From positions 11,748 to 75,747 of the forward strand of contig JAKJEF010000001.1 in NCBI GenBank assembly GCA_022705565.1: a stretch of 64,000 nucleotides of DNA. The letters run 5' to 3'. The DNA is from Patescibacteria group bacterium. Lineage in GTDB: Bacteria; Patescibacteriota; Minisyncoccia; UBA6257; Colwellbacteraceae. Position numbers and translations under genes: made by a program. Each line of letters begins with the position of its first letter. The first letter of the stretch is position 1. The notes beneath the pieces are model-generated. The model worked only from the letters and a program-made list of their open reading frames with translations, ran no database searches and was not told where the DNA came from. Of this stretch, positions 1 to 64,000 are shown piece after piece.

Positions 1-795
1 GGACTAAAAAAGCTTATTGCTACCAGTTTTTCCGGTTCGCCGATTACCGGTAAACAACTATCAATTCTTGAAATGGAGGGCCTTAAAAACGAGAAAAAGA
101 AGGAGCCGTTAAAAATCGAAATAACCGAAGTGTTGGATAGCGATAAAGACGGCGCGATAAACATTGATGATGTAAAGGAATTATTAAAACGCTGCAAGAA
201 GACCGTTACGCCCCTTAAAGGCGGTGGAGATTTTCGTAGTGAAGAATGTATAGGACTTCTTAAACAAGCCGATATTATTTGTACTAATCCGCCTTTTTCT
301 CTTTTTCGTGAATATGTCGCGCAACTTGTAGAATACAAGAAAAAGTTCCTTATTATCGGCAATGACAACGCTGTAAAATATAAAGAAATATTTCCTCTTA
401 TCGTGGAAAATAGAATTTGGCGCGGTTATACAAGAATCAAAGAGTTTAGAAGACCTAACGGTAGCTTACAAAAGTTTGGTAATGTCGGTTGGTTCACGAA
501 TCTTGATATGGCAAAACGTCACGAAAAAATCACTCTTTACAAAAAATATATAAGAAAAGAATATCCAGAATATGATAATTATGATGCGGTCGAGGTATCA
601 AAGATTTCTGAGATTCCAATGGATTATGATGGCGTGATGGGCGTTCCGATTACATTTATAGATAAATATAACCCAGATCAGTTTGAAATTATTGGTATAT
701 CAAATGGGAATAATCGTGATAAGTATGCAATAGGTAAAATGGTGACCGTAAATAATAAGTCAACCTACGCACGAATTTTAATTAAAAAGAGATAA
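1..795 (+). CDS. N6-adenine DNA methyltransferase, EcoRI-methylase-like; 5' end truncated by window edge
   Basis: Frame 1 is open from nt 1 with no stop before ORF 73..795, so the gene begins upstream of the window. It has motif IV IICTNPPF (NPPF) typical of amino-methyltransferases. Overall it looks like the M.EcoRI family. Confidence 0.6.
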   Translation, partial: GLKKLIATSFSGSPITGKQLSILEMEGLKNEKKKEPLKIEITEVLDSDKDGAINIDDVKELLKRCKKTVTPLKGGGDFRSEECIGLLKQADIICTNPPFSLFREYVAQLVEYKKKFLIIGNDNAVKYKEIFPLIVENRIWRGYTRIKEFRRPNGSLQKFGNVGWFTNLDMAKRHEKITLYKKYIRKEYPEYDNYDAVEVSKISEIPMDYDGVMGVPITFIDKYNPDQFEIIGISNGNNRDKYAIGKMVTVNNKSTYARILIKKR

Positions 796-804
796 TTTTT
801 TAAT

Positions 805-1143
805 ATGGAGTTTCTAAAAAACTTAAAATTAAATAATTGGTGGAGTCTATTAGTATACATTGGATTCTTTGGAATAATTGGCTCGCTTTTTATTAAAACC
901 GATTTTGTAGACTCTAAAAATATTTTTGGAGTTTCTCTGGGCTTTTTATTTATCGGATTATCAACGTTATCTGCGATAAAAACTGCTATTAAATTTAAAG
1001 AAGCGAACGCATATACTGGCGGACCAGCAATACTTTGTTGGCCGATAATAAAACACAATTTCTTTTCGGGATTAATAACTTTAATCGGAGCGACATTAGC
1101 TGTTATTTTTGGAACAAGAACAATTGTTAGTTTATTTTGGTAA
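805..1143 (+). CDS. small integral membrane protein (3 predicted TM helices), unknown function
   Basis: 112-aa ORF, co-oriented with the upstream gene after a 9-nt gap. Hydrophobic segments WWSLLVYIGFFGIIGSLFI, IFGVSLGFLFIGLSTLSAI and GLITLIGATLAVIFG. The antisense ORF 765..1148 is judged spurious. Confidence 0.45.
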   Translation: MEFLKNLKLNNWWSLLVYIGFFGIIGSLFIKTDFVDSKNIFGVSLGFLFIGLSTLSAIKTAIKFKEANAYTGGPAILCWPIIKHNFFSGLITLIGATLAVIFGTRTIVSLFW

Positions 1144-1149
1144 AACAAT

Positions 1150-2241
1150 ATGGAAATTAAATTACATCAAATTCCTATACGCGAGGTAATAGCCGGTTAT
1201 AAGGATAGTCAAGAAGAAGGCGTGACAGCCTATAACGATAAATTAGATATCCGGCCGAAATACCAGCGTGAGTTTGTATATAAAGAAAAGCAACGCAATG
1301 CGGTGATAGAAACAGTCAAACAAGACTTTCCACTGAACGTGATGTATTGGATGATCCGTGAAGACGGCGGCTATGAAGTTCTGGACGGCCAGCAGCGTAC
1401 TATTAGTATCGGCCAATATGTTAACGGTGACTTTTCACTAAACGAAAGGTATTTCCATAACTTAACAAAAGAAGAGCAAGATCAGATTCTGGATTACAAG
1501 TTAATGATTTATTTCTGCGAGGGTACGGATAAAGAGAGGCTGGACTGGTTTAAAATCATTAATACCGTCGGTGAACAATTGACTGAGCAGGAAATCAGGA
1601 ATGCGGTTTATACCGGACCGTGGCTCTCGGACGCTAAATTAAAGTTCTCCAAATCAAATTGTGTGGCGTATTTACTTGCAAACGATGGCGGAAAACTACT
1701 TGAGGGTTCGCCGATTCGACAGGAATATTTAGAAACCGCACTTTCTTGGATTAATAACGGAAAAATCGAAGATTATATGGCTCGTCATCAGCATGATAAA
1801 AATGCCAACGAATTGTGGGAGTATTTCCAAAACGTGATTGAATGGACGCGAAAAACTTTTCCGAATTACCGTCGCGAAATGAGCGGAGTTAATTGGGGTG
1901 ATTTATACAACGAATTTAAGGATAAGAAATTTGACACCAAAAAATTAGAAAAAGAAATAGCCGAGCTTATGGAAGATGAAGATGTTACTAAAAAGTCCGG
2001 TGTTTATCCGTATATTTTAACGAGGAAAGAAAAATATCTTTCAATTCGCACTTTTACCGATAAACAAAAAAGGGAAGCATATGAAAGACAAAATGGTATC
2101 TGTCCGATATGCAGTAAACATTTCGGAATCGAAGAAATGGAAGCCGATCATATCACGCCTTGGAGTAAAGGTGGAAAAACAATCTCAGAGAACTGCCGAA
2201 TGCTCTGCCAGAAAGACAATAGAGAAAAGAGTAATATATAG
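1150..2241 (+). CDS. DUF262 (ParB/Srx-like, GmrSD N-domain) + C-terminal HNH endonuclease
   Basis: N-terminal half carries the DGQQR motif and surrounding pattern of DUF262. C-terminus has CPICSKHF...ADHITPWSKGG...ENCRMLCQKDN, a canonical HNH (His-Me finger) with flanking Cys pairs. Only a 6-nt gap from the upstream TM gene. Confidence 0.75.
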   Translation: MEIKLHQIPIREVIAGYKDSQEEGVTAYNDKLDIRPKYQREFVYKEKQRNAVIETVKQDFPLNVMYWMIREDGGYEVLDGQQRTISIGQYVNGDFSLNERYFHNLTKEEQDQILDYKLMIYFCEGTDKERLDWFKIINTVGEQLTEQEIRNAVYTGPWLSDAKLKFSKSNCVAYLLANDGGKLLEGSPIRQEYLETALSWINNGKIEDYMARHQHDKNANELWEYFQNVIEWTRKTFPNYRREMSGVNWGDLYNEFKDKKFDTKKLEKEIAELMEDEDVTKKSGVYPYILTRKEKYLSIRTFTDKQKREAYERQNGICPICSKHFGIEEMEADHITPWSKGGKTISENCRMLCQKDNREKSNI

Positions 2242-2329
2242 TTTTTAAATTATCCAGTCTAAAATCATCTATCTAGACTGTTGAAGGGCTATTCGGGGTC
2301 GGTTTTGAAATCTGGCTGGCTCGTCTCGG

Positions 2330-2692
2330 TTAGGATTTATGTTTATTATGATCAGATAGTGGCTCGTGTTCTTCGTGTATTATTTCTCCTGTCTGATTAT
2401 CTTTAACTACTTGGTCGTATTTGTTGTTTTCTCGGTCGATTGTTTGTTCTATACTAACGCCTTTAGATAGCTTTTTATCTCCACTCGACTTATATCCAGA
2501 GAATATCTCTTTAACAAATCTTTTAAATCCGGGTCGTTTTTGTTTAATACCTAATGATGTCTGAGTTTTAATAATTGCACGAATTTCTAATTTAATAAAA
2601 TTCGGTGTTTCTTGCTGACAGTTGTCACAAAACTTAGTTTTTTTTACCGATTTACAATTTGCACAGAGCAGTTTTTTATTAAACTCTTCCAT
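2330..2692 (-). CDS. hypothetical zinc-ribbon protein
   Basis: 120-aa ORF with CANCKSVKKTKFCDNCQ (C-x2-C...C-x2-C). The remainder is K/E-rich. Lies in the low-GC block. Confidence 0.4.
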   Translation of the reverse strand: MEEFNKKLLCANCKSVKKTKFCDNCQQETPNFIKLEIRAIIKTQTSLGIKQKRPGFKRFVKEIFSGYKSSGDKKLSKGVSIEQTIDRENNKYDQVVKDNQTGEIIHEEHEPLSDHNKHKS

Positions 2693-2699
2693 TGTATTT

Positions 2700-3269
2700 T
2701 TAAAAGAAAAACTCTTTTCCGATTTGCCATAAATAACGATCTAAATCTTTAGCGTTGAATTCGGTAAGTCCATAGAACTCCTTAAATTTGTTTAATATTT
2801 CGACAAATTTTTCATATTCTTTAATGTCTTTTCTTCTAAATTCATAAAAATCATCTCGCCTGCGGAAGTGCCAAAGCACTTTTTCTATAAAAGAATCATA
2901 GATCGGATAGCGTTCCGGGTAGTGAAAACTACAATACTTTGACGCAAAGGAATAAAATTTCTTATCTCCTCTTGGAGTTTTAACCTTCGCAATCTTATCA
3001 ATAATCCTATAATCACCACGTCTTAGATCTTCGTCGATGTTAAGCTTTAAAATATGTCTTGCAACCATGAACGGATAATAGAGGTTTGTGCTGTAAGCTT
3101 GATTCAAAAAATCAACTTTTATAAGAATATGTTCTATTTTTGTATTCTTGGGATAGGTCTTTTCAAAGAGGAGTCTCAGCGCTTTATCTTGAATAACAAA
3201 GTATTCTGAACGATCCCATTTCGCAAGATAATTCTTTACTATTTGAGATGTGGGCGTGGGTATAGGCAC
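2700..3269 (-). CDS. hypothetical protein (start uncertain)
   Basis: The ORF-track start at 3362 would overlap tRNA-Gln (3328..3401), so I chose an in-frame GTG at 3269, just downstream of a TATAAT-like box. AT-rich. I recognise no domain. Confidence 0.4.
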   Translation of the reverse strand: MPIPTPTSQIVKNYLAKWDRSEYFVIQDKALRLLFEKTYPKNTKIEHILIKVDFLNQAYSTNLYYPFMVARHILKLNIDEDLRRGDYRIIDKIAKVKTPRGDKKFYSFASKYCSFHYPERYPIYDSFIEKVLWHFRRRDDFYEFRRKDIKEYEKFVEILNKFKEFYGLTEFNAKDLDRYLWQIGKEFFF

Positions 3270-3327
3270 AGCTCGATTATAGCATTTTAAGACAACCCGC
3301 CTCGGTCGCGAGAAACTGCGCTCAAAG

Positions 3328-3401
3328 TGGCTGCCGGACCTGGATTCGAACCAAGATACCATGCTCCAGAGGCATGTGTCCTACCATTAGACGATCCGGC
3401 A
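3328..3401 (-). tRNA. tRNA-Gln (anticodon CUG)
   Basis: Reverse complement folds as a cloverleaf. Acceptor stem UGCCGGA/UCCGGCA with U1-A72, G73 and an encoded CCA. D-loop AATGGTA. Anticodon stem CATGC/GCATG with loop CUCUGGA (CUG). T-arm CTTGG-TTCGAAT-CCAGG. Confidence 0.8.
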
Positions 3402-3638
3402 ATACGGATAGATTATAGGCGGAAAATCGATAAAAATAAAGAGGCTTGCCTTTACATGAAGACTGCTTTATAAGTAGATTATTAGGTCCTTTTTGGAGGG
3501 GATACGAAGTGAGAGAAATCCGAACGACGGATATCATGAGGGGGGGCGCCGCAAGATCCCATTACCGTACGTCTTGACGACAAAGACGTAATCGAGCTCG
3601 AATGCCATCACCGTTACAATAACGCGGGCCCAAGCCGG

Positions 3639-3875
3639 GTGATCATCGCAAGCAAAATCGAGATCAAAAACTCCGACGGGTCCTGGAGCCCTTACCCGAG
3701 CGTTACCTGGTTGGACGGAGTAGAAAGCGATGACCAGCTTCAGACAAGAGCGGTTATCCTGTCGCCTTCTGGAAAGGGTTTCGATGTTGTGGAGGGTCTG
3801 CAAGGCGTTCCGGACGGAACTTTGATGTCGGCCGCCGAAAAGGCGGGAGTTCACACCGAATTCATCGACGGATGA
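3639..3875 (+). CDS. small hypothetical protein (78 aa) in a GC-rich islet; could instead be noncoding
   Basis: GTG-initiated ORF with no obvious SD, followed by a strong intrinsic terminator. Local GC is clearly higher than the flanks. The overlapping minus-strand ORF 3534..3920 reads through the terminator and is less plausible. Confidence 0.25.
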   Translation: MIIASKIEIKNSDGSWSPYPSVTWLDGVESDDQLQTRAVILSPSGKGFDVVEGLQGVPDGTLMSAAEKAGVHTEFIDG

Positions 3876-3887
3876 TAAGGTGTAGTC

Positions 3888-3916
3888 AAGCCTGCTCTTC
3901 GGAGTAGGCTTTTTTG
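3888..3916 (+). terminator. rho-independent terminator (UUCG tetraloop hairpin + U tract)
   Basis: AAGCCTGCTC-TTCG-GAGTAGGCTT followed by TTTTT. Confidence 0.55.
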
Positions 3917-3981
3917 ACATTTGGCTTGAAATATGGTCTTATTATAATAAGATCATTAAGAATTGGAGGGAAAGTAGTAAT

Positions 3982-4566
3982 ATGGCTGACGAAGTTTATA
4001 GGCTTTCCGGTTTCTTTATCCCATTCCGGTATCTGCGGAAAGCTCTACTGTGCTGGCTCGATATAAGAGCCAGTTTCAGCGATGTGGCTCGCAAAGAACA
4101 TTGGCTAGACTGGCTGAAGCGTAAGCTTCACCAGTGGTTCATGGTTCAGAAAGTCTTGGAAATGCTAGATGCGGAAGGGAAGTGTGATCCCTTCGCGGTC
4201 AGTGCCGACTTCGACCTCGGGATCACTTTGGAGGAATGCGATAATGTAGTGGTTTTTATCGCTCCCCATTGTTGCGAAAGAATCATCCTGGAGGTTGCTA
4301 GTAAGCTGGACCTCATCTTGACGGTTGACTCTTTCTCCAAAACTTTGGAGAAGGGGACTTCTTTGATGCAGTTATACGAGAACGCCGACTGCGTTCTCGG
4401 CACCGTCGTTGATAGATCTCTGGGCACTTGTACTTGCCAAAGGCTCGCCGGTTTCGATGGAGAGCCGTGGATATTCAGGATCGAAGGTGATCGAGTCTAT
4501 CTTTCCGGTTCTCCGATCGCTAAGACGGCGTTGCAGAACATTTGTCTTGGTCTTTTCTCTTTGTAA
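3982..4566 (+). CDS. hypothetical protein (194 aa)
   Basis: Good SD (GGAGGG 8 nt upstream of ATG) and a terminator downstream. I recognise no family. Confidence 0.6.
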   Translation: MADEVYRLSGFFIPFRYLRKALLCWLDIRASFSDVARKEHWLDWLKRKLHQWFMVQKVLEMLDAEGKCDPFAVSADFDLGITLEECDNVVVFIAPHCCERIILEVASKLDLILTVDSFSKTLEKGTSLMQLYENADCVLGTVVDRSLGTCTCQRLAGFDGEPWIFRIEGDRVYLSGSPIAKTALQNICLGLFSL

Positions 4567-4574
4567 CATAAATT

Positions 4575-4609
4575 GAGGCTTCGCTTTTGGCGGAGCCTCT
4601 TCTGTTTTA
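4575..4609 (+). terminator. hairpin terminator between convergent genes
   Basis: GAGGCTTCGC-TTTTGG-CGGAGCCTC followed by TTCTGTTTT. A-rich on the other side, so it may act in both directions. Confidence 0.5.
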
Positions 4610-4644
4610 TAACCCTACTTTTTTTCCACTCGATCGCGGTAGTT

Positions 4645-5502
4645 TCAGAAGATATCCGTCGCTTTGGGTTTTTCTCCTTCGATCTGGATGATTTCGAGTT
4701 TCAATTTGCCGGTTTCATTGATTTTCGATTTCAAAAGTTTGACGCGTTTTCCGTTCAATATCGTCCAAGCTCCGGGTTCCGGATAAAAAGCCCGGATTTT
4801 ATTATGAATCTTTTTCGCCAACTCCGTATTTCCGGATTTGGCCGAAATTAAATCCTTTTCTTCGATAAAAGCCGATTCTGTTTTAAACTTTTCCGTGAAA
4901 GTCGCTTTGGTTTCGTCTTGGATTTCGGGGGTGATTTTTCCGTCAATAATGTCCGGCAATATTTCGACAAGCATTTTCGAAGAAAGCTCGGCCAGCTTTT
5001 CGGTTAAGGTTTCGCTGTTGTCGTCCGGATCGATCGGAATGGTTTTTTGCCGGAGAACCGGACCGTGATCCATCAAAGCGTCGATCAGGAAAAGCGATAC
5101 CCCGGTTCGGGTTTTGCCCTCTAGAATCGCGCTTTGAATGGGAGAGGCGCCACGAAGCTCCGGAAGTAAGGAGGGGTGAACGCCGACAACGCCCAAGCGG
5201 GGAATATCGATCAATTCTTGGGGCAGGATTTTGGCGTAAGCCGCAACAAGGTAAAAATCCGCCGGAATGGATTTAAGTGTTTCCAAGAACTCTGGTGTGA
5301 TCTTTTCTGGCTGGAGAATTTTAATGTTTTTTCCGGAATCGAGGACGATTTGCTTGGCCGGCGGGGGAGTGATCACGCGCTTCCGGCCAATCGGCTTGTC
5401 TAGACTCGCCACCACCGCTTTGGGAACAAAGCCGGCTTTGACGAGGTTTTTTAGGATAATGGCCGCGAATTCCGGCGTACCGAAGAAAACGAAATTATTC
5501 AT
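4645..5502 (-). CDS. fmt: methionyl-tRNA formyltransferase
   Basis: N-terminus MNNFVFFGTPEFAAIIL (the G-T-P-E-F-A signature) and formyltransferase core HPSLLP. I set the start at the internal ATG (5502) because the ORF-track N-terminal extension would overlap the upstream gene. Confidence 0.9.
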   Translation of the reverse strand: MNNFVFFGTPEFAAIILKNLVKAGFVPKAVVASLDKPIGRKRVITPPPAKQIVLDSGKNIKILQPEKITPEFLETLKSIPADFYLVAAYAKILPQELIDIPRLGVVGVHPSLLPELRGASPIQSAILEGKTRTGVSLFLIDALMDHGPVLRQKTIPIDPDDNSETLTEKLAELSSKMLVEILPDIIDGKITPEIQDETKATFTEKFKTESAFIEEKDLISAKSGNTELAKKIHNKIRAFYPEPGAWTILNGKRVKLLKSKINETGKLKLEIIQIEGEKPKATDIF

Positions 5503-5524
5503 TAAGAAAGAATCGGAAAAATCG

Positions 5525-7732
5525 TCATTCGGATTTCTTGAAGATATTGACGATACTTCCCATAAATTTATCGAGTTTTTCCAAATAGCTTCCTTCCGGC
5601 GGCCCTTCTTCGCGTATGCCGGTACCGAAGACTCTAACAATAGTTTCTTTAATGTCGGAATCGAGGAAACAGGAAGGATCGGGATTCGGAGCATCGTCTC
5701 TATTCCTGCATATCAGGGAATAAGTAGTGGTTCTTTGGGGAGCCACTCTTTCCGAGCTTCGAGAAGATAGGGGATTGTTTCCGGTTCTAGAAGAAGCATC
5801 ACCGGAGACAATGCCCATATTGCAGGAAATAGCGGTAGCAGAGCCTAGATATGGAGCCGAAGAATCCCAGTTAAGGGTAGAATACTTCCTGATCATTATA
5901 TCTTCGGAAGAATAGAGAATTTCCGTAGGAAGGGCGGTAAAGGTGACTTCCGGTTTTCCGACAACTCGGATTTGGGTTTTTCTCGCGCGGGAAGCGGAAC
6001 GGTCGTAGCAGTCGCGATCTTGTCCGATGACATCTCTTTTGCAGTTTTGTCCGTTCGGATCGCAATCGTAAGGTTCTCCGTAAATATCGGTATAAGTGCA
6101 GCATTCGTAATCGAGTTCGCATTGCATTCCGTATTCGGTGGTTCTTCCGGGATTGACGATGTCTTCTCCTCTGGAAGAAGTCTTCGCGGTCCAGTTTCCA
6201 CAAAGAGAATGGCAGGTGATTTCTTCGTTTTCTTTTCTTTCTCCCGAACCGCAGCTTGTGCTCGAAGAAGCTCTCCAAGTGACGGTCGCCTGGTTATCCG
6301 TCGCGGTAACGCATTGGTTCTCGTTGTCTTCGACCGTCAAAGTCAGTCCGGAACCGGTATCGGGCGGAAGAGTGCAGGTTGAGGACCCGGGACGACAGGA
6401 AGGTAAACAAGGACCCAAATCAGCATAACAAGTTCCGTATTTGGCCTTACATTGTTCTTCCGATTCGAATCTCGTGCTCAAGCAACTGTAAATCGGATCG
6501 CAGCGATAGAACTGCGTCAGGCTGCCTTCACATTCTTCTCTCGTTGAATAACATTTCTCGAAAGTTTCTTCGCATTCGTCTTTGTTTACAAAGGAGCCGG
6601 CGGGAACGCAAGAGCCAATATCCGGATTGAAGCGCCAGAACTCGTTTCCGAAAAACTTTCCCGAAGAACAATCCTCGTATTTTTTATCTTTCGGTCCGAA
6701 ACACTCGAATCCAGTTCCGTTTGCGCACTCCAGAGAGCTTGTGTATTTTCCTTTCTGGGGAACAAGGGTTTTATCTTCACAGGTATAGATATCTCTACAA
6801 AGATAAGAACATTCTTCTTTGGTTAAGCCGGCCCACAGGGTTTTATTGTTCACATAAATGCTCGCGAGATTGGGGTCGATACCAAAGTCGCTAAGAGTGC
6901 TGTATTTGCAGTTTTGCGACACATCACAGAAGAAAGGAATAGGATCGGGCGGAGGAGTCGGTTTACAGATACTCGCGCATTCTTCCGGATTAATAACAGC
7001 TCCTTTTTTCCATTCGCTGTGACTTCCGGCCGGGCAGACTCCTTCGGGAGGCGGGTAATTATCATTGGTTTCTCCGTGATAAGGAACCGAAGAGACAGGT
7101 TCCGTTGTGTGGTTGTCACAGCAGCATTTGTAGAAATTACCTGAACCTCCGGTGCAGGATCCGGCCCAAAGACCTTGGTTATCTGCTAAACATTGGTTGG
7201 AAGAACCTTGATCGGTGCACTTGTCGGCAGTGGAGTAAAGACGAGAGGTAATGCGGTAAAGATAAGATCGAATAAATCCCCATGGAGACCTATCAACACA
7301 TTCTTCAATTTGATATTTACTCCACGGAGAAAGCTTATTAGTTGTAGCTAAAGATAAACCCTGTAAAGTTTTTGCCGCTTGACCGCAAGAAATTCCCGGA
7401 CAGCCGTTAGTACTATTGACGCTATACGAAGTAGAACAAGTATTGTATGGATGGCAACCTTCTTGTCCTCCGGAATCTTGCCATAATTTCCATTGTCTTT
7501 GATACCATATTTCTTCTTCCAATGAATCCAATACGTTGCTATCCGATGGAATATATGTTTCCGGAACCTCGTCATAAGAAACACACTCGTCGCCTCGGCA
7601 CAGTCTCCCGTTTATGCATTGAAAATAACTATCTGGAGGGAAGTCTCCTTCCAAACATTGTTCTTGGGCGAAAACCAAATTAAAAGAGAAGGCACCAATA
7701 AGGAAAATTGTTAAAAAGACGAGCTTTTTCAT
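5525..7732 (-). CDS. large secreted cysteine-rich protein (735 aa, signal peptide, about 50 Cys, two Ig-like modules); family not recognised
   Basis: Signal peptide MKKLVFLTIFLIGAFSFNLVFA-QEQC. Cysteines throughout (KCCC, YECC etc). Modules QATVTWRASSSTSCGSG...RTTEYGMQC and STLNWDSS...AISC...RTTTYSLICRN. Paralog at 45009..47258. Confidence 0.85.
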   Translation of the reverse strand: MKKLVFLTIFLIGAFSFNLVFAQEQCLEGDFPPDSYFQCINGRLCRGDECVSYDEVPETYIPSDSNVLDSLEEEIWYQRQWKLWQDSGGQEGCHPYNTCSTSYSVNSTNGCPGISCGQAAKTLQGLSLATTNKLSPWSKYQIEECVDRSPWGFIRSYLYRITSRLYSTADKCTDQGSSNQCLADNQGLWAGSCTGGSGNFYKCCCDNHTTEPVSSVPYHGETNDNYPPPEGVCPAGSHSEWKKGAVINPEECASICKPTPPPDPIPFFCDVSQNCKYSTLSDFGIDPNLASIYVNNKTLWAGLTKEECSYLCRDIYTCEDKTLVPQKGKYTSSLECANGTGFECFGPKDKKYEDCSSGKFFGNEFWRFNPDIGSCVPAGSFVNKDECEETFEKCYSTREECEGSLTQFYRCDPIYSCLSTRFESEEQCKAKYGTCYADLGPCLPSCRPGSSTCTLPPDTGSGLTLTVEDNENQCVTATDNQATVTWRASSSTSCGSGERKENEEITCHSLCGNWTAKTSSRGEDIVNPGRTTEYGMQCELDYECCTYTDIYGEPYDCDPNGQNCKRDVIGQDRDCYDRSASRARKTQIRVVGKPEVTFTALPTEILYSSEDIMIRKYSTLNWDSSAPYLGSATAISCNMGIVSGDASSRTGNNPLSSRSSERVAPQRTTTYSLICRNRDDAPNPDPSCFLDSDIKETIVRVFGTGIREEGPPEGSYLEKLDKFMGSIVNIFKKSE
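7400..7732. repeat. dispersed repeat: 5' coding region of the Cys-rich gene, paralogous to about 46930..47258
   Basis: By-eye alignment of 7561..7660 with 47081..47180 gives roughly 75% nucleotide identity. The encoded N-termini are nearly identical. Confidence 0.55.
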
Positions 7733-7739
7733 TGAAATA

Positions 7740-7745
7740 AGTATA
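7740..7745 (-). promoter_or_regulatory. putative -10 box (TATACT) 7 nt upstream of the Cys-rich gene ATG; leaderless-type start
   Basis: Minus-strand sequence TATACT-TATTTCA-ATG. The identical arrangement (TATAAT-TATTTCA-ATG) precedes the paralog at 47258. No SD is present. Confidence 0.35.
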
Positions 7746-7792
7746 GCATTTTTAAATAAAAAGACCCCCGCTTTTTAGAAAAAAAGCAAGGG

Positions 7793-8479
7793 TCAATAGC
7801 TTAGGGACTGAACAATAGAAATAACGATCGAGTCAAGGAGGTTGATAGCTTCCGGATATACCCCAACCAGAATGACAGCGTCAACTCCTTCTCCCCAGTC
7901 GTTGGTGAGGGGACGACTACCCAAAGTGCCGATTATCGTATTAGCCGGCACTTTAATACTACCAGGAAGTCTTGCGGCTTCATCCTCTGTCTCGATGATA
8001 CTAGCGTTAGCAATCTGTTCGGCTAACTCGCTAGTAAGTTGAACACCAAATAGTGCAAGCTCCCAACCGCTTCCGTAAACAACAAGGCATTCTTCCGAGT
8101 CTGGTTTGTTATCCTTTTCTTCGGGCAGAGCGTCCCAGATACCTTGACACAGAACGACATCAACATTCACCGATACCTCATTTTTCTCGAGCGATCCCTC
8201 CGGCGACTTATAGGTAATAGTGAACGCAAAAGCATTGAGGGGCTTTGCTACAGCCTCTCCTTTCTCGCTGAAGCTCACTAGCTTCAGTTTGGGTTCTGCG
8301 GGTTTCGGATCAACAGAATCAGGCTTCACCGGATCTTCGGGTTTAACCGGATCTTTCGCGGTCGGAGTAACACTAGAAGTTGGTGGAAAGCTCTGAAATA
8401 CCGACAAAACAGCAAAAAGAAAAAACACGATGATCAGAACCAATGCGACAATCCTCGTCCTATTCTTTCTTCCTTTCAC
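7793..8479 (-). CDS. N-terminally membrane-anchored protein (228 aa), partner of the Cys-rich gene
   Basis: GTG start preceded by GAGGAGG. Single TM segment IVALVLIIVFFLFAVLSVF, then a Pro/Lys/Asp-rich linker and a C-terminal domain. Positional analog of 47349..47912. Confidence 0.6.
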   Translation of the reverse strand: MKGRKNRTRIVALVLIIVFFLFAVLSVFQSFPPTSSVTPTAKDPVKPEDPVKPDSVDPKPAEPKLKLVSFSEKGEAVAKPLNAFAFTITYKSPEGSLEKNEVSVNVDVVLCQGIWDALPEEKDNKPDSEECLVVYGSGWELALFGVQLTSELAEQIANASIIETEDEAARLPGSIKVPANTIIGTLGSRPLTNDWGEGVDAVILVGVYPEAINLLDSIVISIVQSLSY

Positions 8480-8583
8480 TTCTCGCTAGCCTCCTCTCTT
8501 CAAGATTGTCTGCAGTTGTGAAATTAACTGCTTATGATTTTTTCATAGCATAAACAGGGAAGATTGTCAAAATATCCGGTTTT

Positions 8584-9042
8584 CTAATCTTTGTGATCGG
8601 CGATCAATGTGCCGTTCAGATGATCGGTTTCGTGCTGGAATATTCTTGCGAGTAATCCCCAGGCTTTGATTTTCAGTTTTTTGCCGTTTTTATCCTGTCC
8701 GACAAGCGTTACTTGGTAAGGTCGTTTGATGCTTTTTTCCATTTCGGGAACGCTCAAGCATCCTTCTTCGCATTCGTCCATTTGCTTCGAAACACTCGTA
8801 ATTTCCGGATTGAAAATAACGTAAAACTTGCCTTCGTTCTGGGCGACGAACATCCGCCAGTCCAAACCGATCTGATTCGCCGAAAGCCCGACGCCTTTGT
8901 TCTCCTGCATCAACTTCCGCATTTTTTTGGCAACTTCGGCAATCTTCTTTTTGTCGGCTTTCTTGAAATCGAAATCCGGCACCCGTCCGTGAAGGATCTT
9001 GGCTTCGGATTTTTTATCTTCTACGGTGACTATCTTCATCAT
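8584..9042 (-). CDS. def: peptide deformylase
   Basis: Motifs GVGLSANQIG, EGCLSVP and QHETDHLNG (the HExxH metal site). Confidence 0.9.
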   Translation of the reverse strand: MMKIVTVEDKKSEAKILHGRVPDFDFKKADKKKIAEVAKKMRKLMQENKGVGLSANQIGLDWRMFVAQNEGKFYVIFNPEITSVSKQMDECEEGCLSVPEMEKSIKRPYQVTLVGQDKNGKKLKIKAWGLLARIFQHETDHLNGTLIADHKD

Positions 9043-9331
9043 CTTTTTCTTTTTGCCAGATGGCCATGAAATAGGCCCCTTTGTTCTTGATGTTCTTTTT
9101 CTCGGCGATCGATTTGGCGAGGCTCAAAAGCCTGTCTTCGTTAAACTCCTTCGCCAATTTGATATATAAGGATTTGTGGGCTCTATCGTCAAGGAGCTCG
9201 GCCATTTCGAGGCCGACCAACTGGTGTCGGGTGTAAACCCGGGATTCTTTGGCCCTTTCCTTTATTTTCCGGAAATAATCCGCGAAATCCCGCTTTTTTT
9301 CCTTTTTCCGGCCGGTTTTCATCGATTCCAT
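9014..9331 (-). CDS. hypothetical protein (105 aa)
   Basis: The ORF overlaps the def start by 29 nt and diverges from thpR with only 15 nt between start codons. No recognised domain. The start may lie further in. Confidence 0.35.
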   Translation of the reverse strand: MESMKTGRKKEKKRDFADYFRKIKERAKESRVYTRHQLVGLEMAELLDDRAHKSLYIKLAKEFNEDRLLSLAKSIAEKKNIKNKGAYFMAIWQKEKDDEDSHRRR

Positions 9332-9333
9332 TA

Positions 9334-9339
9334 TATAAT
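9334..9339 (+). promoter_or_regulatory. putative -10 box (TATAAT) 7 nt upstream of the thpR ATG
   Basis: ccattaTATAATactctcgATG, with no SD. Confidence 0.35.
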
Positions 9340-9346
9340 ACTCTCG

Positions 9347-9910
9347 ATGGATAAAAGAGTCTTCGCGGGAATCAATCTTCCTTTGGAAACAAAAGCAAAA
9401 ATCGAAGCGGCTTTGTTCGAAGCCGAACCTTTATGGAAGGGGATTATAAGCCCGAGAATCCTGGATCGGGAAAACTGGCATATCACTATGGGGTTTTTCG
9501 GGAAGAAAAGCGAGGCGGAGATCGAGCTTATCAAAGAAGCGATCGAAGAAACCGCCTCGGCTTTTCCTTTGCCGGAAATAAAATTAAAAAGAATCGTCTT
9601 TGGTCCGACCAAGGCTCGTGAAGCGAGAATGATCTGGCTCGAAGTCGAATCTAAAGATCTCAAGAATGTCAAAGAATCTTTCGATCGAAATCTCGAAAAA
9701 CGCGGAGTGATTTTGGAAAACAAAAAGTTTTCTCCGCACATCACTTTGGCGAGATTCGAGCCGATAGATTTCGACCGTTTACCACCTCTTAAAAAAGAAG
9801 TCGATCTCGATTTCCGGGCAAAGTCTCTTGATCTTATGGAGTCCGTATTATCGAGCAAAGGATCGACTTATACCTTGATTTCGGAAATAGACTTTGGAGG
9901 GGTAAAATAG
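9347..9910 (+). CDS. thpR: RNA 2',3'-cyclic phosphodiesterase / 2'-5' RNA ligase family (LigT/ThpR)
   Basis: Two H-x-T-x motifs (HITMGFFG and HITLARF). Start set at the internal ATG 9347 (MDKRVFAGINLP); the ORF-track 5' extension is judged non-coding. Confidence 0.8.
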   Translation: MDKRVFAGINLPLETKAKIEAALFEAEPLWKGIISPRILDRENWHITMGFFGKKSEAEIELIKEAIEETASAFPLPEIKLKRIVFGPTKAREARMIWLEVESKDLKNVKESFDRNLEKRGVILENKKFSPHITLARFEPIDFDRLPPLKKEVDLDFRAKSLDLMESVLSSKGSTYTLISEIDFGGVK

Positions 9911-9920
9911 TAAAATCCCT

Positions 9921-11165
9921 ATGATGAACCAGCTGCCGAAAAAGAGAATCCTTATTGTCGTTGTTCTCGCCCTTTTGCTTGCGGTCTCGACCGCCGGCTC
10001 TTTTTATGTCGGCTACCGTAAAGGCCTCGAGGAGACGAAAATCATCGAAATCAAAGGCGTGGCCGACATCAATCCGAACGAGGAGGTTTCGGCCGATTTC
10101 GGGGTATTTTGGCAAGCCTGGGACAAGATAAAATCCAAATACGTCAAAGCCAAAGACATCAAGGACCAGGATCTGGTTTACGGAGCGATCAGCGGCATGC
10201 TCGAAAGTCTCGGCGATCCTTATACCGTTTTCATGAATCCGGAAGAAGCCCAGAAATTCACCGAGGACGTTAACGGCAATTTCGGCGGCATCGGAGCCGA
10301 ACTGGAAAACCAGGGAGATTACGTCGTGGTCGTGGCGCCGCTCAAAGGAACTCCGGCCGAACGGGCCGGAATAAAACCCGGCGACATCATTCTGAAAGCC
10401 GGAGACACGGAATTGACCGATGTCGATGTTTTGGAGGCGGTAAAAGTGATCCGGGGAGAGCCGGGAACAAAAATCATTCTTTCCGTCATGCGCGAAGGAT
10501 TCACCGCACCCAAGGATTTCGAGATCACGAGGGAAATCATCGAGGTTCCGACCCTCGAGTGGTCCTGGCTCGATGATAAGATCGTCCACATCGAACTTTA
10601 CGGATTCAATCAGAACGCACCCGTCGCTTTTTACCGAGCCATCCTCGAGACCGTGCCCCAGGACACCAAGGGAATCGTCCTCGATTTGAGGAACAATCCC
10701 GGCGGATACCTTGATGTCGCCGTAAACATCGCCGGCTGGTTCCTTAAGCCCGGCGAAACCGTCGTCTCCGAGAAATTCGCGAACGGCGATCTCGACGTGC
10801 TGCGGGCTTCGGGAAACGGAGCTCTCCAAAACATGCCGACGATCGTTCTCGTGAACAGCGGTTCGGCTTCGGCTTCGGAGATCCTGGCCGGCGCGCTCCG
10901 CGACAACCGCAACGTTAAAATCGTCGGCGAAAAGACTTTCGGCAAAGGATCGGTGCAGACGATCGAGGACCTGAAGGACGGGTCGGTCCTGAAAGTGACG
11001 ATCGCGAGCTGGGTGACGCCCAAAGGATTGATTTTGAACGGCAACGGCATCGAACCCGATTACGAAGTCAAAATCACCGACGAAGACGCGGAAAACGACC
11101 GCGACCCGCAGCTCGAAAAAGCGCTCGAAATCCTGGAATCGCAAATCACGGCGACAGGAAATTAA
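9921..11165 (+). CDS. carboxyl-terminal processing protease (S41 peptidase with PDZ domain)
   Basis: PDZ region GIKPGDIILKAGDTELTD. S41 core GIVLDLRNNPGGYL...NSGSASASEILAGAL...GEKTFGKGSVQ. N-terminal TM anchor. Confidence 0.85.
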   Translation: MMNQLPKKRILIVVVLALLLAVSTAGSFYVGYRKGLEETKIIEIKGVADINPNEEVSADFGVFWQAWDKIKSKYVKAKDIKDQDLVYGAISGMLESLGDPYTVFMNPEEAQKFTEDVNGNFGGIGAELENQGDYVVVVAPLKGTPAERAGIKPGDIILKAGDTELTDVDVLEAVKVIRGEPGTKIILSVMREGFTAPKDFEITREIIEVPTLEWSWLDDKIVHIELYGFNQNAPVAFYRAILETVPQDTKGIVLDLRNNPGGYLDVAVNIAGWFLKPGETVVSEKFANGDLDVLRASGNGALQNMPTIVLVNSGSASASEILAGALRDNRNVKIVGEKTFGKGSVQTIEDLKDGSVLKVTIASWVTPKGLILNGNGIEPDYEVKITDEDAENDRDPQLEKALEILESQITATGN

Positions 11166-11178
11166 TTTTCAAAAACAA

Positions 11179-11613
11179 ATGAAAGTCATTCTTCTCGAAG
11201 ACATCAAGAATGTCGGCCGCAGGCACGAAGTGAAGAACGTTTCTGACGGCTATGCCCGGAACATGCTTTTTCCGAGGAAAATGGCGGTTTTGGCCACGCC
11301 CGAGGAAATGAGAAAAATAGAAAAAGAAAAACAAACGGCCGAGACCGAGGAAAAGGAATCGATGGCTAAGCTGAAATCCGTCACCGAAGGCGAGCCGATC
11401 AAGTTCTACCTCAAAACCGGTGACAAAGGGGAAATCTACACCTCGATCAAATCAGAGGACATCGAACAAGAACTCCGGAGAAGGGGACTCGGAGAGGTCA
11501 AAGTAAAGCTTCCGAAACCGATAAAAAATCTCGGCCTTTTCGAGGTCGAGATCAATTTGCGGAAAGGGGTCGCCGGAAAAGTTAAGATTTCGGCAGAACC
11601 TTCACCCAAGTAG
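11179..11613 (+). CDS. rplI: 50S ribosomal protein L9
   Basis: [32 protein letters not shown] matches the L9 N-domain. Confidence 0.85.
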
Positions 11614-11863
11614 CGTATCTTATTTTGGAATTGAACCGCGTTTTCTTGCCCTTGGAATACTGGACCACGCCTTCGATTTTGGAATAGAGAGTATCGTCTC
11701 CGGCTCTCAAGACATTGTCTCCGGGAATATAGCGGGTTCCTCTTTGGCGAAGCAAAATCTGACCGGGTTTGACCGGTTCTCCGTGGTTCTTCTTTACTCC
11801 CAATCTTTTAGCCTCGGAATCCCGTCCTAACTTTGTGGATCCGAGGGCTTTTGTATGAGCCAT
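11582..11863 (-). CDS. rpmA: 50S ribosomal protein L27
   Basis: [24 protein letters not shown]...[13 protein letters not shown]. Convergent with rplI; their 3' ends overlap by 32 nt. Confidence 0.9.
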
Positions 11864-11880
11864 AACAAAATAATGATAAT

Positions 11881-12030
11881 ATGAAATTCATGGACCTGTC
11901 AACCGGAAAAACAAGGATTTTCCTCGCTGTCGTCGGGGTTTTGATCCTGAGTTTGGCTTTCGGGTTGGGGTATTTTTCGGGTCAGAGTTTTTGCCGGAAT
12001 CCGATCGTTATCGAAACATGCGCCGATTGA
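11881..12030 (+). CDS. possible small membrane protein (49 aa)
   Basis: Manually found [40 protein letters not shown]..., with its stop overlapping the next gene start. No SD. Weak. Confidence 0.2.
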
Positions 12031-12722
12031 TTTCCGTTTCCACGGGTTGTTTCTACAAACTCGGCGTTTCCAAAGAAGAAATCTTCGGACGCCTCAAGGC
12101 TTTGGACATCGACGGCGTCGAAGTACTTTTCAATAAGCCGCAGGACGTTTTCGATTTTGAAATATCCGAAGATAATTCGGATTTCCTTAGAAGCTTGTCT
12201 TTTGTCACGATCCATGCGCCGGACAACGACTTGGAAAACCCGGCGGCGATCGAGGTTTTAAACCGGTTGGATCATATTTATCGGCTGATCTACGCCAAAA
12301 ACATCGTTTTTCACGTACGCAAAGACGACGACTTGAGTATTTTCTTCAATTACGGCTTTAAAGCATCCATGGAAAATGACGATTGGAGAAAAGAGAAAGA
12401 GACGAATACCGTCCCCAGTATCGAGCGCCTGCTCCGCATTTATCCGCGCCTGGGATTTGTTCTTGATGTCGGACACGCCGATTCGGTCGATCCGGCCGAC
12501 GCCGAAAAATACGCCGATCGTTTTAAAGACAGGATCACGGAGATCCATCTATCCCGTGTCGATAAAGAAAAACGCGAACACGATTTTATGAATCGACACC
12601 GAGAATCGTTGAATAAAAAAGTATTCGAGGCGACGCGAGTGCCGATAATCATCGAAGGAGCGCTTCAGAACGAAAACGTGTCAGCGCTTCAAAAGGAAAT
12701 CGAACTGGCCCGGAAACTTTAG
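12018..12722 (+). CDS. xylose-isomerase-like TIM-barrel protein (sugar phosphate isomerase/epimerase or AP-endonuclease family 2-like)
   Basis: Motifs TIHAPDN, VFHVRKD, LDVGHAD, EIHLSRVD in the spacing of this TIM-barrel superfamily. Start set at the internal ATG ([12 protein letters not shown]). Confidence 0.55.
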   Translation: MRRLISVSTGCFYKLGVSKEEIFGRLKALDIDGVEVLFNKPQDVFDFEISEDNSDFLRSLSFVTIHAPDNDLENPAAIEVLNRLDHIYRLIYAKNIVFHVRKDDDLSIFFNYGFKASMENDDWRKEKETNTVPSIERLLRIYPRLGFVLDVGHADSVDPADAEKYADRFKDRITEIHLSRVDKEKREHDFMNRHRESLNKKVFEATRVPIIIEGALQNENVSALQKEIELARKL

Positions 12723-13477
12723 AGGTATCCGATTTGCTTCAGCCAGTATTCGTTCTCCCATTCCCAGAGTTTTTTGGCTCCGAGGAAGGCTTGATAGTCG
12801 TCGATGAAGTAGGGGAATTCCTGGAGTTCGACTTCGCCTTTGATCTCGGACCATTCGTGCTCGCAGAGATTCGGATTCCGGCCGTTCAGGCCTTTTATTT
12901 TTTCCCGGCCGCCTTTGACGCGCCTGGTAGCTCCGCACTTCGCGCATTTCTGGTTTTGGTCGATCCTCAAGATCCACCTTGTCGAAAGGTCGCGCATTTC
13001 CTTTTGGAGCGGAACGAGATAGGCCGAGGTTTGGAGATTGTAGTCCCGGTAAATGGCCTGGGAAGTTTTGATGTCGAGAACTCCGAATTTGCCGTCGATC
13101 GTCGCCAAAGCGTCGACGGTTCCGGCATAGCGGTCGTCGCGATTGATGACTTTGTGTTCGACCCAGTCGGGGTTGGCCACGATGCGTCGGGATTCGTTGA
13201 ATTTCAAGAAAGCATCGACCGCGGGTTTGACCCGAGGATCCGAAGAAGGGGAGTGCCCGAGCAGGATGTCTTCGATCGCTTCGTGGACCAAGGTGCCTTC
13301 GTCGGCCGATTGCTTTTTGATGGCTTCTCCTTCGTTGAAATTGGCGAGCTCGGCGTAATACCGGTAAAGGGCCGGTTTGGCTTTGATGTTCACGATACTC
13401 GTCACGCGGGGATACCAGACGTCTTCGAGCCCGTAGCCGTTGGCTTCTTTGAATTGATCGATGTTCGAGTAGTACAT
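12719..13477 (-). CDS. PD-(D/E)xK nuclease, RecB/Cas4-like, with C-terminal Cys cluster
   Basis: GTVDALATIDGKFGVLDIKTSQ...NLQTSAY (D...D-x-K-T plus the QxxxY motif). CAKCG...C...H cluster. Confidence 0.5.
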   Translation of the reverse strand: MYYSNIDQFKEANGYGLEDVWYPRVTSIVNIKAKPALYRYYAELANFNEGEAIKKQSADEGTLVHEAIEDILLGHSPSSDPRVKPAVDAFLKFNESRRIVANPDWVEHKVINRDDRYAGTVDALATIDGKFGVLDIKTSQAIYRDYNLQTSAYLVPLQKEMRDLSTRWILRIDQNQKCAKCGATRRVKGGREKIKGLNGRNPNLCEHEWSEIKGEVELQEFPYFIDDYQAFLGAKKLWEWENEYWLKQIGYL

Positions 13478-13481
13478 TCGG

Positions 13482-14831
13482 TTATTTTAATAGTTTGTCC
13501 GTCAAAGTGAAAATATCTCCGGCGCCCATCATCACGACGACGTTGTTTTTCTTGGCTTCTTTTATTTCCTCGAGGGTGATTCTGAGGATCTCGGCTCTTT
13601 CCGGAGAATCGGGAAGATAGCTTATGTCTTTGATCTTGTTAACGTTCGCGACGGCCATGGCCAGGTCTTCCGAAGTAATATTTTGCGACACTTCTTCTCG
13701 GCCGACAACCTGGTAAACGTCGAGAAGAATCAAATGATCCGCCTGGTTAAAAGCTTTGGCAAAGTCCTTGAAAAGCGCTTCCAGGCGTTTGGCCTGGTGC
13801 GGCTGGAAAACGCAGACCAGGTTGGAATCGGGAAATTTTTCCTTGAGCGCCTGGAGCGAGGCTTTGATCTCGGTCGGATGGTGGGCGTAATCGTCGAACA
13901 CCTTGAAACCGGATTTGGTTTCGCCGCGGTATTCGAGCCTCCGCCAGATGCCCTTGAATCCGGAAAGCGCCCGGAAAATAGTTTTCTCGTCTATGCCGAG
14001 GTTCAAAGCCAAAGTCATCGCTCCCAGGGCGTTCGAGACATTGTGCTTTCCCGGAACCCGCAAAAGATCTTTTATTATTTTACGACGCTTGTCTTTGATC
14101 GAATACCAGGCGATGTGGGTGTTTTTGAGCGACGGCAAAATGGAAACCAGATTCTCGTTGTCTTTGTTCAAAACAATGAATCCGTCTTTGTCGGCCTGGT
14201 TCAAAAACTTGATGAAGGATTTTTTGACGGCTCCGAGATCTTTGTAAAAATCCAGATGCTCGAGATCGATGTTCGTGACAAGAGCCGCCCAAGGACGGTA
14301 GTTCCAAAACGAACCGTCGTATTCGTCGGCCTCGACTATAAGGTAATCGCTCTTTCCAAACCTGAAATTGGAACCGTCGATTTTGCTTCCCAAGATCAGA
14401 GTCGGATCGAGTCCGGCTTCGATGAGGATTTTGGCGACCATGGCCGTGGTCGTGCTTTTACCGTGGGCTCCGGCCACGGCGATTGTTTTGTAATCGTTCA
14501 TGACCCGACCCAAAGCTTGGGCGTAGGTCAGAATCTCCATGTTTCTAACCTTGGCTTCTTTTATTTCCGGGTTTTGTGCCGGAATGGCCGCCGAATGGAT
14601 CAAAAGGCTGGCATTTGCCGGAATATTCGAGGATTTATGGCCAATTTTGACCTTGGCGCCTTTTTTAGTCAATCCCTTGAGTATTTGGCTATCTTGGATA
14701 TCCGAGCCGCTTACAGCCCAATTTTGGGCCAAAAACCAGGAAGCGAGGCTGCTCATGCCGATACCGCCGATACCGACGAAGTGGACAGCCTTGTAAGAAT
14801 CGGTTTTCTTGAATTTTGTTTTTTTAGACAC
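13482..14831 (-). CDS. murC: UDP-N-acetylmuramate--L-alanine ligase
   Basis: VHFVGIGGIGMSSLA and Mur ligase core motifs (GAHGKSTTTAM). Confidence 0.9.
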   Translation of the reverse strand: MSKKTKFKKTDSYKAVHFVGIGGIGMSSLASWFLAQNWAVSGSDIQDSQILKGLTKKGAKVKIGHKSSNIPANASLLIHSAAIPAQNPEIKEAKVRNMEILTYAQALGRVMNDYKTIAVAGAHGKSTTTAMVAKILIEAGLDPTLILGSKIDGSNFRFGKSDYLIVEADEYDGSFWNYRPWAALVTNIDLEHLDFYKDLGAVKKSFIKFLNQADKDGFIVLNKDNENLVSILPSLKNTHIAWYSIKDKRRKIIKDLLRVPGKHNVSNALGAMTLALNLGIDEKTIFRALSGFKGIWRRLEYRGETKSGFKVFDDYAHHPTEIKASLQALKEKFPDSNLVCVFQPHQAKRLEALFKDFAKAFNQADHLILLDVYQVVGREEVSQNITSEDLAMAVANVNKIKDISYLPDSPERAEILRITLEEIKEAKKNNVVVMMGAGDIFTLTDKLLK

Positions 14832-15102
14832 GTAAGCTTGAAAGAGGTTATGGCACGGCGTTAGCGACCGTGATAAGAAATATGATTCGTATAAACCAAT
14901 CGGTTGTTTTATAAAAATAAATATAGAGAAGGGCCGAACAAGGGTTTCCCGGAGAAGGACTGTCGTAAAAGGTATATTATGCGACGTATCACCAGACTTA
15001 AAGCTTGCTCTTCCCCGTCATGGCAGCTAACCGGAAAATCAATCCTTATACTTTTGAAAACAACTTATCCATTAGTATACAATCGTCCTTTAAGCTAAGC
15101 AA

Positions 15103-15140
15103 TTTGTTTTTTACCAAAAGCTCCCGGAATGTCGGGAGCT
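15103..15140 (-). terminator. rho-independent terminator
   Basis: Minus strand: AGCTCCCG-ACATTC-CGGGAGCT followed by TTTGGTAAAAAAC. Confidence 0.55.
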
Positions 15141-15168
15141 TGAAAGCAGTCAAGAACCTTCTCCCCTC

Positions 15169-15684
15169 TTATTTGTCGAAGAAGGTGATTTTAATCGCTT
15201 CGAATTCGTCTTTGAACAAAATATCCCGATTGGTTTCTCCCTCGGCAAGACCGACGCTTATGGCCGTACCGGCTTTGATGTTTCTAATATCGTCGGGCGC
15301 CAGGTTTCGTCCATTATTCATAAAAAACACTTCCGCGTTTTCGACAGATATCGTGATAAGTTTGGAGTCGAATGGCGCTTCGGGATATATCTTTAAAACA
15401 TCGGCCCTGAGAACAATCGTTTGTCCGGCGATATCGGGATCGTTGTCGACTATCCCATCGATAACCCCGATCGGGAATGCCGGGTTGGCCACCAGAGTTC
15501 TACCTTGGAATTCAACGGGACTTTCCTGAGAAGAATTGTTATTCAATTCCATTTGATTCTCCTGTTGGAAAAACAAACCTCGTTGACTCTTCAGATTATA
15601 AACAAGAACTCCTACGACCACCGCTATGACCATCGCCGAAACAGCGACAAACGTATAAAATTTTTTGGCCTCACTTTTTTTCAT
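15169..15684 (-). CDS. membrane-anchored hypothetical protein (171 aa)
   Basis: N-terminal TM segment FYTFVAVSAMVIAVVVGVLVY. Terminator immediately downstream. Confidence 0.5.
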   Translation of the reverse strand: MKKSEAKKFYTFVAVSAMVIAVVVGVLVYNLKSQRGLFFQQENQMELNNNSSQESPVEFQGRTLVANPAFPIGVIDGIVDNDPDIAGQTIVLRADVLKIYPEAPFDSKLITISVENAEVFFMNNGRNLAPDDIRNIKAGTAISVGLAEGETNRDILFKDEFEAIKITFFDK

Positions 15685-15758
15685 TTTTTTATTTGAACGA
15701 TTTATTTTTCTTCAATGTTTTTATTGTAGCATTTTTTATAAAATTCCCCCGGGATCGT

Positions 15759-16445
15759 TTATTCGTCCGGGGTCCAGAATCTGTATTTCACGAGAGCCAT
15801 GATCGCCCGTAGGCCGTCGATCGGCCTGATCTTTTTCCCTTGTTCCATTGTCCTTGGCCGATAATTGATCGGCACCTCTATGATACGCGCTCCTTTGATC
15901 GTTGCTTTGGCCGTAACTTCCTCGCAGAATTCGAATCTCGGTTCGTCGAGGGGAATGGATTTGAAAAACTCCGCTTCGAACCCCTTATAACAAGTGTTTA
16001 TGTCGGTGAGTCTTGTGCCGTAGATCATGTTTCCGGTCGCCGTGACCAGCCTTCCGCCGAGATAGAAGGAGAACGAATGCCGGGGATTGTTTTTTAGATT
16101 GCGTGATCCGTAAACGACTTTTTCTTTTTCTTCCAAAATCGGCCCCAAAACCGCGGGATAATCGTTCGGATCGTATTCGAGGTCTCCGTCCTGGATGATG
16201 ACCGCTTTTCCGGCCACGGCCTGTTGGGCGCTCTTGATGGCCGCTCCCTTTCCTTTGTTTTTGTCGTGGACAATCAATGTGAATTCGAATTCATACTTCA
16301 AGCGGCCGAGTTCTTCCGAAGTTCCGTCGGTCGACGCGTCGTCGACGACAATGATCTGTTTTTCGTAGGGCGCCGCCGTTACGGCCCGCAAACAGTTCTC
16401 GATGGTCTCTTTTTCGTTGAATACGGGTATGATGATGGTGATCAT
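15759..16445 (-). CDS. family 2 glycosyltransferase (DPM1-like polyprenol-phosphate sugar synthase type)
   Basis: IIIPVFNEKETI...VVDDASTDGT...DGDLEYDP (GT2 DxD-type core) in a protein of about 228 aa. Confidence 0.8.
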   Translation of the reverse strand: MITIIIPVFNEKETIENCLRAVTAAPYEKQIIVVDDASTDGTSEELGRLKYEFEFTLIVHDKNKGKGAAIKSAQQAVAGKAVIIQDGDLEYDPNDYPAVLGPILEEKEKVVYGSRNLKNNPRHSFSFYLGGRLVTATGNMIYGTRLTDINTCYKGFEAEFFKSIPLDEPRFEFCEEVTAKATIKGARIIEVPINYRPRTMEQGKKIRPIDGLRAIMALVKYRFWTPDE

Positions 16446-17878
16446 GGTTTGAATTGTCCTTTGATTTCGGAGAAAACAAGGGCGACGGCACTCTTCCCGG
16501 CGGAAATTATCCCCTTCGCGCTTGCCCGTCTTATCACTTTAAACACTCTCGGGACATTCAAATAATACCTTAAGTACGATTGGTTTTTTAGCCTCATCGT
16601 TTCTTCCGCTTTCATGGTCGGCAGATCCATCACCGATTTCATCTGTTCGAAATCCACGAATTCGCTCCCCTGCTTTATCCAATTGTTTCGCCTGGCCTCT
16701 TCATAAAGCCTTGATCCGGGAAAAGGAACGGCACAGTAAAACTGCGCGAAATCCGGTTTGGTGCGATCCAACAATTCCCAGGTTTTTTTGACCGATTCTC
16801 TCGTTTCTCCGGGTAGGCCGATAATCACGTGGCTGACGGTCAGAAGCCCCGCTTTTTTGGCGAGGTTGATCGCTTTTTCCGAATCGATAACCGAGGCGCT
16901 TTTCTTCGCCAAATCGAGTATTTTTTGCTCTCCGGACTCGACGCCGAAACTGATCATCCAGCAGCCGGCTTGTTTCATTTTCTCGAAAAGAGGAAGAGAG
17001 GCGGCATCGGTCCGGCTGTTGCAAACCCAATTCACCTTCAATCCCCTATTGATGATCCCGTCGCAGATCTTTTCCGCGAACTCCGGGTTCATGGTGAAAG
17101 ATTCGGTCCAAATAAGAAAATCCTTTATTCCGAATTCGCGGATGTTTCTTTCGATTTCGTCGACTACGCGATCGGGATCGCGGAACCTCGGCTTTTTTCC
17201 GTAATAAGATCCGGCATTGCAGAAAGAACAGTTGTGGGGGCAGCCTCGAGAGGGCGTAATTGTCAGGAACTTCCGCGGAGCCAAATCTTTTCCCGGCATC
17301 AAGTATTTAGAAAGATCGAAAAGATCCCAAGCCGGGAAAGGCATTTTATCGAGGCAATCGGAAAACGCGTTCCCGGAAAAGATGGAAATACTACCATCGG
17401 GGTTCTTTTTCGCGAAACTCGCTCGATCGAGTTCTTCTTCCGATCCGCTTACTATCGATCGACTGATGATTCTTATCGAGTTTTCCGGCTCCCCTATCAC
17501 GGCGATATCCGCTCCCGAATCAAGGCATTCATTCGGCAAAGCCGAAGGATGGGTTCCGAAAACAATCACCGTCGCTTCCGGAAACTTTTTCTTGAAGTCC
17601 CTCGCGAATTCCAGATCGCTTTCTATGGTCGGCGTCGAAGTGTTGACGACGGCGATTCGCGGCGATCCGTTCGATTCGCGGAAAAAAATATCCTTATCCG
17701 TTTCCGAAGCAATACAATCGAAAGCTTTGACTTCGTGTCCGTCTTCGCGAAGAATCGCGGCGATATAAGCCAGGCTGACCGGAGGCCACAAGGAAGACCA
17801 CATATTCTTTTTCTGCGCGCATCTTCCTTCTCTTGTCGTTTTCTCCTTAAACGGCGGATTGATGATCCAGATTTCCAT
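16442..17878 (-). CDS. B12-binding-domain radical SAM protein
   Basis: The N-terminal region resembles a B12-binding domain. CPHNCSFC is the CxxxCxxC radical SAM motif. Confidence 0.8.
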   Translation of the reverse strand: MEIWIINPPFKEKTTREGRCAQKKNMWSSLWPPVSLAYIAAILREDGHEVKAFDCIASETDKDIFFRESNGSPRIAVVNTSTPTIESDLEFARDFKKKFPEATVIVFGTHPSALPNECLDSGADIAVIGEPENSIRIISRSIVSGSEEELDRASFAKKNPDGSISIFSGNAFSDCLDKMPFPAWDLFDLSKYLMPGKDLAPRKFLTITPSRGCPHNCSFCNAGSYYGKKPRFRDPDRVVDEIERNIREFGIKDFLIWTESFTMNPEFAEKICDGIINRGLKVNWVCNSRTDAASLPLFEKMKQAGCWMISFGVESGEQKILDLAKKSASVIDSEKAINLAKKAGLLTVSHVIIGLPGETRESVKKTWELLDRTKPDFAQFYCAVPFPGSRLYEEARRNNWIKQGSEFVDFEQMKSVMDLPTMKAEETMRLKNQSYLRYYLNVPRVFKVIRRASAKGIISAGKSAVALVFSEIKGQFKP

Positions 17879-17885
17879 TTTTCAA

Positions 17886-19601
17886 TTATCTCAATCGATA
17901 TACTTTACTATTTATCAAACCGAGCGGTATTTCTTCGGGGTCGTGGTCTTTGACAAACGCTTCCACTATCGGAACAATGGCGTTCGCGTAATTACTCTCT
18001 TCTTTATCTGCCGACGTAATCAATATTATTTTCTCTCTATCGTTTTCCCATCCGTCCACTTCCATGGTTTTTATCGCCGCTTCCGGATCAGTAGGGGTGC
18101 CGGTATTAACCATATCGGTAAAAGAATAGCTGTTATAACCGTTAAATCTGAAGAAATTAGTCAGATCGCCGTTTTTCGTATAAATCGTGGTTTTGGTTTT
18201 ATCGATTTTATTGCTTGCCACGACAATCCTTCCTTGGTTGAGTACTAATACTAAATCGTGATTGTAAGAGCGCGATGCCTCAGGGACAGTAAAAAACACA
18301 ACATTCACAATATAAGCCGGAAGTATAAGAAGCGGAATAACGGCTAAATAAAGCGGCGCCTTGTCTTGAAGATAGTCGAAAATCGCCGCAAGCCCGGAGC
18401 CAAACATAATGGAAACGAAAGGGAGGATGTAAAAAGCGAACCTTCCTCCCTCTTCGTCGAAAATAACATCAGCCGCCATATAAATGGCCGCAACGCAGCA
18501 AGCGGTAATAATCAAAAACATAAATATTTTCGCGGTTGCGTCTTTTTTGTTTCTTCGTTTTATCGCATAAAGCAATATGCCGATTATGATTACGGCGATA
18601 AATGTTCCCTTTTGCAGGTTGACGATAAATAACAAGAAATTATCAGCGTCTCCCGCCAAATAATCAAAAGATATCCTGCTGTTCAAAAAAGGTCTTAATA
18701 TTTTATCTATGGCGGAAACGGGCCGGTCTCCTTTTTGCGACGGGTATATTCCTATTGTCCCGTTCACATCTTTGAAGTTTCTGTCGGCTTGGTAATATTT
18801 GACTAAGAACGGAATAAAAGAAATTGTAATGGCGATGGCGAAAAGTATCAGTTTAGGGTAGTTGTCTTTTATTTTTTTCTTGATCCGAGGCGTGGATGCG
18901 ATCGTCATGATGCCGGCGACAATAGCCGGAAACACAAGAACGATAAATTCTGGCTTGATTCCGGAAGCGAGGGCCGCGACGAGCCACATGGCAACATGGC
19001 TTGCAAACGATTTTTCTTTTACGGCCACGCTGCCGAAAAAAGCGAAAAGAGCCATAAAAAACACCCCCATTGCCGGATAGCCCATACTGAAACCGGCGAA
19101 TTTAACAACCAACGGCAAAGAAGCATACCCGATGGCGCCAGAAACAGCGGCCACGTTGCTCCTGGAGGCGACATAAGCGGTCAGTCCGACCAAAATTATC
19201 GTCAAAGCCGAGAAAAAAACATTGGCGATAATGGCCGCGTGTTCGGTGATTCCGAAAACAGTCATAAATCCGGCAACGATAAAAGAATATCCGATGCCTT
19301 TCCAGGAATGATTGAAAACTTGTAGATCGCCATCAACAATCTCTCTCGCCTGCTTGATGCCGAACCATTCTTCATCCGACGGGATAAATCCATTTTTGAA
19401 TCCGGGAATCAAAAACAATAAATAAAGAAGAAAGAGTGCGATCAACACCGCTATGGTCCACTTGTTTATTTTATCGAGTGCTTTTCGGAAGTATTTCCAT
19501 CCCCAAAATACAGCTAAAAATATTCCCAAGAAAGACAATCCGGTGATGATAAACATTATCCCGAAAGGATTGTCTATCAATAATTCGAAGATTTGCTTCA
19601 T
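17886..19601 (-). CDS. polytopic membrane glycosyltransferase, GT-C fold (PMT/ArnT-like), copy 1
   Basis: Many TM helices with the N-proximal loop motif PSDEEWF. Soluble C-terminal domain. Tandem paralog of 19598..21262. Confidence 0.5.
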   Translation of the reverse strand: MKQIFELLIDNPFGIMFIITGLSFLGIFLAVFWGWKYFRKALDKINKWTIAVLIALFLLYLLFLIPGFKNGFIPSDEEWFGIKQAREIVDGDLQVFNHSWKGIGYSFIVAGFMTVFGITEHAAIIANVFFSALTIILVGLTAYVASRSNVAAVSGAIGYASLPLVVKFAGFSMGYPAMGVFFMALFAFFGSVAVKEKSFASHVAMWLVAALASGIKPEFIVLVFPAIVAGIMTIASTPRIKKKIKDNYPKLILFAIAITISFIPFLVKYYQADRNFKDVNGTIGIYPSQKGDRPVSAIDKILRPFLNSRISFDYLAGDADNFLLFIVNLQKGTFIAVIIIGILLYAIKRRNKKDATAKIFMFLIITACCVAAIYMAADVIFDEEGGRFAFYILPFVSIMFGSGLAAIFDYLQDKAPLYLAVIPLLILPAYIVNVVFFTVPEASRSYNHDLVLVLNQGRIVVASNKIDKTKTTIYTKNGDLTNFFRFNGYNSYSFTDMVNTGTPTDPEAAIKTMEVDGWENDREKIILITSADKEESNYANAIVPIVEAFVKDHDPEEIPLGLINSKVYRLR

Positions 19602-21262
19602 TTGACCATTCTGTATATCGAGACTCCTATTTTATCGAAAGAGACTATTTTTTCGCCGAAACCGCTGACGGTGTCGCAGATTTTTTTGGTATGTTCGAAG
19701 AAATCGCAACTTGAGGTGTATATAAAATACGAGTTTTCTCCGCAAAAATTCATTTCCGGAGAACAAATGTTCGATCCGTCGGATTTGTCGATTCTGTCAA
19801 ACATGTCGTTCAAGGAAACAAATTTTATGTTTCTGTTTTCGAGAAAGATCAATTGCATCATTTCGTTGTGGTGGCTTGTCATAACGATAGTTGCCGTGTC
19901 CGGAATATGAGATAAAACTCGCCACATGTCTTCAGGGGTCGGTCTTTCGATTCTCCGATAAGCTAAGTTGTTTATCGCCCTCGGAATATAAAAGAGAAGC
20001 ATGATTCCGACGATGATCACGGCAATACTCCCAAGATCGAACTCGTTCACTTTCGTTCTTTTTTTCTTCTTTCTTTTGATCATTATTTCCGCGGGGATAT
20101 TGCGGATGGTTGTTGCCGCGATCGCCGCGGCAATCGTGATATTGGGAATGGCAAAGCGCTGCACGTAATTGGCGCAGTCAGTCATATAAACCAGTGTTGT
20201 CGCCATAAAGGCGACAGTCGCAATAAGGATTCCTTTGTCTTTTTTGAAGATGCCGAAAAATATTCCCAAAATAACGATCAAAGAAATCGGAAGAAGTTCT
20301 TTTCGCGTCCAATAATCGATGACTCGCGGAATGTCGTCCAGAGTATAGGCGATCGAGAATCTCCATCCTCCTATTTTTTTCACGATCCGTTCGAAAGGCC
20401 TAATAATCGAAGAGCCAACCGCTTTCTCTATCTTTTGACTCACCAATCCGACTTGGGCTTCGGAGCCGCAGAATTGGTCGCCTTCTCTCATATTTACAAT
20501 GGTTGTCGTGAGGACAAGTATAAAAATCAAAGCTATAGCCGCGACCAATAAGGATTTTTTATATTCTTTTCTATCGAATCCCATTAAAATCGCGATCCCG
20601 ACTACGGCGAAGAGAACGCCGTATTCTATTTTGGCCGCAAAGGCCATTCCGGCAAAGGTAATCATCCCGAGATAATCAATAAACTTTTTCTCCTTGACGG
20701 CCAAAACCGCGAATAGCGTGAACCCGGAAAGACAAAACGACATCAAGGTCGGATATCCGGAAAATACCGCCGTGCCGTAAAGCCAGGCCGGGTTTAAAGC
20801 CAAAAGCAGTGAGGCAACGATACCCGGCCATGTTTTACCGGATAATTTGGCCGCAAGAATTCCCGTAAGAATAACGGCCGATATCAGAAAAAAAGCGTTT
20901 ATGGTGGCCGGGCCGTTTATTTTTCCGAAAACAGTATTTCCAAACACGAATATCGCCGGGAAGAAGAATCCATGACGCATACGGCCAACAATAGCTTCAC
21001 TGGACGGATCGATTAATTGCTTCGCGAAGTAAGCTTCTTCCCACTCTTCATCGCTCGGATAAAATCCGGTTTTCTGCCCCAGGATATTGGAGAAGACAAG
21101 TAAGAGAACGAATATGAGTAATAAGATCCCCGCTTTTTTCCACCAAGAATCGATCTTTATCCGTTTTCCCAATTTATCGGGAATAAGGGACGAGAGCGAC
21201 GCGAAAGCGACAATAAAAATAGCGGCAGCGGACAAGATAAGAGTTCCGTTGTTGAATATCAT
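19598..21262 (-). CDS. polytopic membrane glycosyltransferase, GT-C fold (PMT/ArnT-like), copy 2
   Basis: Same architecture with loop motif PSDEEWE. Overlaps copy 1 by 4 nt. Confidence 0.5.
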   Translation of the reverse strand: MIFNNGTLILSAAAIFIVAFASLSSLIPDKLGKRIKIDSWWKKAGILLLIFVLLLVFSNILGQKTGFYPSDEEWEEAYFAKQLIDPSSEAIVGRMRHGFFFPAIFVFGNTVFGKINGPATINAFFLISAVILTGILAAKLSGKTWPGIVASLLLALNPAWLYGTAVFSGYPTLMSFCLSGFTLFAVLAVKEKKFIDYLGMITFAGMAFAAKIEYGVLFAVVGIAILMGFDRKEYKKSLLVAAIALIFILVLTTTIVNMREGDQFCGSEAQVGLVSQKIEKAVGSSIIRPFERIVKKIGGWRFSIAYTLDDIPRVIDYWTRKELLPISLIVILGIFFGIFKKDKGILIATVAFMATTLVYMTDCANYVQRFAIPNITIAAAIAATTIRNIPAEIMIKRKKKKRTKVNEFDLGSIAVIIVGIMLLFYIPRAINNLAYRRIERPTPEDMWRVLSHIPDTATIVMTSHHNEMMQLIFLENRNIKFVSLNDMFDRIDKSDGSNICSPEMNFCGENSYFIYTSSCDFFEHTKKICDTVSGFGEKIVSFDKIGVSIYRMVK

Positions 21263-21317
21263 TGAATAAACAAATTATACACTATTCTTTTGAAGAAAGA
21301 CTGCGTTGATAAATAAA

Positions 21318-21345
21318 AAACGACTCTTTCGAGTCTTAAGCTTTA
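21318..21345 (-). terminator. weak hairpin terminator candidate
   Basis: Minus strand: GACTC-GAAA-GAGTC followed by TTTTTTATTT. The stem is only 5 bp. Confidence 0.3.
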
Positions 21346-21367
21346 TAATTCGGTCTCGGACTTTCTG

Positions 21368-21511
21368 TTAAATCCGGCTCAATCCGTTACGGATAAGATT
21401 GGTGATGAAATCCAAGGTGAGCACCAGTATTCTGCCGATCACCTGCGCCAGCGAGACGAATAGCGGTCCGGCGGATTTTATGAGGTTCCAAACTTGTTCG
21501 AAGTATTCCAT
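21368..21511 (-). CDS. possible small hydrophobic protein (47 aa)
   Basis: Manually found ATG ORF MEYFEQVWNLIKSAGPLFVSLAQVIGRILVLTLDF... No good SD. Confidence 0.2.
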   Translation of the reverse strand: MEYFEQVWNLIKSAGPLFVSLAQVIGRILVLTLDFITNLIRNGLSRI

Positions 21512-21575
21512 TTATCCAATCATAGCATTTCTTACGTTATCCAAGAAATCCTCCTGTTTTAACAAATATCGCGTT

Positions 21576-22280
21576 TCATTCAGAAAGAAAATGCTCGTAT
21601 ATTTCTTTTTCGTTTTCCCAGACATTCCACTCCGGATTTTTGTCGAATCGCGTCTGATACTCCAGATAATCGGTGAATCCTTTAACTTTCTCGAGCCAGA
21701 TATAACTGGTGCCCAAAACGCTTCTCGACCATTCATCGTCTTTCAAGATCGTTCCGGCAAAATCCAGCGGTTCGTCGTTTTGACATTCCAATTCGACGAT
21801 GGTGCCGACATTTTCCACATCATCGACAACGATCTCGTCTTCTTGTCCGTTCTTGAATATTTGTCTGGTTTTCGCGAGGATTTGTTCTCCCTGGAATCCG
21901 TTTTCCGAAAGGATTTTCGCAAGACTCTCTCCGTTCGATAACTCCAGACTCTTATCGTCCACGCCAAGTCGTTTGAAAATATAATCGAGTTTGTCGCGAT
22001 CCGCGACCGGCAGACCTCCTTCTATCTCCTCGATATACAAACGATCGTGTTTTTTTGGCAGGCAGAACATTTTCTTGAAAGCGAAAGAATGATCTTTGCC
22101 GTTAACTTGCCTTATCCGAAACGCGGCGGCGGTTTTATACAGTCTCCAATCGAGGGTATCAAAATAATGGTCGCGTTGGGAAATCTCTTTTTCTTTCTCG
22201 AAACCGGATTCTTTTATTCTTCCGATAAACGTCTCAAGCGGAATATGGAGTTCTATCTTGATTTCCCTTTCTCTTGCCAT
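21576..22280 (-). CDS. CYTH-domain protein (CyaB / triphosphate tunnel metalloenzyme family)
   Basis: N-terminal EREIKIEL (ExExK signature). Downstream DHYFDT...FRIRQ pattern. Acidic C-terminal extension. Confidence 0.6.
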   Translation of the reverse strand: MAREREIKIELHIPLETFIGRIKESGFEKEKEISQRDHYFDTLDWRLYKTAAAFRIRQVNGKDHSFAFKKMFCLPKKHDRLYIEEIEGGLPVADRDKLDYIFKRLGVDDKSLELSNGESLAKILSENGFQGEQILAKTRQIFKNGQEDEIVVDDVENVGTIVELECQNDEPLDFAGTILKDDEWSRSVLGTSYIWLEKVKGFTDYLEYQTRFDKNPEWNVWENEKEIYEHFLSE

Positions 22281-22286
22281 CGGCGT

Positions 22287-23525
22287 TTAGAGATAATTGT
22301 TGGGATTCAAGTCCGCGCCGTAGGGAGAAATGCGGCAGGATTTGCTCGCACCCATGTAGAAACTGCTCGAAGCGTAAACGGTAAAGTGGAGATGGGGCCC
22401 GGTCGAATACCCGGTGTTGCCGGCGTAGCCGATCAACTGTCCCCTTTCCACCGTATCTCCGGATTTGACGATGATGCGAGATAGATGTCCGTAAAGCGTG
22501 GTCAGATTGTTATTGTGGGTGATGACGATAAAGCGTCCGTAGGATTGCCGCGGGCAATAGAGATCCAAATCTCCGGTCGCGACCACTTTCCCGTCTTCGG
22601 CCGAGAAAATCGGATCGCCGATATTCAAATCGAAATCGAGCCCGTTGTGGAACTGGTTTTTGTAAGCTTTCAGGGCAAAAGCGGTGCGGCCGTATTGCTG
22701 GACGATCGGCCCGAGGCAAGGCTTCGCCAAAATACCGGATTTCGAAGCCGGTACGGATGACGGATCCAGCTTGGCTTTCAATTCCTGTTCGATCTTTTCC
22801 CTTTCAGCCGCGATTTCGGCTTGTTTCTCCGCGAGCCTGTCGAGATTCTCTTGGTAGATTTTTTCCTGGTTTTTGGATTCGGCAAGAAGTTCTTTTTGGT
22901 AATCTTTTTGGTCTTCAATGATGGCTTTTCTGTTGACCAAGTTGACGTTTTCCGTCTGAATGGCGCGTTTTTTATCGGCCGTCTGTCTAACGTTGTTTTC
23001 GAGATCGTTCGACAGCTTGTTTAAAGAAGATATCTCCACCGAAAGATTCTCTTGTAGATTCGTCAAGCTTTGCATTTCGAGCAGGCTGTCGGCGAGGCTC
23101 ATGGACTTCAAAAAGGTCTGGAGAGTTCCTTCGTTGTCGTTCTTTTGGATTTCGGCCAAAATGAGCCCGATAGCCTTTTTCTTGGCTTCGACATCGACGC
23201 CGATTCCGCCGATCCGGCTGTTCAAATCCTCTATTTCCAAGGTGAGTTTCTGGATATTCAGGGTGCTCGATTTGATGCTCAAATTGAGCTGGTTCAAGGT
23301 ATTTTCCGTGGTTTTCAATTCCTTGTCCAAGCTTTGGCTTTGTTTGGAAATAACGGCCATCTGCGCTTGGGCGCTGCTGATTTCGGCCTGAACGTTTTGG
23401 AGTTCTCTGGTTTTGACATCGATTTGGGATTGGAGCTCGGACGAAGTCGCGGCGTTCGCGGAATATACTAAACCGTAACCAAAAACCAAAGCGAGTAAAA
23501 TCAGAATTGTTTTAAGGTGTTTCAT
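22287..23525 (-). CDS. M23 family metallopeptidase with N-terminal coiled-coil (EnvC-like architecture)
   Basis: Long coiled-coil region, then HNGLDFD...GHLS...GYAGNTGYSTGPHLHF (HxxxD and HxH zinc motifs). Confidence 0.85.
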   Translation of the reverse strand: MKHLKTILILLALVFGYGLVYSANAATSSELQSQIDVKTRELQNVQAEISSAQAQMAVISKQSQSLDKELKTTENTLNQLNLSIKSSTLNIQKLTLEIEDLNSRIGGIGVDVEAKKKAIGLILAEIQKNDNEGTLQTFLKSMSLADSLLEMQSLTNLQENLSVEISSLNKLSNDLENNVRQTADKKRAIQTENVNLVNRKAIIEDQKDYQKELLAESKNQEKIYQENLDRLAEKQAEIAAEREKIEQELKAKLDPSSVPASKSGILAKPCLGPIVQQYGRTAFALKAYKNQFHNGLDFDLNIGDPIFSAEDGKVVATGDLDLYCPRQSYGRFIVITHNNNLTTLYGHLSRIIVKSGDTVERGQLIGYAGNTGYSTGPHLHFTVYASSSFYMGASKSCRISPYGADLNPNNYL

Positions 23526-23531
23526 GAGAGA

Positions 23532-24923
23532 TTATCCGTTCAATTTTCCGACGGCGATTTGGATTCTTCTCAAAGATTCCTCTTTTCCGAGGCCGGACAG
23601 AAGCTCGAACGGCGTGGGGCTGGTTTTGGAGCCGGAAAGGCTGACGCGAAGCGGCCAAAGATAATCCCCTTTTTTGTCGTCCGGCACCAAAGCCGTTATT
23701 TTATCCGTAACGTTTTCCAAATCGAATTCTTTGTCTTCGATGTTTTTAATCTCGGCCGACAGTTTTTCGAGAATATTTTTGGTGTCGCGGTCTTCTCCTT
23801 TCCAGAAAAGCAGATTTCTATCATATTCGGGCAACTTGAAATAAACCATCAAAAGCTCTTTGACGTCTCCGATTTTATCCAAACGCGGTTTGATCGCCCG
23901 GACCATGGCCTGATTTATTTTCCATTCTTCGGGAATATATTTTTCGATTTTAGCGGTAAGATCTTCTTCCGAAAGGCCGGCGATATATTGACGGTTGATC
24001 CAATTAAGTTTTTCGATATCGAACACGGCTCCGGCTTTCTGCACCCGGCTGATATCGAATTCGTTTATCAATTCTTCGCGGGAAAAGATCTCCTGGTTTC
24101 CCTGGGGATGCCAACCGAGAAGAGCCACGAAGTTTATCAAAGCTTCCGGCAGATAGCCGCGTTCGAGATAATCCTTGACCGCCACGTCGCCGTAGCGCTT
24201 CGACATTTTGCTCCGGTCTTTGTTCAAAAGAAGCGGCAGATGGGCGAAAAGTGGAGGCTTGGCGTTCAAAGCATTATAAATAACCAATTGCTTCGGCGTA
24301 TTCGGCAAATGCTCTTCTCCTCTGATGACGTGGGAAATCTTCATGAGAATGTCGTCGATGACGACGCTGAAATTGTAAAGGGGTTCTTTCAGGTTCCTGG
24401 CGATGATCATGTCGCCCATCAAACCGGCGTCGAATTCCACTTCTCCCCTGATCATATCCGTGAAAGAAATCTTTCCTTCGGGAACCCGGAGCCGGATGAC
24501 GTAGGCCTCTCCGGCTTTCACTCTTTTTTCCGCTTCTTCCTTATCGAGGGAAGCGCATTTGCCGCTGTATTTCGGCGCCATTCCTTTTTCCTCCATCGCC
24601 TTTTTTTCCGCCTCCAATTCTTCTTTGGTGCAGAAGCAATAATAAGCCCGATCCTCTTTGATCAGTTTTTGGAGATGATCGGTGTAAAAATCCGTCCGTT
24701 CGGATTGCCGGTACAGTTCGTCCGGCTTAAGGTCGAGAATTTCGAGATTCTTCAGGATGTCCTCCTCGAACTCTTTACGATTCCTTTCCTTGTCAGTGTC
24801 TTCGATGCGCAAGATAAAAACACCCTTGTTTTTTTTGGCGAAAAGCCAGTTGTAAAGGGTGGTCCGGACGCTGCCGATGTGGAAATACCCCGTCGGGCTC
24901 GGGGCCATCCTAACCCTGATCAT
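23532..24923 (-). CDS. gltX: glutamate--tRNA ligase
   Basis: RMAPSPTGYFHIGSVRTTLYNWLFA (HIGH region) and KMSKR. Confidence 0.9.
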   Translation of the reverse strand: MIRVRMAPSPTGYFHIGSVRTTLYNWLFAKKNKGVFILRIEDTDKERNRKEFEEDILKNLEILDLKPDELYRQSERTDFYTDHLQKLIKEDRAYYCFCTKEELEAEKKAMEEKGMAPKYSGKCASLDKEEAEKRVKAGEAYVIRLRVPEGKISFTDMIRGEVEFDAGLMGDMIIARNLKEPLYNFSVVIDDILMKISHVIRGEEHLPNTPKQLVIYNALNAKPPLFAHLPLLLNKDRSKMSKRYGDVAVKDYLERGYLPEALINFVALLGWHPQGNQEIFSREELINEFDISRVQKAGAVFDIEKLNWINRQYIAGLSEEDLTAKIEKYIPEEWKINQAMVRAIKPRLDKIGDVKELLMVYFKLPEYDRNLLFWKGEDRDTKNILEKLSAEIKNIEDKEFDLENVTDKITALVPDDKKGDYLWPLRVSLSGSKTSPTPFELLSGLGKEESLRRIQIAVGKLNG

Positions 24924-26061
24924 TGTCCGCTAATCTTACTATTTCCTGGCCGATAATCAAAGCCGCGTCCCGTTTTCCGAAAAGCCGCGCCTGGGACGCC
25001 ATTTTTTCGCGGAGACCCGGGTTTTCGAGGATATTTTCGATTTTGGAGACGAAGGTTTCGACCGAAAAATCCTTTTCTTCCATAATGTCGCAGGCGCCGG
25101 CCGCGGCGTAGACTCTGGCGTTTTCCGTTTGGTGATTGGCCGCCGCTTCCGGGAGTGGAATGAGCAAAGACGGCTTGCCGAAAGCGGCTATCTCGAAAAG
25201 GGCGCTGCCCGATCTCGAAACAATAAGATCGGCAGCAGTCATGACGTCTTTCAGTTCTGATTTGAAAAACGAAGTGAATCGGTAGCGTTGCTGTTCTTCA
25301 TAGGACAGACTTCCCAAAATCGGCGCCACTTCGGCTTCGTAATCGTCGTAATTGTTCTCGCCCACCTGATGGAGCACCTGGTATTTTTTGACGAGTTGCG
25401 GCAAGGAAAGAAGAACGAAATCGTTGATTCTCGTCGACCCCTGTGATCCGCCCATGACGACGACAAGCGGCAGATTTTTGTCGAATCCGAGAAAGGTTTG
25501 CGTCGAATCCGGAGACATCAAATTAAGGAAAAGCTGTCTTCTTAAAGGATTGCCGGAAAAAACAATCTTCACGGAGTCGACCGGAGAAAAATACGGTATC
25601 GATTCCTTGAAAGCGACGAATATTTTCTCGGCGAATCTCGCCGAAGAAAGAGTAGTCAGGCTCGGCCGGCTGTCGGATTCGTGGATGAAGATCGGGATTC
25701 TGTAAAAGGCCGCGGCGAGAATGACGGCCATCGCTCCGGGTCCGCCTTTCGAGAAAACGACGTCCGGCATGAACCAATAAAGTTTCCAAAGCGCCTGGAG
25801 CAGGCTGAGTCCGAATTTCGGGATATCGATCAGGTTCCTCAAGTCGAAATACCGTCTGATCTTGCTCTCCATGATCGAACTGACGGAAATACCGTTTTCC
25901 TCGAGAGTCGTTCGGTATTGCTTCGGAGACCCGAAATAACGCATCTCGATTTCCAGACGTTTGTTCGCGGCGAGGATTTGCGTTTCCGTGGCCACGGCAA
26001 GGAGCGGATAAACGTGTCCGCCGGTTCCTCCTCCGGCAAAGGCGATTCTCAATTTACGCAT
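24910..26061 (-). CDS. murG: undecaprenyldiphospho-muramoylpentapeptide beta-N-acetylglucosaminyltransferase
   Basis: IAFAGGGTGGHVYPLLAVA and the GT28 C-terminal domain. Confidence 0.9.
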   Translation of the reverse strand: MRKLRIAFAGGGTGGHVYPLLAVATETQILAANKRLEIEMRYFGSPKQYRTTLEENGISVSSIMESKIRRYFDLRNLIDIPKFGLSLLQALWKLYWFMPDVVFSKGGPGAMAVILAAAFYRIPIFIHESDSRPSLTTLSSARFAEKIFVAFKESIPYFSPVDSVKIVFSGNPLRRQLFLNLMSPDSTQTFLGFDKNLPLVVVMGGSQGSTRINDFVLLSLPQLVKKYQVLHQVGENNYDDYEAEVAPILGSLSYEEQQRYRFTSFFKSELKDVMTAADLIVSRSGSALFEIAAFGKPSLLIPLPEAAANHQTENARVYAAAGACDIMEEKDFSVETFVSKIENILENPGLREKMASQARLFGKRDAALIIGQEIVRLADNDQG

Positions 26062-27145
26062 GGCGATAAAAATTAACCATCAATCCGAGCATGGTCATGA
26101 AAACCGTGAGGCTCGTTCCTCCATAACTTATAAACGGCAGCGGAGTTCCGGTCAAAGGAATCATCCCCGAAATGGCGGCCATGTTGACAAAAGCCTGGAT
26201 GCCGATGATCGAGGAAAAACCGATCATGGCGAATTTCCCGAATTTGGTTTTGGTTTCCAAGCTCCCGAAAAATCCGGCGAGTGTTAGGACGAAGAAAAGC
26301 AGGATAAAGAAAACGACGCCGACGAATCCGAATTCCTCGGCGGCGATGGCGAAAATGGAATCGCTGATCGGTTCGGGCAAGCCGATGATTTTCGAGGTCG
26401 AGTTGCCGTAGCCGACTCCGAAGATCCGTCCGGAGCCGATGGCGATCATCGCCTGGTTCACCTGGAACGAGGCTCCCAGAGGATCGGCGTCTTTGTTAAA
26501 AAAAGTGACGAATCGCGCGAGTCTGTAAGGAGTGAAAGCGATCAAGAGCCCGAAGGCGATAAGAGCGAGCATGGTGATGGCCGCGATAAAAGAAAGTTTG
26601 GCGCCGCTCACGAAATAAACGATCAGAGTCGCCGCCATTAAAATCAAAACAATGCTTGTCGCCGGCTGGATGACGAGCAGGAATCCGACCAGTCCGGAAA
26701 TGAGGAGAAACGGCAAAAATCCCTCCCAAACGTCCGTTTTCCGGTCGCGTTTGGCCGAGGCGAGCCAGGAAGAGATATAGATGATAAAAGTTATTTTAAG
26801 AAGTTCCGACGGCTGGATCGAGACTCCTTTGATCTCGAGCCACCTCGAAGAAGTTTTGTCCTGGACTCCGAGAGGCGTGAAAACGAGCACGAGAAGGCAG
26901 ATGTTTAGAATCAAAGCGACCAGAGATATTTTCCTGATGAATTTCGGAGGAGTGAACATGCCGGCGAGAAACCCGCTAAGCCCGGCGGTCAGGCAAAAAA
27001 GGAGCTGGCGTTCGACGAAATAATTCGGATCGTGGAACTGTTTCTTGCCCCAGGGCGAAGAAGCGCTTCCGAGTACGGCAAAGCCGATGACAATTAAAAG
27101 AATGGCGATTCCGAGGATGATGGTGTCAGCGTTTTTTCTTAGCAT
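26054..27145 (-). CDS. ftsW: SEDS family lipid II flippase/peptidoglycan polymerase (FtsW/RodA)
   Basis: Ten or so TM segments. GASFQVNQAMIAIGSGRIFGVGYGNS...SDSIFAIAAEEFGFVG. Confidence 0.85.
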   Translation of the reverse strand: MLRKNADTIILGIAILLIVIGFAVLGSASSPWGKKQFHDPNYFVERQLLFCLTAGLSGFLAGMFTPPKFIRKISLVALILNICLLVLVFTPLGVQDKTSSRWLEIKGVSIQPSELLKITFIIYISSWLASAKRDRKTDVWEGFLPFLLISGLVGFLLVIQPATSIVLILMAATLIVYFVSGAKLSFIAAITMLALIAFGLLIAFTPYRLARFVTFFNKDADPLGASFQVNQAMIAIGSGRIFGVGYGNSTSKIIGLPEPISDSIFAIAAEEFGFVGVVFFILLFFVLTLAGFFGSLETKTKFGKFAMIGFSSIIGIQAFVNMAAISGMIPLTGTPLPFISYGGTSLTVFMTMLGLMVNFYRHA

Positions 27146-28634
27146 CGTGTTTTAATACTTGGCCGGAGGAGGAGTTTTCTATTTCTCCGTTCCGAAGGCA
27201 GACTTTTCCGGAAACGACGACATCTTTGATCTTGTTGTCGCGGATCAAAACCAGATCGGCGACATTTCCTTCTTTGATTGTTCCTCTGTTTTTCAGATTG
27301 AAAATTCTTGCCGGCACCGAAGTGATCTTTTTGACGGCGTCTTCGATCGAAAGGGTTTTCACGGCGATCTCCAGATACTTGGTGAAGGTGTTTCTTGAAC
27401 GCTCGTGGACAAACTTCTCCGAAGAATCAAAGCTCGTCGAATTCGAAGCGATGAGCGATTGGCTGTGGAGCAGGCCTTTTTCGATCAGGCTTTCGTCGAT
27501 ATTTTTGACGCTTACCGAGCCGCGCATTCTGGTAAGCCGCATCAGCTCGAAAACCCCTTCGCGGAGATCGAGTCCCCTCCCTGCGGCGAAATCCGGAATG
27601 GTTTTTCCGATGACGTAGTTGTTTTTCGGAGCTCCGGCGATGATCATCGTTTTCGGATCGATCCCGGCTTTGTCCCAGAAGCCTTGGATTTGTTTGACGT
27701 AACCGGGTTTTTCCAGTTTGGCCAAAGCCTCGTCAGGGTTTTCGGAAAAAAGGTGTTTTGGAAGAAGGTCGCTCAAAAGAACCACGGACGTATCAAAAGG
27801 AAAAATATCGAAATGGATGTCGGCGGCGGCGATATTCTCTCCAATCAGTTTAAGCGCTTTCTCGTATTTTTTGGCCGAGGCGAAATACGGTTCGAAATGA
27901 CTGATGATGGTCGAGACTCCGCTTTGGACGGCCGCGGCCACACTCTCTTCGACGGATTTCAAAAGATCTTCCCCGTAATCCCGGAGGTGGGTCGAATAGA
28001 CTCCGTTTCCGGCTTTGACGACTTTCAAAAGCTCGATGATCTCTTCGTTTTCGATGTCTTTCCCGGGAGCGTATCCGAGACTCGAAGACATTCCGAAAGA
28101 TCCGCCTTCGAGGCTTTGTTCAAGGAGCGTTCCCAAAATCTTCGTTTCTTTTTCGCTTAAGGCTCGCGGTTTTTTAACGATATCCTGACGCATGGTGAGG
28201 TGTCCGGAGAGCGTTCCGAAATTGACGCCGAGGTCCATGCGCTTCAGGCTCGACAAGAATTCTTTGGTTGTCCGCCAGTCGACGTTAAGGCGCTCGCTTT
28301 CCGACCACTCCCGCACCGATTCCATGGAGCCGTAGACAAGCGGAGCGAGCGAGTAGCCGCACATACCTCCGAAAATGGTGGTTACGCCTTGTTTCAGGAA
28401 ATCTTCCTGTCCGGGATTCGAGAAAAGCGTTAAATAGTGGTCGGAGTCGGTGTCGACGTCGATGAATCCGGGCGCGACGTAAGATCCGAGACCGTCGATA
28501 ACGGTTTCCGCCGGTCTTGCCCCCCGAAAATCGCCGATGGCCGAAATCTTGTCCTTCAAAACGAGAATATCCGCCTTTCGCGGCGGATTGCCGTTGCCGT
28601 CGAGGATGTTCGCGCCTTTGATCAGGATGCTCAT
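27126..28634 (-). CDS. amidohydrolase-family protein (D-aminoacylase-like) occupying the usual murD position
   Basis: The fold pattern resembles N-acyl-D-amino-acid deacylase / amidohydrolase 3. The metal-site motif reads PGFIDVDTDSDHY rather than the usual ...HxH. It is not a Mur ligase. Confidence 0.6.
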   Translation of the reverse strand: MSILIKGANILDGNGNPPRKADILVLKDKISAIGDFRGARPAETVIDGLGSYVAPGFIDVDTDSDHYLTLFSNPGQEDFLKQGVTTIFGGMCGYSLAPLVYGSMESVREWSESERLNVDWRTTKEFLSSLKRMDLGVNFGTLSGHLTMRQDIVKKPRALSEKETKILGTLLEQSLEGGSFGMSSSLGYAPGKDIENEEIIELLKVVKAGNGVYSTHLRDYGEDLLKSVEESVAAAVQSGVSTIISHFEPYFASAKKYEKALKLIGENIAAADIHFDIFPFDTSVVLLSDLLPKHLFSENPDEALAKLEKPGYVKQIQGFWDKAGIDPKTMIIAGAPKNNYVIGKTIPDFAAGRGLDLREGVFELMRLTRMRGSVSVKNIDESLIEKGLLHSQSLIASNSTSFDSSEKFVHERSRNTFTKYLEIAVKTLSIEDAVKKITSVPARIFNLKNRGTIKEGNVADLVLIRDNKIKDVVVSGKVCLRNGEIENSSSGQVLKHDAKKKR

Positions 28635-28655
28635 GATTTAATTATAGCGCGTCCG

Positions 28656-29738
28656 TCAGATTAACCCGAAAAGATAGAACACGAAGAGGATCACTCCGAG
28701 TCCGACGCCGATGAATCCGATGATCCAGAAACGCATGGTGATTTGCGCCTCGGGCATGCCCACGGCTTCGAAATGGTGATGAATCGGAGTGGAAAGAAAT
28801 ATTTTCCGGTGGAAAAACTTCTTGCTTATCGTCTGGACGATCACCGATAAGGTTTCGAGAACCAAGGGCAAAGCGATGATCGGCAAAAACAGAGCCGAAT
28901 CGGTCTGCATGGCGATCACTCCCATGGTGATGCCCAAGGCCATGGAGCCGGTATCTCCCATGAAGAATTTCGCCGGATTGATGTTGTTCCATAAGAAAGC
29001 GAGAAGCGACCCGATGATGGCGCCGATCATCACCGCCAGGTTGTAGCGGCGAATAAGGAAAGCGACCACCATCAGTCCCCCGAAAATAAACAAAGAAACT
29101 CCGCCGAGAAGTCCGTCGAGGCCGTCGGTCAAATCGGCCGAAAAAGCGCTCGCCACGACAACCAGCATGAATATCGGAATATACCAAAGTCCGACGTCGA
29201 AATTCCCGAAGAAAGGAATGCGAAGGATACAGGCGTTTTCCACGTTGTCGAGACAGCCGAGCTTGGAATAGAACCACCAGGCGCCGATCGCGGCCACCAA
29301 ACAGTACATGACGAATTTGTGTTTGGTCGTCATTCCTCCGCCATTCGGACCGATGCGAAGCGCCCCCAGAAGATCGTCGATGAATCCGAGACTGGCGGCG
29401 ATGAACATGGCGGCGAGCGGTAAATAGGTTTCGGCGCGGTTCACGAAATTCAAATAAGCGAAAAACCCGTCGAAGAAATGGTTGAGAAGGGCGAAGAGAA
29501 TGGCGAGGCCCAAAACCGAAGCCCAGATCAGAATGCCGCCCATGGTCGGCGTTCCTTCTTTCTTGGCGTGAAGTTTGGCGAAAATCGGAGCCGATTCGGC
29601 CGAGCGGATTTGTTTTTTGATGCCGAATTTTTTCAGGAATTTGAAAAGCGGCGGCGTAAGCAAAAGGGCGGCCACGAAAGCGATGATGGTGACGCCCAAA
29701 ACGCGAACCGCCTGTATCCTAATTACTTCTGGAAGCAT
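28656..29738 (-). CDS. mraY: phospho-N-acetylmuramoyl-pentapeptide transferase
   Basis: NPAKFFMGDTGSMALG and polytopic TM topology. Confidence 0.9.
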   Translation of the reverse strand: MLPEVIRIQAVRVLGVTIIAFVAALLLTPPLFKFLKKFGIKKQIRSAESAPIFAKLHAKKEGTPTMGGILIWASVLGLAILFALLNHFFDGFFAYLNFVNRAETYLPLAAMFIAASLGFIDDLLGALRIGPNGGGMTTKHKFVMYCLVAAIGAWWFYSKLGCLDNVENACILRIPFFGNFDVGLWYIPIFMLVVVASAFSADLTDGLDGLLGGVSLFIFGGLMVVAFLIRRYNLAVMIGAIIGSLLAFLWNNINPAKFFMGDTGSMALGITMGVIAMQTDSALFLPIIALPLVLETLSVIVQTISKKFFHRKIFLSTPIHHHFEAVGMPEAQITMRFWIIGFIGVGLGVILFVFYLFGLI

Positions 29739-30636
29739 CGGTGACGAAGTTTAATATTTTTTCGCTTTCCTCGAATCGGCTCTCGGTTCCGAGAACGAGG
29801 ATCAAGATTGGATGGTTTTCGACGGAGAATATGGAAATCAGATTACCTTGGGCCGAGGCCGTGAATCCGGTTTTGCCGCCCAAGAAGTCCGGTCGTCCGG
29901 CGAACTGGTGCGTGGCCGAGATCTCTTTCATCTGTCCGCTTTTGATTTCGGTGATCGTTCCTTTCGGATCGCGGTTGATCGTAAAAACGCGACGATGGTT
30001 TTCCCAAATATATTGTACTAGCTTCACGAGATCGTCGCCAGACGTCCGGCTCGATTCGGAAAGCCCGGAGGCGTCGGTAAAATTGGTGTCCGTCAGCCCG
30101 ATATCTTTGGCTTTCTCGTTCATCATCTCCACGAATCGTCCTTCCGGAGAATGCTTCTCAAAAGAGTAAGCCGCCTTGTTCGACGAGGACATGAGCATGA
30201 TTTTTTCGAGGTCTCCGACGCTGTAGGCTTCTCCGGGTAAAATAACTCCGTCTTCCGGCCCGGTCCAAGGAATATTGATCGTCTCTCCGGGATCAAGGAA
30301 TTCCTCGATGACGACGGCCGCCATCAGTTTGGTCAAAGACGCCGCAGGCCAATTCTGTCCCCCGTTGTAATTCAAAAGATTCCTTTTAGTTTGAAGATCA
30401 ACGACTTCGGCCGCCACCGCGTTCAGTTTTTCGTTCAAGACGAGCGCCTGCGGAAGTTCGGCCCGATCTTGGACTTCGGAGTAACCGATGGCTTGTCCCG
30501 AAAGCTTGCCGCTGTCCCCGAAAACCGCTTTTCCGGACAAAAGCCGTTGATTCATTAAAGTGAGCAGCAAGGCCGCGGCGAGCAGGATAAAGAAATGCGG
30601 CTTAATCCCCTGATTCGTTTCTGTTTTCTTTTTCAT
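29719..30636 (-). CDS. serine-type D-Ala-D-Ala carboxypeptidase (S11, low-MW PBP)
   Basis: Motifs ASLTKLM (SxxK), SSN and GGKTGFT. N-terminal signal/anchor. Confidence 0.8.
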   Translation of the reverse strand: MKKKTETNQGIKPHFFILLAAALLLTLMNQRLLSGKAVFGDSGKLSGQAIGYSEVQDRAELPQALVLNEKLNAVAAEVVDLQTKRNLLNYNGGQNWPAASLTKLMAAVVIEEFLDPGETINIPWTGPEDGVILPGEAYSVGDLEKIMLMSSSNKAAYSFEKHSPEGRFVEMMNEKAKDIGLTDTNFTDASGLSESSRTSGDDLVKLVQYIWENHRRVFTINRDPKGTITEIKSGQMKEISATHQFAGRPDFLGGKTGFTASAQGNLISIFSVENHPILILVLGTESRFEESEKILNFVTDASRSN

Positions 30637-31171
30637 TGAAAATTTTGCTGATTTCCCGATAACGTTCGTATTCCGGCAATTCCGATTCTTCGGAAACGCC
30701 GAGCTGCTTCAAAGCGTCGAATGACAACCGGTAATCGAAAGAAGAAAGCCTTCTCGCGCTCGGACTTCGTTCGACAAGCCCGCGCACCATCAAGCTTCGC
30801 AGGATAAAGCTCGAATTGACTCCTCTCACGTAATCGATTTCCGGCCGCGAAATCGGTCCGAGATAAGCGACAATGGATAAAGTTTCCTGCGCCGCCGGAG
30901 TCAAATCTTCCTTGATCTCGGCTTTGACTATTTCTTCGATTATTTTCCCGAAAACCGGTTTGGTGACGAGCTGTATTTTGTCGTCGGACTCGATCAAAAC
31001 AAGTCCGGATTCTTCGGAGTCCAAACGGGATTTCAGACGATCGATCGCCTTTCTTGTTTCCGATTCTTCGGCTCGGATCATTTTCGCGAGATTCGCTACT
31101 TTCACCGGCTCTCCGTAGACGAAAAGACAAGCTTCGATTTTCGCTTCCAATTGTTTTTCGGTTTCAGGCAT
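30602..31171 (-). CDS. scpB: segregation and condensation protein B
   Basis: Two winged-helix repeats (EACLFVYGEPVKVANLAKMI; ETLSIVAYLGPISRPEIDYVRGV). Confidence 0.8.
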   Translation of the reverse strand: MPETEKQLEAKIEACLFVYGEPVKVANLAKMIRAEESETRKAIDRLKSRLDSEESGLVLIESDDKIQLVTKPVFGKIIEEIVKAEIKEDLTPAAQETLSIVAYLGPISRPEIDYVRGVNSSFILRSLMVRGLVERSPSARRLSSFDYRLSFDALKQLGVSEESELPEYERYREISKIFNEKENRNESGD

Positions 31172-31895
31172 GCGGCGAAATGATTATTTCTTCGAATTGT
31201 CCGGATTGTTCGATCTTGATGGCGTTGTCTTTCAGCAAATGGAGAAGGGCCAGGAAAAGAATGACGATTTCTTGACGCTCTTTGTCTTTGCTCAACTCCT
31301 TGAACCCGAAAGTGGCTCCCTTGATGCGGCCGATGAGGTTTGCCACGTATTCTTCGAAATTGATTATCTTGTGTTCGACGTATTCTTTCTTCTCGGCCGC
31401 GAATATATTATAAAGCCCGCCAAAAGCTTTGGCTACGAGTTCTTTGGAAAAATTGGCCGGCGGATAAAAAACAACAAATCTGGAGCCGGCGGCAAAATCC
31501 CGAGAAAACGATCTTTTCTCCGACTTCCAAAAAACGGCTACGTTTTTTTCCGCGGATTTGAGTTCCTTGTAAAGCTTGAGTCGTTCTTCGAGATCGACGA
31601 TGCTTTCCTCTTCTTCGGTCGTCAGTTCCAGATTCGGGATCAGGCTTTTCGATTTGATAAGCAAAAGCCTGGCGGCCACGGAAACGAAATCGGCCAGGAC
31701 TTTCGGTTCGGCTTCGCCCATTTTATGCACGTAATCCAAAAATTCTCCGGTGATTTCCGCGAGGCTCAATTCGGTGATCTCGAGCTTGCGTTCTTCGATG
31801 AGTTCCAGGAGCTTCTGCAACGGACCGGAGAATCTTTCGGTGCTGATTTCGAAAGGCATTTTACGAATTATAACCCCGAAACCTTGCCCCGCCAA
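31164..31895 (-). CDS. scpA: segregation and condensation protein A
   Basis: FEISTERFSGPLQKLLELIEERKLEITELSLAEIT matches the ScpA N-domain. Directly upstream of scpB. Confidence 0.8.
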   Translation of the reverse strand: MAGQGFGVIIRKMPFEISTERFSGPLQKLLELIEERKLEITELSLAEITGEFLDYVHKMGEAEPKVLADFVSVAARLLLIKSKSLIPNLELTTEEEESIVDLEERLKLYKELKSAEKNVAVFWKSEKRSFSRDFAAGSRFVVFYPPANFSKELVAKAFGGLYNIFAAEKKEYVEHKIINFEEYVANLIGRIKGATFGFKELSKDKERQEIVILFLALLHLLKDNAIKIEQSGQFEEIIISPHA

Positions 31896-31902
31896 AAACG
31901 CT

Positions 31903-32226
31903 TCAGAATCCGGCTTCCTTTATTTCGATCAGGATTTCTTGCGGCAGCGGCTCTCCGGGTTTGGTTGTTCCCGGATATTTCCAGGCGGAAATGACTTTCC
32001 TGATTTTTTCTCCGGATCGGGATTCGTCTTTGATCATCGTCCAGATCTCGTAAGGATGCTTTTTGCTGCCGGAGGATTGCATCACGGCCGCGGTATTTTC
32101 GGCGATCCCCTTTTCGATTCTTTGTGGATGGTTTATGACGCGTTTGACGCGGTACTCGGAAAGGCCGTAAAAACGCATTTTCGCGTTCGCGTGAGCTGTC
32201 CAAACCAGTTTTTTCCGGCCGAGCAT
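31903..32226 (-). CDS. hypothetical protein (107 aa)
   Basis: Tight fit between flanking genes (3-nt and 8-nt gaps). I recognise no domain. Confidence 0.5.
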   Translation of the reverse strand: MLGRKKLVWTAHANAKMRFYGLSEYRVKRVINHPQRIEKGIAENTAAVMQSSGSKKHPYEIWTMIKDESRSGEKIRKVISAWKYPGTTKPGEPLPQEILIEIKEAGF

Positions 32227-32228
32227 GT

Positions 32229-33446
32229 TTATCCCGGAAGCAAAGCGCCCTTGGTATAGACGTTATTCGGATTCCAAAGCATCCAGCCGGCCGTCGGGTC
32301 TATCTCTTCGACCGCCTGGATCTCTTTTCTCACCATGACGGCGTCATAGGTCGCGCCCATATTGAAGTCCTGCAGCCAAAGACGAAGCTTGGGTTTATTC
32401 TCCATGCCTTGTTCCTCGAGCTTATGGAGTCTTGCCATGGCCGTAGCCATGGTATTTCTTACCACTTCGTAAGGATGTTCGGCCGGATTCTTGAATCCCA
32501 TGAAATTCGCGGCATAGTGCGATGGATAAGCCATGGGCGAAACCGCGTCGAAATAAGGCAAGGCGTCCTCGAGCACTTGGCCGATACCGAGATCGTCGTT
32601 CACGATTCCCGCCAGCCCGAAAAGATCGGCCGAGATCGGTGTTTCCGGAAGACTGTTTCTCGTGTATTCAAAAAACTTTCTCATGGTGAAGTGCTTCGGG
32701 CTCGTCATGTCGTAAACCGGAAAAACCATATCGGCGATGTCGCCGTCCGAAGGAAAGCGGATGTAATCGAAATTGATTTCGTCGAATCCCCGATTGGCCG
32801 CGTCTTTGGCGATCGCCAGATTGTAATCCCAGACTTCCAGCGAAGCCGGGTCTGTCCAGGCCAGATTTTTGCGGTCAAACCAGGTGGTTCCGGTCGATTT
32901 GCTTTGGACCGCCAAATCAGGCCTGTTCTTGGCCAAAATCGGGTCCTGGAACACGGCGATACGGGCAATGACGTAAATACCCTGGTCATGCAATTTCTTT
33001 ATCAGGGAGTTGATTTTGGGGATTTTGATGTCTTTGGCCTTGTATTTGTTGACGAGTGGATCGCCTATGTCGTAAGCGACGTAACCGGAATAATCCTTGA
33101 TGTCGATGACAATGGCGTTCAGTTCCGTGGTTTTGATGAGGTCGATGAAATAATCGATTTTTTTGGCCGAGCCGGCTGACCAGGCGGTCGAGTAAACCGC
33201 TTTGACAGCTGTCGGTTTTTCCGCAAGGGGTTGTTGGTTTTCTATGTCGTTCTTCGATCCGATGACCGCCTGTTGTTCTTCCCCGATCGTTATCAGTTTT
33301 CCGATGATACCCGAAACTCCGGCCGGTTTTTCCGGTTCGTTCGCCGCCCCAACACCGACTCTAAAAGTGTAAGTCGTGTTCAAAAACAAAAAAGCCCCCG
33401 CGGTCAAGGCTCCCAAAAAGATTATGAAAAGGATTTTTCTCATCAA
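32229..33446 (-). CDS. secreted putative glycoside-hydrolase-like TIM-barrel protein
   Basis: Signal/anchor MMRKILFIIFLGALTAGAFLF. The DEINFDYIRFP segment resembles GH-like (DUF4015-type) hydrolases. Weak assignment. Confidence 0.45.
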   Translation of the reverse strand: MMRKILFIIFLGALTAGAFLFLNTTYTFRVGVGAANEPEKPAGVSGIIGKLITIGEEQQAVIGSKNDIENQQPLAEKPTAVKAVYSTAWSAGSAKKIDYFIDLIKTTELNAIVIDIKDYSGYVAYDIGDPLVNKYKAKDIKIPKINSLIKKLHDQGIYVIARIAVFQDPILAKNRPDLAVQSKSTGTTWFDRKNLAWTDPASLEVWDYNLAIAKDAANRGFDEINFDYIRFPSDGDIADMVFPVYDMTSPKHFTMRKFFEYTRNSLPETPISADLFGLAGIVNDDLGIGQVLEDALPYFDAVSPMAYPSHYAANFMGFKNPAEHPYEVVRNTMATAMARLHKLEEQGMENKPKLRLWLQDFNMGATYDAVMVRKEIQAVEEIDPTAGWMLWNPNNVYTKGALLPG

Positions 33447-33488
33447 ACTCCGGCTTTTGAAGCGTTTTTATTCTAATCCATTTTCACC

Positions 33489-33494
33489 TATAAT
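33489..33494 (+). promoter_or_regulatory. putative -10 box (TATAAT) 6 nt upstream of the dnaX ATG
   Basis: ttttcaccTATAATaaaagcATG, with no SD. Confidence 0.35.
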
Positions 33495-33500
33495 AAAAGC

Positions 33501-34604
33501 ATGTCTCTCGCCATTTACCGCAAATACCGCCCGAAAACCTTAACCGATGTTTTGGGCCAGGAATCAGTGACCGAAGTCCTTAAGAATGCCGCCAAACAGG
33601 ACAAGTTGAGTCACGCCTATCTTTTTTACGGACCCCGCGGATCCGGCAAAACCACGGCCGCGAGAATCCTCGCCAAAATCGTGAACTGCGAAACCAGAAT
33701 GAATGATCCGAAATTCCGGGAACTCGGAGAACCTTGCAATCGTTGCCGGCCTTGCTTGGAAATCGACGAAGGCCGAGCCTTGGACGTCATCGAGATCGAC
33801 GCCGCTTCGAACCGCGGCATCGAAGAAATCCGGAATCTCAAAGAAGGCATTAAGCTTTCCCCGGCTTCCTACCGCCGGAAGGTATTCATCATCGACGAGG
33901 TTCATCAACTAACCAAAGAAGCTTTCAACGCACTTTTAAAGACTTTGGAAGAGCCGCCGGAGCACGCCATATTTATTTTGGCGACGACCGAATACGAAAA
34001 ACTTCCGGCGACGATCATTTCCCGGACCCAACGTTTCAATTTCCGAAGATTGTCCGTGAAAACGATCCTCGGAAAACTTCAGACGATCGTCAAAGAAGAA
34101 AAACTGAAAATAAGCGACGACGCTCTGGAACTCGTGGCCGTGGCCGCCGAAGGAAGCTTCAGGGACGCGGAATCTTTACTCGACCAGATAATTTCTCTCG
34201 GAGAAGCGGCTGATCTGGAATCCGTCGAAAGCTTGCTCGGAAAAGTCGGTTTCACCAAGACCGCCGATCTGGCCGAGGAACTCATTAAGAAAGATTTGGA
34301 GAAATCTTTGAAAACTCTATCAGACATAAACGAGGCCGGATACAACCTGGTGGAACTGAATCACGATTTGATCCATTATCTTCGCCGCGTACTCGTGCTT
34401 CATTTCAATCCGGATATGAAAAACGTTTTCGAGTCTGAACTGACACCCGACGAACTCGAAACTTTAATAAAACAATCCAAAGAAGCCGATCCGGAAAAAC
34501 TGACCGCCATGCTGAAATCTCTGATCCGCGCCTACAGCGAAATGCGTTACTCGCCTTTTGCCATCGTTCCTTTGGAAATGGCGATTATCGAGAATTTAAA
34601 ATAA
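33501..34604 (+). CDS. dnaX: DNA polymerase III subunit gamma/tau (short form)
   Basis: GPRGSGKTTAARILAK (Walker A), zinc module CETRMNDPKFRELGEPCNRCRPC, DEVHQL, and sensor motifs. Confidence 0.9.
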   Translation: MSLAIYRKYRPKTLTDVLGQESVTEVLKNAAKQDKLSHAYLFYGPRGSGKTTAARILAKIVNCETRMNDPKFRELGEPCNRCRPCLEIDEGRALDVIEIDAASNRGIEEIRNLKEGIKLSPASYRRKVFIIDEVHQLTKEAFNALLKTLEEPPEHAIFILATTEYEKLPATIISRTQRFNFRRLSVKTILGKLQTIVKEEKLKISDDALELVAVAAEGSFRDAESLLDQIISLGEAADLESVESLLGKVGFTKTADLAEELIKKDLEKSLKTLSDINEAGYNLVELNHDLIHYLRRVLVLHFNPDMKNVFESELTPDELETLIKQSKEADPEKLTAMLKSLIRAYSEMRYSPFAIVPLEMAIIENLK

Positions 34605-35402
34605 ATGGACAAAGCAAGCGGTTTCCTACTCGGTTTTATGCCGAGTTTTAACAGCGATCTTTTGGAACAAATAGAATTCGCGAAGCGACATTTTGATTTT
34701 TTGGAATTGACTTTACCTTATAATCTTCGGCCGTGGTCGCCCGAATATATCGAATCTGTCAGAAAATCTTTGGGAAAGTTTTCTCTTGTCGGGCATCTCC
34801 ATTGGGATATCGATTTGACGGCTTTGGATGGAGAAAAGAATGCGAAGGAAGGCCTTCAATTATTTAGAAAACTAGGAACATCCAAAGTAATTATTCATCC
34901 GTCTTTCCCTGAAAATGTTGGCATTGATGAAGCTCTCCGAAAAAATATGGAAGCCTTAAAAGCGCTCACCGATTTCTGCGATCCGTTAAACATCGATCTT
35001 CTGGCGGAGAATGGAGATCCAACCATTCCGGATATTGTCGAAAAACTCCGATATCTTACCGATCAGATTCCCAACTTAAATATAGCTTTGGATATCGGTC
35101 ATGCCGTAAATAATTGGAGAAAATTCGCCGAAGTTCTCCAAGATAAAACCAAACATCTTCATTTGCATTATAGCGACGGTGTGGACGATCACCTGCCTTT
35201 TCCCGACAACATCATTTTAAAAGAAATTGTGGATTTTTGGGGAAATAAAAATATGACGGCGACTTTGGAGATCTTTAGAAAAAAACACGGCGGGACTTTA
35301 GAGGAAATCGAGGGATCAAAAAGAGAAAAAATTTTATTAAAACAAATTGAAATGGCAAGAAAAAGGCGCTTCGACGTCCTAATATTAAACAAACACTTTT
35401 GA
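34605..35402 (+). CDS. xylose-isomerase-like TIM-barrel protein (endonuclease IV-like motifs), paralog of 12018..12722
   Basis: Motifs VIIHPSF, LLAENGD, ALDIGHA and HLHLHYSDG, similar to LLENTAG, CFDTCHA and HLHLNDS of Nfo. Start overlaps the dnaX stop. Confidence 0.55.
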   Translation: MDKASGFLLGFMPSFNSDLLEQIEFAKRHFDFLELTLPYNLRPWSPEYIESVRKSLGKFSLVGHLHWDIDLTALDGEKNAKEGLQLFRKLGTSKVIIHPSFPENVGIDEALRKNMEALKALTDFCDPLNIDLLAENGDPTIPDIVEKLRYLTDQIPNLNIALDIGHAVNNWRKFAEVLQDKTKHLHLHYSDGVDDHLPFPDNIILKEIVDFWGNKNMTATLEIFRKKHGGTLEEIEGSKREKILLKQIEMARKRRFDVLILNKHF

Positions 35403-35416
35403 GGCTGAAAATCAAG

Positions 35417-35995
35417 CTACTTGATAAACGGATTTTTCATGTCGAATAAAAGACGAGGGGTATGGCTATTGATGACATCGGTCGAAAATCCGTATTTTTC
35501 GCTGTATAGAACATCGATCGAACAGAATTTGGCTCTGGAATAATCAAAACCCAAAATCGAAGCGATTTCCTTGACCGTTTCTTCCGATGCTCCCTCGATT
35601 TCGCAAAAAGGTTCGAGAAACGGCCATTCGTCGATGGTGATTTCCGCTTCTTTCAAAGCCCATAATTCCCTTTTGGACTCCTGGAATCCTTTTTCCACGC
35701 AGCCGATGGATATCAAAAACTCTGCGGCTTTTTCAAAATCATTGACGTTAAAGAATATTTCTTTCTGATTAGTAATATTCGTGCCGTCGATGACTTTTAA
35801 GCCCATTGTTATTTTGTCGACTTCGTCTCTCAGCCTGATCCAACCGCCGGGAATCTCGTGACCAGACGGCAAATGAAAAACCTTTCTTTTTTGCAAGAAT
35901 TCCGACCGTAAAAGCTTGGCTTCGACTTTAATCAATCGATCGCGGAATTCGGTCTTATCGATATTCGGGAAAGTCGCTTCGTATTCGATAGTCAT
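35417..35995 (-). CDS. CYTH-like domain protein (second copy, divergent)
   Basis: N-terminal TIEYEATF (ExE) and WIRLRDE...ITMGLK pattern, parallel to 21576..22280. The signature lysine is absent. Confidence 0.4.
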   Translation of the reverse strand: MTIEYEATFPNIDKTEFRDRLIKVEAKLLRSEFLQKRKVFHLPSGHEIPGGWIRLRDEVDKITMGLKVIDGTNITNQKEIFFNVNDFEKAAEFLISIGCVEKGFQESKRELWALKEAEITIDEWPFLEPFCEIEGASEETVKEIASILGFDYSRAKFCSIDVLYSEKYGFSTDVINSHTPRLLFDMKNPFIK

Positions 35996-36142
35996 AACGC
36001 CATAATAACATAAACATTATAGCTGATTGAGAAATAAAAATGATTACCCTGGAGTGTTAAGAATTAAGGTTAAAAAACCCTAGATTAAACCGTAAAATTG
36101 CAGGACTTATTAAGGCTATGATAGAGTATTTTCAGTAATTAT

Positions 36143-36213
36143 TGCGGGGTGGTGCAATGGTAACACGCCTGCCTTTGAAGCAGGAACTCTAGGTTCGATT
36201 CCTAGCCCCGCAG
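36143..36213 (+). tRNA. tRNA-Gln (anticodon UUG)
   Basis: Acceptor stem UGCGGGG/CCCCGCA with U1-A72 and G73. D-loop AATGGTAA. Anticodon stem CCTGC/GCAGG with loop CUUUGAA (UUG). T-arm CTAGG-TTCGATT-CCTAG. CCA is not encoded. Confidence 0.75.
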
Positions 36214-36225
36214 CAAAACAGATCC

Positions 36226-36260
36226 ATAATAAGATAATTATGCTATAATTATCTTATTAT
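36226..36260. repeat. perfect 16-bp inverted repeat (AT-only arms, 3-nt spacer) immediately 3' of tRNA-Gln
   Basis: ATAATAAGATAATTAT-gct-ATAATTATCTTATTAT. It contains a TATAAT hexamer. Confidence 0.7.
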
Positions 36261-36285
36261 AAACCAATCAAATTAATTCATTATT

Positions 36286-36630
36286 ATGAAGACTTTTATA
36301 AATTGGGTTATATCGGCTGTCGCCATTATAATAGCAGCCTATGTTTTGCCCGGAGTGAACGTTGACGGCTTTTTGGCCGCGCTCGTTCTCGCGGTTGTGC
36401 TCGGAGCGATCAATGCTTTCATCAAGCCGATAATCCTCTTTCTCACTTTTCCGATCAATATCGTAACTCTCGGGCTTTTTACCTTGGTTATTAACGCCGC
36501 ACTCGTCATTCTCGCTTCCTACATTGTTCCGGGATTCAGCGTCGCCAGTTTCTGGTGGGCGATGCTGTTCAGCATTGTTTTGTCTTTTGTGACAACCGTT
36601 TTCTCGTCGTTTGGCACAGACAATAAGTAA
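36286..36630 (+). CDS. phage holin family protein (PF04020 / YvlD-like 4-TM membrane protein)
   Basis: MKTFINWVISAVAIIIAAYVLPGVNVDGFLAALVLAVVLGAINAFIKPIILFLTFPINIVTLGLFTLVINA... The whole protein has the architecture of the phage holin 4_2 family. Confidence 0.6.
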   Translation: MKTFINWVISAVAIIIAAYVLPGVNVDGFLAALVLAVVLGAINAFIKPIILFLTFPINIVTLGLFTLVINAALVILASYIVPGFSVASFWWAMLFSIVLSFVTTVFSSFGTDNK

Positions 36631-36816
36631 TTAATATAGAAAGACTCCTCGTAAGGAGGAGTCATACATTTTGCGGGTAAGCATTCATCAACGCCGCTCT
36701 GGGCGATGAATTGAACCCCAGGCTTTTGGCGGTGATCATGCCGTGCAAACCGTTCTCTATGAAGAATCTGAATCCGATTCCGGAGGACCACGGAGTGAGA
36801 CCGGCATATTCTTCGA

Positions 36817-37950
36817 TTACCCACCTCGTGGCGCGGGCGGCGAGTTCCAATCCGGCGGGACCGACCCATTTTTATCCTTGCTTTGGAAGTCCCATTCCTG
36901 AAACTTACCTGGATAGGCCAGTTCGAGCAGTCTCTTCGGAGAATTACCGAACTGGCTGATCAGGCCTCTTAATCCGTTATCGTCGAAATCGCTTCGTCTT
37001 ATCTTGACGCCTATTCGCCTTCTCCAGATTTCCTTCTCGTCCAAGTTCGGGATATCGAATCCCAAAACTTCTTCGACAAGCCATTTTGTCGCGGCGATCG
37101 CACGATCGTCGCTCTCGAACCAATACTTCGGAGTGGTCGCCATTTCCCACGGATGAAATCTCCCGGGAAAAACGGCATCGAGAAAAAGAAATGGGCTTGA
37201 GCCGTACATGGTCTGTAACGGAAAAGACAGCCCGTGATCGACGATAAAATCGTGATTCACGACCAACGGATAGTCTCTCTCTCCGTATCCCGAAGACAAG
37301 AGTATCTCTCTCAGCTCCTCTACGGCCTTCCTTTTGCCTCGTTCTCCTTTCCAATAATTATTCGGCCTCTTCTTCATGTCCTTCGCCTTGAGTTCCGGAT
37401 AAGCATAACGCAAGGCGCGGTAAGGAGAGTTATTAAAGAAAACCCAAAGATAACGGGAAAGTCCATACTTCACAAAAGTGCCGTAGTTTATCTTTTTCGG
37501 AGCTTGCTCCGTCCGAATACCGAGAAGCTCCATCAGGCACCAGACCACTCCCCGTATCGCTCTTTTTGCCTTTGTCTTCAAAGCGGCAGTTTTGACGATA
37601 TCCAGCGTTTCAAGGGTAATCGCCCCTCCCTTATCGGGTATAAAATCATACCGGGTGCGATCATCGTCATCGTCGATTTTCGCGTCAAGAGATGTCGTCT
37701 GACGCAAATTGATCCTCTTTGCCGCTTTGGTTTTCCCGAATTCGGTACGGAAAAGGTTGGCGAGCGAAACGGCTATATAGCCCTTCATTGCGGCGAATGT
37801 TCCTTTCTTCTCCGACAATATCTCCCAGACTTTAATCCTTCCGATCTGAAGGAGATCTTCGTAGTCATAACCGTCTATATTGTCGAATCTACGAGCCGTT
37901 ATCTCGATTATACTTTCCGCTTCGGAAAGAAGCGATTCCCAATCTTCCAT
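36817..37950 (-). CDS. protein with sigma-70 region-2-like N-terminus and three tandem about 40-aa repeats; unknown function
   Basis: N-terminus YEDLLQIGRIKVWEILSEKKGTFAAMKGYIAVSLANLFR resembles sigma region 2. Repeats NSPYRALRYAYPELKAKD, SSPFLFLDAVFPGRFHPWEM and NSPKRLLELAYPGKFQEWDF. Confidence 0.5.
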   Translation of the reverse strand: MEDWESLLSEAESIIEITARRFDNIDGYDYEDLLQIGRIKVWEILSEKKGTFAAMKGYIAVSLANLFRTEFGKTKAAKRINLRQTTSLDAKIDDDDDRTRYDFIPDKGGAITLETLDIVKTAALKTKAKRAIRGVVWCLMELLGIRTEQAPKKINYGTFVKYGLSRYLWVFFNNSPYRALRYAYPELKAKDMKKRPNNYWKGERGKRKAVEELREILLSSGYGERDYPLVVNHDFIVDHGLSFPLQTMYGSSPFLFLDAVFPGRFHPWEMATTPKYWFESDDRAIAATKWLVEEVLGFDIPNLDEKEIWRRRIGVKIRRSDFDDNGLRGLISQFGNSPKRLLELAYPGKFQEWDFQSKDKNGSVPPDWNSPPAPRGG

Positions 37951-38073
37951 AGATATTCTCCTTTCAAGGAACTGGTCGAATGTTATCTTTTATCAAAACC
38001 GAGGTCAAACGATTATGCTATACTGAATCAGCAGCAATCTTTCCGTTGCCAAAGGTCGTAAATTATTTTCACA

Positions 38074-38355
38074 ATGACTAAAGAAGTTGTAAAAAGGCAC
38101 GGTGGGACCGAAAAGTTCGACAAGGATAAATTGAAAAAAGCCATCAAGGCGGCGGCCGAGGAAGCCGGTTTGATGGGAGAAAAACTGAAAGAAGTGGTTG
38201 ATGAAACTCTTGACGAAGTTATGGATTTCTTGAGCGACAAAGAAAGGGTGCACGCGGCTGCCATCCGCGATGCCGTTTTAATGCATCTCGACAAAACCGA
38301 GGCCGCCGTCGCCAAAGCCTGGCGCAAACACGAAAGCGAACACAAAGGAAGATAA
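38074..38355 (+). CDS. stand-alone ATP-cone domain protein (93 aa)
   Basis: MTKEVVKRHGGTEKFDKDKLKKAIKAAAEEAGL matches the ATP-cone N-terminal pattern (V.KR.G..E.F...KI...I). Confidence 0.5.
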   Translation: MTKEVVKRHGGTEKFDKDKLKKAIKAAAEEAGLMGEKLKEVVDETLDEVMDFLSDKERVHAAAIRDAVLMHLDKTEAAVAKAWRKHESEHKGR

Positions 38356-38376
38356 ACCCTTTGATTTAAGATAAAA

Positions 38377-38406
38377 AACAGCCGTTCTCTTTCGAGGGCG
38401 GCTGTT
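38377..38406 (-). terminator. hairpin terminator (U-tract on minus strand)
   Basis: AACAGCCGCCCTC-GAAA-GAGAACGGCTGTT followed by TTTTTATCTT on the minus strand. Confidence 0.45.
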
Positions 38407-39610
38407 ACGCGTCGTAAACGAGCAAAGGGATTTGCGTATCCGATATCTTTCTTTTTTCTTCAGGATACAGTTCTCCATTTCCGTCTCGCGTCAAAAAAGG
38501 CATGAGTGATTGGAATGGATTCTCTTTCGAAATTATCGGTCTCTGGCTTTCGGATCGCTTTAACCGGACAACCGGCACAAGCTTGCCGAATCGGTAATTC
38601 GGCTCCGACGGGAAAATTCGCTCACAAAGACTGCTCAACGGACAGAGTTCGCAAGGGCCTTGATCTTTCACCTCTCCCCAAAGGTCAAGAGTCTTTTCCA
38701 GATCTTCCGGGTCGAGTAAGAGAGAATGATTTCTCGACACTATTGCTTGAGGAGATTTGGAGCAGAAATTTCTGGAGAAAACCCATAATCCCGGATTGAT
38801 CTCCAGGTGCGAGTATCCGTATTCCTGTATTTTCTCCAAGGACCACCAGGCTATACTGTCGACCAACCAGCGCCTAACAGCAATACTCGGCCGGCCGAGA
38901 AGCTCTTTGGCCAATTGCGGATATTCCTTCGCGGTTTTAGTACCAAAGATCTCCTTTGTTATCGGCGTTTCGAGATTGCCGGTTTTCACCACCCCGGTCG
39001 ACATCAATAGCCTCGCGGCGTGGAAGTCTATCGGCAAAGGGACGGCCCCAAATCTTGAAACCAATCCCTGTTCTTGAAGCCAGATCACGAACAGGGAGAA
39101 AATCTTCAACTGGATGCCATAGAGCCGCCCGTCGATGCGGTCAAAAGCCTCTCTGAAGCTATCCGCATCCACTAAGTTCAAAGCGCTTCCGTTGAATTCG
39201 TCGACCAGAAGTTTTGAATTGACCAGCCAGGATTTGACGAATTCTCCAATCTTGTAATTGAAGACTGTCTCGGTCCTGATGGCTTGGTAAATCTCGGCTT
39301 CGGTCATTTTCACGACTTCTCTCGGATCAAACAAATCCGGTCTCCTCGCATAAATGCGGTGGATTCCGTTGGACGGAGTGTCGCTAATCACTCCGCCCCG
39401 CTGAAAAATAGCGAGGATGATCAGAAAGTTCGCCTTCTCTTCGGGACTCGCATTTTCTGAGAGCGGCATGCGTTCTTGGGGAAGCTTGATATGGGGCCGG
39501 ACCACGGACCAAAAATTCGTTATTATTCTAAAGACTTGCTCTGCCCGCTCATCGTCGAACTCGACGACTTTGGGTTCTTTCTTGGGTTTTTGGGCTTTGG
39601 TAGCTTCCAA
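38405..39610 (-). CDS. hypothetical protein (401 aa) with C-terminal Cys cluster
   Basis: No confident family. GPCELCPLSSLCE cluster. Possibly HhH/glycosylase-like, but not supported. Confidence 0.45.
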   Translation of the reverse strand: MEATKAQKPKKEPKVVEFDDERAEQVFRIITNFWSVVRPHIKLPQERMPLSENASPEEKANFLIILAIFQRGGVISDTPSNGIHRIYARRPDLFDPREVVKMTEAEIYQAIRTETVFNYKIGEFVKSWLVNSKLLVDEFNGSALNLVDADSFREAFDRIDGRLYGIQLKIFSLFVIWLQEQGLVSRFGAVPLPIDFHAARLLMSTGVVKTGNLETPITKEIFGTKTAKEYPQLAKELLGRPSIAVRRWLVDSIAWWSLEKIQEYGYSHLEINPGLWVFSRNFCSKSPQAIVSRNHSLLLDPEDLEKTLDLWGEVKDQGPCELCPLSSLCERIFPSEPNYRFGKLVPVVRLKRSESQRPIISKENPFQSLMPFLTRDGNGELYPEEKRKISDTQIPLLVYDA

Positions 39611-39737
39611 GCTATCCCTCCTTTCTATTCAAGTAGTAAAGTTCTAGTGCTTTGGCAAGCTTGTTATTTTAGGCATAAAAAGCCTTACCGGTCAACAAAA
39701 AGCCCCGGTTGTGCTTACACAAGCCGGGGGGACAATG

Positions 39738-40421
39738 TCATGAAACGGGTAGAAATGCGAGCGCCGATCCAAAGTACGTGCAAAAGAATGAAGTCTCCAG
39801 CAGGTCCTCCTGGTAGAACGCAACATAACGACCTCGCTCAAGATGGAATTCGGGGACGTACAGAATTTCGTCACCTTGTTCTCGATCCCCGCAACAAAGG
39901 ATAGTATACATACCCTGTTGCTCCGAAAAATATTCCGGATACAGGGCAAGGATGGCGGCGCCCACCTCGAATGCGCCCAAGCCGAAAGCGTTGGTCGGAC
40001 AATGCAAGCGCGTATAGCGGGCGTTGCGGGAGCGATAAGTGAGGAAATTCACCGCGGCGATCAAGATATCGTGCCCTTTTTGCTGCTCTGTTAACAATTG
40101 GAATCTGTCCGCCGCCCACTTATGCCGATAGAGCTTGTGACCTTTGAATCCGCGGCTATCCTTCTTATCGCCGTAGTTATCGTAGAAGGAGAGTCCGCCT
40201 TTTTCCGCTTTCTGCCTCAGAAGCTCGATTACCCTCTTCACCGCTTTGGTGTAATTGCCGGCGATTGCCTGCCACCTGGGAAAAGCGACCCAGAGATCGG
40301 CGTATTCCGGTAAGGGTTGTAAAGTGATACTCTCATCAAACGTTGCCTCCTTGAGCTTCGGGAAAAAACTGCGCAAGACTTCCACCTGTTTCTCGACAGC
40401 AAAATCGTTGGCGGCTTTCAT
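39738..40421 (-). CDS. hypothetical protein
   Basis: Start moved to the internal ATG (MKAANDF) with AGGAAG SD. The ORF-track start at 40517 lies inside the rnpB terminator hairpin. Confidence 0.45.
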   Translation of the reverse strand: MKAANDFAVEKQVEVLRSFFPKLKEATFDESITLQPLPEYADLWVAFPRWQAIAGNYTKAVKRVIELLRQKAEKGGLSFYDNYGDKKDSRGFKGHKLYRHKWAADRFQLLTEQQKGHDILIAAVNFLTYRSRNARYTRLHCPTNAFGLGAFEVGAAILALYPEYFSEQQGMYTILCCGDREQGDEILYVPEFHLERGRYVAFYQEDLLETSFFCTYFGSALAFLPVS

Positions 40422-40499
40422 CACCCATCTTCCTTTCAAGGATCTAAACTTATTACCTCTATAACAGATACGAATCTGCTTGTAAAATATCGAAATAAA

Positions 40500-40529
40500 A
40501 ACCCCTCCCCGGTTCATCGGGGAGGGGTT
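40500..40529 (-). terminator. rho-independent terminator of rnpB
   Basis: Minus strand: AACCCCUCCCCG-AUGAAC-CGGGGAGGGGUU followed by UUUAUUU. Confidence 0.7.
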
Positions 40530-40857
40530 GGCAATCCATAAGCCGGATTCTGTTTGGACGATTATTTATCTAGGCCCTCGATCGCTCTCGGGCTCAAGCG
40601 ACTCTCCCCATTCGGGGCGCGGTCTTGCACTCCACAAGGATTTAGCCGTTTCACTTCCGTCTTTTTATCCCTATAACGGAATTAGACCATCGAGCTTGGG
40701 ATTGGGTCTTCCCTCGCCTTTCGGCTTGGGACGTCACTGCTCGCACCTCTTGCCTTACGGCAGCCAGCTTTTAACTGGTGTGTTTCCGCCTTATCAGCGG
40801 AAAGAGTCCGGACTTTCCTCTCTGTTTGTTGAAACAGAGCAATCGTCTGAATTACCG
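40530..40857 (-). ncRNA. rnpB: RNase P RNA, bacterial type A (compact, about 330 nt)
   Basis: Minus-strand transcript contains GAGGAAAGUCCGGACUC (P4 5' strand consensus GAGGAAAGUCCGGGCUC), a GUGAAA GNRA loop region, CCUAGAUAAAUAAUCGUCCAAACAGAAUCCGGCUUAU (compare E. coli ...CCUAGAUGAAUGACUGUCCACGACAGAACCCGGCUUAU) and P1 pairing GGUAAUUC/GGAUUGCC. Confidence 0.85.
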
Positions 40858-40862
40858 ATCAG

Positions 40863-40891
40863 AATATAGCACAAATCGGGCTTTCGGTCAA
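40863..40891 (-). promoter_or_regulatory. sigma-70-type promoter of rnpB
   Basis: Minus strand TTGACC, 17 nt, TATATT. The predicted start 6-7 nt downstream coincides with the P1 5' end. Confidence 0.55.
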
Positions 40892-40895
40892 CCCA

Positions 40896-41300
40896 TCATT
40901 TGCTATCCAAAGCCAGATTCACCAGATAATCGGCTCTTTTGTTCTCTTCTCTCGGAACATGACGAAACTCCACCTTCTTGAAATCCTGTTTCAGGTTCCA
41001 AACATCGATGAATAAGGGTTGAAGATCAGAATTCATTATCTTGTATTCGCCATTCACTTGTTTAATCACCAATTCGCTGTCCATCCGTATTTCGAGGACG
41101 GTCTCTTTAGCTTTAGCCTTGCCCAAAATCTGCTTGGCTTTTTTCATGGCGAAAACCAGGCTCGTCCATTCGGCCACGTTGTTCGTTGTTCGGCCGATTT
41201 TTTCGGCGTACTCTTTGAGCCCGACAACCGCGCCGATGGCGGCTGGTCCGGGGTTTCCCCGACTTCCTCCATCGCAATTGATGATCAGTTTGTTTTCCAT
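40896..41300 (-). CDS. rnhA: ribonuclease HI
   Basis: INCDGGSRGNPGPAAIG, NNVAEW, MDSELVIKQ, REENKRADYLVN (the DEDD catalytic residues in context). Confidence 0.85.
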   Translation of the reverse strand: MENKLIINCDGGSRGNPGPAAIGAVVGLKEYAEKIGRTTNNVAEWTSLVFAMKKAKQILGKAKAKETVLEIRMDSELVIKQVNGEYKIMNSDLQPLFIDVWNLKQDFKKVEFRHVPREENKRADYLVNLALDSK

Positions 41301-42118
41301 GGGAATTGATTGTTTGCGGATTTGAATCCGAATCCGGCGGCGTGCTTGTGGCCTCCTCCGCCGTAACGCTTGGCGAGTTCCGAAACGTCGGTCTGTCCGA
41401 TCGACCGCAAGGAAACAAAAATCTTTTTGTTTTTATTTGACCAAATAATGGCCACCCGGCCTTCTTTCGAGGCCAATCGGTTGCCGATCTGCGAAGCGAG
41501 TATCGGAGAATTGACGACCATGGCTTTTTTGCCCTCGAAAACAGCCGGAACAGCCGCGTCGCTCAATTCCTTGACCGTTTGTTCCTGGTAGCGGAGTATG
41601 GCCGCTCCTTCCTTGAGAAATGCCGAGCGCTTTTTGGGATTTTGGAAATCCCGGATCAATTTGTCCCAAAGCTTGAAATCTTGTTCGTGCGATTCGAGCC
41701 AAGCCACGGCTTCTTTGGTGTCTTTTATCTTGAATTTCCAAAGATCGACGTCTTCGATTCTTCTCAGAAGCTCGGGCGTCGGTTTTTTCGGATTCAGGTG
41801 ATTCCAGGTGAGCACCGCAGCAGAGTGTTTGATGTCGAAAACCGACTCTTCGGCGAATTTAATCGCCTGTTTTTGGCTTTGATGGTGATCGATGGCCGTT
41901 ATTTTATATTTCGAAGCCAGGGTTTTCATGATTTCCGCAAGAAAACCGAAATCCACCATGTAAACCTCCGAAGCGGATTTCAAGATGGCCGGCGGAGGAA
42001 CCTGATATTCCATGGGCCAATAGATCGCCCGATCCTTGAACTTTTTCCATAAAACCCAGGCGGCGCCAAACCCATCGCTGCAACCTTTATGATACAAAAC
42101 TACGATTTTTTTGTTCAT
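41285..42118 (-). CDS. DHH/DHHA1 phosphoesterase (NrnA-like nanoRNase / pAp phosphatase)
   Basis: HKGCSDGFGAAW, AIDHHQ (DHH motif), GGGHKHAAG (DHHA1 GGGH motif). Confidence 0.75.
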   Translation of the reverse strand: MNKKIVVLYHKGCSDGFGAAWVLWKKFKDRAIYWPMEYQVPPPAILKSASEVYMVDFGFLAEIMKTLASKYKITAIDHHQSQKQAIKFAEESVFDIKHSAAVLTWNHLNPKKPTPELLRRIEDVDLWKFKIKDTKEAVAWLESHEQDFKLWDKLIRDFQNPKKRSAFLKEGAAILRYQEQTVKELSDAAVPAVFEGKKAMVVNSPILASQIGNRLASKEGRVAIIWSNKNKKIFVSLRSIGQTDVSELAKRYGGGGHKHAAGFGFKSANNQFPWKTN

Positions 42119-43182
42119 GATTGTTTTCGATTGACGATTTCTATTCCCGGAAGCCGTTGGCCGGCCAGATATTCGAGCATGGCTCCGCCGCCCGTCGAAA
42201 GAAAACCGTTTTTCTTCCGGAAACCATGCTTCAATGCCAAAGCCGTGGTGTCGCCTCCGCCGATCACCGCCCGACCCTTGGTTTTGGCGATTGCTTTCAG
42301 AACCGCGATCGAACCTTTGGCGAATTTGGAATCTTCGACATATCCGAGCGGTCCGGCCCAGATAACGGTTCGTGCTTTCAAAATAATGTCTCGATATATT
42401 TTTTCCGTTTTCGGACCGATGTCGAGTATTTCGCCGCCGCGTTCGCGGTAATCCGCGGGAATGACGATTTTTCCGGATTTCAAGAATTTCCGGGCTTTTT
42501 GAACCATGTTATTTTCGACGAGAGATTTTTTGACCGGAATCCCGGCGGCTTTAAGAAAAGTGTTGGCCACACCGCCTCCGGTAATCACGTATTCGGCTTG
42601 GCCGATGAATTTTTCGATAACTCCGAGTTTATCCGAAATCTTGGCGCCGCCGACGATCAAAACCAAAGGTTTTTCGGGATTTTCCCGGATCGCGTCGAGA
42701 TGCTTTATCTCGGACTTCACGATCCCGCCCAAAACAGACTTCTTGGCGAAATCGACAATACCGTAAATCGAAGCATTTTTCCGATGACTCGAAGCGAAGT
42801 CATCGTTTATAAAAATGTCTCCCAGAGAAGCCAAGGATTTGGCGAGTTTAGAATCGTTTTCGGTTTCACCTTTCAGGAAACGCAGATTCTCGAGCATAAA
42901 AACCCGCTCGGAAGACGAGTTTATCTCCCGGATAATTTTCTCAAAATCGATTTTCTCGAAAAACACGATCTTTTTCCGAATCCCGGATTCCAGAAATTCT
43001 TTTGACGGTTTCAGACTGAGCTTTTTATCCGGCTTCGCGGGACGGTCGCGGTGGCTCAAAATCACGATTTTTTCGTAGCGCTTGAGAAGCTTTTTGATTT
43101 CTTCTGTGGCCAGCCGCAAACGTAAAGAATGCTTGAATTCGTCCGGTTCGATATCGAGATTGATCCGCAAAATCGCGATCAT
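42115..43182 (-). CDS. pgk: phosphoglycerate kinase (short form)
   Basis: LENLRFLKGETENDSKLAKSLASLGDIFINDDFASSHRKNAS, and GGGDTT-equivalent region IGGGDTTALA. Confidence 0.85.
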   Translation of the reverse strand: MIAILRINLDIEPDEFKHSLRLRLATEEIKKLLKRYEKIVILSHRDRPAKPDKKLSLKPSKEFLESGIRKKIVFFEKIDFEKIIREINSSSERVFMLENLRFLKGETENDSKLAKSLASLGDIFINDDFASSHRKNASIYGIVDFAKKSVLGGIVKSEIKHLDAIRENPEKPLVLIVGGAKISDKLGVIEKFIGQAEYVITGGGVANTFLKAAGIPVKKSLVENNMVQKARKFLKSGKIVIPADYRERGGEILDIGPKTEKIYRDIILKARTVIWAGPLGYVEDSKFAKGSIAVLKAIAKTKGRAVIGGGDTTALALKHGFRKKNGFLSTGGGAMLEYLAGQRLPGIEIVNRKQS

Positions 43183-43188
43183 GGGTTA

Positions 43189-43194
43189 ATTATA
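43189..43194 (-). promoter_or_regulatory. putative -10 box (TATAAT) 6 nt upstream of the pgk ATG
   Basis: Minus strand GGATTATAATTAACCC-ATG, with no SD. Confidence 0.3.
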
Positions 43195-43221
43195 ATCCAA
43201 AAACCCGTCAATGACGAAACC

Positions 43222-43258
43222 GACAAAAAATCCCGCCTCAATAATAAAAGGCGGGATT
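43222..43258 (-). terminator. rho-independent terminator downstream of the SIMPL-domain gene
   Basis: Minus strand AATCCCGCC-(12-nt loop)-GGCGGGATT followed by TTTTTGTCGG. Confidence 0.55.
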
Positions 43259-43428
43259 CCAAATAGTCTTTCGGGCGCACCGGCGTAAAGCCTATGCACT
43301 CGCTAGCCATATGATACTCTCTTTTTCCCCGAATGTCAATAGCTTTCTCTTATCTGAAGGCGAGCGGAACGAGAAAAGCGATGACAATGAAGACGGTGAC
43401 TATTTTGTTGAAGATATTCTTGCTTCTC

Positions 43429-44205
43429 TTACTTAATTTCATATATTACGGTGACGTAAACAGTGATTTCTTCAGATCCGGGCTCGATTGTCGGCACTGG
43501 AGCCGGCACGACTCCCGCGCCCATAGCCGCTGTTTTCTCCAAGGAATAATCGTAGCGGATATAATTATTGGTGCTCTCGCTGAAACCGACCACCTTACCC
43601 AAAGAAACGCGATTCATCGAAGCCATGGCTTTGGCTTTCTCGAAAGCTTTGTCAAAGGCTTCTTTTCTCGTATCGGCCAGGAATTTGTCCGGATCTTCGA
43701 TGCTGAACCTGACGGAGCTGATTTCGTTAACCCCGAGTCCCGGAAGACCGGCGACGATTTCCGCGATTTTCGAGAGATCGCGGATCTTGATGATGATCGT
43801 CTGGGTCAAAGTATAGCCGCTGATATAGGTCGTCCTATTTATCCGGTCGTATTCGTATTTGGGCTGGAGATTATAATTGGAAGTCTTCACATCCTTGGCT
43901 TCGATTCCCTTTCCTTTGACGTACTGGATGGCGGCGTTCATCTTGGTCGTATTCTCGATTTGAAGCGTTGTCGGATTGGCTCCTTCGGTGATGACCGAGA
44001 AAGAAACCTCCGCCAGATCAGGGGCGATGGCCACTTTGCTGTCGGCGCTCACGGTGACGGTTCTCGCCGGCGTCAGGCTTTTGCCCCATTCGGTCAAGGC
44101 GAAAACTCCGGCGAAGATAAGAATCACCAGAGACAAGCTCAAGATCATCTTGACCTTGTAATTTTTATAGTAAGCTTTGTCTTTATCTGCTGTTTTTGTA
44201 TCCAT
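43429..44205 (-). CDS. SIMPL-domain (DUF541) membrane-anchored periplasmic protein
   Basis: N-terminal TM anchor, then the two-lobed SIMPL pattern (AEVSFSVITEGANPTT...; SGYTLTQTIIIKIRDL...GVNEISSVRFSIEDPD). Confidence 0.75.
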   Translation of the reverse strand: MDTKTADKDKAYYKNYKVKMILSLSLVILIFAGVFALTEWGKSLTPARTVTVSADSKVAIAPDLAEVSFSVITEGANPTTLQIENTTKMNAAIQYVKGKGIEAKDVKTSNYNLQPKYEYDRINRTTYISGYTLTQTIIIKIRDLSKIAEIVAGLPGLGVNEISSVRFSIEDPDKFLADTRKEAFDKAFEKAKAMASMNRVSLGKVVGFSESTNNYIRYDYSLEKTAAMGAGVVPAPVPTIEPGSEEITVYVTVIYEIK

Positions 44206-44207
44206 AT

Positions 44208-44957
44208 TTATATTTTAGCATTTTTAACAAGCTTTGCGAATTCCCCGGGATCGATGCTTGCCCGGCCGGCCAAAACTCCGTCGATCGGTTTTTGGGCGAA
44301 GATCTCGCGGATATTCGAGCCGTCGACCGATCCCCCATAAAGAACTTTTGGTTTCGGGAGACCGAAGAACTCCTTGAGGGTCGATTTCATGTGGTTTATG
44401 AGTTCGGCACTGCTCTCCGGATCGTCGGCCTCTTCCGCTCCGACGGCCCAAACCGGTTCGTAAACAAAAACGATTTTCGATATAAGGCTGTGTTCTGTGC
44501 CGGCGATGATCTGCCGCAGCTGATCCTTGAGATAGATTTTGACGAGATCCAATCCTTTCCGTCTGATGGCCGTCGATTCGCCGACGCAAAGAATAGGTCT
44601 TATTCCAGCTTCGAAACATTTCTGAATTTTCTTGGCGATGATCTCTTCGTTCTCAAAAAAATATTCCCGGCGCTCGGAATGACCCACTATCGCGTATTTC
44701 ACTCCCAAGGAATAGAGCATTTTCGCGGAGAACTCTCCGGTCAAAGCCCCGTTTTCGGCCCAAGAGACGTTCTGGCCGGCCAGATACTTGGCGCGTTTTT
44801 TGAAGGCCGCATCGCCGAGATACGGCGTTGGCACGGCTGCCAGAAAATCGATCGATTTATTTTTGGATATTACCGTAAGAGATCGGCTGAGCAAAGACCT
44901 GGCCTCCGCAATCGTCTCCGGATTCATCTTCCAATTGGCGACAATCAGTTTTTTCAT
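44208..44957 (-). CDS. tpiA: triose-phosphate isomerase
   Basis: VANWKMN start, IAYEPVWAIG-type motif EPVWAVGA, GGSV. Confidence 0.9.
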   Translation of the reverse strand: MKKLIVANWKMNPETIAEARSLLSRSLTVISKNKSIDFLAAVPTPYLGDAAFKKRAKYLAGQNVSWAENGALTGEFSAKMLYSLGVKYAIVGHSERREYFFENEEIIAKKIQKCFEAGIRPILCVGESTAIRRKGLDLVKIYLKDQLRQIIAGTEHSLISKIVFVYEPVWAVGAEEADDPESSAELINHMKSTLKEFFGLPKPKVLYGGSVDGSNIREIFAQKPIDGVLAGRASIDPGEFAKLVKNAKI

Positions 44958-45008
44958 AATGTTAAGTATAACAAAAATCCCGCCTTTCGCGGGATTCGAA
45001 TGTTTCCC

Positions 45009-47258
45009 CTATTCCGGAAGATCCAAAAACCCGTTAATGATTTGACCGATCTTTTTACCGAATCCTTCGAGATAGGTCTGCGGCCCCGGTTCTTCTATGC
45101 CCGCTCCGAATACCCTGACGGTCGCGTTTTCCGTTTCCGAATCCGAATAGCAAGTTTCCGGCTCTTCGTCGTCGCTGTTCCGGCATTGAAGCGTATAAAT
45201 GGTGGTTCTCGAAGGAGACACCGTGCGGGAACCGCTTTGGTTCAAACCAGCCGCCTCCGAAGTTCCGTCGTCCCTAATGACGGCACAGGAAGTCGTTATC
45301 GGAAAATCGAATTGATTCTCTAAAGAAGTCCAACTAAGAGTCGAGAACTTATTGTATCCGGATTCAGCCACTCTGTTTTCGGCGGTATAGAGAATATCCA
45401 CTGGATCGGCGGTGAAGCTTTGGATAACGGGTTTAGGGACCACTCGTATCGATGTTTTGGCGATTCCCGTGGAAGCAGCGTGTTCGTCGTCGCAAATAGT
45501 GATGGCGCGGGTGCAGGTTTCGCAAACTCTTTCTTGTTCTTCTCCGACGCAATTGCAACTGTAGTCCTCGTCTTCTTCCCAACAGCACCTATAGGCGGCC
45601 CGGGTGCAGGAAATGCCGTATTCGGTGGTTCTATCCGCAGAAACCGCGACGCTGCCGCTTTCGACGCTCGGAGACGGCATATTGCAACTGACACAGGAGA
45701 ACCTGTTGTTGGAAGGCTCCTCGCCTTCGCCGCAGCTGTTACCGATACCTATTTCCCAAGAGAGCGTCGACTGGTAATTTAGAGATCTTATGGGAACGCA
45801 TTGCGGATCGGCTTCGAGAGAGACCGCAATATCGTCTCCGGAGCCTGTTTCCGGAAGATTGCAGGAAATTACCCCAGAAGTTCTGCAGGCGGAAGAACAA
45901 GATCCGAAATCCGAATAGCAAACCTTTTCTTCGTCGCCTTGCTCGCATTCTTCTCCCGATAGATAATTCCCGCTCGAGCATCCGCCTGCGGGATTGCACC
46001 AATAATATTGACCAAGGCCTTCCGGAGGGCACTCGGCTTCACAGTCGTTGCTCACGCGATAGCATTTTCCATGCATGGTGTTTTCGCAGGATTCCGAATC
46101 GGAAAAAGTCTGGGAAGTTTTGCTGCAGTCATACGAAGGAGCGGCACAGTAATAATAGGCGGATTGGCCCGGCGAGATTCCTTCGGCGAGACATTGTTCA
46201 TAGATAAGATCTTCTTTTTTGAAACAATACACTCCTTCGCCGACGAGGCAGTCGTCGTGGTTCGTATATTTTCCCTTGACCGAAACCGGAACCGAATCTT
46301 TGCAGACATAAAGATCGCCGCAAAGATAATTACATTCCGGTTTCGTCAATCCGGACTTCAAGACTCCGTTATGCTCGAAAGTGGTGGCAAGATGCGGAGA
46401 AATCCCGAGTGCCTCCAAAGTCTCGTGTCTACAATTTTGCGTAAGATCGCAAAAAAGAGGAGGGTCGACCGGAAGGGTCGGCTTGCAGATATTTTGGCAT
46501 TCGCTCGGATCGATCGAAGCTCCGGATCTCCATTTGACCGAACTTCCGGCCGGACAAGCTCCTTCCAAGGGTGGATAGCTGTCATTCGTTTCTCCGTAAT
46601 ACGAAACCGAAGAAACAGATTCCATTGTTTGATTGTGGCAGCAGCATTTATAGAAATCCCCGACACTTCCTTCGCATGAACCGGTCCAAAGGCCTTTGTT
46701 CTCTTCGCCAGCAAGACATTGATTGGAAGAATCTATATTAGTGCATTTGTCGGTAGTGGAATAGAGACGAGAAGTGATACGGTAAAGATAATAAGATACG
46801 GGACGAAAAAATGTGTCGTTTCCTATAAACGAAGATTTGCACTCCTCGATTTGATATTTACCCCAAGGATTCAAGTTGGCGGTCGACAGACCCAACTCGC
46901 TTGATTTTTGGCCGCAAGAAGACCCCGGACATCCATTGGTGCTGTCTACGCTATACGATGTTGAGCAAGTGGTATAGGGATGACAGCCTGTCTGCCCTCC
47001 GGTATCTTGCCACAGCGTCCACTGCCTTTTATACCATATTTCTTCTTCTTGCGAATCGAGCACCTGATCTGAAGGAAGGTATGTTCTCGGAACTTCGTCA
47101 TAGGAAACGCATTCGTTTCCTTGGCAGATTTGACCGTTCACGCATTGGAAATAGCTGTCCGGAGGAAAATCTCCTTCAAAGCATTGGGCTTTAGCGGTGC
47201 GGAAGCTTATCAAAAAAAATCCAGATATCAAAAAGGTGAAAAAGAGAATCTTTTTCAT
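45009..47258 (-). CDS. large secreted cysteine-rich protein (749 aa), paralog of 5525..7732
   Basis: Signal peptide MKKILFFTFLISGFFLISFRTAKA-QCFEGDFPPDSYFQC. Shared motifs with copy 1 (YLYRITSRLYSTTDKCT; STLSWEIGIGNSCGEG...RTTEYGISC; STLSWTS...TTSCAV...RTTIYTLQCRN; RVFGAGIEEPGP). Confidence 0.85.
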   Translation of the reverse strand: MKKILFFTFLISGFFLISFRTAKAQCFEGDFPPDSYFQCVNGQICQGNECVSYDEVPRTYLPSDQVLDSQEEEIWYKRQWTLWQDTGGQTGCHPYTTCSTSYSVDSTNGCPGSSCGQKSSELGLSTANLNPWGKYQIEECKSSFIGNDTFFRPVSYYLYRITSRLYSTTDKCTNIDSSNQCLAGEENKGLWTGSCEGSVGDFYKCCCHNQTMESVSSVSYYGETNDSYPPLEGACPAGSSVKWRSGASIDPSECQNICKPTLPVDPPLFCDLTQNCRHETLEALGISPHLATTFEHNGVLKSGLTKPECNYLCGDLYVCKDSVPVSVKGKYTNHDDCLVGEGVYCFKKEDLIYEQCLAEGISPGQSAYYYCAAPSYDCSKTSQTFSDSESCENTMHGKCYRVSNDCEAECPPEGLGQYYWCNPAGGCSSGNYLSGEECEQGDEEKVCYSDFGSCSSACRTSGVISCNLPETGSGDDIAVSLEADPQCVPIRSLNYQSTLSWEIGIGNSCGEGEEPSNNRFSCVSCNMPSPSVESGSVAVSADRTTEYGISCTRAAYRCCWEEDEDYSCNCVGEEQERVCETCTRAITICDDEHAASTGIAKTSIRVVPKPVIQSFTADPVDILYTAENRVAESGYNKFSTLSWTSLENQFDFPITTSCAVIRDDGTSEAAGLNQSGSRTVSPSRTTIYTLQCRNSDDEEPETCYSDSETENATVRVFGAGIEEPGPQTYLEGFGKKIGQIINGFLDLPE
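46930..47258. repeat. dispersed repeat partner of about 7400..7732
   Basis: See 7400..7732. Confidence 0.55.
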
Positions 47259-47265
47259 TGAAATA

Positions 47266-47271
47266 ATTATA
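47266..47271 (-). promoter_or_regulatory. putative -10 box (TATAAT) 7 nt upstream of the ATG of Cys-rich gene copy 2
   Basis: Minus strand TATAAT-TATTTCA-ATG, identical spacing and spacer to copy 1. Confidence 0.35.
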
Positions 47272-47348
47272 TCATAGACAAACGATAACCCTCGTTTTCA
47301 AAGAAATAAGGATTATCAAAAAAAGATTGGGGTAAAGTTTTGACGAGC

Positions 47349-47912
47349 TTAAAGCCCCAATTTGTCTTTAATGTAAAGATTGGTATTCGAATAAACCGTG
47401 CCCGGGAACAGGGCTTGGTTCTCGATACTCACGATCAGGTTATAATCTCCGAAAACATCAACCGTGTTTTCCGAAACATATCCCAAAAGATCCCCTGTCT
47501 GCACTTCGGGGTTTTGATTCGCATCGGATAAAGGATTCGCGATAACGTTGACGGTAATGAGGCCGGAGGTCGAATTCGGGATGACAAAATGACGCAGTAA
47601 AATACCGGAATAAGGACTGTTGGGATTGGTCGGGTTATCCATGAATATCGGCGTTGCCGATCCGTCCGTCGGAGCGAAAACCGGCGCTCCCGCCGGAATC
47701 TTAAATCCCAGAATCGGATCCCTCGCTTCTTCAAAATAAATAAACTTGGCCGTGGAGCAGTATCTTTCTTCGACCAACAAGCAGGTTCCCGGCTTCGACA
47801 TTCCCGAAGAAAAGAGCCTGAACGAAGTGAATAACCCTTCTCTCCAGGCGACGAAAATACCGACCGCGAGAACAAGGAGAACGATTAGAATTATTTTTAA
47901 GGATTTGGACAT
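47349..47912 (-). CDS. N-terminally membrane-anchored protein (about 187 aa), partner of Cys-rich gene copy 2
   Basis: Start set at the internal ATG (MSKSLKIILIVLLVLAVGIFVA), 32 nt after the mrdA stop. Single TM anchor then extracytoplasmic domain. Positional analog of 7793..8479. Confidence 0.5.
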   Translation of the reverse strand: MSKSLKIILIVLLVLAVGIFVAWREGLFTSFRLFSSGMSKPGTCLLVEERYCSTAKFIYFEEARDPILGFKIPAGAPVFAPTDGSATPIFMDNPTNPNSPYSGILLRHFVIPNSTSGLITVNVIANPLSDANQNPEVQTGDLLGYVSENTVDVFGDYNLIVSIENQALFPGTVYSNTNLYIKDKLGL

Positions 47913-47943
47913 AATAATTTCAGTATAACATATAACGTCCTGA

Positions 47944-49839
47944 TCATTCCGCTGAAACGTCTCCCGTTGCCGAGTCCACGGACCTTCCCACCCGGTTCTT
48001 ATAATACCAATCGAGCACATCGCGGCCTATCGGAACGGCGTTCGTCGTGCTGGTTTTGGCATTTTCCGCGAGCACCAAAACGCAGATCGACGGATAGTCC
48101 TCGATCGGTATCGGCCCGCAGCCGACAAAAATGGCGTTAATTTTCTTGTTGTCCAAAACCGAGGCGCTTCCGGTTTTGGCGACGCTCTTGTAATCGAGAT
48201 CCGCCAAACTGGTGCAGGTGCCGTAAGATTTGTAAATCGCGTCCGACATTCCTTTCAATGTTGTCTGCATTTCCGGCTCGAGATAAGAAATATCGCGGAC
48301 TATCTCCGGCTCGCTTCCGGCAACGATATGCGGTTTGTAGACCAAGCCGTTGTTAACGATCGCGGCGTAGGCCCGGATAAGCTCGAGAAGACTGATTTTC
48401 AAGTCTCCGTGTCCGATGGAAACCTGGTAAGTGTCTCCCAATCTCCAGGCGATGCCGGTTCTTTCTTTCTGGGTCGAAGGAGAAGGAATGAATCCGGTCG
48501 CCTCTCCCGGAATCTCCACGCCGGTTTTCTCGTTGAATCCGAAAAGCTTCAAATATTTCTCGATCAAAGGCATACCCAGTCCCTTGAAATCGGTTTCGCC
48601 CTGGATCAAATCTTCATTATACGGCAAGCCGCCTCCCACGGCGTAGAAAAAAATGTTGCTCGAGCGTGCGATAGCGGCATAAAGATCGACCCAACCGTGC
48701 GGCTTCCAATCCGGAAAAAGGGTCGGCTGATCCGGATAATACGGATTCGGCACCTCGAGCACTCCCGAAGAATAAACAAGATCGCTCGGTTTGATGACTC
48801 CTTCTTTCAGGGCGGCGACGGACAAGAAAGGTTTCACGGTCGAAGCCGGGCTGTATTTTCCCATGACCGGCCGGTTGAGGATCGGACTCTTCGGATCGTT
48901 CAAGAGATTGGGTATTTCGTCGAGGGTGAAGCTCGGATAGCTGATGAGGCTCAAGATCTCGCCGGTTTTCGGATCAAAGGCGATGCCGGCGCCTCCTTCC
49001 CGAAGATCCAAATCATTGATTCCTTTTTCGAGCCGCCAGTAAAAATATTCCTGAAGCTCGGCGTCGATCGTCGTTTTGAGGTCGTTTCCGATTTTCGGCT
49101 CGGTCAAAGATTTTTCTTCCAAAGATTCTCCTTTGACGTTACGCCTGACGATCGTTCGGCCGTTCACTCCCCGCAGGCTTTCGTCGAAGGCCGCTTCGAG
49201 TCCGGTCTTTCCGACGGTGTCGCTTCCCGTAAGGCCGCGTTTCTTGATGTCGTCGGCCGTCACGAGACCGGTGTAGCCCACCACGTGGGCAAAAGACTCG
49301 TCGAATTCCCTTTTGAAATCGTCGGCCACGAAAAGCGAATTCAAGCCCATAGCTTTCAGATCTATGGCCTCAGAATTGGAAATGTCTTTTTTGATCAAAA
49401 CCGTATCCGTCTCCTGAAGATTGCTCTGATTCAATATGGAAAAAAGCTTGTTTTGGTCGACGCCGAGCTTGGCCAAGGCTTCAAGCACCGGAGACATTTC
49501 GTTTTGCTTGACGAGCTCGGCCGGCCGCAGATAAACGCTAAGTATCGGTGTGTTTTCCACGATCGGTTTTCCGTAGCGGTCGAAGATGATCCCCCTTGGC
49601 GCCGATTCGATAATCACTTTGTTGATGTTCGCATCCGCGCGTTCGGCGTAGGCCTTGTTTTTGACGATACTCAAAAATCCGGTCCGAAAGAAAACCAGAC
49701 CTCCGATCGCGGCCGCCACCAGACCAAGTCCCAGGAATATCCGCCTATCCAAATCTTTTTCGGTCACGGAAAAACCCCTCGAGGATTCGGTGTCCAGGGT
49801 GACTTCGTCAAAATTGATTTCGTGAAATCCTTTTTTCAT
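47944..49839 (-). CDS. mrdA: penicillin-binding protein 2 (peptidoglycan D,D-transpeptidase)
   Basis: Motifs STVKPF (SxxK), RSSN (SxN), AKTGSAS (KTG). N-terminal TM anchor. Sits in the mreBCD context. Confidence 0.85.
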   Translation of the reverse strand: MKKGFHEINFDEVTLDTESSRGFSVTEKDLDRRIFLGLGLVAAAIGGLVFFRTGFLSIVKNKAYAERADANINKVIIESAPRGIIFDRYGKPIVENTPILSVYLRPAELVKQNEMSPVLEALAKLGVDQNKLFSILNQSNLQETDTVLIKKDISNSEAIDLKAMGLNSLFVADDFKREFDESFAHVVGYTGLVTADDIKKRGLTGSDTVGKTGLEAAFDESLRGVNGRTIVRRNVKGESLEEKSLTEPKIGNDLKTTIDAELQEYFYWRLEKGINDLDLREGGAGIAFDPKTGEILSLISYPSFTLDEIPNLLNDPKSPILNRPVMGKYSPASTVKPFLSVAALKEGVIKPSDLVYSSGVLEVPNPYYPDQPTLFPDWKPHGWVDLYAAIARSSNIFFYAVGGGLPYNEDLIQGETDFKGLGMPLIEKYLKLFGFNEKTGVEIPGEATGFIPSPSTQKERTGIAWRLGDTYQVSIGHGDLKISLLELIRAYAAIVNNGLVYKPHIVAGSEPEIVRDISYLEPEMQTTLKGMSDAIYKSYGTCTSLADLDYKSVAKTGSASVLDNKKINAIFVGCGPIPIEDYPSICVLVLAENAKTSTTNAVPIGRDVLDWYYKNRVGRSVDSATGDVSAE

Positions 49840-49840
49840 T

Positions 49841-50122
49841 TCAAATGGAAATCAAAATATTAAAAACCACTTCCGAAGCGAGAATGGCGATAACAAAGCC
49901 GAAGCTTATCTTCTTCCGCAGAAAATCCCCGAGCCAGCTTCCGAAGGCGGCCGACAGAATGAAAAATAGCAGAGTCATGTCGAATCCCGGATAGAATTTC
50001 ACGAAAAACCCGGCGATCGAGAATATCAGAATCCTCTGCCACCAGTTCCTGAAAAAAAAGCTCGTGGCGACGACAAAGCCGAGGAGAAGGTTGCCGAAGC
50101 TAATCAACGATGACCACGACAT
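49841..50122 (-). CDS. mreD: rod shape-determining protein MreD (small polytopic membrane protein)
   Basis: 93-aa hydrophobic protein between mreC and mrdA. The call rests on position and topology. Confidence 0.5.
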   Translation of the reverse strand: MSWSSLISFGNLLLGFVVATSFFFRNWWQRILIFSIAGFFVKFYPGFDMTLLFFILSAAFGSWLGDFLRKKISFGFVIAILASEVVFNILISI

Positions 50123-50759
50123 TGCGGAGGTTTTTGAGTTCGTAGGTCGGTTGAAGCCGGGCTTCTTTGAGTGGAGAGCCGGAAGTAATATTCACGGCTT
50201 TGCCTAAAACAAGGCCGTAGGGAAGATTCTTGTCCGCCGTGAAAACCATGTCTTCTTCCTTGGCCGGGCTTTTGGCATCGATCAGGCTCAATTTGGCGGT
50301 CAGTCCGCCATCGTAAAAAGCGTCGGTCTCCGATTCGCCGATCCGGACCGGGGTTTTGAAATCCTTGTCGAAAATGGTCTGGACCACGGCCGAATTCGGA
50401 TAAACCCGTTTCACCCGGCCGACCATTATTTTATTCTCAACGACCACAGCCATACCTTCTTCCACCCCAGAACCCGAACCTTTATTGATGACGATTTCCG
50501 AACGATTGGCAAAAGGATAGAGTGAATAGACCTTGGCCGCCACTTTTTGGCCTTCGGTTTCTTTGTTTCCGATTTTCAGATTCAAAAGCTGGGCTTCGAG
50601 TTCCAAATTCTTGATTTTCAAGTTGTCGATTTCACTCCCGGATTCCATGGCGAAAGACAAGAGTTGGTGGCGCCAAGAAAGAACGTTCTCTCCGCCGCAC
50701 ACAAGATACGTTCCGATAATTAATGCCGTAAATAAAAGCAGCCGATTGTTCTTCCGCAT
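50100..50759 (-). CDS. mreC: rod shape-determining protein MreC
   Basis: N-terminal anchor, coiled-coil, beta domains (GLVLGKAVNITSG). Adjacent to mreB. Confidence 0.75.
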   Translation of the reverse strand: MRKNNRLLLFTALIIGTYLVCGGENVLSWRHQLLSFAMESGSEIDNLKIKNLELEAQLLNLKIGNKETEGQKVAAKVYSLYPFANRSEIVINKGSGSGVEEGMAVVVENKIMVGRVKRVYPNSAVVQTIFDKDFKTPVRIGESETDAFYDGGLTAKLSLIDAKSPAKEEDMVFTADKNLPYGLVLGKAVNITSGSPLKEARLQPTYELKNLRNVVVIVD

Positions 50760-50774
50760 GACTCTTATATTGTA

Positions 50775-51818
50775 CTATATTTTGATCTCGCGAGGCTTGG
50801 CCTGGCTGTCGAGAATCTTTTCGTAGCGGCCGAAGTCTTCGATGATCATGCCGACTCCCCTGATGACGCAAGTCAAAGGGTCGTCGATCAAAGTGGCTTG
50901 GCTCGCGATTTCCTTCGAAAGATACTGGTCGAATCCGCGCAGCATGCTTCCGCCGCCGCAGATATAAACTCCCCTCTCGAGGATATCGCCGACGAGTTCC
51001 GGCGGCGCTTCCTCGATCAGGCTTTTCGAGGCCTCGGCAATGGTTTTCAAAGATCTCGAAATGGCCATTCTCACGTGCGAATTTTTGATGACCGCCTCTT
51101 TCGGAAGGCCGGTCGAAAGATCCCGTCCATGGACGGTCATTTCGAGTTTTTCGTCGAGCGGAATGGCCGAACCGATGGAGATCTTCAAGTCTTCGGCCGT
51201 GGGTTCGCCGATGGCCAACTTGAATTCGTCTCTGACGAATCTAATGATGTCTTCGTTCAGTTTGTCTCCGGCGGTTTTCAGGCTGTTCGAAATCACCGTG
51301 CCGCCGATCGAAATGATGGCGATTTCCGTGGTGCCGCCGCCGACGTCGACGATCATGTTGGCGGTCGGATCCTCCACTGGCAGACGCGCGCCCAAAGCAG
51401 CGGCGATCGGTTCCTCGATCAGATAAACTTTGGAGACGCCGGCGGAAAGAGCCGCGTCTTCCACGGATTTCCTTTCGACTTCGGTCAAATGGGTCGGCAC
51501 GCCAAGCACGGCCAATCCGTAGCGATTGAAAATGCCTTCGCTCAAGTTCCGAAGATGATATTTGATGACCTCTTCGGTCATCTCGAAATCGGAGATGACT
51601 CCTCCGGTCAAAGGTTTGATGACATCAATGTGCTGGGGCGTCCGGTCGAGCATTTTCTTGGCTTCGTTGCCGATAGCCACGATCTGGCCGGTTTTATTGT
51701 TGACCGCCACGATGGTCGGTTCGTTCACCAAAAGCCCCTTGTTTTTGAGATAGATTAAAGTGTTGGTCGTTCCGAGGTCGATGCCGACATCTTTGCTAAA
51801 TTTTCCGAAGATATTCAT
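50775..51818 (-). CDS. mreB: rod shape-determining actin-like protein MreB
   Basis: GIDLGTTNTLIY, EPTIVAV, ASPA/actin fold motifs throughout. Confidence 0.9.
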   Translation of the reverse strand: MNIFGKFSKDVGIDLGTTNTLIYLKNKGLLVNEPTIVAVNNKTGQIVAIGNEAKKMLDRTPQHIDVIKPLTGGVISDFEMTEEVIKYHLRNLSEGIFNRYGLAVLGVPTHLTEVERKSVEDAALSAGVSKVYLIEEPIAAALGARLPVEDPTANMIVDVGGGTTEIAIISIGGTVISNSLKTAGDKLNEDIIRFVRDEFKLAIGEPTAEDLKISIGSAIPLDEKLEMTVHGRDLSTGLPKEAVIKNSHVRMAISRSLKTIAEASKSLIEEAPPELVGDILERGVYICGGGSMLRGFDQYLSKEIASQATLIDDPLTCVIRGVGMIIEDFGRYEKILDSQAKPREIKI

Positions 51819-53010
51819 AGTTCACCAGTGTTGTTTTCTTATCAGTCCTTTTCTTCAATTCTATTTTCTTGCCGGTTTTCTCGCTCACGATGAGCCGATA
51901 CGGAATGCCTATCAAGTCGGCGTCGGCGAGTTTTTCTCCCGGAGAAACGTCGCGGTCGTCGTAAAGAACTTCCAGGCCGTCTTCAAGCATCCGCTTGTAG
52001 ATTTTCGCGGCCGATCCTTTTTTGAACTCTAAAAGATGGAATTTGTAGGGAGCGACTTCTTCGGGCCAGATAAGGCCTTTTTCGTCATTCGAGGTGTCGG
52101 CGATCGTTCCCATCACCCTGTTCAAACCGATACCGTAGCAGCCCATTTGAACCTCTATTTCCCGGCCACTTTTGTCTTTATACCGCAATTCAAAGGGCTT
52201 TGAAAACTTGACACCGAGCTTGAAAATATTGCCGACTTCGATGGATTTTTTCTTGGAAAATTCGCGGCCTCCGCAGATCGGACATTCCCGCTGTTCGGCG
52301 ATGATTTCCTCGTTTACGGCCACCCGGCATTTTTCGCAGACATAGATCGTGTCTTCTCCGGATTCGGAAAGGGTTTGGAACTCATGAGAATATTTGGAAA
52401 ATGTTCCGCCCGAAGCCCAGGTGAAATAAGTGATCTTTCCCAAACCAACCCGCTTCCAAATCTTCATATAGGTCTTCGACACCTTATCGTAATACCGGTC
52501 GAGGTCGGCCGCATCCGCATGGAAAGAATAAAGGTCTTTCATGAAGAATTCCCGTCCGCGGAGCAATCCGGCTTTGGCTCTTTTCTCGTCGCGGAACTTG
52601 TTTTGTATCTGGAAAACCGCTTTCGGCAGATCACGGTAGGAAACGATATGTTTTTTGGCGATCGGAGTCAGTTCTTCTTCATGGGTCGGCGCCAAGGCGT
52701 AATCGATTTCCGAAATTTGGCTTTTTATCTTGAAAAGCGCGTCGAAATCTAGCCAGCGCCCGGTCGTTTCCCAGTTGGCTTTGGGCTGGAGCGAAGTCAT
52801 CAGTATTTCTTCGGCTCCGATCGATGTCATTTCCTCACGGATAATCTCTTCCAATTTCCTGAAAACGCGAAGTCCCAAAGGAAGAAAGGCGTAGGCTCCG
52901 GCCATCACTTTGTAAATAAAACCTCCCCTTATCAAAAGGGAGGCGTTTTTCGATTCCTCGTCCTTCGGTGCTTCTCTCAAAGTCTTCGTGAAAAGTTCGC
53001 TTTGTTTCAT
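51796..53010 (-). CDS. proS: proline--tRNA ligase (short, no INS editing domain)
   Basis: The N-terminus aligns with E. coli ProRS (LFTKTLREAPKD...LLIRGGFIYKVMAGAYAFLPLGLRV). Class II motif LRGREFFMKDLYSFH. C-terminal anticodon-binding domain. Confidence 0.8.
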   Translation of the reverse strand: MKQSELFTKTLREAPKDEESKNASLLIRGGFIYKVMAGAYAFLPLGLRVFRKLEEIIREEMTSIGAEEILMTSLQPKANWETTGRWLDFDALFKIKSQISEIDYALAPTHEEELTPIAKKHIVSYRDLPKAVFQIQNKFRDEKRAKAGLLRGREFFMKDLYSFHADAADLDRYYDKVSKTYMKIWKRVGLGKITYFTWASGGTFSKYSHEFQTLSESGEDTIYVCEKCRVAVNEEIIAEQRECPICGGREFSKKKSIEVGNIFKLGVKFSKPFELRYKDKSGREIEVQMGCYGIGLNRVMGTIADTSNDEKGLIWPEEVAPYKFHLLEFKKGSAAKIYKRMLEDGLEVLYDDRDVSPGEKLADADLIGIPYRLIVSEKTGKKIELKKRTDKKTTLVNYEYLRKI

Positions 53011-54014
53011 TTCAAGAATAATTTACTTATGTCTCTTATGTTAACAACTATCATCAGAAACAGCAAAATCAAATATCCCGCCAAATTGACGGTCGAAGCG
53101 ATCTTGGCGTTGGCCGGTTTGCCGCGGATTTTTTCGTAAACAAGGAAAGCGATGTTGCCGCCGTCCAAAGCCGGAATGGGCAGAAGATTAACCACCGTGA
53201 AATTCAAGGAAACCATCCCGAGGAGCTGGAGCACGTAAGGAAGACCCAATTTGTTCGCCGTATGGATGGCGCCGATCACTCCGACCACTCCGCTCACTTC
53301 GGAAAGACTTCCGCGGATCCGGAAAAAGCTCGCCAGTCTCCGGATAATCAGACCGATGATCTCGAAGCACGACAAAAATCCCTGTTTTATGCTTCCGAAA
53401 AACCCGAGCCGGCTGATGCCCGGTTCGGTCACTTCGGCGCCGATACGGCCGGTCTCGGCCGAAACCAAAGACATGGGAGTGACGCTCACCTTGATTCTCT
53501 CGTTATCGCGGCTCAATTCCAAAGCCAAAGGCTGGCCTTCGTGGTTTTTGACGGCTTCGAGAAAAGCGTCCAGATCGGAAAAACCCAGAATCTGGTCTCC
53601 GCTTTTGATTCCGGCCGATTCCGCCGGACTGTTCGGAAGAACGTTCGTGATGTAAAGAGCCTGCGGAATGCCGACCATGAAAAGAACGGAAAAGGCGGCC
53701 CAGGCGATCAAAAAGTTCATGACGATTCCTCCGAGAAGCGTAAGCAGTCTTTTCACGAAAGAAGCGTTGTTGAATCCCCTTCCCGGCTCGCCCGCTTTCC
53801 CTTGTTCGATTTCGACAAATCCGCCGAAAGGTAAGGCGTTCAAACTGTATTCGGTCTCGCCGATTTTTTTGGAGAAAAGACGTGGCTTGTATCCGAAACC
53901 GAATTCGTTGACCTTCATGCCGCTAAGCTTCGCCACCAGAAAATGTCCGAACTCGTGGCCGGCGACAATCACGGCTACAAAAAAAATAATCAATATGATT
54001 TCAATGGCGAGCAT
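53007..54014 (-). CDS. rseP: RIP metalloprotease RseP (site-2 protease, M50) with PDZ domain
   Basis: AGHEFGHFLVAKL (HExxH) in TM1, internal PDZ, C-terminal LDGG motif. Confidence 0.85.
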   Translation of the reverse strand: MLAIEIILIIFFVAVIVAGHEFGHFLVAKLSGMKVNEFGFGYKPRLFSKKIGETEYSLNALPFGGFVEIEQGKAGEPGRGFNNASFVKRLLTLLGGIVMNFLIAWAAFSVLFMVGIPQALYITNVLPNSPAESAGIKSGDQILGFSDLDAFLEAVKNHEGQPLALELSRDNERIKVSVTPMSLVSAETGRIGAEVTEPGISRLGFFGSIKQGFLSCFEIIGLIIRRLASFFRIRGSLSEVSGVVGVIGAIHTANKLGLPYVLQLLGMVSLNFTVVNLLPIPALDGGNIAFLVYEKIRGKPANAKIASTVNLAGYLILLFLMIVVNIRDISKLFLK

Positions 54015-54019
54015 GGATG

Positions 54020-54550
54020 TTATTCGTCGATCTCCCCGAGTTTTTCTTTGATTAGACGGTCGACTTCTTCGTTGAACTTGTCGACTCTTTTCTGCAACTC
54101 GTCCTTTTGCTTGAATTTTTGGTCTTCGGGAAAAGTGTTGATTATCTTTTGCGCTTTGTCTCTTTCGAGACGCATTTTTATCCGGTTTTCCTCGGCCAAT
54201 GATTTGACGAGTTTGGCGAGCTCTTCGCGCCGTTCTTCGGTGAGGCTCGGAAGAGCCACCCTGATGACAGCGCTGTCAGCGGAAACGCTCAATCCGGAAT
54301 TGTTCTGGTTGATGGCTTTTTCTATATTCGAGAGAATACTCTTATCCCAAGGGGAAATGATAAGCTCCCTTGGAGGAACGATATTGATGGTGGCGAGCTG
54401 GTTTATGGTCATGACGTCGCCGTAAGCTTCAACTTTGACGTCTTCGACCAAGGCTGGATTCGGCCGATTGGATCTGATCTTCTGCATTTCGGATTTAAGA
54501 AAAGCGAGGATATTCTCCGAAGACGATTGGAAATCTTTTATCGGGTCCAT
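54020..54550 (-). CDS. frr: ribosome recycling factor
   Basis: Typical RRF length and motifs (RSNRPNPALVEDVKVEAYGD...). Confidence 0.9.
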   Translation of the reverse strand: MDPIKDFQSSSENILAFLKSEMQKIRSNRPNPALVEDVKVEAYGDVMTINQLATINIVPPRELIISPWDKSILSNIEKAINQNNSGLSVSADSAVIRVALPSLTEERREELAKLVKSLAEENRIKMRLERDKAQKIINTFPEDQKFKQKDELQKRVDKFNEEVDRLIKEKLGEIDE

Positions 54551-55290
54551 GATGCGGCTTGAAGCTGAAGTTTTTTGTTGGTATTGAACTGTTCGATGAA
54601 ATAAAGCCGGTGGACGAGCGCCCGGATTTTTCCGTTGTTTTTCATTTTGTCTTTGTATAATTTCATGATTTCGGATTTGACGAAAGCGCGGTAGTCGGCC
54701 AAAGATTCAAGCTCCTCGGGCACCGTGAAGTTTTTCTCGGCGATCCGCAAAGCCAATCCCGGACGGCCGAAAGAGCTTTCGGCCGCGGCCTTGGCGACAA
54801 CAGAAGAAATTCCCTTTTCTTTTTCGAGCCAAGCCGAGATTTCATCGGCTTTGACGCGGCTGAAATAAATCTTTCTGAAGCGCGAAACAAGCGTCGGCAG
54901 AAGGGTGTCTGGATTTCTCACGATCATCACGATAAGCGATTTTTCCGGCGGCTCTTCGGCGATTTTCAAGAGGGCGTTTTCGGCCTGGTTGGTCAACGAC
55001 TCCGCTTCATCTATTATAACCGATCTCGCTCCGGAGTTCACCGGTTTTTCCGAGAGGAATCGTTTCAACCTTCTTACGGCGTCGATGCCGATCGAGTCTT
55101 TTTCGTCCGGCTTCACGATAAGAAGTTCGGTCAAGGTCCGGGAATCGGGCTCGAGGCGTTTGGCGATCGATTCGGCGAAAGAGAACTTTCCCGTCTCGGA
55201 TTCTCCGAAAAAGATGTAACTTCCCGAGAGTTCTCCCGCTTTCACGAGCCTGTCGAAAAACTTCTGCTGGCGTTCGTGGCCGATGATCAT
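54538..55290 (-). CDS. holB: DNA polymerase III delta' subunit-like AAA+ protein
   Basis: GSYIFFGESETGKFSFAESIAKRL (degenerate P-loop), IDEAESLT, ALLKIAEEPP, and the SRF motif. Confidence 0.65.
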   Translation of the reverse strand: MIIGHERQQKFFDRLVKAGELSGSYIFFGESETGKFSFAESIAKRLEPDSRTLTELLIVKPDEKDSIGIDAVRRLKRFLSEKPVNSGARSVIIDEAESLTNQAENALLKIAEEPPEKSLIVMIVRNPDTLLPTLVSRFRKIYFSRVKADEISAWLEKEKGISSVVAKAAAESSFGRPGLALRIAEKNFTVPEELESLADYRAFVKSEIMKLYKDKMKNNGKIRALVHRLYFIEQFNTNKKLQLQAASWTR

Positions 55291-56304
55291 CTAGGCGGTC
55301 TTGTTGAGTAAAGTCTTCTTGTAGGTTTCGAGATGATTCAGGATCATTCCCGATCCCTTGGCGACGCACAAGATGGCGTCCTCGGCGATATAGGATTCGA
55401 CGCCCAATATCCGCGTCAAAAACTGGTCGATGTTCCGCAGATCGGCGCCGCCGCCGGAGATGATAATGCCTTTTTCCATGATGTCCGCCACCAATTCCGG
55501 CGGAGTTTCGTTGAAAACATTCTGCACCGAGCCGGCGATTTCAAGCAGGAGCGGATTCAAAGCTTCGGCGATTTCGTTCGAATTGACGACCACGTCTTTC
55601 GGAAGCCCGGAAACCAGATCTCGGCCGCGGATCTCGAACTCCAAACGGGTGTTTTTGATGGGAACGGCCGATCCGACCGCGATTTTGGCCGCCTCGGCCG
55701 TCTGTTCTCCGATGGCCAAAGAATATTTCTTTTTGATGAAATCGATGATGGCCTGATCGAATTTGTTTCCGGCGATCCGGAGGCTAGACCAGCAGACAAT
55801 GCTTCCCAAAGAAATGACCGCCACTTCGCTTGTTCCTCCGCCGATGTTGACAGTCATGTTTCCCGAAGAAGAATTAATCGGAATTCCGGCTCCGAGAGCG
55901 GCGAGAAGGGGTTCCCTCACCACATAGGCGTTTTTGGCTCCGGCTTCGATGGCCGCGTTGATCACCGCCCGGCGTTCGGTCGGCGTGATTCCGGCCGGCA
56001 CCGAGATAACGACATCCGGTTTCACCAAATTGAAAGATCCGATCGCCTGGTTGATGAAATACTTAAGCATCGCCCTCGTAATGTAATAATCGGCAATGAC
56101 TCCGTCTTTCAAGGGCCTGTAGGCGGCGATATCTCCAGGGGTACGGCCGATCATTTCCTTGGCTTCCTTACCCACGGCTAGAACCTTGTTTTCCGGCAAG
56201 CTTAAAGCGACGATGGTCGGCTCGTTGATGGCAAAACCCTTTCCTGGAACAAAAACCACGGTATTCGTGGTTCCCAAATCTATCCCTATCTGCCTGGTTA
56301 ACAT
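55291..56304 (-). CDS. second MreB/Mbl-type actin-like protein
   Basis: IGIDLGTTNTVVFV...EPTIVAL and full actin-fold motifs. Clearly distinct from mreB at 50775..51818. Confidence 0.8.
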   Translation of the reverse strand: MLTRQIGIDLGTTNTVVFVPGKGFAINEPTIVALSLPENKVLAVGKEAKEMIGRTPGDIAAYRPLKDGVIADYYITRAMLKYFINQAIGSFNLVKPDVVISVPAGITPTERRAVINAAIEAGAKNAYVVREPLLAALGAGIPINSSSGNMTVNIGGGTSEVAVISLGSIVCWSSLRIAGNKFDQAIIDFIKKKYSLAIGEQTAEAAKIAVGSAVPIKNTRLEFEIRGRDLVSGLPKDVVVNSNEIAEALNPLLLEIAGSVQNVFNETPPELVADIMEKGIIISGGGADLRNIDQFLTRILGVESYIAEDAILCVAKGSGMILNHLETYKKTLLNKTA

Positions 56305-56366
56305 AGAACCATATTAGCTTAAGAAGATTCGGCTGTCTATCGGATGGCCGAGGAAAACGGTTATTT

Positions 56367-57146
56367 TCAAGTGAGTATTTTCGGGCCGGATTTCAAAATA
56401 ACGATGGTATGCTCGAATTGAGCCGCCAATCCTCCGCGCTTTAGCCGATAACTCCCGTCCGGAGCGGCTGCGATCTCCGGATAGCCGATGCAAAACATCG
56501 GCTCCAATGCCAAAACCATACCTTCTTTGAGAATAAGTCCGCTTCCGGGATCTCCGTAATTCTCGATCATCGGATCTTCGTGCGGCGCGAATCCCACTCC
56601 GTGTCCGCCCAATCCCTCAACAACGTTGAATCCGTAACGCAAAGCGGTTTTTTCGATAACCGAACCGATGTCTCCGAGGGTCCGGCCGGGTTTGGCGATC
56701 TTAATGGCGCGCATCAAAGCCTCTTCGGTCGCTCTGACGAGCAATTTGGTTTTCGGAGAGGACTTGCCAGCGATCACGGTAACAGCCGCATCCGTGAAAT
56801 AGCCGTTCAAGTTAATGCCGAGGTCGAGCTTCACTAAATCACCTGACTTGATGATGTAATCGTTCGGCACTCCGTGAACCACGGTCTCGTTTACGGAAAC
56901 GCAAACGCTTGCCGGAAAAGCCCTGATCGCTCCTTCGGGCCGGTAATTCAAGAAAGAAGGTTTGGCTTTGGCCGAGGCGATCAGTTCCCGGGAAAGGAGA
57001 TCGATCTCTTTTGTTTTCACGCCGGGCTTGACCGAAGATCTCAAACGCGCCAAAACCGCCCTCAAAATCCTGCCGGATTTGGCGAGTTCCTCGATATCCT
57101 CTTTGTCTTTAAGCCTGATTTTCAAAACCTTGCTATAGGCGGCCAA
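56367..57146 (-). CDS. map: type I methionine aminopeptidase
   Basis: VVHGVPNDYIIKSGDLVKLDLG...GHGVGFAPHEDP (metal ligands in context). Confidence 0.9.
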   Translation of the reverse strand: MAAYSKVLKIRLKDKEDIEELAKSGRILRAVLARLRSSVKPGVKTKEIDLLSRELIASAKAKPSFLNYRPEGAIRAFPASVCVSVNETVVHGVPNDYIIKSGDLVKLDLGINLNGYFTDAAVTVIAGKSSPKTKLLVRATEEALMRAIKIAKPGRTLGDIGSVIEKTALRYGFNVVEGLGGHGVGFAPHEDPMIENYGDPGSGLILKEGMVLALEPMFCIGYPEIAAAPDGSYRLKRGGLAAQFEHTIVILKSGPKILT

Positions 57147-57777
57147 CCGCGATCTCCACTCCCAATTTCGAAAGCGCCGCGGCGATATCCTTCCAAACTT
57201 TTTCCCGTTTCGGTTTGCCGTCGATTTGAACGACTTTTATGCCGGCTTTTTTGAAGCCTTGGATAACCGGATAGCTCAATTTTTTGTAATTCTCGTATCT
57301 CACGCGGATGATCTTGGCTTCGTCGAGCCCGGGCCGGCCGCGCTTCACGTTTCTTTTGACCGATTCGGAAACCGGAACATTGATCTGAAGGACGATGATG
57401 TTTTCCTTTCCGTAAAGTTTTTCCACGACTTTCAGGAGCCCTGTTCGCTTTTTGTTCCCGAAAATCTCGAGCACGGTGCGGAAAGAACCGCTGTAAATGA
57501 TTCCCTTTCCTTGCTTCCAAAGTTTCTTGGTCGCGGGAATGGTCAGCCGGTCGATCACCCAAAGAGGATCGACAAGCTCGCCGGAGAAAAAAGCTTTTCT
57601 CGCGGCTTCGATACCCGGAAAATCGTCGTATTTTTTCGACCGCACCATTTTTTCTATCTCGGTTCCGCCGTCGAACAAAGCGAATCCTTTGGTCGCTTTT
57701 TTAATGAAAGCCGCCTGAGTCCCTTTTCCCGAGCCCGGAGGCCCGAACAAAATAATGACTTTGGGCTGTTTTTTCAT
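57133..57777 (-). CDS. adk: adenylate kinase family protein (divergent)
   Basis: P-loop IILFGPPGSGKGTQAA and its position directly after secY. The LID/NMP regions are divergent. Confidence 0.55.
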   Translation of the reverse strand: MKKQPKVIILFGPPGSGKGTQAAFIKKATKGFALFDGGTEIEKMVRSKKYDDFPGIEAARKAFFSGELVDPLWVIDRLTIPATKKLWKQGKGIIYSGSFRTVLEIFGNKKRTGLLKVVEKLYGKENIIVLQINVPVSESVKRNVKRGRPGLDEAKIIRVRYENYKKLSYPVIQGFKKAGIKVVQIDGKPKREKVWKDIAAALSKLGVEIAVGRL

Positions 57778-59111
57778 TAGGCGATTTCGTATTCCCTGAT
57801 CTTCAGCTCCGAATCTATCTGTTTGGCGGTCTCGAGAGCCACGGAAACGACGATCAAAAGACCGGTGCCGCCGATCGTCATGTTGGCGACCTTGGTGATC
57901 CCTTGGACGATCGAAGGAAGAACGGCGATGATGCCGAGGAAGAGTGCTCCGAACAAAGTCAGTTTGGCGATGATCGAGTTCAGGTATTCGGCGGTGGAAG
58001 CACCCGGCCTGATGCCCTGGATAAACCCTCCGTTCCTTTGGAGATTTTTGGCTATTTCATTCGGCTCGAAAACGATGAAGGTGTAAAAATAAGTGAAGGC
58101 GAAAACCATGACAAAATAAAGGAGGCCGTTCCAAAGTGGATTGGCGAGAGTGGCTTCGATGAAATCGGCTACCTTTATCGCCCAGCCCGCGTCCAAAGAC
58201 CTAAGTCCCAGTCCGAGATACTGCGGCAACATCAATATGGAAATGGCGAAGATGATCGGAATAACTCCGGCTTGGTTCACCCTCAAAGGAAGATAAGTGG
58301 TCGATCCCCCGAAAACCCGGTTGCCCCGCACTCTTTTGGCGTAAGCCACCGGTATTTTCCGTTCGCCTTCGTTCACCAAAACGACTCCGGCGACGACAAC
58401 CAAGGCCAAAGCCAAAAGAATCAGAATCTTATCAATGCCTATGCCGAGAAAACTGCCGGTCGACTGATATCGGCCGATCATCATCAGAACCTGTCCGATG
58501 ACGGAACGCGGCAAGCCGCTAACGATTCCGGCGACGATAATCAGGGAAACTCCGTCTCCCAATTTCTGTTCGCTGATCATCTCTCCGATCCAGATCATGA
58601 TGAGCGATCCGGCGACGATAAAAAGCAGATTCAAAGCCAGGGCCGGCAATTCCATGGGAGCGATGATACCGCCGCCCTGGGCCGAAAGATATTTGAGAAA
58701 AGCGAATCCCTGGACCAAAGCCAGCGGAACCGTGAGATAACGGCCGAGCCGCTGGAACTTGGCCCGTCCGATGGCTCCGTTTTCGTAATAATATTCCTTG
58801 AGCTTCGGGAAAATCATAGTAAGGAGCTGAAGAATGATGGTGGCGGTGATATAGGGGCTCACTCCGAGCATGCCGATCGACAGTTTGTCCAAAGCACCTC
58901 CGGAAATAAGATTCAAATACCCGAAAATATTCCCAAAGAGAGCGCGGTTGACCGCTCCTTCCTCAGCCAGACCGGCTTTGTATTCAGTAATATCAACCGC
59001 CGGAATTGGAAGCATGACGATGATTCTCGTCGCCACGAGTAACAAAATCACCATAAGGAACCGGCGGCGGAGCTCCGGCACTTTCAGAAACTGAACGAAT
59101 TTATTTAGCAT
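57777..59111 (-). CDS. secY: preprotein translocase subunit SecY
   Basis: 10-TM topology. Conserved N-terminus ELRRRFLMVILLLVATRIIVMLPIPAVD and C-terminal motifs. Confidence 0.9.
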   Translation of the reverse strand: MLNKFVQFLKVPELRRRFLMVILLLVATRIIVMLPIPAVDITEYKAGLAEEGAVNRALFGNIFGYLNLISGGALDKLSIGMLGVSPYITATIILQLLTMIFPKLKEYYYENGAIGRAKFQRLGRYLTVPLALVQGFAFLKYLSAQGGGIIAPMELPALALNLLFIVAGSLIMIWIGEMISEQKLGDGVSLIIVAGIVSGLPRSVIGQVLMMIGRYQSTGSFLGIGIDKILILLALALVVVAGVVLVNEGERKIPVAYAKRVRGNRVFGGSTTYLPLRVNQAGVIPIIFAISILMLPQYLGLGLRSLDAGWAIKVADFIEATLANPLWNGLLYFVMVFAFTYFYTFIVFEPNEIAKNLQRNGGFIQGIRPGASTAEYLNSIIAKLTLFGALFLGIIAVLPSIVQGITKVANMTIGGTGLLIVVSVALETAKQIDSELKIREYEIA

Positions 59112-59295
59112 CGTGTTTGCCGCGAAGTTTTGGCAACCTTTGGATAAAGTCGCGTTCGGCCGGACGAATCTTGTGACCGGCTCTCGATTTCTGGCCTTTC
59201 TGTCCCCGGCCTCCGGTTTTACCCCGTTTTCCTCCGCGTCCGATTCTCTTTTTCTCCGGATTCTCGTGGGTTGTTCGCAAAAGATGTAATTGCAT
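59101..59295 (-). CDS. rplO: 50S ribosomal protein L15, unusually short (64 aa; N-terminal region only)
   Basis: GRGGKRGKTGGRGQKGQKSRAGHK matches the L15 Gly-rich N-region. The stop overlaps the secY start (ATGCTAAATAA). Confidence 0.6.
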   Translation of the reverse strand: MQLHLLRTTHENPEKKRIGRGGKRGKTGGRGQKGQKSRAGHKIRPAERDFIQRLPKLRGKHDAK

Positions 59296-59298
59296 GGA

Positions 59299-59769
59299 TT
59301 AAGAAGAAACTTTGACGGTTTTTATTTTTTTCAAAGCGGCGATGGTCGCCATGGCGGTCGTCAATTTATTCTTGGTGCTGCCAAGAGACTTCGCGGAAAT
59401 GTCCTTGATGCCCGAGAGAAGTAAAACCGTTCGGACCGCGCCTCCGGCCAAAAGTCCGTGTCCGGGCTTGGCCGGCTTGAGAAGCACTTCGGCGGCGCTC
59501 GCTTTGGCCTTCACTTCGTGTGGAATGGTACCGCCTTGAATTTTAACGCGGAAAAGATTCTTTTTGGCCGCGGTCCTGGCTTTTTGCACGGCCTGCTGAA
59601 CATCCAATCCTTTGGCCACACCGAGTCCGACAGACCCTTTGCCGTCGCCGACAACAACCGTTGCCCTGAATCTGAATCTCTTGCCTCCGGCGACTACCCT
59701 TGTCACGCGGCGCAGATCAAGCACCTGATCCTCGAATTCGTCCCTGATTGTTCTTCTGTAACCGTTCAT
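59299..59769 (-). CDS. rpsE: 30S ribosomal protein S5
   Basis: VTRVVAGGKRFRFRATVVVGDGKGSVGLGVAK. Only a 3-nt gap to rplO, so no rpmD is present. Confidence 0.9.
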   Translation of the reverse strand: MNGYRRTIRDEFEDQVLDLRRVTRVVAGGKRFRFRATVVVGDGKGSVGLGVAKGLDVQQAVQKARTAAKKNLFRVKIQGGTIPHEVKAKASAAEVLLKPAKPGHGLLAGGAVRTVLLLSGIKDISAKSLGSTKNKLTTAMATIAALKKIKTVKVSS

Positions 59770-59773
59770 TGTT

Positions 59774-60103
59774 TTATATTTCGGCGACCTGCTTCACCCG
59801 GCCGTGATATTTGTAAGCTCCCCTGTCGAAAACCATTTTGGAAACGCCTATTTTTTTGGCTTTCTCGGCTATCAACTCTCCGAGCTTCATAGCTCTTTCC
59901 GATTTGGTTCCTTTAAAATCCAATTCTTTGGTCGAAGCCGAAACCAAAGTGACGCCTTTGACGTCGTCGATCGCCTGCAGAAAAATGTTCCGGTTTCCTC
60001 TTTTGACCGACAAACGCGGCATCGAGGCCGTCCCCCTGATCTTACTCCGGGTTCTCGCCTGCCTTCTCGTTACTCTTTGGTTTTGAAGTTTGACTGGTTT
60101 CAT
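59774..60103 (-). CDS. rplR: 50S ribosomal protein L18
   Basis: PRLSVKRGNRNIFLQAIDD...MVFDRGAYKYHGRVKQVAE. Confidence 0.85.
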   Translation of the reverse strand: MKPVKLQNQRVTRRQARTRSKIRGTASMPRLSVKRGNRNIFLQAIDDVKGVTLVSASTKELDFKGTKSERAMKLGELIAEKAKKIGVSKMVFDRGAYKYHGRVKQVAEI

Positions 60104-60111
60104 TTGGATGA

Positions 60112-60666
60112 TTAAGCGGCTTTGGCGGTCGTACCCGCGACTTTCTTGCCCGCCTTTCTTCTCACGACTTCGTCGACGTACATCACGCCTTTGCCGAGAT
60201 AAGGTTCGGGTTTCTTGAACGAACGGATTTTAGCCGCGGTTTCTCCGACCAAGAACTTATCGGCTCCGGCGACGGTGATGATGTTTTTGTCGACGGACGC
60301 CTTGATTCCTTTCGGCAGCGCCAAGACAATCGGATGGGAAAAACCGAGATTCAAAACCAGGTTTTCTCCGTCAACCGACGCCTTGAATCCGATACCTTCG
60401 ATTTTTAAAGCCTTGGAAAAATCTTTGGCCGCTCCGGATACGGCGTTCGCGGTCAAAGCCCGCATCGTGCCCCAGTTGGCTCGGGTTTTGTCGGAACGAT
60501 CCGTCGCCGTAAAAACAATCTCGTCTTCCTTGATTTCGGCCGCGACTCCCGGAAGCATTTTCACCTCGAGGTCGGCGTTCGGCCCGGAAAGCTTCAAAAC
60601 GCCGTCTCCCATGGAAGCTTTCACTCCTTCGATCATCTTCACCGGTTGTTTTCCGATCTTAGACAT
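60112..60666 (-). CDS. rplF: 50S ribosomal protein L6
   Basis: MSKIGKQPVKMIEGVKASM...; start set at MSKIG. Confidence 0.85.
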   Translation of the reverse strand: MSKIGKQPVKMIEGVKASMGDGVLKLSGPNADLEVKMLPGVAAEIKEDEIVFTATDRSDKTRANWGTMRALTANAVSGAAKDFSKALKIEGIGFKASVDGENLVLNLGFSHPIVLALPKGIKASVDKNIITVAGADKFLVGETAAKIRSFKKPEPYLGKGVMYVDEVVRRKAGKKVAGTTAKAA

Positions 60667-60671
60667 GTTGA

Positions 60672-61052
60672 TTACCAAATTTCGAATAAAATCTCTCCGC
60701 CGACTTTTTGCTTTCTCGCTTCAGCGTCGTTCAAAATCCCTTTCGGGGTCGAGAAAAAATAATTGCCGTATCCCTGGTGGGAAGGCCTGATTTCCTTGTA
60801 TCCGCGATAAAGCCTTCTCGAAGGCTTGCTCCAAAGTTTGATCTCGGAGAAAACCGGATTGCCTTTGTCTTCCTTGAGTTCGATGGCAATGACTTTTTTC
60901 AGGCTCCTTCCTTTTTTCTCGACGGAAGCGAGATAGCCGGCTCTGACCAAAGCTTCGAGAACCGCCATGTCCATTTTCGAAAAAGGAACCTTCAAAGATT
61001 TTTTTCCGGCGAGCTTCGCGTTTTTGATTTTTACGAGAGTCTGTATATACAT
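60672..61052 (-). CDS. rpsH: 30S ribosomal protein S8
   Basis: PSRRLYRGYKEI...GGEILFEIW. Confidence 0.9.
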   Translation of the reverse strand: MYIQTLVKIKNAKLAGKKSLKVPFSKMDMAVLEALVRAGYLASVEKKGRSLKKVIAIELKEDKGNPVFSEIKLWSKPSRRLYRGYKEIRPSHQGYGNYFFSTPKGILNDAEARKQKVGGEILFEIW

Positions 61053-61053
61053 T

Positions 61054-61239
61054 TTACCAAGACGCTTTTCTCACTCCCGGAATCTGGCCTTTGGAAGCCA
61101 TTTCGCGGAAACAAATCCGGCAAAGCCCGAAATCGCGCAGATATCCGTGCTTGCGGCCGCAGCGAAAACACCGCCTGACTTCGCGGGTGCTGAATTTCGG
61201 CTTTTTGCACGCTCTGGCTATGACTGATTCTTTGGCCAT
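61054..61239 (-). CDS. rpsZ: 30S ribosomal protein S14, zinc-binding type Z (61 aa)
   Basis: [20 protein letters not shown]. Confidence 0.85.
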
Positions 61240-61248
61240 TTTCTTATT

Positions 61249-61794
61249 TTACTTTGCTAATGGTATCCCTTGTGACCTATAAAAATCAATAGCTTTTTCC
61301 TTATTTTTCAGGCGGCTGACGAGCGTCACTTCGATGCCGAAATTGACGCGGCTCGTTTCCGGGTTTATTTCGGGAAAAACCAACTGGTCCCTGAACCCGA
61401 AAGACAAATTGCCGTTTTGGTCGATGCTCTTCGGGCTCAATCCCCTGAAGTCTCTCACCCGCGGCAAGACGACGTTCACCACCCTCGAAAGGAAATCGTT
61501 CATCCTTTTTCCCCTCAAAACCGCTTTCAGGCCGACGACTTCTCCTTGGCGAACCTTGAATCCGGCGATGGATTTTTTCGCTTTGGTGATCGCCGGTTTC
61601 TGTCCGGTGATGGCGGCGAATTCCTTCATGATCTCCGGCAAAGCTTTTTCCTCGAACTGCGGGCTCGCAAGCCTCAATTTGCCGACGCCGGCGGAGACGA
61701 TGATTTTTTCTAAATAGTCGCTTTGCATTTTTTGCAGTATCTTATTTTTTTGTCTTTCTCGATCCGGTATCCGACCCGGCTCTTCTTTCCGCAT
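61249..61794 (-). CDS. rplE: 50S ribosomal protein L5 (start uncertain; overlaps rplX 3' end)
   Basis: LEKIIVSAGVGK...PEIMKEFAAITGQKP... Either the 61794 or the 61728 start overlaps the rplX coding region (by 85 or 19 nt). Confidence 0.8.
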   Translation of the reverse strand: MRKEEPGRIPDRERQKNKILQKMQSDYLEKIIVSAGVGKLRLASPQFEEKALPEIMKEFAAITGQKPAITKAKKSIAGFKVRQGEVVGLKAVLRGKRMNDFLSRVVNVVLPRVRDFRGLSPKSIDQNGNLSFGFRDQLVFPEINPETSRVNFGIEVTLVSRLKNKEKAIDFYRSQGIPLAK

Positions 61795-62015
61795 TTAGGA
61801 CAGACGAGCATGGCGTTCGAGATATCGATCGGCCTCGAAATCGTGACAAACTGGCCTTTCTCGCCTTCTTTTTTCGGTTTGACCGCTTTCTTGTACTGGT
61901 TGATTCCGGAAACGACGATTCTCTCGAGTTTGGAATCGACTTTGAGGACCTTGCCGGATTTGCCGGCATCCTTTCCCTTAAGTATGTAAACGTTGTCGTT
62001 TTTCTTGATGTTCAT
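61710..62015 (-). CDS. rplX: 50S ribosomal protein L24 with a C-terminal C4 zinc-ribbon-like motif
   Basis: KOW region ILKGKDAGKSGKV. The C-terminus reads CPKCGKKSRVGYRIEKDKKIRYCKKC where E. coli has [26 protein letters not shown]. Confidence 0.85.
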   Translation of the reverse strand: MNIKKNDNVYILKGKDAGKSGKVLKVDSKLERIVVSGINQYKKAVKPKKEGEKGQFVTISRPIDISNAMLVCPKCGKKSRVGYRIEKDKKIRYCKKCKATI

Positions 62016-62019
62016 GGTC

Positions 62020-62388
62020 TTAAACTATTTCCTGGGCCAGAGAAACGATTTTCTCGAATCCTTTTTCCTTAAGCTCCCTCGGGATCGGTCCGAAGATTCT
62101 CGTTCCCAAAGGCTCTTTTTTGACGCTCACGATCACCGCCGAGTTGTCGTCGAAACGGACATAGAGTCCGCCTTTCCTTCTCAAAGCGTTTTTGGTGCGG
62201 ACGATGACGGCTTTGACGATATCCTTTTTCTTGATGTTCTTGCGGGGTTCGACGGTCTGCACCGAAGCGACGATGATGTCGCCGATCTTGGCGTAACGCT
62301 TGCGGCTTCCGCCCAAAACCCGAAAACACCGGATGGTCTTCGCTCCGGAATTGTCCGCCACTTTCAAAATGGATCTTTCCTGAATCAT
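62020..62388 (-). CDS. rplN: 50S ribosomal protein L14
   Basis: [17 protein letters not shown]... Confidence 0.9.
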
Positions 62389-62389
62389 A

Positions 62390-62653
62390 TTAGTCTTTTT
62401 TGGAAACGACTTTCCAATGTTTTTCTTTGGAAAGGGGTATGGTCTCTTCGATCACGACCTTGTCTCCGATCTTGTAAAGGCCGTCTTCGGCCTCGGCCTT
62501 GAAACGGCTGTTTTTGGTGTAATATTTCTGGTATTTCGGATTTTTGCGGGTATGGGCCACCTCGACCACCACGGTCTTTTTCATTTTGTCCGAAACGACG
62601 ACTCCCGCGAATCTGCGGCGAGAACTGATTTTTTGAATGTTGTTTTCTTCCAT
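62390..62653 (-). CDS. rpsQ: 30S ribosomal protein S17
   Basis: [21 protein letters not shown]. Only 10 nt from the rplP stop, so no rpmC lies between them. Confidence 0.9.
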
Positions 62654-62663
62654 GTTTTTAAAA

Positions 62664-63077
62664 TTAGGATTTTTTGATGATTCTCGTCTTGAACGGAAGC
62701 TTGAATCCGGCGAGCTTCAAGGCGCGTTCGGCCGTTGCCTCGCTCACTCCGTCCATCTCGAAAATCACTCTTCCGGGTTTGACCGAAAAAACATAATGGT
62801 CGACATTTCCCTTGCCTCCGCCCATGGTCACCTCCGGAGGCCTTTGGGTGACGGGTTTGTCCGGAAAAACCCGGATCCATATCTTTCCTTCCCTTTTGAT
62901 GAAATTGGTCAAAGTCTTTCTCGCCGCTTCGATCTGTTTGGAATTCAGATATTTGGCTTCCAAGGCTTGCAGCCCAAAACTCCCGTGGCTCAAAGTCAGG
63001 CCGCGGGTCTCGGCCTGCCGCTTCCGCGACCGGCCTTTCTGCCATTTGCGATGTTTTACTTTTTTGGGAATAAGCAT
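62664..63077 (-). CDS. rplP: 50S ribosomal protein L16
   Basis: MLIPKKVKHRKWQKGR... Confidence 0.9.
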   Translation of the reverse strand: MLIPKKVKHRKWQKGRSRKRQAETRGLTLSHGSFGLQALEAKYLNSKQIEAARKTLTNFIKREGKIWIRVFPDKPVTQRPPEVTMGGGKGNVDHYVFSVKPGRVIFEMDGVSEATAERALKLAGFKLPFKTRIIKKS

Positions 63078-63096
63078 GGAAGTTCAGATGGGTATT

Positions 63097-63777
63097 TTAG
63101 CCGGATTTTTCGTCGTTAGTAAAGACTTCTCCTTTGTAAATCCAGACTTTGATGCCGACCGCTCCGTAGGTGGCGAAGGCGGTGGCTTCGGCGTAATCGA
63201 TGTCGGCTCTCAAGCTCGATAGCGGCAAACTGCCCCTGGTCAGCCATTCGCGGCGGGAAATCTCCGCTCCGTCCAAACGGCCGGAAAGCTTGATTTTCAC
63301 GCCCTTGACCTCTCTGTGGTTCATCACGTCCTCGATGGCTTTCTTGATCGTCGGTCTGAAGCGGAATCTTTTTTCCAAATCGTTCGCGATATTCTGGGCG
63401 ACCACCTGGGCCGAAACGTCTCCCCGGCCGAGCTCCATCACGGTCAAGCTGATTTCCGTCGCCGGAAGCTTGCTCCGTTTGTGGAGTTTGGCTATCTCCC
63501 TGTTCAAAAGCTTGGTGATGTCTTCGATGCCTTTGCCGCCCCGTCCGATGATGATTCCCGGCCGGCTGGCTTTGATGATAATGCGGCAAGAGCTGGCTGT
63601 TCTTTCTATTTCGATCGAAGCGATACCGGCTTCTTTCAATTTCTTGTTGATCAATTTCCGGATCAGGCTGTCTTCCTCGAGAACGAATTTCCGGTTTTTG
63701 GGGTCGGCAAACCAGCGAGAATCCCAATTCTTCAGAACGCCCAGTCGGAAAGATGTCGGTTTTATTTTTTGTGACAT
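63097..63777 (-). CDS. rpsC: 30S ribosomal protein S3
   Basis: MSQKIKPTSFRLGVLKNWDSRWFA, KH domain, GRLDGAEISR. Confidence 0.9.
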   Translation of the reverse strand: MSQKIKPTSFRLGVLKNWDSRWFADPKNRKFVLEEDSLIRKLINKKLKEAGIASIEIERTASSCRIIIKASRPGIIIGRGGKGIEDITKLLNREIAKLHKRSKLPATEISLTVMELGRGDVSAQVVAQNIANDLEKRFRFRPTIKKAIEDVMNHREVKGVKIKLSGRLDGAEISRREWLTRGSLPLSSLRADIDYAEATAFATYGAVGIKVWIYKGEVFTNDEKSG

Positions 63778-63782
63778 GTTTT

Positions 63783-64000
63783 TTATATGGATTTCCTTCT
63801 AAAGACGCGCCTCACGAGTCCGCCTTTGTCTTTCGGCTCTTCGAGACCGGTGCTCTTTTCCTCCAATTCGACTTTCGGCTTTTCGGATTTCGGTTTCTTT
63901 TCGGTCTTCGGTTTTTTCGACGTTTCTTTGGAAGTTTTTTCCGGGAAAACGAATTTGGAAACTTTGACTTTTTCGGATTCTTCGAGCTTCAAGAAAACAT
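63783..64000 (-). CDS. partial CDS (3' part; runs off the window end) with a K/E-rich tail; possibly the L22 C-terminal extension
   Basis: The frame is open to nt 64000, and operon position predicts rplV. The visible 70 aa are low-complexity K/E/P-rich, so the identity is unconfirmed. Confidence 0.3.
   Translation of the reverse strand, partial: VFLKLEESEKVKVSKFVFPEKTSKETSKKPKTEKKPKSEKPKVELEEKSTGLEEPKDKGGLVRRVFRRKSI

Follow-up and report, generated by a model that had tools for sequence, protein, structure and literature searches.

A low-GC, variable islet at a Colwellbacteria tRNA-Gln gene with a probable two-gene restriction-modification core and a three-TM cargo gene

The 64,000-nt stretch of a Candidatus Colwellbacteria genome analysed here (the window) opens inside a low-GC, variable islet that adjoins a tRNA-Gln gene. 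The reading we favour, at a probability of roughly three in four, is that this islet has a two-gene restriction-modification (R-M) core, consisting of a methyltransferase gene (M) and a nuclease gene (R), and that the small gene lying between the two is cargo. The gene content agrees with a preliminary description of the same DNA, in which a cut methyltransferase, a three-TM protein of 112 aa and a DUF262+HNH nuclease lie 9 nt and 6 nt apart and are followed by two convergent genes. The features are as follows.

1-795, plus strand: 3' 264 of 331 codons of an EcoRI-family (gamma-class, NPPF) N6-adenine DNA methyltransferase, M (PF13651, PADLOC)
805-1143, plus strand: 112-aa three-TM protein, cargo of the M-R slot, with hydrophobic segments at residues 12-33, 39-58 and 84-111
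1150-2241, plus strand: 363-aa putative restriction endonuclease, R, DUF262/ParB-like with a zinc-ribbon HNH (domain matches, PADLOC)
2330-2692, minus strand: 120-aa protein, CxxC...CxxC zinc ribbon at the N-terminus (ORF; GC3 0.24)
2700-3275, minus strand: HI_0787_N family protein of about 191 aa (precomputed PF27257 assignment)
3328-3401, minus strand: tRNA-Gln(CUG), the right-hand islet boundary (ARAGORN; Rfam RF00005, 58.4 bits)

The first 3.3 kb had been described as AT-richer than the housekeeping genes further in, and both GC content and codon usage bear this out. GC is 0.355 at positions 1-3327 against a mean of 0.484 in the remaining window, with no other 3.3-kb segment below 0.428, and the islet genes have a GC3 of 0.24-0.40, whereas 50 long ORFs from the rest of the window have 0.58 +/- 0.07 (z -2.5 to -4.7). 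The islet itself is larger than first described: the low-GC stretch extends 1.8 kb past the left edge, and positions 1-3327 are the right-hand two thirds of a 5.1-kb islet with 8 ORFs (about 7070-12178 of the parent contig, L001). It is flanked by a core secreted-protein gene on one side and by the tRNA-Gln(CUG) gene on the other. Because the tRNA gene is on the minus strand, its 3' end faces the islet. The discriminator base is where DNA homology to a sister species breaks off, so that the islet ends at the tRNA 3' end as had been proposed. An Rfam scan of positions 1-8000 returned nothing besides this tRNA, and the 61-, 147- and 118-aa ORFs upstream had no usable match in Pfam, NCBIfam, PHROGs or PADLOC.

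The two core genes are assigned by family matches. The window edge cuts M, leaving its first 67 codons upstream; the whole gene (L001 8651-9646) encodes 331 aa. Against Pfam PF13651 (EcoRI_methylase) the fragment scores E 1e-93 over profile positions 60-344 of 345 and the full-length protein 1.9e-130 (435.6 bits, cut-off 26.4), and the match to the PADLOC MTase_II model is 9e-80. M has the NPPF catalytic motif and a conserved EF-hand-like loop, and a sequence search found no solved structural relative of it. It resembles M.EcoRI, the founder of PF13651, in fitting the profile end to end and in its NPPF motif, but its nuclease partner shows no relationship to the PD-(D/E)XK enzyme R.EcoRI.

R combines an N-terminal GmrSD_N/DUF262 domain (PF03235, 66 bits), with DGQQR at residues 79-83, and a C-terminal HNH domain (PF01844, 46 bits; also PF14279 HNH_5) with residues C318, C321, D333-H334, N348, C349, C353 and N357. 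The DGQQR motif, the D-H pair, the N and the cysteines are kept across 72 diverse homologues. An alignment of these 72 sequences gave an AlphaFold model with pLDDT 92; a model from 38 near-identical homologues reached pLDDT 47 and was dropped. R matches PADLOC REase_II PDLC03418, a model derived from Type II REases in REBASE, at 9.6e-143, residues 1-362 aligning to positions 1-371 of a 372-position profile. A PDB sequence search matched the HNH part alone, plus BrxU marginally. The Menshen (NsnABC) system was considered and rejected, as R matches PADLOC NsnA in the DUF262 part alone (residues 29-159, 3.7e-27) and NsnB and NsnC matches are absent among the neighbours.

Support for a two-gene unit comes from other genomes. 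M lies directly upstream of R, co-oriented with it, in 77 of 80 related loci from many phyla; the remaining three are cut at contig ends, making the pairing complete (77/77) where it can be assessed. Spacing between the two genes in these loci is usually 5 or 14 nt. The pair also occurs on plasmids of cultured bacteria, where it is annotated 'EcoRI family methyltransferase' plus 'DUF262 domain-containing protein', and on viral contigs. Contrary to the usual pattern, the methyltransferase is less well conserved within this clade than the nuclease. The full-text literature searched yielded no description or REBASE prototype in which a DUF262-HNH enzyme has an EcoRI-family methyltransferase as its partner. 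The proposal of a defence island, possibly an R-M system, thus stands for the M-R pair, scored by PADLOC as MTase_II and REase_II, while the three-TM (hereafter TM) gene and the convergent genes fall outside the R-M unit.

How would such a pair work? The EcoRI-family M would mark host DNA by N6-adenine methylation, and the co-transcribed R would cut DNA lacking the mark. The HNH domain of R is the presumptive cutting part. The DUF262 domain raises the possibility that R depends on a nucleotide: it probably binds nucleotide and DNA and gates cleavage. Separate adjacent M and R genes, an N6-adenine motif and a REase family with intact catalytic residues are all features of Type II R-M systems. 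Several such systems, among them KpnI, Hpy99I and PacI, have beta-beta-alpha-Me (HNH) endonucleases. The pair described here is like them in having separate genes for M and an HNH nuclease in one operon with M first, in the zinc-binding cysteines of its HNH domain, and in the full-length fit of R to the Type II profile.

To our knowledge, the structurally characterised DUF262 nucleases (BrxU, GmrSD, SspE) are all modification-dependent or modification-sensing and none is modification-blocked, so the fold resemblance by itself points away from a methylation-blocked R. R might then be a modification-dependent Type IV nuclease of the GmrSD kind, with M independent, an orphan, or acting on the status of incoming DNA. 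This we regard as very improbable. R shares the DGQQR DUF262 domain with the GmrSD family, but its nuclease domain is PF01844 HNH with a zinc ribbon rather than the C-terminal DUF1524 that defines GmrSD and is also the nuclease domain of BrxU and SspE (no DUF1524 match in R at E <= 0.1). It has 363 aa against 560-590 aa for those enzymes (about 580 for BrxU), and its best PADLOC model is a Type II one. Nor does R stand alone: it is always paired with a methyltransferase, adjacent and co-oriented, which implies cutting that is blocked by modification rather than dependent on it.

Counts of palindromes were used to look for a recognition site. Among 4-mer palindromes GTAC shows the strongest depletion in the window (34 copies against 72 expected, ratio 0.47), but in 827 kb pooled from 80 hosts its ratio is 0.78; the depletion is not consistent across hosts, and no site is assigned. 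The EcoRI site GAATTC, with 41 copies in the window, is not avoided.

The TM gene is one part of the islet for which the earlier and the present readings diverge. Its product has no family match in Pfam, NCBIfam, PHROGs or PADLOC, and a search of 5.8 billion proteins recovered three homologues, at 64-66% identity. The dN/dS of the gene is 0.13-0.28. Could it be a third working part of the system? Its product might tether the nuclease at the membrane where phage enters, or serve as an abortive-infection effector that is released when R-M is inhibited, like PrrC within the EcoprrI locus. Three of the four known TM genes, including two of the three homologues, follow directly on an EcoRI-family M and precede a DUF262 nuclease. 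At one of these loci (L118) the TM protein is 66% identical although R and M have diverged to 36% and 46%. The purifying selection and the tight 9-nt and 6-nt spacing point the same way. However, none of 80 related M-R loci has a match to the TM protein, and in most of them M and R lie 5-14 nt apart; the same slot is filled elsewhere by many unrelated genes, and the homologue in L119 follows a gene that is not a methyltransferase. The family has four members in all and no domain match, and we judge a three-component system unlikely. The TM gene is a real gene under selection and lineage-specific cargo, not a conserved part of the R-M system. The three-gene operon of the preliminary description therefore gives way to the M-R pair as the conserved unit, and the TM gene is better left out of the annotation of the R-M system.

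The junction between the TM gene and R suggests how cargo might be accommodated. At positions 1135-1152 (plus strand) the stop codon of the TM gene is followed, after 6 nt, by the start codon of R; the window reads TGGTAAAACAATATGGAAATT there, a degenerate version of the leader AAAAAATAAT-ATGAAAATTGA that precedes R throughout the family. This A-rich leader upstream of R is common to about 75 loci, those bearing cargo included. The junction is a likely site of translational coupling, and with its stop codon 6 nt before the R start, the TM gene probably now mediates the coupling of the nuclease. In about 16 loci M and R are separated by inserts of 400-1900 nt, which encode T5orf172, DUF2130, RhuM, Bro-N, an AAA_21 ATPase and TM proteins. 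Among loci with the same cargo the M or R genes are no closer to each other, which does not support sublineages of single origin.

Accessory genes inside R-M loci are known from PrrC in the Type Ic EcoprrI locus and from the 'restriction-linked ORFs' of Type I loci. EcoPrrI is named in PMC12707154. The case described here is similar in that an R-M operon contains, and is co-expressed with, an unrelated gene, and in that the family-wide slot holds defence-like or mobile genes (AAA_21 ATPase, RhuM, T5orf172, DUF2130); it differs in its two-gene, Type II-like host module. A bolder model could be built on this: the M-R junction would be a dedicated cargo slot, with cargo coupled to the nuclease through the A-rich leader and the R-M pair acting as a carrier platform, and R would be a ParB-like, nucleotide-gated, methylation-blocked HNH enzyme. 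We offer this combined model tentatively, at odds clearly below even.

After R comes a convergent intergenic region (2255-2334), in which 2255-2261 and 2274-2280 form a weak inverted repeat and 2311-2334 (L001 11162-11185) a candidate terminator-like hairpin; promoter-like and terminator-like sites are no commoner here than in shuffled sequence. The 120-aa zinc-ribbon protein has no family match in Pfam, NCBIfam, PHROGs or PADLOC and is absent from the sister islet and from the 80 M-R loci. The annotated ATG of the next gene, at 3362 (ORF 2700-3362), overlaps the tRNA and is probably the wrong start. Its 356 homologues are mostly 191-202 aa long, and their N-termini align at about residue 30 of the window's protein; the start is most likely the GTG at 3275, which would give 191 aa and leave the tRNA clear. 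Members of this HI_0787_N family are seen beside Thoeris genes and inside a T4SS element, and by these neighbours the family appears to travel with mobile elements and defence genes. Neither convergent gene matches a defence family.

Comparison with the one sister species recovered gives some idea of the islet's history. The flanks are shared at 81-84.5% DNA identity, and the same site holds a different low-GC islet, 11 kb long against 5.1 kb here. The M-TM-R core is common to both species at this site, so its acquisition probably predates the species split and is not recent. The R-M module would then probably have been at the tRNA-Gln site already in their common ancestor, and the genes around it would have turned over after the two separated. 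No empty site was found in this comparison.

The proposal of an island acquired at a tRNA gene is upheld by the atypical composition, the tRNA boundary and the variability of the site. The hallmarks expected upstream, an integrase and a direct repeat of the tRNA 3' end, are missing: there is no integrase or recombinase among the 8 ORFs of the islet or in 10 kb upstream, and no copy of the tRNA 3' end within 3 mismatches, nor any relevant direct repeat, in 21 kb. The sister islet carries, beside the tRNA, an intact large serine recombinase (Resolvase+Recombinase+Zn_ribbon_recom). Serine recombinases leave no long repeat, which makes a missing tRNA repeat weak evidence. Because the islet has neither integrase nor repeat, we infer the mechanism of its integration; the serine recombinase kept by the sister species may have built or moved it. 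The resemblance to tRNA-associated genomic islands thus lies in the atypical composition, the boundary at a tRNA 3' end, the differing content in the sister species and one version with a site-specific recombinase. The differences are the lack of an integrase and of a duplicated tRNA end, the very small size (5.1 kb) and the type of recombinase, serine in the relative where tyrosine is usual.

Is the pair kept for defence at all? It could be mainly a selfish addiction cassette acting by post-segregational killing, with defence incidental and the low GC owed to the cassette's own origin. Between genomes of unrelated phyla the identity of R is 73-99% (median 81.7%), the pair occurs on plasmids and viral contigs, and the weak correlation between M and R identities (r 0.26) suggests that recombination is frequent. 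Many restriction-site palindromes also appear depleted inside the cassettes, in counts that are not independent and are confounded by shared ancestry. In both sister species, however, the module is apparently kept stably at a single chromosomal site, and addiction is compatible with defence; both roles are known from Type II R-M systems. As the main explanation we consider addiction very improbable, marginally more so than the Type IV reading, and retain the islet with an M-R core and TM cargo.

For this genome the outcome amounts to routine annotation: a member of the Colwellbacteria (Patescibacteria) with a small genome has a compact islet for R-M defence at a hotspot linked to a tRNA gene. 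For the family the bearing is wider. Among the R-M modules of uncultivated phyla, M-R is one of the more widely distributed, and it is apparently uncharacterised in the literature searched. Its junction, repeatedly occupied by foreign genes, would be a cheap hunting ground for new accessory defence genes. The methylation-blocked mode, if true, is one not yet described for DUF262 nucleases, and a DUF262 relative of this kind, if real, would be a useful comparison for how a ParB-like domain reads DNA.

The left edge of the window (1-3327) has a GC content of 35.5%, against a mean of 48.4% and a minimum of 42.8% in all other 3.3-kb windows, and the GC3 of its genes is 0.24-0.40, whereas 50 long ORFs in other parts of the window have 0.58 +/- 0.07. 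The AT-richness noticed by eye in the preliminary description is thus borne out, and the ORF positions, the short gaps between them, the two convergent genes and the end of the stretch at the 3' end of a tRNA-Gln gene are as it described:

left edge to 795 (+): open frame running off the window start, methyltransferase (M)
805-1143 (+): 112-codon ORF after a 9-nt gap, three-TM protein (TM)
1150-2241 (+): 363-codon ORF after a 6-nt gap, DUF262+HNH nuclease (R)
2330-2692 (-): first of two convergent ORFs
2700-3362 (-): second convergent ORF
3328-3401 (-): tRNA-Gln(CUG), whose minus-strand position turns its 3' end toward the low-GC stretch

An identical nuclease sequence is encoded on JAKQSW010000001.1 (GCA_029569665.1, 179 kb). 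Locus L001, taken from that contig, is 99.98% identical to the window, its base 8852 being window base 1, and extends the low-GC stretch to 5.1 kb (L001 ~7070 to 12178). The additional 1.8 kb encodes a 61-aa TM protein and 147-aa and 118-aa proteins without a family match. A strong hairpin (L001 8538-8571) and then a promoter-like site (8597-8625) precede the 331-aa methyltransferase, whose first 67 codons fall in this extension. The preliminary description suggested looking upstream for an integrase and a repeat of the tRNA 3' end; the 5.1-kb islet has no integrase and the 21-kb L001 locus no repeat of the tRNA 3' part, so integration at the tRNA stays a putative mechanism. Outside the islet, the long ORF with the lowest GC3 (34605-35402, +; GC 0.39) encodes an AP_endonuc_2/xylose-isomerase-like TIM barrel and lies 0.7 kb from a second tRNA-Gln gene (UUG, 36143-36214). 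The window also encodes a 735-aa cysteine-rich protein with a signal peptide (5525-7732, -), for which the public gene table records no Pfam family.

The Pfam EcoRI_methylase profile aligns with the full methyltransferase from one end to the other at 435.6 bits (cut-off 26.4). The enzyme matches PADLOC MTase_II as well and carries the NPPF motif. It also contains an EF-hand-like loop, DxDxDGxIxxxD, followed by a helix (window 130-165, residues 111-122 of the full protein), which is kept in most homologous methyltransferases and gives Pfam EF-hand matches below threshold. The nuclease combines GmrSD_N/DUF262 and HNH domains and is covered over its full length by the PADLOC Type II REase profile (E 9.6e-143). 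Structural relatives of its AlphaFold model include BrxU (7P9K; score 9.2), the HNH domains of EcoKMcrA (8.2) and Cas9 (about 8), and SspE (7.8), with ParB/Noc CTPase domains and sulfiredoxin added by Foldseek. Invariant or near-invariant residues of the family fall in the N-terminal part (Q39, R40, DGQQR 79-83, N138, Q147, E148, N151) and in the HNH zinc ribbon (C318, C321, H334, N348, C353). The architecture is of the GmrSD/BrxU family type, but a classical HNH replaces DUF1524, the protein is ~200 residues shorter, and it has an obligate methyltransferase partner. Methylation would protect the host while the HNH domain would cut unmarked DNA, with the ParB-like domain predicted to bind DNA and perhaps nucleotide too.

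The nuclease is widespread. At E <= 1e-10 its database matches number more than 8,000 proteins, the best 120 all being 77-84% identical, and a filter-free search returned 507 clusters (50% identity) at E <= 1e-30. M lies directly upstream of R on the same strand in 77 of 80 genome loci, the other three being cut by contig ends, commonly with a gap of 5 or 14 nt. These loci span Patescibacteria, Omnitrophota, Elusimicrobiota, Planctomycetota, Gammaproteobacteria, Bacteroidota, Chloroflexota and other phyla; the pair also occurs on plasmids of cultured Macrococcoides, Aeromonas, Variovorax, Gordonia, Enterococcus and others, and on a few phage or viral contigs. Across 51 loci with full M and R, median pairwise identity is 81.7% for R versus 66.0% for M, a comparison biased by the choice of loci on R similarity; R is the more identical in 97.7% of pairs, and M and R identities correlate at r = 0.26. 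Plasmid examples concur (R 61%, M 42-50%). In these loci, picked by R similarity, the nuclease is thus better conserved than the methyltransferase, which inverts what R-M systems usually show.

Is the membrane protein part of this system? The preliminary description counted it in, but tblastn found no match to it in any of the 80 M-R loci. A database of 5.8 billion proteins yielded three homologues at 64-66% identity: one between M and R in a sister species, one flanked by divergent M (46%) and R (36%) genes and lying beside AbiEi/AbiEii, and one after a HATPase_c_4 protein and before PDDEXK_3 and T5orf172 genes. It is a real gene, as its pairwise dN/dS of 0.13-0.28 indicates, and it is cargo outside the R-M system. 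In about 16 of 77 loci, insertions of 400-1,900 nt with unrelated genes separate M from R (for example L021 4057-6001, L012 4103-6001, L041 2239-3572 and L033 1769-3447); these genes encode T5orf172/MUG113 (five loci), DUF2130, RhuM, Bro-N plus a partner, an AAA_21/AAA_15 ATPase or several TM proteins. Among loci sharing cargo, neither M nor R is more closely related. The M-R junction behaves as a recurrent cargo slot. The ~10 nt before the R start and the first R codons, AAAAAATAAT-ATGAAAATTGA (window 1140-1160), are kept across phyla, and since this holds whether the preceding gene is M or cargo, the leader suggests an SD-less, coupled translation start; in the window, 6 nt separate the TM stop codon from the R start.

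A metagenomic sister species (fmt protein 83% identical, flanking DNA 81-84.5% identical) shares the genes to the left and right of the site, where it has a 10.9-kb low-GC islet (L115 4713-15638), and DNA homology on the tRNA side ends at the discriminator base. Its islet contains:

a CYTH protein, a TM protein and a Hypoth_Ymh protein
M, TM and R, at 65%, 64% and 81% identity
five small ORFs
a large serine recombinase that is intact, carrying Resolvase, Recombinase and Zn_ribbon_recom domains and the active-site motif YARKST
a PycTM-like TM protein (PADLOC 4.8e-6) and a 153-aa protein, then the tRNA

The sister species has the richer defence islet at this tRNA, and the tRNA-Gln(CUG) site is a hotspot; no empty site turned up. 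Both species have the rare M-TM-R arrangement at one site, and it has diverged on a par with core proteins, which points to its presence before the species split, with the surrounding cargo since turned over. To read the stretch as a defence islet of the R-M type, acquired at a tRNA, is largely right, apart from the membership of the TM gene. On the tRNA 5' side, a frameshift at a seven-G run (3540-3546) splits a small gene (3509-3875, +) that is intact in the sister species (120 aa); public gene calls place a 128-aa ORF there on the opposite strand (3534-3920). An error in the assembly, a pseudogene or a phase-variable tract may explain the split.

One convergent gene encodes a 120-aa zinc-ribbon protein, for which no match was found; the other (2700-3362, -) encodes a member of the HI_0787_N family (PF27257), annotated as a 220-aa ORF that runs 35 nt into the tRNA. 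Because homologues are mostly 191-202 aa and their alignment begins near residue 30 of the window ORF, translation probably starts at the GTG at 3275, for a 191-aa product whose gene stays clear of the tRNA. Homologues neighbour the Thoeris genes ThsB-ThsA-ThsB in a genome of Paceibacterota (L122 1066-2970) and, in one of Bacilli, lie within a conjugative T4SS element (L125 1-8582), so this family moves with mobile and defence DNA.

Which site is recognized? GTAC is the most depleted 4-mer palindrome of the whole window (34 observed vs 72 expected, O/E 0.47), TGTACA and TACGTA are absent from it, and GAATTC is not avoided. The GTAC shortage may be due to the M-R pair here or to another host R-M system; in 827 kb pooled from other hosts, GTAC depletion was not specific. 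Many restriction-site palindromes appear scarcer inside M-R cassettes than in their flanks (ACGT 0.43 vs 0.70; CGGCCG 1 vs 18.5 expected and GGATCC 3 vs 18.6 expected in cassettes), counts that are non-independent because the cassettes are homologous. The literature searched identified no characterised prototype of the family, which is already covered by REBASE-derived profiles and RefSeq names. The modestly interesting leads are the cargo slot, a nuclease more conserved than its methyltransferase, and a DUF262 nuclease linked to a methyltransferase.

Follow-up and report, generated by a model that had tools for sequence, protein, structure and literature searches.

The first kilobases of the window (the whole stretch of DNA analysed here, 64,000 nucleotides) carry a compact nuclease that joins an N-terminal ParB-like DUF262 domain to a classical HNH domain and is encoded downstream of an EcoRI-family adenine methyltransferase (Table 1). 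The pair lies on a low-GC genomic island beside a tRNA-Gln gene in a Candidatus Colwellbacteria genome, and it belongs to a module that is very widespread and, apparently, uncharacterised. Methylase and nuclease probably form a restriction–modification (RM) module: m6A would label host DNA as self, and the nuclease would attack DNA without this label. Our full explanation, which we put at a probability of about 0.55, holds in addition that the nuclease lacks an intrinsic specificity, is gated by an NTP, and is aimed by the methylase or by its mark.

Table 1 Module genes, nuclease domains and neighbouring features, in window positions (L100, the public contig JAKQSW010000001.1)
Feature	Position	Strand	Basis
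EcoRI-family N6-adenine DNA methyltransferase, 3′ 795 nt of the gene	1–795	+	PF13651
112-aa ORF between methylase and nuclease, three hydrophobic segments	805–1143	+	
DUF262-HNH nuclease gene, 363 aa	1150–2241	+	ORF intact, ATG start
N-terminal ParB/Srx-like DUF262 domain, ~aa 1–155, putative NTP-binding switch	1150–1614	+	Pfam, Foldseek, invariant residues
DGQQR motif, aa 79–83	1384–1398	+	Read off the sequence
All-helical middle domain, ~aa 156–300	1615–2049	+	Helices 157–297 in the model
HNH (beta-beta-alpha-metal) nuclease domain, aa 318–362	2101–2235	+	
Predicted catalytic D333-H334 of the HNH domain	2146–2151	+	
Weak terminator-like hairpin after the nuclease gene	2311–2334 (L100 11507–11530)	+	Consensus scan, pattern match only
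Two ORFs over the remainder of the low-GC island, outside the module	2330–3362	−	
tRNA-Gln(CTG)	3328–3401	−	ARAGORN, Rfam

The initial annotation had described the nuclease as a DUF262 domain with a DGQQR motif, fused to a canonical HNH domain with flanking Cys pairs in the place of DUF1524, and both halves of this description were borne out. The DUF262 assignment held in the HMM search, where Pfam matched GmrSD_N/DUF262 (PF03235) at aa 33–154 (E 5.6e-18; 66.2 bits against a cutoff of 33.2). The C-terminus matched HNH (PF01844) at aa 318–362 (E 7.5e-12; 45.6 bits against a cutoff of 21.4), with the string C318-P-I-C321 ... D333-H334 ... N348-C349-R-M-L-C353 ... N357 reading as first written. 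Besides D333-H334, the HNH residues N348 and N357 are thus present, and Cys318, Cys321, Cys349 and Cys353 are likely the zinc ligands of the domain. The DUF262 part also carries a YQREF motif (aa 38–42). DUF1524 had no Pfam match in the nuclease, whose C-terminus is the PF01844 HNH domain, and a superfamily-2 helicase-like ATPase was absent from it in Pfam, PADLOC and fold searches.

An alignment with 44 relatives of the nuclease (36–57% identity) shows no change at D79, G80, R83, C318 or N348, and at Q81, Q82, H334 and C353 conservation reaches 90% or more; the HNH His and Asn are therefore retained. The invariant positions cluster at the HNH site and at the nucleotide pocket—the latter comprising Q39, R40, D79, G80, R83, N138, Q147, E148 and N151—and the invariance of NTP-pocket residues in the DGQQR and QR motifs suggests that the pocket is used. 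W200, W232 and F237 are the invariants of the helical middle domain, which is possibly a linker, or else a DNA- or partner-binding domain.

An AlphaFold model of the nuclease, computed with the 44 relatives as input (pLDDT 93.5, pTM 0.78), placed a mixed alpha/beta domain up to ~aa 155, helices over aa 157–297 and a beta-beta-alpha fold at the C-terminus. Foldseek matched this model to ParB with bound CDP or CTP-gamma-S, Noc, PadC and sulfiredoxin, and a PDB sequence search with the nuclease gave matches, all weak, to the HNH part alone (4h9d, E 0.0011). To call DUF262 a "modified-DNA sensor" is to assume a function; the observation is a conserved ParB/Srx-type NTP-binding fold. In its architecture, the protein resembles a pared-down GmrSD in which a canonical HNH domain takes the position of DUF1524. 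The N-terminal parts of HNH-type Type II enzymes and of McrA read sequence or 5mC, and we know of no ParB/DUF262 domain in these proteins (KpnI, Hpy99I and others).

The window holds the 3′ part of the methylase gene, which begins 201 nt ahead of its start. The first 1200 bases of the window are 100% identical to the 179-kb contig JAKQSW010000001.1 (L100; Candidatus Colwellbacteria MAG GCA_029569665.1), on which the 112-aa ORF also matches exactly, and by this identity window positions equal L100 positions minus 9196. The full methylase could thus be taken from the identical public contig (P0275, 331 aa; L100 8996–9991). It matched EcoRI_methylase (PF13651) over positions 1–344 of the 345-position profile (E 1.9e-130; window fragment, E 8.3e-87). 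The methylase also matched PADLOC MTase_II PDLC03297 (E 9e-80); an NPPF motif is present in the window translation and is invariant in 37 relatives.

The methylase shares its Pfam family with that of the EcoRI system. Its identity to the methylase encoded by an EcoRI-family system on an E. coli plasmid is 47–49%; the nuclease of that system is annotated as EcoRI-family, a family other than DUF262-HNH. EcoRI has the order nuclease-then-methylase and our module methylase-then-nuclease, and the two nucleases are unrelated, R.EcoRI having a PD-(D/E)XK fold. The variable regions of the methylase, described below, differ as well, and GAATTC is not avoided in host DNA.

The gaps between the methylase and the membrane ORF (9 nt) and between the membrane ORF and the nuclease (6 nt) fit with a single operon, in line with the initial annotation, which had placed the nuclease in an operon with an adenine methyltransferase and a small TM protein. 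Ahead of the methylase, on L100, there is a strong terminator-like hairpin together with a promoter-like site; both are pattern matches only. The membrane ORF had no family match in the searches made for the window proteins (Pfam, PADLOC, NCBIfam) or in other family searches, and just four homologs among 5.8 billion sequences, two of which carry a source name, in both cases Colwellbacteria. A syntenic copy in a second Colwellbacteria genome (64% aa identity, dN/dS 0.28) shows it to be a real gene. At loci outside the Colwellbacteria relatives it is missing or has unrelated genes in its place, which rules it out as a conserved third component. We therefore regard it as lineage-specific cargo and not as a core part of the module.

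Over the first 4 kb of the window, the GC content is 0.36–0.39, compared with ~0.49 elsewhere. This low-GC stretch ends at the tRNA-Gln gene, the 3′ end of which faces the island, so that the tRNA is likely the island boundary or an integration site. The two minus-strand ORFs that share the island encode a protein of 120 aa with a CxxC...CxxC N-terminus and one of 220 aa with HI_0787_N. In a related Colwellbacteria genome the module occupies the equivalent position, surrounded by other accessory genes (Hypoth_Ymh, CYTH, a serine recombinase and PycTM).

At 90% identity, homologs of the nuclease fall into at least 8000 protein clusters; among the representatives of clusters formed at 50% identity, 507 had E ≤1e-30. 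The best 120 homolog clusters were all 77–100% identical, with the closest distinct relative at 84%, and the names among these 120 include Patescibacteria, Zixibacteria, Margulisiibacteriota, Chloroflexota and Planctomycetes. In a tblastn search of GTDB species genomes, an EcoRI-family methylase lay upstream of the nuclease on the same strand in 77 of 80 loci. The remaining three had just 463, 983 and 178 nt of upstream sequence, so that all 77 informative loci have a methylase. Methylase-then-nuclease order was also found in Parcubacteria and Zixibacteria contigs, and in the plasmids that we opened from Aeromonas, Macrococcoides, Enterococcus and Paucilactobacillus; further plasmid matches, including Variovorax, Gordonia, Sulfitobacter and lactobacilli (38–61% nuclease identity), have a methylase annotated adjacent to the nuclease. 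The same order is present in Flavobacterium phage laban6-1 and in a prophage of E. coli A34, where the pair directly follows antiterminator Q. These phage and prophage copies occupy accessory positions.

We also found a natural in-frame fusion of methylase and nuclease (P0141, 688 aa), in which methylase motif IV reads FPSF instead of NPPF. A gene-calling artefact was ruled out, as there is no junction stop under code 11 either; TGA codons of P0141 fall at conserved Trp positions, which indicates that the organism reads TGA as Trp. Among the 77 informative loci and the plasmids and phage examined, we saw no nuclease without a methylase. This is as expected if the methylase protects against the nuclease, and it counts against a stand-alone Type IV enzyme. 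With regard to the initial annotation, the gene order of methylase, TM protein and nuclease recurs in other genomes as far as the upstream methylase is concerned, while the TM gene is confined to Colwellbacteria relatives. The pairing had further been called unusual; in frequency it is not, given these 77 loci, the plasmids, the phage, the fusion and a PADLOC model, although as a statement about mechanism the word is defensible.

That the family is already catalogued follows from full-length PADLOC models for the nuclease—REase_II PDLC03418, E 9.6e-143, aa 1–362 on positions 1–371 of the 372-position profile—and the MTase_II model for its neighbour. The PADLOC name "Type II REase" is, however, a family label and not a tested function, and a search for the enzyme or REBASE entry that seeded PDLC03418 found none. 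NCBIfam has no family for the nuclease, and the public annotations among those examined read only "DUF262 domain-containing protein" or "HNH endonuclease". Full-text literature searches returned no paper in which a DUF262-HNH nuclease forms a pair with an EcoRI-family methylase.

The two partners differ sharply in conservation. Across 72–73 distinct loci of this nuclease subfamily, mean pairwise identity is 0.83 (sd 0.03) for the nuclease and 0.64 for the methylase, and in 99% of pairs it is the nuclease that is better conserved. With dN at 0.117, dS saturated in most pairs and dN/dS ≤0.05, the nuclease is under strong purifying selection; recent horizontal spread as the cause of its high identity is ruled out by the saturated synonymous sites. 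It has no hypervariable segment, the lowest 10-residue window still having a mean top-residue frequency of 0.70. The methylase, by comparison, consists of a conserved core (identity 0.76) and two cassette-like variable regions, VR1 (about residues 185–227 of the EcoRI-family methylase) and VR2 (near the C-terminus). VR1 occurs in at least 10 types and VR2 in at least 26, and 38 combinations were found among 72 loci.

The nuclease does not follow these exchanges. Its identity within as against between VR types is 0.823 versus 0.828 and 0.835 versus 0.826, and no nuclease column tracks VR1 type above the permutation null; a single column, aa 182, is marginally tied to VR2 type (AMI 0.21; null 95%, 0.17). 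In the syntenic Colwellbacteria relative, VR1 and VR2 are both replaced and the nuclease is still 81% identical.

The variable regions are likely the DNA-reading parts of the methylase and may set specificity. A PDB sequence search with the methylase found no solved relative, and alignment to solved Rossmann methyltransferase cores (METTL5, KsgA, MmeI, M.TaqI and M.BseCI) covers only about 150–200 of its 331 residues. The variable regions lie outside these residues, so that the C-terminal part that contains them is specific to the family; its counterpart in M.TaqI and other gamma-class enzymes is the target-recognition domain. By our own residue count, VR1 ends a few residues before the position of M.EcoRI H235, and the H235N mutant of M.EcoRI shows altered DNA intercalation and a reportedly enhanced specificity (PMC2396439).

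A mosaic methylase beside a frozen nuclease is not the pattern of independent Type II nucleases. It is the pattern of Type I and Type III systems, the nuclease subunit of which has no specificity of its own. A plain Type II system is nevertheless the main rival to our explanation: the nuclease would be an independent, sequence-specific HNH enzyme with one fixed site across the subfamily, all methylase variants would mark that site, the variable regions would merely decorate the surface, and DUF262 would take part in dimerisation or DNA binding and not act as an NTP switch. PADLOC labels both genes Type II, a two-gene layout of methylase then nuclease is found in many Type II systems, the methylase has a near relative in M.EcoRI, which belongs to a classical Type II pair, and a uniform nuclease would suit a uniform target. 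Sequence-reading enzymes, however, rarely stay 83% identical at dN/dS ≤0.05 while their methylase falls to 64% and reshuffles two cassettes, and the invariance of the DGQQR and QR pocket residues also speaks against this rival, as does the lack of co-variation between the nuclease and the variable regions. Palindrome counts in host DNA lend it no support: in 725 kb of flanking sequence drawn from 83 host genomes, every palindrome is slightly depleted without any outlier (GAATTC O/E 0.90, AATT O/E 0.96), so that no palindrome avoidance is common to these flanks. On balance we consider one fixed Type II site unlikely, though the strongest of the competing accounts.

Our preferred explanation is an RM module with a specificity-less, NTP-gated nuclease, for which we infer the direction of discrimination, the use of an NTP and the source of specificity as follows. 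The EcoRI-family methylase would place N6-methyladenine on host DNA, and the 363-aa nuclease would cut or nick mark-free DNA by means of its HNH site. The nuclease would have no sequence reader of its own, and its conserved DGQQR pocket would serve as a switch driven by an NTP. Targets might be chosen by the methylase, serving as a specificity subunit in the logic of Type III Mod/Res, or the nuclease might sense the methyl mark itself, in the logic of SspE. Taken as a separate claim, the absence of specificity combined with NTP gating is possible at somewhat less than even odds; the combination of a mosaic methylase, a frozen nuclease and an invariant NTP pocket points to it, by way of the assumed step that the variable regions set specificity.

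Either mode of target choice has a precedent to be set beside it. Like Type III Mod/Res, the module has a methylase with a reshuffled, putative recognition part next to a conserved, putative NTPase-nuclease that would have no specificity itself, a likeness that on the module's side is read from sequence and in its working is an analogy only. It differs from Type III in that it lacks the helicase-like ATPase and the PD-(D/E)XK nuclease and has a ParB-like NTP pocket and an HNH domain instead. The conserved nuclease against the mosaic methylase, and the one natural fusion, are the features that have the look of a Type III-like dependence of nuclease on methylase. SspE is a DUF262 nuclease that pairs with a DNA-modification module and acts on mark-free DNA (as summarised in PMC8713573). 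SspABCD-SspE and DndBCDE-DndI combine phosphorothioate modification with a DUF262 nuclease. In our module, the putative mark is N6-methyladenine from a single methylase, whereas theirs is backbone sulfur from a multi-gene pathway, and the nuclease domain and size differ too.

Against the preferred explanation, we note that M.EcoRI, a close relative of the methylase, is free-standing beside an independent sequence-specific nuclease, and that PADLOC files the family as ordinary Type II. The association of aa 182 with VR2, the genes inserted between methylase and nuclease, and the lack of an avoided palindrome in the host flanks that would point to a target weigh in the same direction.

The remaining readings are minor. 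One is a Type IV enzyme of the GmrSD kind, which would attack foreign modified DNA, with a methylase that marks self differently or has another role. Compared with GmrSD and BrxU, which combine DUF262 with DUF1524 in ~580 aa, the nuclease of the module has ~360 aa and a zinc-bearing PF01844 HNH domain, with no DUF1524 detected by Pfam; it is built like a miniature of GmrSD, BrxU or SspE in which a classical HNH domain replaces DUF1524. A Type IV enzyme needs no cognate methylase, yet 77 of 77 informative loci have one and a fusion of the two exists. A DUF262 domain does not by itself call for Type IV either, as SspE and DndI are DUF262 nucleases able to work with a modification module, and our enzyme is predicted to act on unmodified DNA. 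We therefore regard this reading as improbable. The initial annotation had offered two readings, a Type II-like system with a ParB-fold reader and a Type IV enzyme with a companion methylase; the evidence favours the former, and the latter gained little support, no member of the nuclease family having been seen without a methylase.

Slightly more improbable still is a role outside defence. The pair could be a selfish addiction or homing cassette, or mobile elements could use it to process their DNA, for packaging or for anti-restriction methylation assisted by an accessory nickase. In favour of such a role, the module occurs on plasmids and islands, in phages and at prophage moron sites, and is spread across phyla, and ParB-methylase and HNH genes lie near terminase genes in some phages (PMC3592412). 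Against it, addiction is a known side of RM systems and not an alternative to them, there are no packaging or replication genes near the module here, and the phage and prophage copies sit in accessory positions.

The module is one of the most widespread candidate RM modules for Patescibacteria. If the nuclease follows the methylase, the two would constitute a compact two-protein system with programmable specificity, in which a ParB/CTPase-type switch has a new job, and the methyl counterpart of the phosphorothioate-sensing SspE. More tentatively, the module might represent an undescribed RM class. In it, a small specificity-less nuclease would be driven by a ParB-type NTP switch instead of a helicase motor, and would be directed by the EcoRI-family m6A methylase or controlled by the methyl mark. 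Swapping two methylase cassettes would then suffice to reprogram host specificity, with one universal nuclease retained, and the system would be an important line of defence in Patescibacteria as well as in many further phyla. To our knowledge, Patescibacteria (CPR) are largely without CRISPR and are thought to rely on restriction-modification. If the system is plain Type II, the nuclease would still be a new family of HNH restriction enzymes with many natural variants, and the module would also offer a well-defined insertion hot spot in which to find embedded defence genes.

This hot spot is the gap between methylase and nuclease. In most other loci the two genes abut or overlap, and in about 15 of the 80 loci 0.4–2 kb of unrelated genes lie between them, from which it follows that tight co-translation is not required. 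The inserted genes include DUF2130, RhuM, T5orf172/MUG113, Bro-N, an AAA_21/AAA_15 ATPase and membrane proteins. At one contig end, an ORF with a DnaJ domain lies immediately 5′ of the nuclease, and in the Enterococcus plasmid the gap holds the resistance gene optrA.

Unrelated genes have repeatedly been inserted into the short gap between the methylase and nuclease genes of the module (eight loci listed, this window included). The inserted genes encode DUF2130, RhuM, T5orf172/MUG113, Bro-N, AAA_21/AAA_15 ATPase, DnaJ-domain and membrane proteins, and on an Enterococcus dispar plasmid the gap is occupied by the optrA resistance gene. Several of these families also occur within Type I restriction-modification operons. 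The gap may be a source to mine for embedded defence genes.

Coordinates of features discussed in the text (L-numbers, other loci carrying the module)
Feature	Sequence	Position	Strand	Remark
Gap insertion	L018	1402-2694
Gap insertion	L019	4175-5979
Gap insertion	L028	4085-5999
Gap insertion	L040	1858-3445
Gap insertion	L048	2421-3575
Gap insertion	L061	14-961
Gap insertion	L096	1164-3131
Gap insertion	window	805-1143
Fusion protein P0141	L106	4001-6067		EcoRI-family methylase + DUF262-HNH nuclease, natural
Module copy	L099	5656-7778		Escherichia coli A34 chromosome, lambdoid prophage
Module copy	L095	2778-5140		Flavobacterium phage laban6-1
Syntenic island	L103	4762-15000		second Colwellbacteria genome
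120-aa ORF	window	2330-2692	-	N-terminal CxxC...CxxC pattern
220-aa ORF	window	2700-3362	-	sole match precomputed PF27257 HI_0787_N
fmt	window	4645-5694	-	285 aa as called in public record
735-aa ORF	window	5525-7732	-	signal-peptide-like N-terminus, very cysteine-rich
Second tRNA	window	36143-36213	+
Bacterial RNase P RNA class A	window	40524-40858	-	107 bits, barely exceeding gathering score 100

In one locus, methylase and nuclease are joined in-frame in a single protein (P0141), whose host reads TGA as Trp. Its methylase half carries FPSF in place of the catalytic motif NPPF, and motif I is altered too; judged from these motifs, this half may be inactive and serve solely as a DNA-binding module.

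The module also travels in phages, where its positions are those of accessory genes: immediately after the antiterminator Q in the E. coli A34 prophage, a handy allele for experimental work, and adjoining the tape-measure gene in the virulent-looking phage laban6-1. In the second Colwellbacteria genome, it lies at the same chromosomal spot as in the window, with another set of accessory genes around it (CYTH, Hypoth_Ymh, a serine recombinase, and a PycTM-like ORF). This spot looks like a variable defence island adjoining a sigma-factor and ABC-transporter block.

Two further ORFs of the island lie between the nuclease gene and tRNA-Gln. The 120-aa ORF was assigned to no family, and for the 220-aa ORF our own Pfam scan gave no match. 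In its listed form, the latter overlaps the tRNA-Gln gene at its 5′ end, and its true start is therefore probably further inside. Elsewhere in the window, the 735-aa ORF, for which Pfam gives no match, sits just downstream of fmt; the RNase P RNA and the second tRNA are ordinary housekeeping genes.

Follow-up and report, generated by a model that had tools for sequence, protein, structure and literature searches.

Patescibacteria account for a large share of bacterial diversity and live attached to other cells; to our knowledge, almost nothing is known of their surface molecules beyond type IV pili. Degenerate membrane-anchored LytM proteins include SpoIIQ of Bacillus subtilis, EnvC, and NlpD; EnvC and NlpD activate amidases, and SpoIIQ scaffolds a trans-envelope complex. 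The E. coli proteins PBP5 and PBP6 carry C-terminal amphipathic membrane-binding helices. Anantharaman et al. (2016, PMC4736985) described large Cys-rich extracellular proteins from Peribacteria; these average 1655 aa, are encoded in a cluster of 14 genes, and weakly resemble Myxococcus Cys-rich repeats or FG-GAP. An MdbA-like oxidoreductase together with VKOR is common in CPR bacteria (bioRxiv 10.1101/335083).

The window analysed here, a stretch of 64,000 nucleotides from a member of the Colwellbacteraceae, contains two loci in which the gene of a large Cys-rich protein (BIG) follows that of a small membrane-anchored protein (X or Y). All open reading frames were found where a preliminary description of this DNA had placed them, and the features of the two loci are as follows.

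4645..5502, (-) strand: fmt, methionyl-tRNA formyltransferase (Pfam Formyl_trans_N, 7e-35), downstream flank of the insertion
5525..7732, (-) strand: BIG-1 (A1), secreted protein of 735 aa with 50 Cys
7733..7792, (-) strand: intergenic control region between Y and BIG-1, with a terminator-like hairpin and an extended -10 box
7793..8479, (-) strand: Y (B1), 228 aa, GTG start
8480..8583, (-) strand: promoter and leader of Y, which came in with the insertion
8584..9042, (-) strand: def, peptide deformylase (Pfam Pep_deformylase, 6e-41), upstream flank of the insertion
45009..47258, (-) strand: BIG-2 (A2), 749-aa paralog of BIG-1 with 54 Cys
47259..47348, (-) strand: intergenic region between X and BIG-2, with an extended -10 box and a hairpin
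47349..47912, (-) strand: X (B2), 187 aa, with a TM helix and a degenerate LytM/M23-like domain
47944-49839: pbp2, the PBP2 gene

The first pair had been described as wedged, over 3 kb, between the normally adjacent def and fmt, and comparison with relatives bears this out. The gap between these genes is 3 bp in the closest relatives (L014 and L015) and at most ~80 bp in the more distant L016-L020, L023, L024, L027, and L028, except L019 (~0.5 kb). Since def and fmt are adjacent in 11 related loci, the closest relatives among them, the 3.08-kb block (5503-8583) is a lineage-specific insertion into the def-fmt junction. The block is intact and self-contained, comprising promoter, leader, Y, terminator, extended -10 promoter, and BIG, and reads as a complete portable expression module that was copied or moved there in this lineage. 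The stop codon of BIG-1 lies 22 nt ahead of the fmt start, no terminator was found between the two genes, and through the insertion fmt has probably come under a foreign promoter. A tRNA-Gln gene and a low-GC restriction-modification islet are located 1.2 kb from the insertion.

The promoter and leader of Y consist, in order, of TTGACA, 14 nt, TGCTATGAA, a conserved CATAAGCAGT..ACAACTGC element, a GGAGG Shine-Dalgarno sequence, and the GTG start, an arrangement kept upstream of Y in L003, L004, L011, and L013 and less well in L001. A terminator-like hairpin is found at ~7763-7794 (14 bp, then TTTTTATTT), and an extended -10 box, TGCTATACT (7748-7740), stands exactly 7 nt ahead of the BIG-1 ATG, so close that the BIG-1 transcript is predicted to be leaderless or near-leaderless. 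The control region (7733..7792) gave a z value of -5.3 in one analysis and 3 matches against 0.01 expected in another, and its layout of hairpin and extended -10 box is shared with L001, L003, L004, L005, L011, and L013. With the terminator-like hairpin and the extended -10 promoter between them, Y and BIG-1 are not one simple operon and are not strictly co-expressed. At the second locus, an extended -10 box, TGATATAAT, again lies 7 nt ahead of the BIG-2 ATG, and the X/BIG-2 hairpin has a 3' arm that matches the terminator following Y in L013, suggesting the loss of a Y gene from between X and BIG-2.

An upstream membrane-anchored partner had been proposed for the large protein, and it proved to be constant company: in each of the 11 cases with upstream DNA, BIG is immediately preceded by a Y or an X-like gene. 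The cases are the two loci of the window, L001, L003, L004, L005, L006, L008 (a fragment), L009, L011, and L013. In the case of L006, hhalign related the neighbour to X with a probability of 95%. The usual gene order in relatives is X, Y, BIG; each of the two loci in this genome thus represents an incomplete version. BIG-2 occupies the ancestral syntenic position, mreB-mreC-mreD-pbp2-X-(Y)-BIG-tpiA-SIMPL; the cassette directly follows mreB-mreC-mreD-pbp2 in the window and in L002/L003/L013. In L004/L001, two pilin-like genes separate it from a preceding ftsI-murE; in L009, the gene immediately before it encodes a Mur ligase; and in L005, an Amidase_2 gene is located two genes downstream. Peptidoglycan-synthesis genes are neighbours in three of seven independent gene contexts; elsewhere the cassette is found with def/fmt, with an ABC-F ATPase gene, or with radical-SAM or M16 genes.

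The large protein had been characterised as secreted, Cys-rich, and free of TM segments, and this description holds. BIG-1 has 50 Cys among 735 aa (6.8%), its only hydrophobic window spans residues 2-23, and its N-terminus, MKK-LVFLTIFLIGAFSFNLVFA followed by QEQC, is compatible by eye with a Sec signal with V-x-A at -3/-1. BIG-1 and BIG-2 are the most Cys-rich long open reading frames of the window. The following regions can be distinguished in BIG-1.

Residues 1-23: signal peptide
Residues ~24-262: conserved Cys-rich head, with the motifs YSTADKC, FYKCCC, and PPPEGVCPAG
Residues 316-446: three 6-Cys beta-beta-alpha-alpha modules
Residues 463-591 and 595-703: two Ig/PKD-like sandwiches, followed by the motif I.E..P
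Residues 716-734: amphipathic helix

The Ig-like repeats expected in the C-terminal half correspond to these two sandwiches; in structural models, residues 463-703 adopt a predicted beta-sandwich fold of the Ig-like/PKD/FnIII kind; Gram-positive Ig-stalk adhesins and intimin/invasin are among the fold matches of the modelled protein. The head (residues 13-313) remained below pLDDT 50 in the AF2 model. The C-terminal amphipathic helix is kept across the family, with muH of ~0.5-0.9, and the tail is too low in hydrophobicity for a TM anchor, so that simple release of BIG is conceivable. A C-terminal LPXTG motif and a C-terminal TM segment are absent from both copies, and when the N-termini of BIG, X, and Y were scanned with regular expressions, no lipobox or class III pilin signal (G|FTLxE) was detected, nor was there a Pfam N_methyl match. 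Two candidate motifs were rejected: an internal LPETG at residue 468 of BIG-2 was discarded as a sortase signal because it is neither C-terminal nor conserved in homologs, and a possible catalytic dyad of Ser and Lys, S..DK in the head, is unsupported, the homolog P0016 having Ala and Arg at these positions. A search for genes of the DsbA/MdbA/VKOR type, with a TM helix and CxxC, turned up no candidate in the window, a result of little weight because the window covers only part of the genome.

The preliminary description also reported a paralogous pair at 45009..47912, of which only the large gene proved paralogous. BIG-1 and BIG-2 share 46% identity over their full length, with 49 of the 50 BIG-1 Cys aligned, and identity is 66-75% in the head and 34-41% in the stalk. 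The small upstream proteins, on the other hand, have no BLASTP similarity and, judging by their sequences, belong to different families rather than being detectable paralogs. A comparison of the X and Y profiles by hhalign gave a probability of 48% (E 1.8e-4), and Y against single distant X-like proteins 5% or less.

Y has a basic N-terminus, one TM helix (~residues 10-29), as the preliminary description had noted, a P/K/D/E-rich linker, and an ectodomain of ~150 aa that ends in VPANTIIGTLG..PLTNDWGEG; it contains no His. It had no match in PDB or Pfam, a homolog search returned Y alone, and its relatives, read from neighbouring loci, were seen only in Colwellbacteria. In X, an N-terminal TM helix is combined with a conserved Cys pair (CLLVEERYC), a single His, and a degenerate LytM/M23-like domain (LGF.IPAGAPVFAPTDG ... 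TGDLLGY ... NLIVSIE). A 12-sequence X profile matched PDB entry 5kqb, 'Peptidase M23' (E 3.6e-5, 27 bits), which we take to be LytU of Staphylococcus aureus, an active LytM/M23 protein. Pfam PF01551 (Peptidase_M23) matched nine of the 12 members, at best with E 8e-4 and always below the gathering score, and the AF2 model of X, based on a 7-sequence alignment, had a pLDDT of 40. X is probably LytM-like. Aligned with 5kqb, X has Asp in place of the catalytic His and an invariant Gly in place of the catalytic Asp; no HxH or HxxxD motif is present in X, and the zinc ligands are missing. X is catalytically dead, not an active M23 peptidase, and would be expected to bind a partner, not to cleave peptidoglycan.

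The cassette had been called unrecognised, and database searches agree: BIG matched nothing in Pfam, NCBIfam, PHROGs, or PADLOC and nothing significantly in PDB. The head profile (A7) found nothing in PDB and only scattered single-member matches in Pfam, with E of 0.05 or worse, and the profile of the 6-Cys module (A9) had no significant PDB match; matches to DUF406/YiiS, MisL, OppC_N, and DUF7430 were dismissed as far below threshold. With Pfam and NCBIfam, no SLH or other known wall-binding domain was detected in BIG, whose ~7% Cys also sets it apart from S-layer proteins, which typically have few or none, and no LysM, SH3b, PGRP, SLH, CHAP, or amidase domain is recognisable. PHROGs, PADLOC, phage genomes, and IMG/VR yielded nothing significant, the match of X to one PHROG without assigned function (E 0.096) included, and no account of the family was found in literature searches. 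The family is small, with 61 cluster representatives, all from Patescibacteria, and source names of homologs refer to Candidatus Colwellbacteria; a locus scan with a 7-sequence alignment found 4 loci among GTDB representatives. BIG belongs to an unannotated family restricted to Patescibacteria in the databases searched. In 20 members of 670-1059 aa, the head and base align and the middle varies, carrying fn3, InlB-B-repeat, and Ig inserts. P0014 and P0017 keep the base and have a different N-terminus, P0055 has the head on a different chassis, and the head is recognisable in distant members. Colwellbacteria genomes contain 2-3 paralogs each.

The two-gene module is probably a cell-surface device. 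The explanation we prefer, and consider quite possible though short of probable, is that BIG is a surface-displayed binding protein held by its membrane-anchored X/Y partners. BIG would be exported via Sec as a disulfide-rich extracytoplasmic protein with a head-stalk-base layout, in which the head is the conserved N-terminal Cys-rich domain, the stalk, variable in length, consists of 6-Cys modules and Ig-like repeats, and the base comprises the two conserved Ig/PKD-like sandwiches, the [IL]xExxP motif, and the C-terminal amphipathic helix. The base may dock on the ectodomains of the N-in/C-out membrane proteins encoded upstream, namely X, the degenerate LytM protein, together with Y in Colwellbacteria, which would keep BIG on the cell surface; the amphipathic helix may additionally, or instead, rest on the membrane. 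The head would then face outward and bind a ligand rather than catalyse a reaction. The module may be the partner-attachment apparatus suggested in the preliminary description, although the strong conservation of the head and the peptidoglycan-synthesis genes in three of seven contexts speak for caution.

Other explanations have to be weighed against this one. It is somewhat unlikely, in our opinion, that X and Y are degenerate-LytM regulators or scaffolds of peptidoglycan remodelling, with BIG as a wall-associated partner that acts, structurally or as an enzyme, on the cell's own envelope as the cell elongates or divides. The LytM-like nature of X, the position of the cassette beside mreB-mreC-mreD-pbp2, ftsI-murE, and Mur-ligase genes, and the Amidase_2 gene nearby in L005 are in line with such a role, and so strongly conserved a head would suit a conserved ligand of the cell's own, peptidoglycan for instance. 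However, the neighbourhoods vary, as the def/fmt, ABC-F ATPase, and radical-SAM or M16 contexts illustrate, and adjacency is weak evidence because these genomes are tiny and tightly packed; BIG lacks a recognisable wall-binding or hydrolase domain, and a 25-disulfide Ig-stalked protein is unlike known parts of the divisome or elongasome. Alternatively, the head could bind a surface molecule of the host bacterium or archaeon that carries the episymbiont, the paralogs having different specificities. We regard such an adhesin as unlikely, since no other region is as well conserved as the head (66-75% identity between the paralogs, against 46% overall), and its being recognisable in distant members likewise argues against diversifying host recognition. 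Nevertheless, BIG is built like bacterial adhesins, from a distal domain through an Ig-like stalk to a basal anchor, there are 2-3 paralogs per Colwellbacteria genome, the family is limited to Patescibacteria, and attachment has been proposed for large Cys-rich secreted CPR proteins (PMC4736985). The adhesin explanation overlaps with the preferred one and differs only in naming the ligand; display of a binding protein likewise has the strong conservation of the head counting against it, being unusual for a host-specific adhesin, together with a tail too weakly hydrophobic to anchor BIG and the terminator that separates Y from BIG.

It appears improbable that BIG is released into the medium, whether to act as a toxin, to scavenge or bind some substance, or to form part of a matrix, with X and Y being unrelated neighbours or immunity or maturation factors. 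The conservation of the C-terminal module and amphipathic tail throughout the family and the invariable adjacency of X-like genes across deep divergence argue for a cell-associated complex, and toxin, defence, and phage domains are absent; on the other hand, a TM anchor, an LPXTG signal, a lipobox, and an SLH domain are all missing from BIG, its gene has a promoter of its own and is set apart from Y by a terminator, and stable extracellular proteins are typically rich in disulfides. A lineage-specific junk insertion or decaying duplicate, the possibility that the preliminary description itself had raised, would agree with a def/fmt position unique to this lineage and with the proximity of the tRNA-Gln and restriction-modification islet, but it is highly improbable and effectively refuted by the conservation data. 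The frames of both genes are intact, 49 of 50 Cys are kept relative to the paralog, BIG-1 is ~65% identical to its L004 ortholog by tblastn (70% over the truncated gene call P0002), conservation extends to the promoter, leader, and terminator elements, and throughout Patescibacteria there are homologs accompanied by the same neighbour.

Returning to surface display held by X and Y, a more specific version, speculative and on balance doubtful, is that Patescibacteria possess a non-covalent display system of their own, in which the vacant groove of a dead LytM protein would socket the base and helix of BIG, with its previously undescribed head domain (STADK / YKxCC / PPxEGxCP), and the whole assembly would serve as a contact organ for the host or the cell's own wall. 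Such a system would be an alternative to sortase, S-layer, and lipoprotein anchoring, encoded by a self-contained transposable expression module. The family, defined by clear domain boundaries and by a conserved head and a 6-Cys module without known relatives, is small and its function is inferred, which makes it a good lead: the obligate membrane-anchored dead-LytM neighbour offers a testable candidate for protein display on a wall-bearing, single-membrane envelope, and the def-fmt operon provides a clean case of the insertion of a self-contained gene module.

Among the systems known, BIG belongs by description to the 'CPR large Cys-rich extracellular proteins' (PMC4736985), a class that is not a homology family: both have a signal peptide, ~7% Cys, a predicted extracellular location, and a CPR origin, and both are uncharacterised. 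BIG differs from the Peribacteria proteins, to which it is likened by description only, in its own head domain, 6-Cys module, C-terminal base, fixed LytM-like neighbour, and smaller size. Like membrane-anchored LytM/M23 proteins, X places a probable M23-like domain outside the cytoplasm, behind an N-terminal TM helix; the similarity is weak (27 bits, below the Pfam gathering score). X shares the lack of zinc ligands with SpoIIQ, EnvC, and NlpD. Unlike these degenerate LytM systems, it has no FtsEX-type or SpoIIIA-type genes nearby, and its partner would be a Cys-rich secreted protein instead of an amidase or SpoIIIAH. A distal functional domain, a tandem Ig-like stalk, and a basal anchoring element are features that BIG has in common with MSCRAMMs, Cpe0147-type proteins, and intimin/invasin; in contrast to them, it has very high disulfide content and no C-terminal LPXTG sortase signal, beta-barrel anchor, or isopeptide or thioester motifs, and its anchoring, if any, would be non-covalent, via a partner protein or the amphipathic helix. 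In this last respect BIG may be similar to PBP5 and PBP6: as an exported protein it ends, beyond its last globular domain, in an amphipathic helix that is short and mildly basic. The BIG tail could equally be a docking peptide for X and Y.

The preliminary description reported a cysteine-rich secreted protein and a membrane-anchored protein wedged between def and fmt, with a paralogous pair elsewhere in the window. The feature is real and correctly placed, the reading frames lying where that description had put them:

4645-5502, minus strand: fmt (Pfam)
5525-7732, minus strand: BIG-1, large Cys-rich protein, ORF of 735 aa
7793-8479, minus strand: Y, small TM-anchored protein upstream of BIG-1, 228 aa, GTG start
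8584-9042, minus strand: def (Pfam)
45009-47258, minus strand: BIG-2, ORF of 749 aa, 54 Cys
47349-47912, minus strand: X, small TM-anchored protein upstream of BIG-2, 187 aa
7730-7748, 47256-47274 and 44955-44973, minus strand: extended -10 boxes, TGnTATAMT 7 nt before ATG, of both BIG genes and tpiA
9320-9335 (minus strand) and 9334-9349 (plus strand): plain TATAAT-N7-ATG at the divergent orf105/ligT starts

BIG-1 contains 50 cysteines (6.8%), and its only hydrophobic stretch is N-terminal, where MKK, an h-region and VFA followed by QEQC look, by eye, like a Sec signal. BIG-2 is 46% identical to BIG-1 over the full length, with 49 of the 50 cysteines aligned, and the window holds no third copy. 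The cassette was described correctly for the most part, except that the loci form no detectable paralogous pair, since no similarity was detected between X and Y. An internal LPETG motif in BIG-2 (45009-47258(-), residue 468, where the first beta-sandwich begins) is not kept by homologs and precedes no TM segment, and it probably arose by chance.

BIG had no match in Pfam, NCBIfam, PHROGs or PADLOC and no significant sequence match in PDB. Only seven clusters emerged when 5.8 billion proteins were searched by word index, two of them being gene-call truncations of full-length ORFs; a profile run against 1.84 billion cluster representatives yielded 61 proteins at E <=1e-3 and 35 at E <=1e-10; full-length members are mostly 670-1060 aa. 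All source-named members from the profile search are Patescibacteria 'hypothetical protein', and identical or near-identical proteins in a public collection carry the name Candidatus Colwellbacteria (Patescibacteria). In MAG JAKPNH (L011, L012, L013) every BIG gene lies at a contig end; BIG paralogs apparently break metagenome assemblies, and the family is therefore probably under-counted in MAG-based surveys.

An alignment of 20 members revealed a conserved N-terminal Cys-rich head (motifs W..Y, CS[TI]ADK, L.AG.C.C, YK.CC and PP.EG.CP), a variable middle, or stalk, and a conserved C-terminal base ending in [IL].E..P and an amphipathic tail (muH 0.5-0.9). BIG-1 and BIG-2 share 66-75% identity in the head and 34-41% in the stalk. 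The AlphaFold2 model of BIG-1, poor for residues 13-313 and usable for 315-703 (pLDDT ~55-85), comprises three beta-beta-alpha-alpha modules of ~40 residues each (316-357, 363-403, 406-446) with the pattern YYxC..sC..Y..CE..CY..C..C, two beta-sandwiches (463-591, 595-703) and a terminal helix (716-734). No PDB relatives were found for the head and 6-Cys module profiles, and no Pfam relatives for the head sequences. The family members P0014 and P0017 keep the base with a different N-terminus and P0055 carries the head on a different chassis; head and base are therefore separable modules.

The X and Y families were recognised by reading the genes adjoining BIG homologs; both proteins have one TM helix, N-in/C-out. 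Colwellbacteria X proteins are 176-191 aa long, and beside distant BIG homologs X can still be recognised: two copies in L006 (hhalign probability 95%), three in L009 and a C-terminal fragment in L008. The X profile (12 sequences) matches PDB 5kqb 'Peptidase M23' (E 3.6e-5), and nine of the 12 members have sub-threshold Pfam M23 matches. The zinc ligands are substituted (His to Asp, Asp to Gly), HxH is absent and X has one His; judging by sequence, the description that suits X best is that of a degenerate LytM protein anchored in the membrane. Y proteins (202-228 aa), seen in Colwellbacteria only, have a Pro-rich linker, the motif VPAGTvIGTvG..PLkNDWGeG and no His. L003 (7893-9945) and L010 have three nearly identical tandem Y genes before one BIG gene, each L003 copy with ~100 bp of repeated upstream sequence, while L002, from a sister assembly, has one copy and a gap, which indicates copy-number variation or assembly collapse.

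The order X - Y (1-3 copies) - BIG was found in L001, L003, L004 and L013, and Y - BIG in L005, whose contig begins within Y so that X may lie further upstream, and L011. The window has Y-BIG at locus 1 and X-BIG at locus 2, where a hairpin remnant upstream of BIG-2, matching the post-Y terminator of L013, suggests that Y was lost. At all 11 places with upstream DNA to read, the gene directly upstream of BIG is X-like or Y. Directly 3' of BIG, L004 (11863-12189) and L001 (4295-4675) encode a small conserved protein (108-126 aa, several TM helices) that the window lacks.

In the closest relatives, L014/L015 (def 97%, fmt 82% and the adjoining S41 protease 92% identical), the gap between def and fmt is 3 bp, and in L016-L020, L023, L024, L027 and L028 they are adjacent at <= ~80 bp (L019 ~0.5 kb), while in the window 3.08 kb fills exactly the space from the def stop codon to the fmt start codon; the expected contiguity in relatives is thus borne out. 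L004, from the same sample as L014, carries a BIG-1 ortholog behind X and Y, which are themselves preceded by ftsI-murE and two genes for pilin-like proteins; tblastn gives ~65% identity between this ortholog and BIG-1, and over P0002, a truncated gene call, the figure is 70%. It follows that the module was relocated or duplicated in the lineage of the window. The pilin-like proteins (~415 aa, N_methyl + Laminin_G_3; L004 5460-8106, L001 1-603) sit between murE and the cassette in relatives having the BIG-1 ortholog, and may be functionally tied to the cassette.

Positions 1-3400 are of low GC (33-39% vs ~48%) and look like a genome plasticity zone. Encoded there are a GmrSD/HNH type IV restriction enzyme and, truncated at the edge of the window, an adenine methylase of the EcoRI type; the adjoining tRNA-Gln(CTG) (3328-3401) is ~1.2 kb from the insertion site. 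Between this tRNA and fmt, a 194-aa ORF (3982-4566(+), 4.6% Cys) without a Pfam match is fast-evolving, being 42% identical in a relative vs 82-97% for its neighbours.

Promoter (TTGACA / extended -10) and leader are both conserved upstream of Y, where there is also a Shine-Dalgarno sequence, and a hairpin resembling a terminator (z -5.3) follows the gene; the BIG ATG has an extended -10 box exactly 7 nt upstream of it, which predicts a leaderless BIG transcript. This layout is common to every Colwellbacteria locus examined, and the signals at 5503-8583 came in with the insertion. The extended pattern occurs three times in the window (both BIG genes and tpiA) vs 0.01 expected by chance, and with the plain boxes at orf105/ligT included, leaderless transcription seems general in this genome. 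As fmt starts 22 nt past the BIG-1 stop codon and no terminator intervenes, we infer that the BIG promoter probably drives fmt transcription now. The leader (8480-8583(-)) contains an element, CATAAGCAGT-(loop)-ACAACTGC, between promoter and Shine-Dalgarno, also found upstream of Y in L003, L004, L011 and L013; it can fold as a small hairpin and has no Rfam match.

A junk insertion is effectively refuted. We infer the function of the cassette, and BIG best fits a surface-displayed head-stalk-base protein, a reading that overlaps one of its rivals, the host adhesin of the preliminary description. The base would hold the protein at the surface via the amphipathic tail, membrane-anchored partners of the dead-LytM type, or both, with the conserved head presented outward for binding. 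A further rival is a released factor. BIG might also be a self-directed cell-wall module: mreB-mreC-mreD-pbp2 precede BIG-2 and its orthologs, elsewhere BIG lies behind ftsI-murE (L004/L001) or a Mur ligase (L009), and in L005 the second gene downstream of BIG encodes an Amidase_2 protein. Other contexts are unrelated (def/fmt; ABC-F ATPase; radical-SAM or M16 genes), and in such compact genomes the peptidoglycan link is suggestive only.

The degenerate LytM proteins EnvC, NlpD and SpoIIQ work through binding partner proteins, and by analogy docking of BIG is plausible. The literature searched contains no description of the BIG family, its head, the 6-Cys domains or the fixed LytM-like neighbour; the general kind is known, since uncharacterised large Cys-rich secreted proteins have already been reported from CPR bacteria (PMC4736985), as have MdbA/VKOR-type oxidoreductases (bioRxiv 10.1101/335083).
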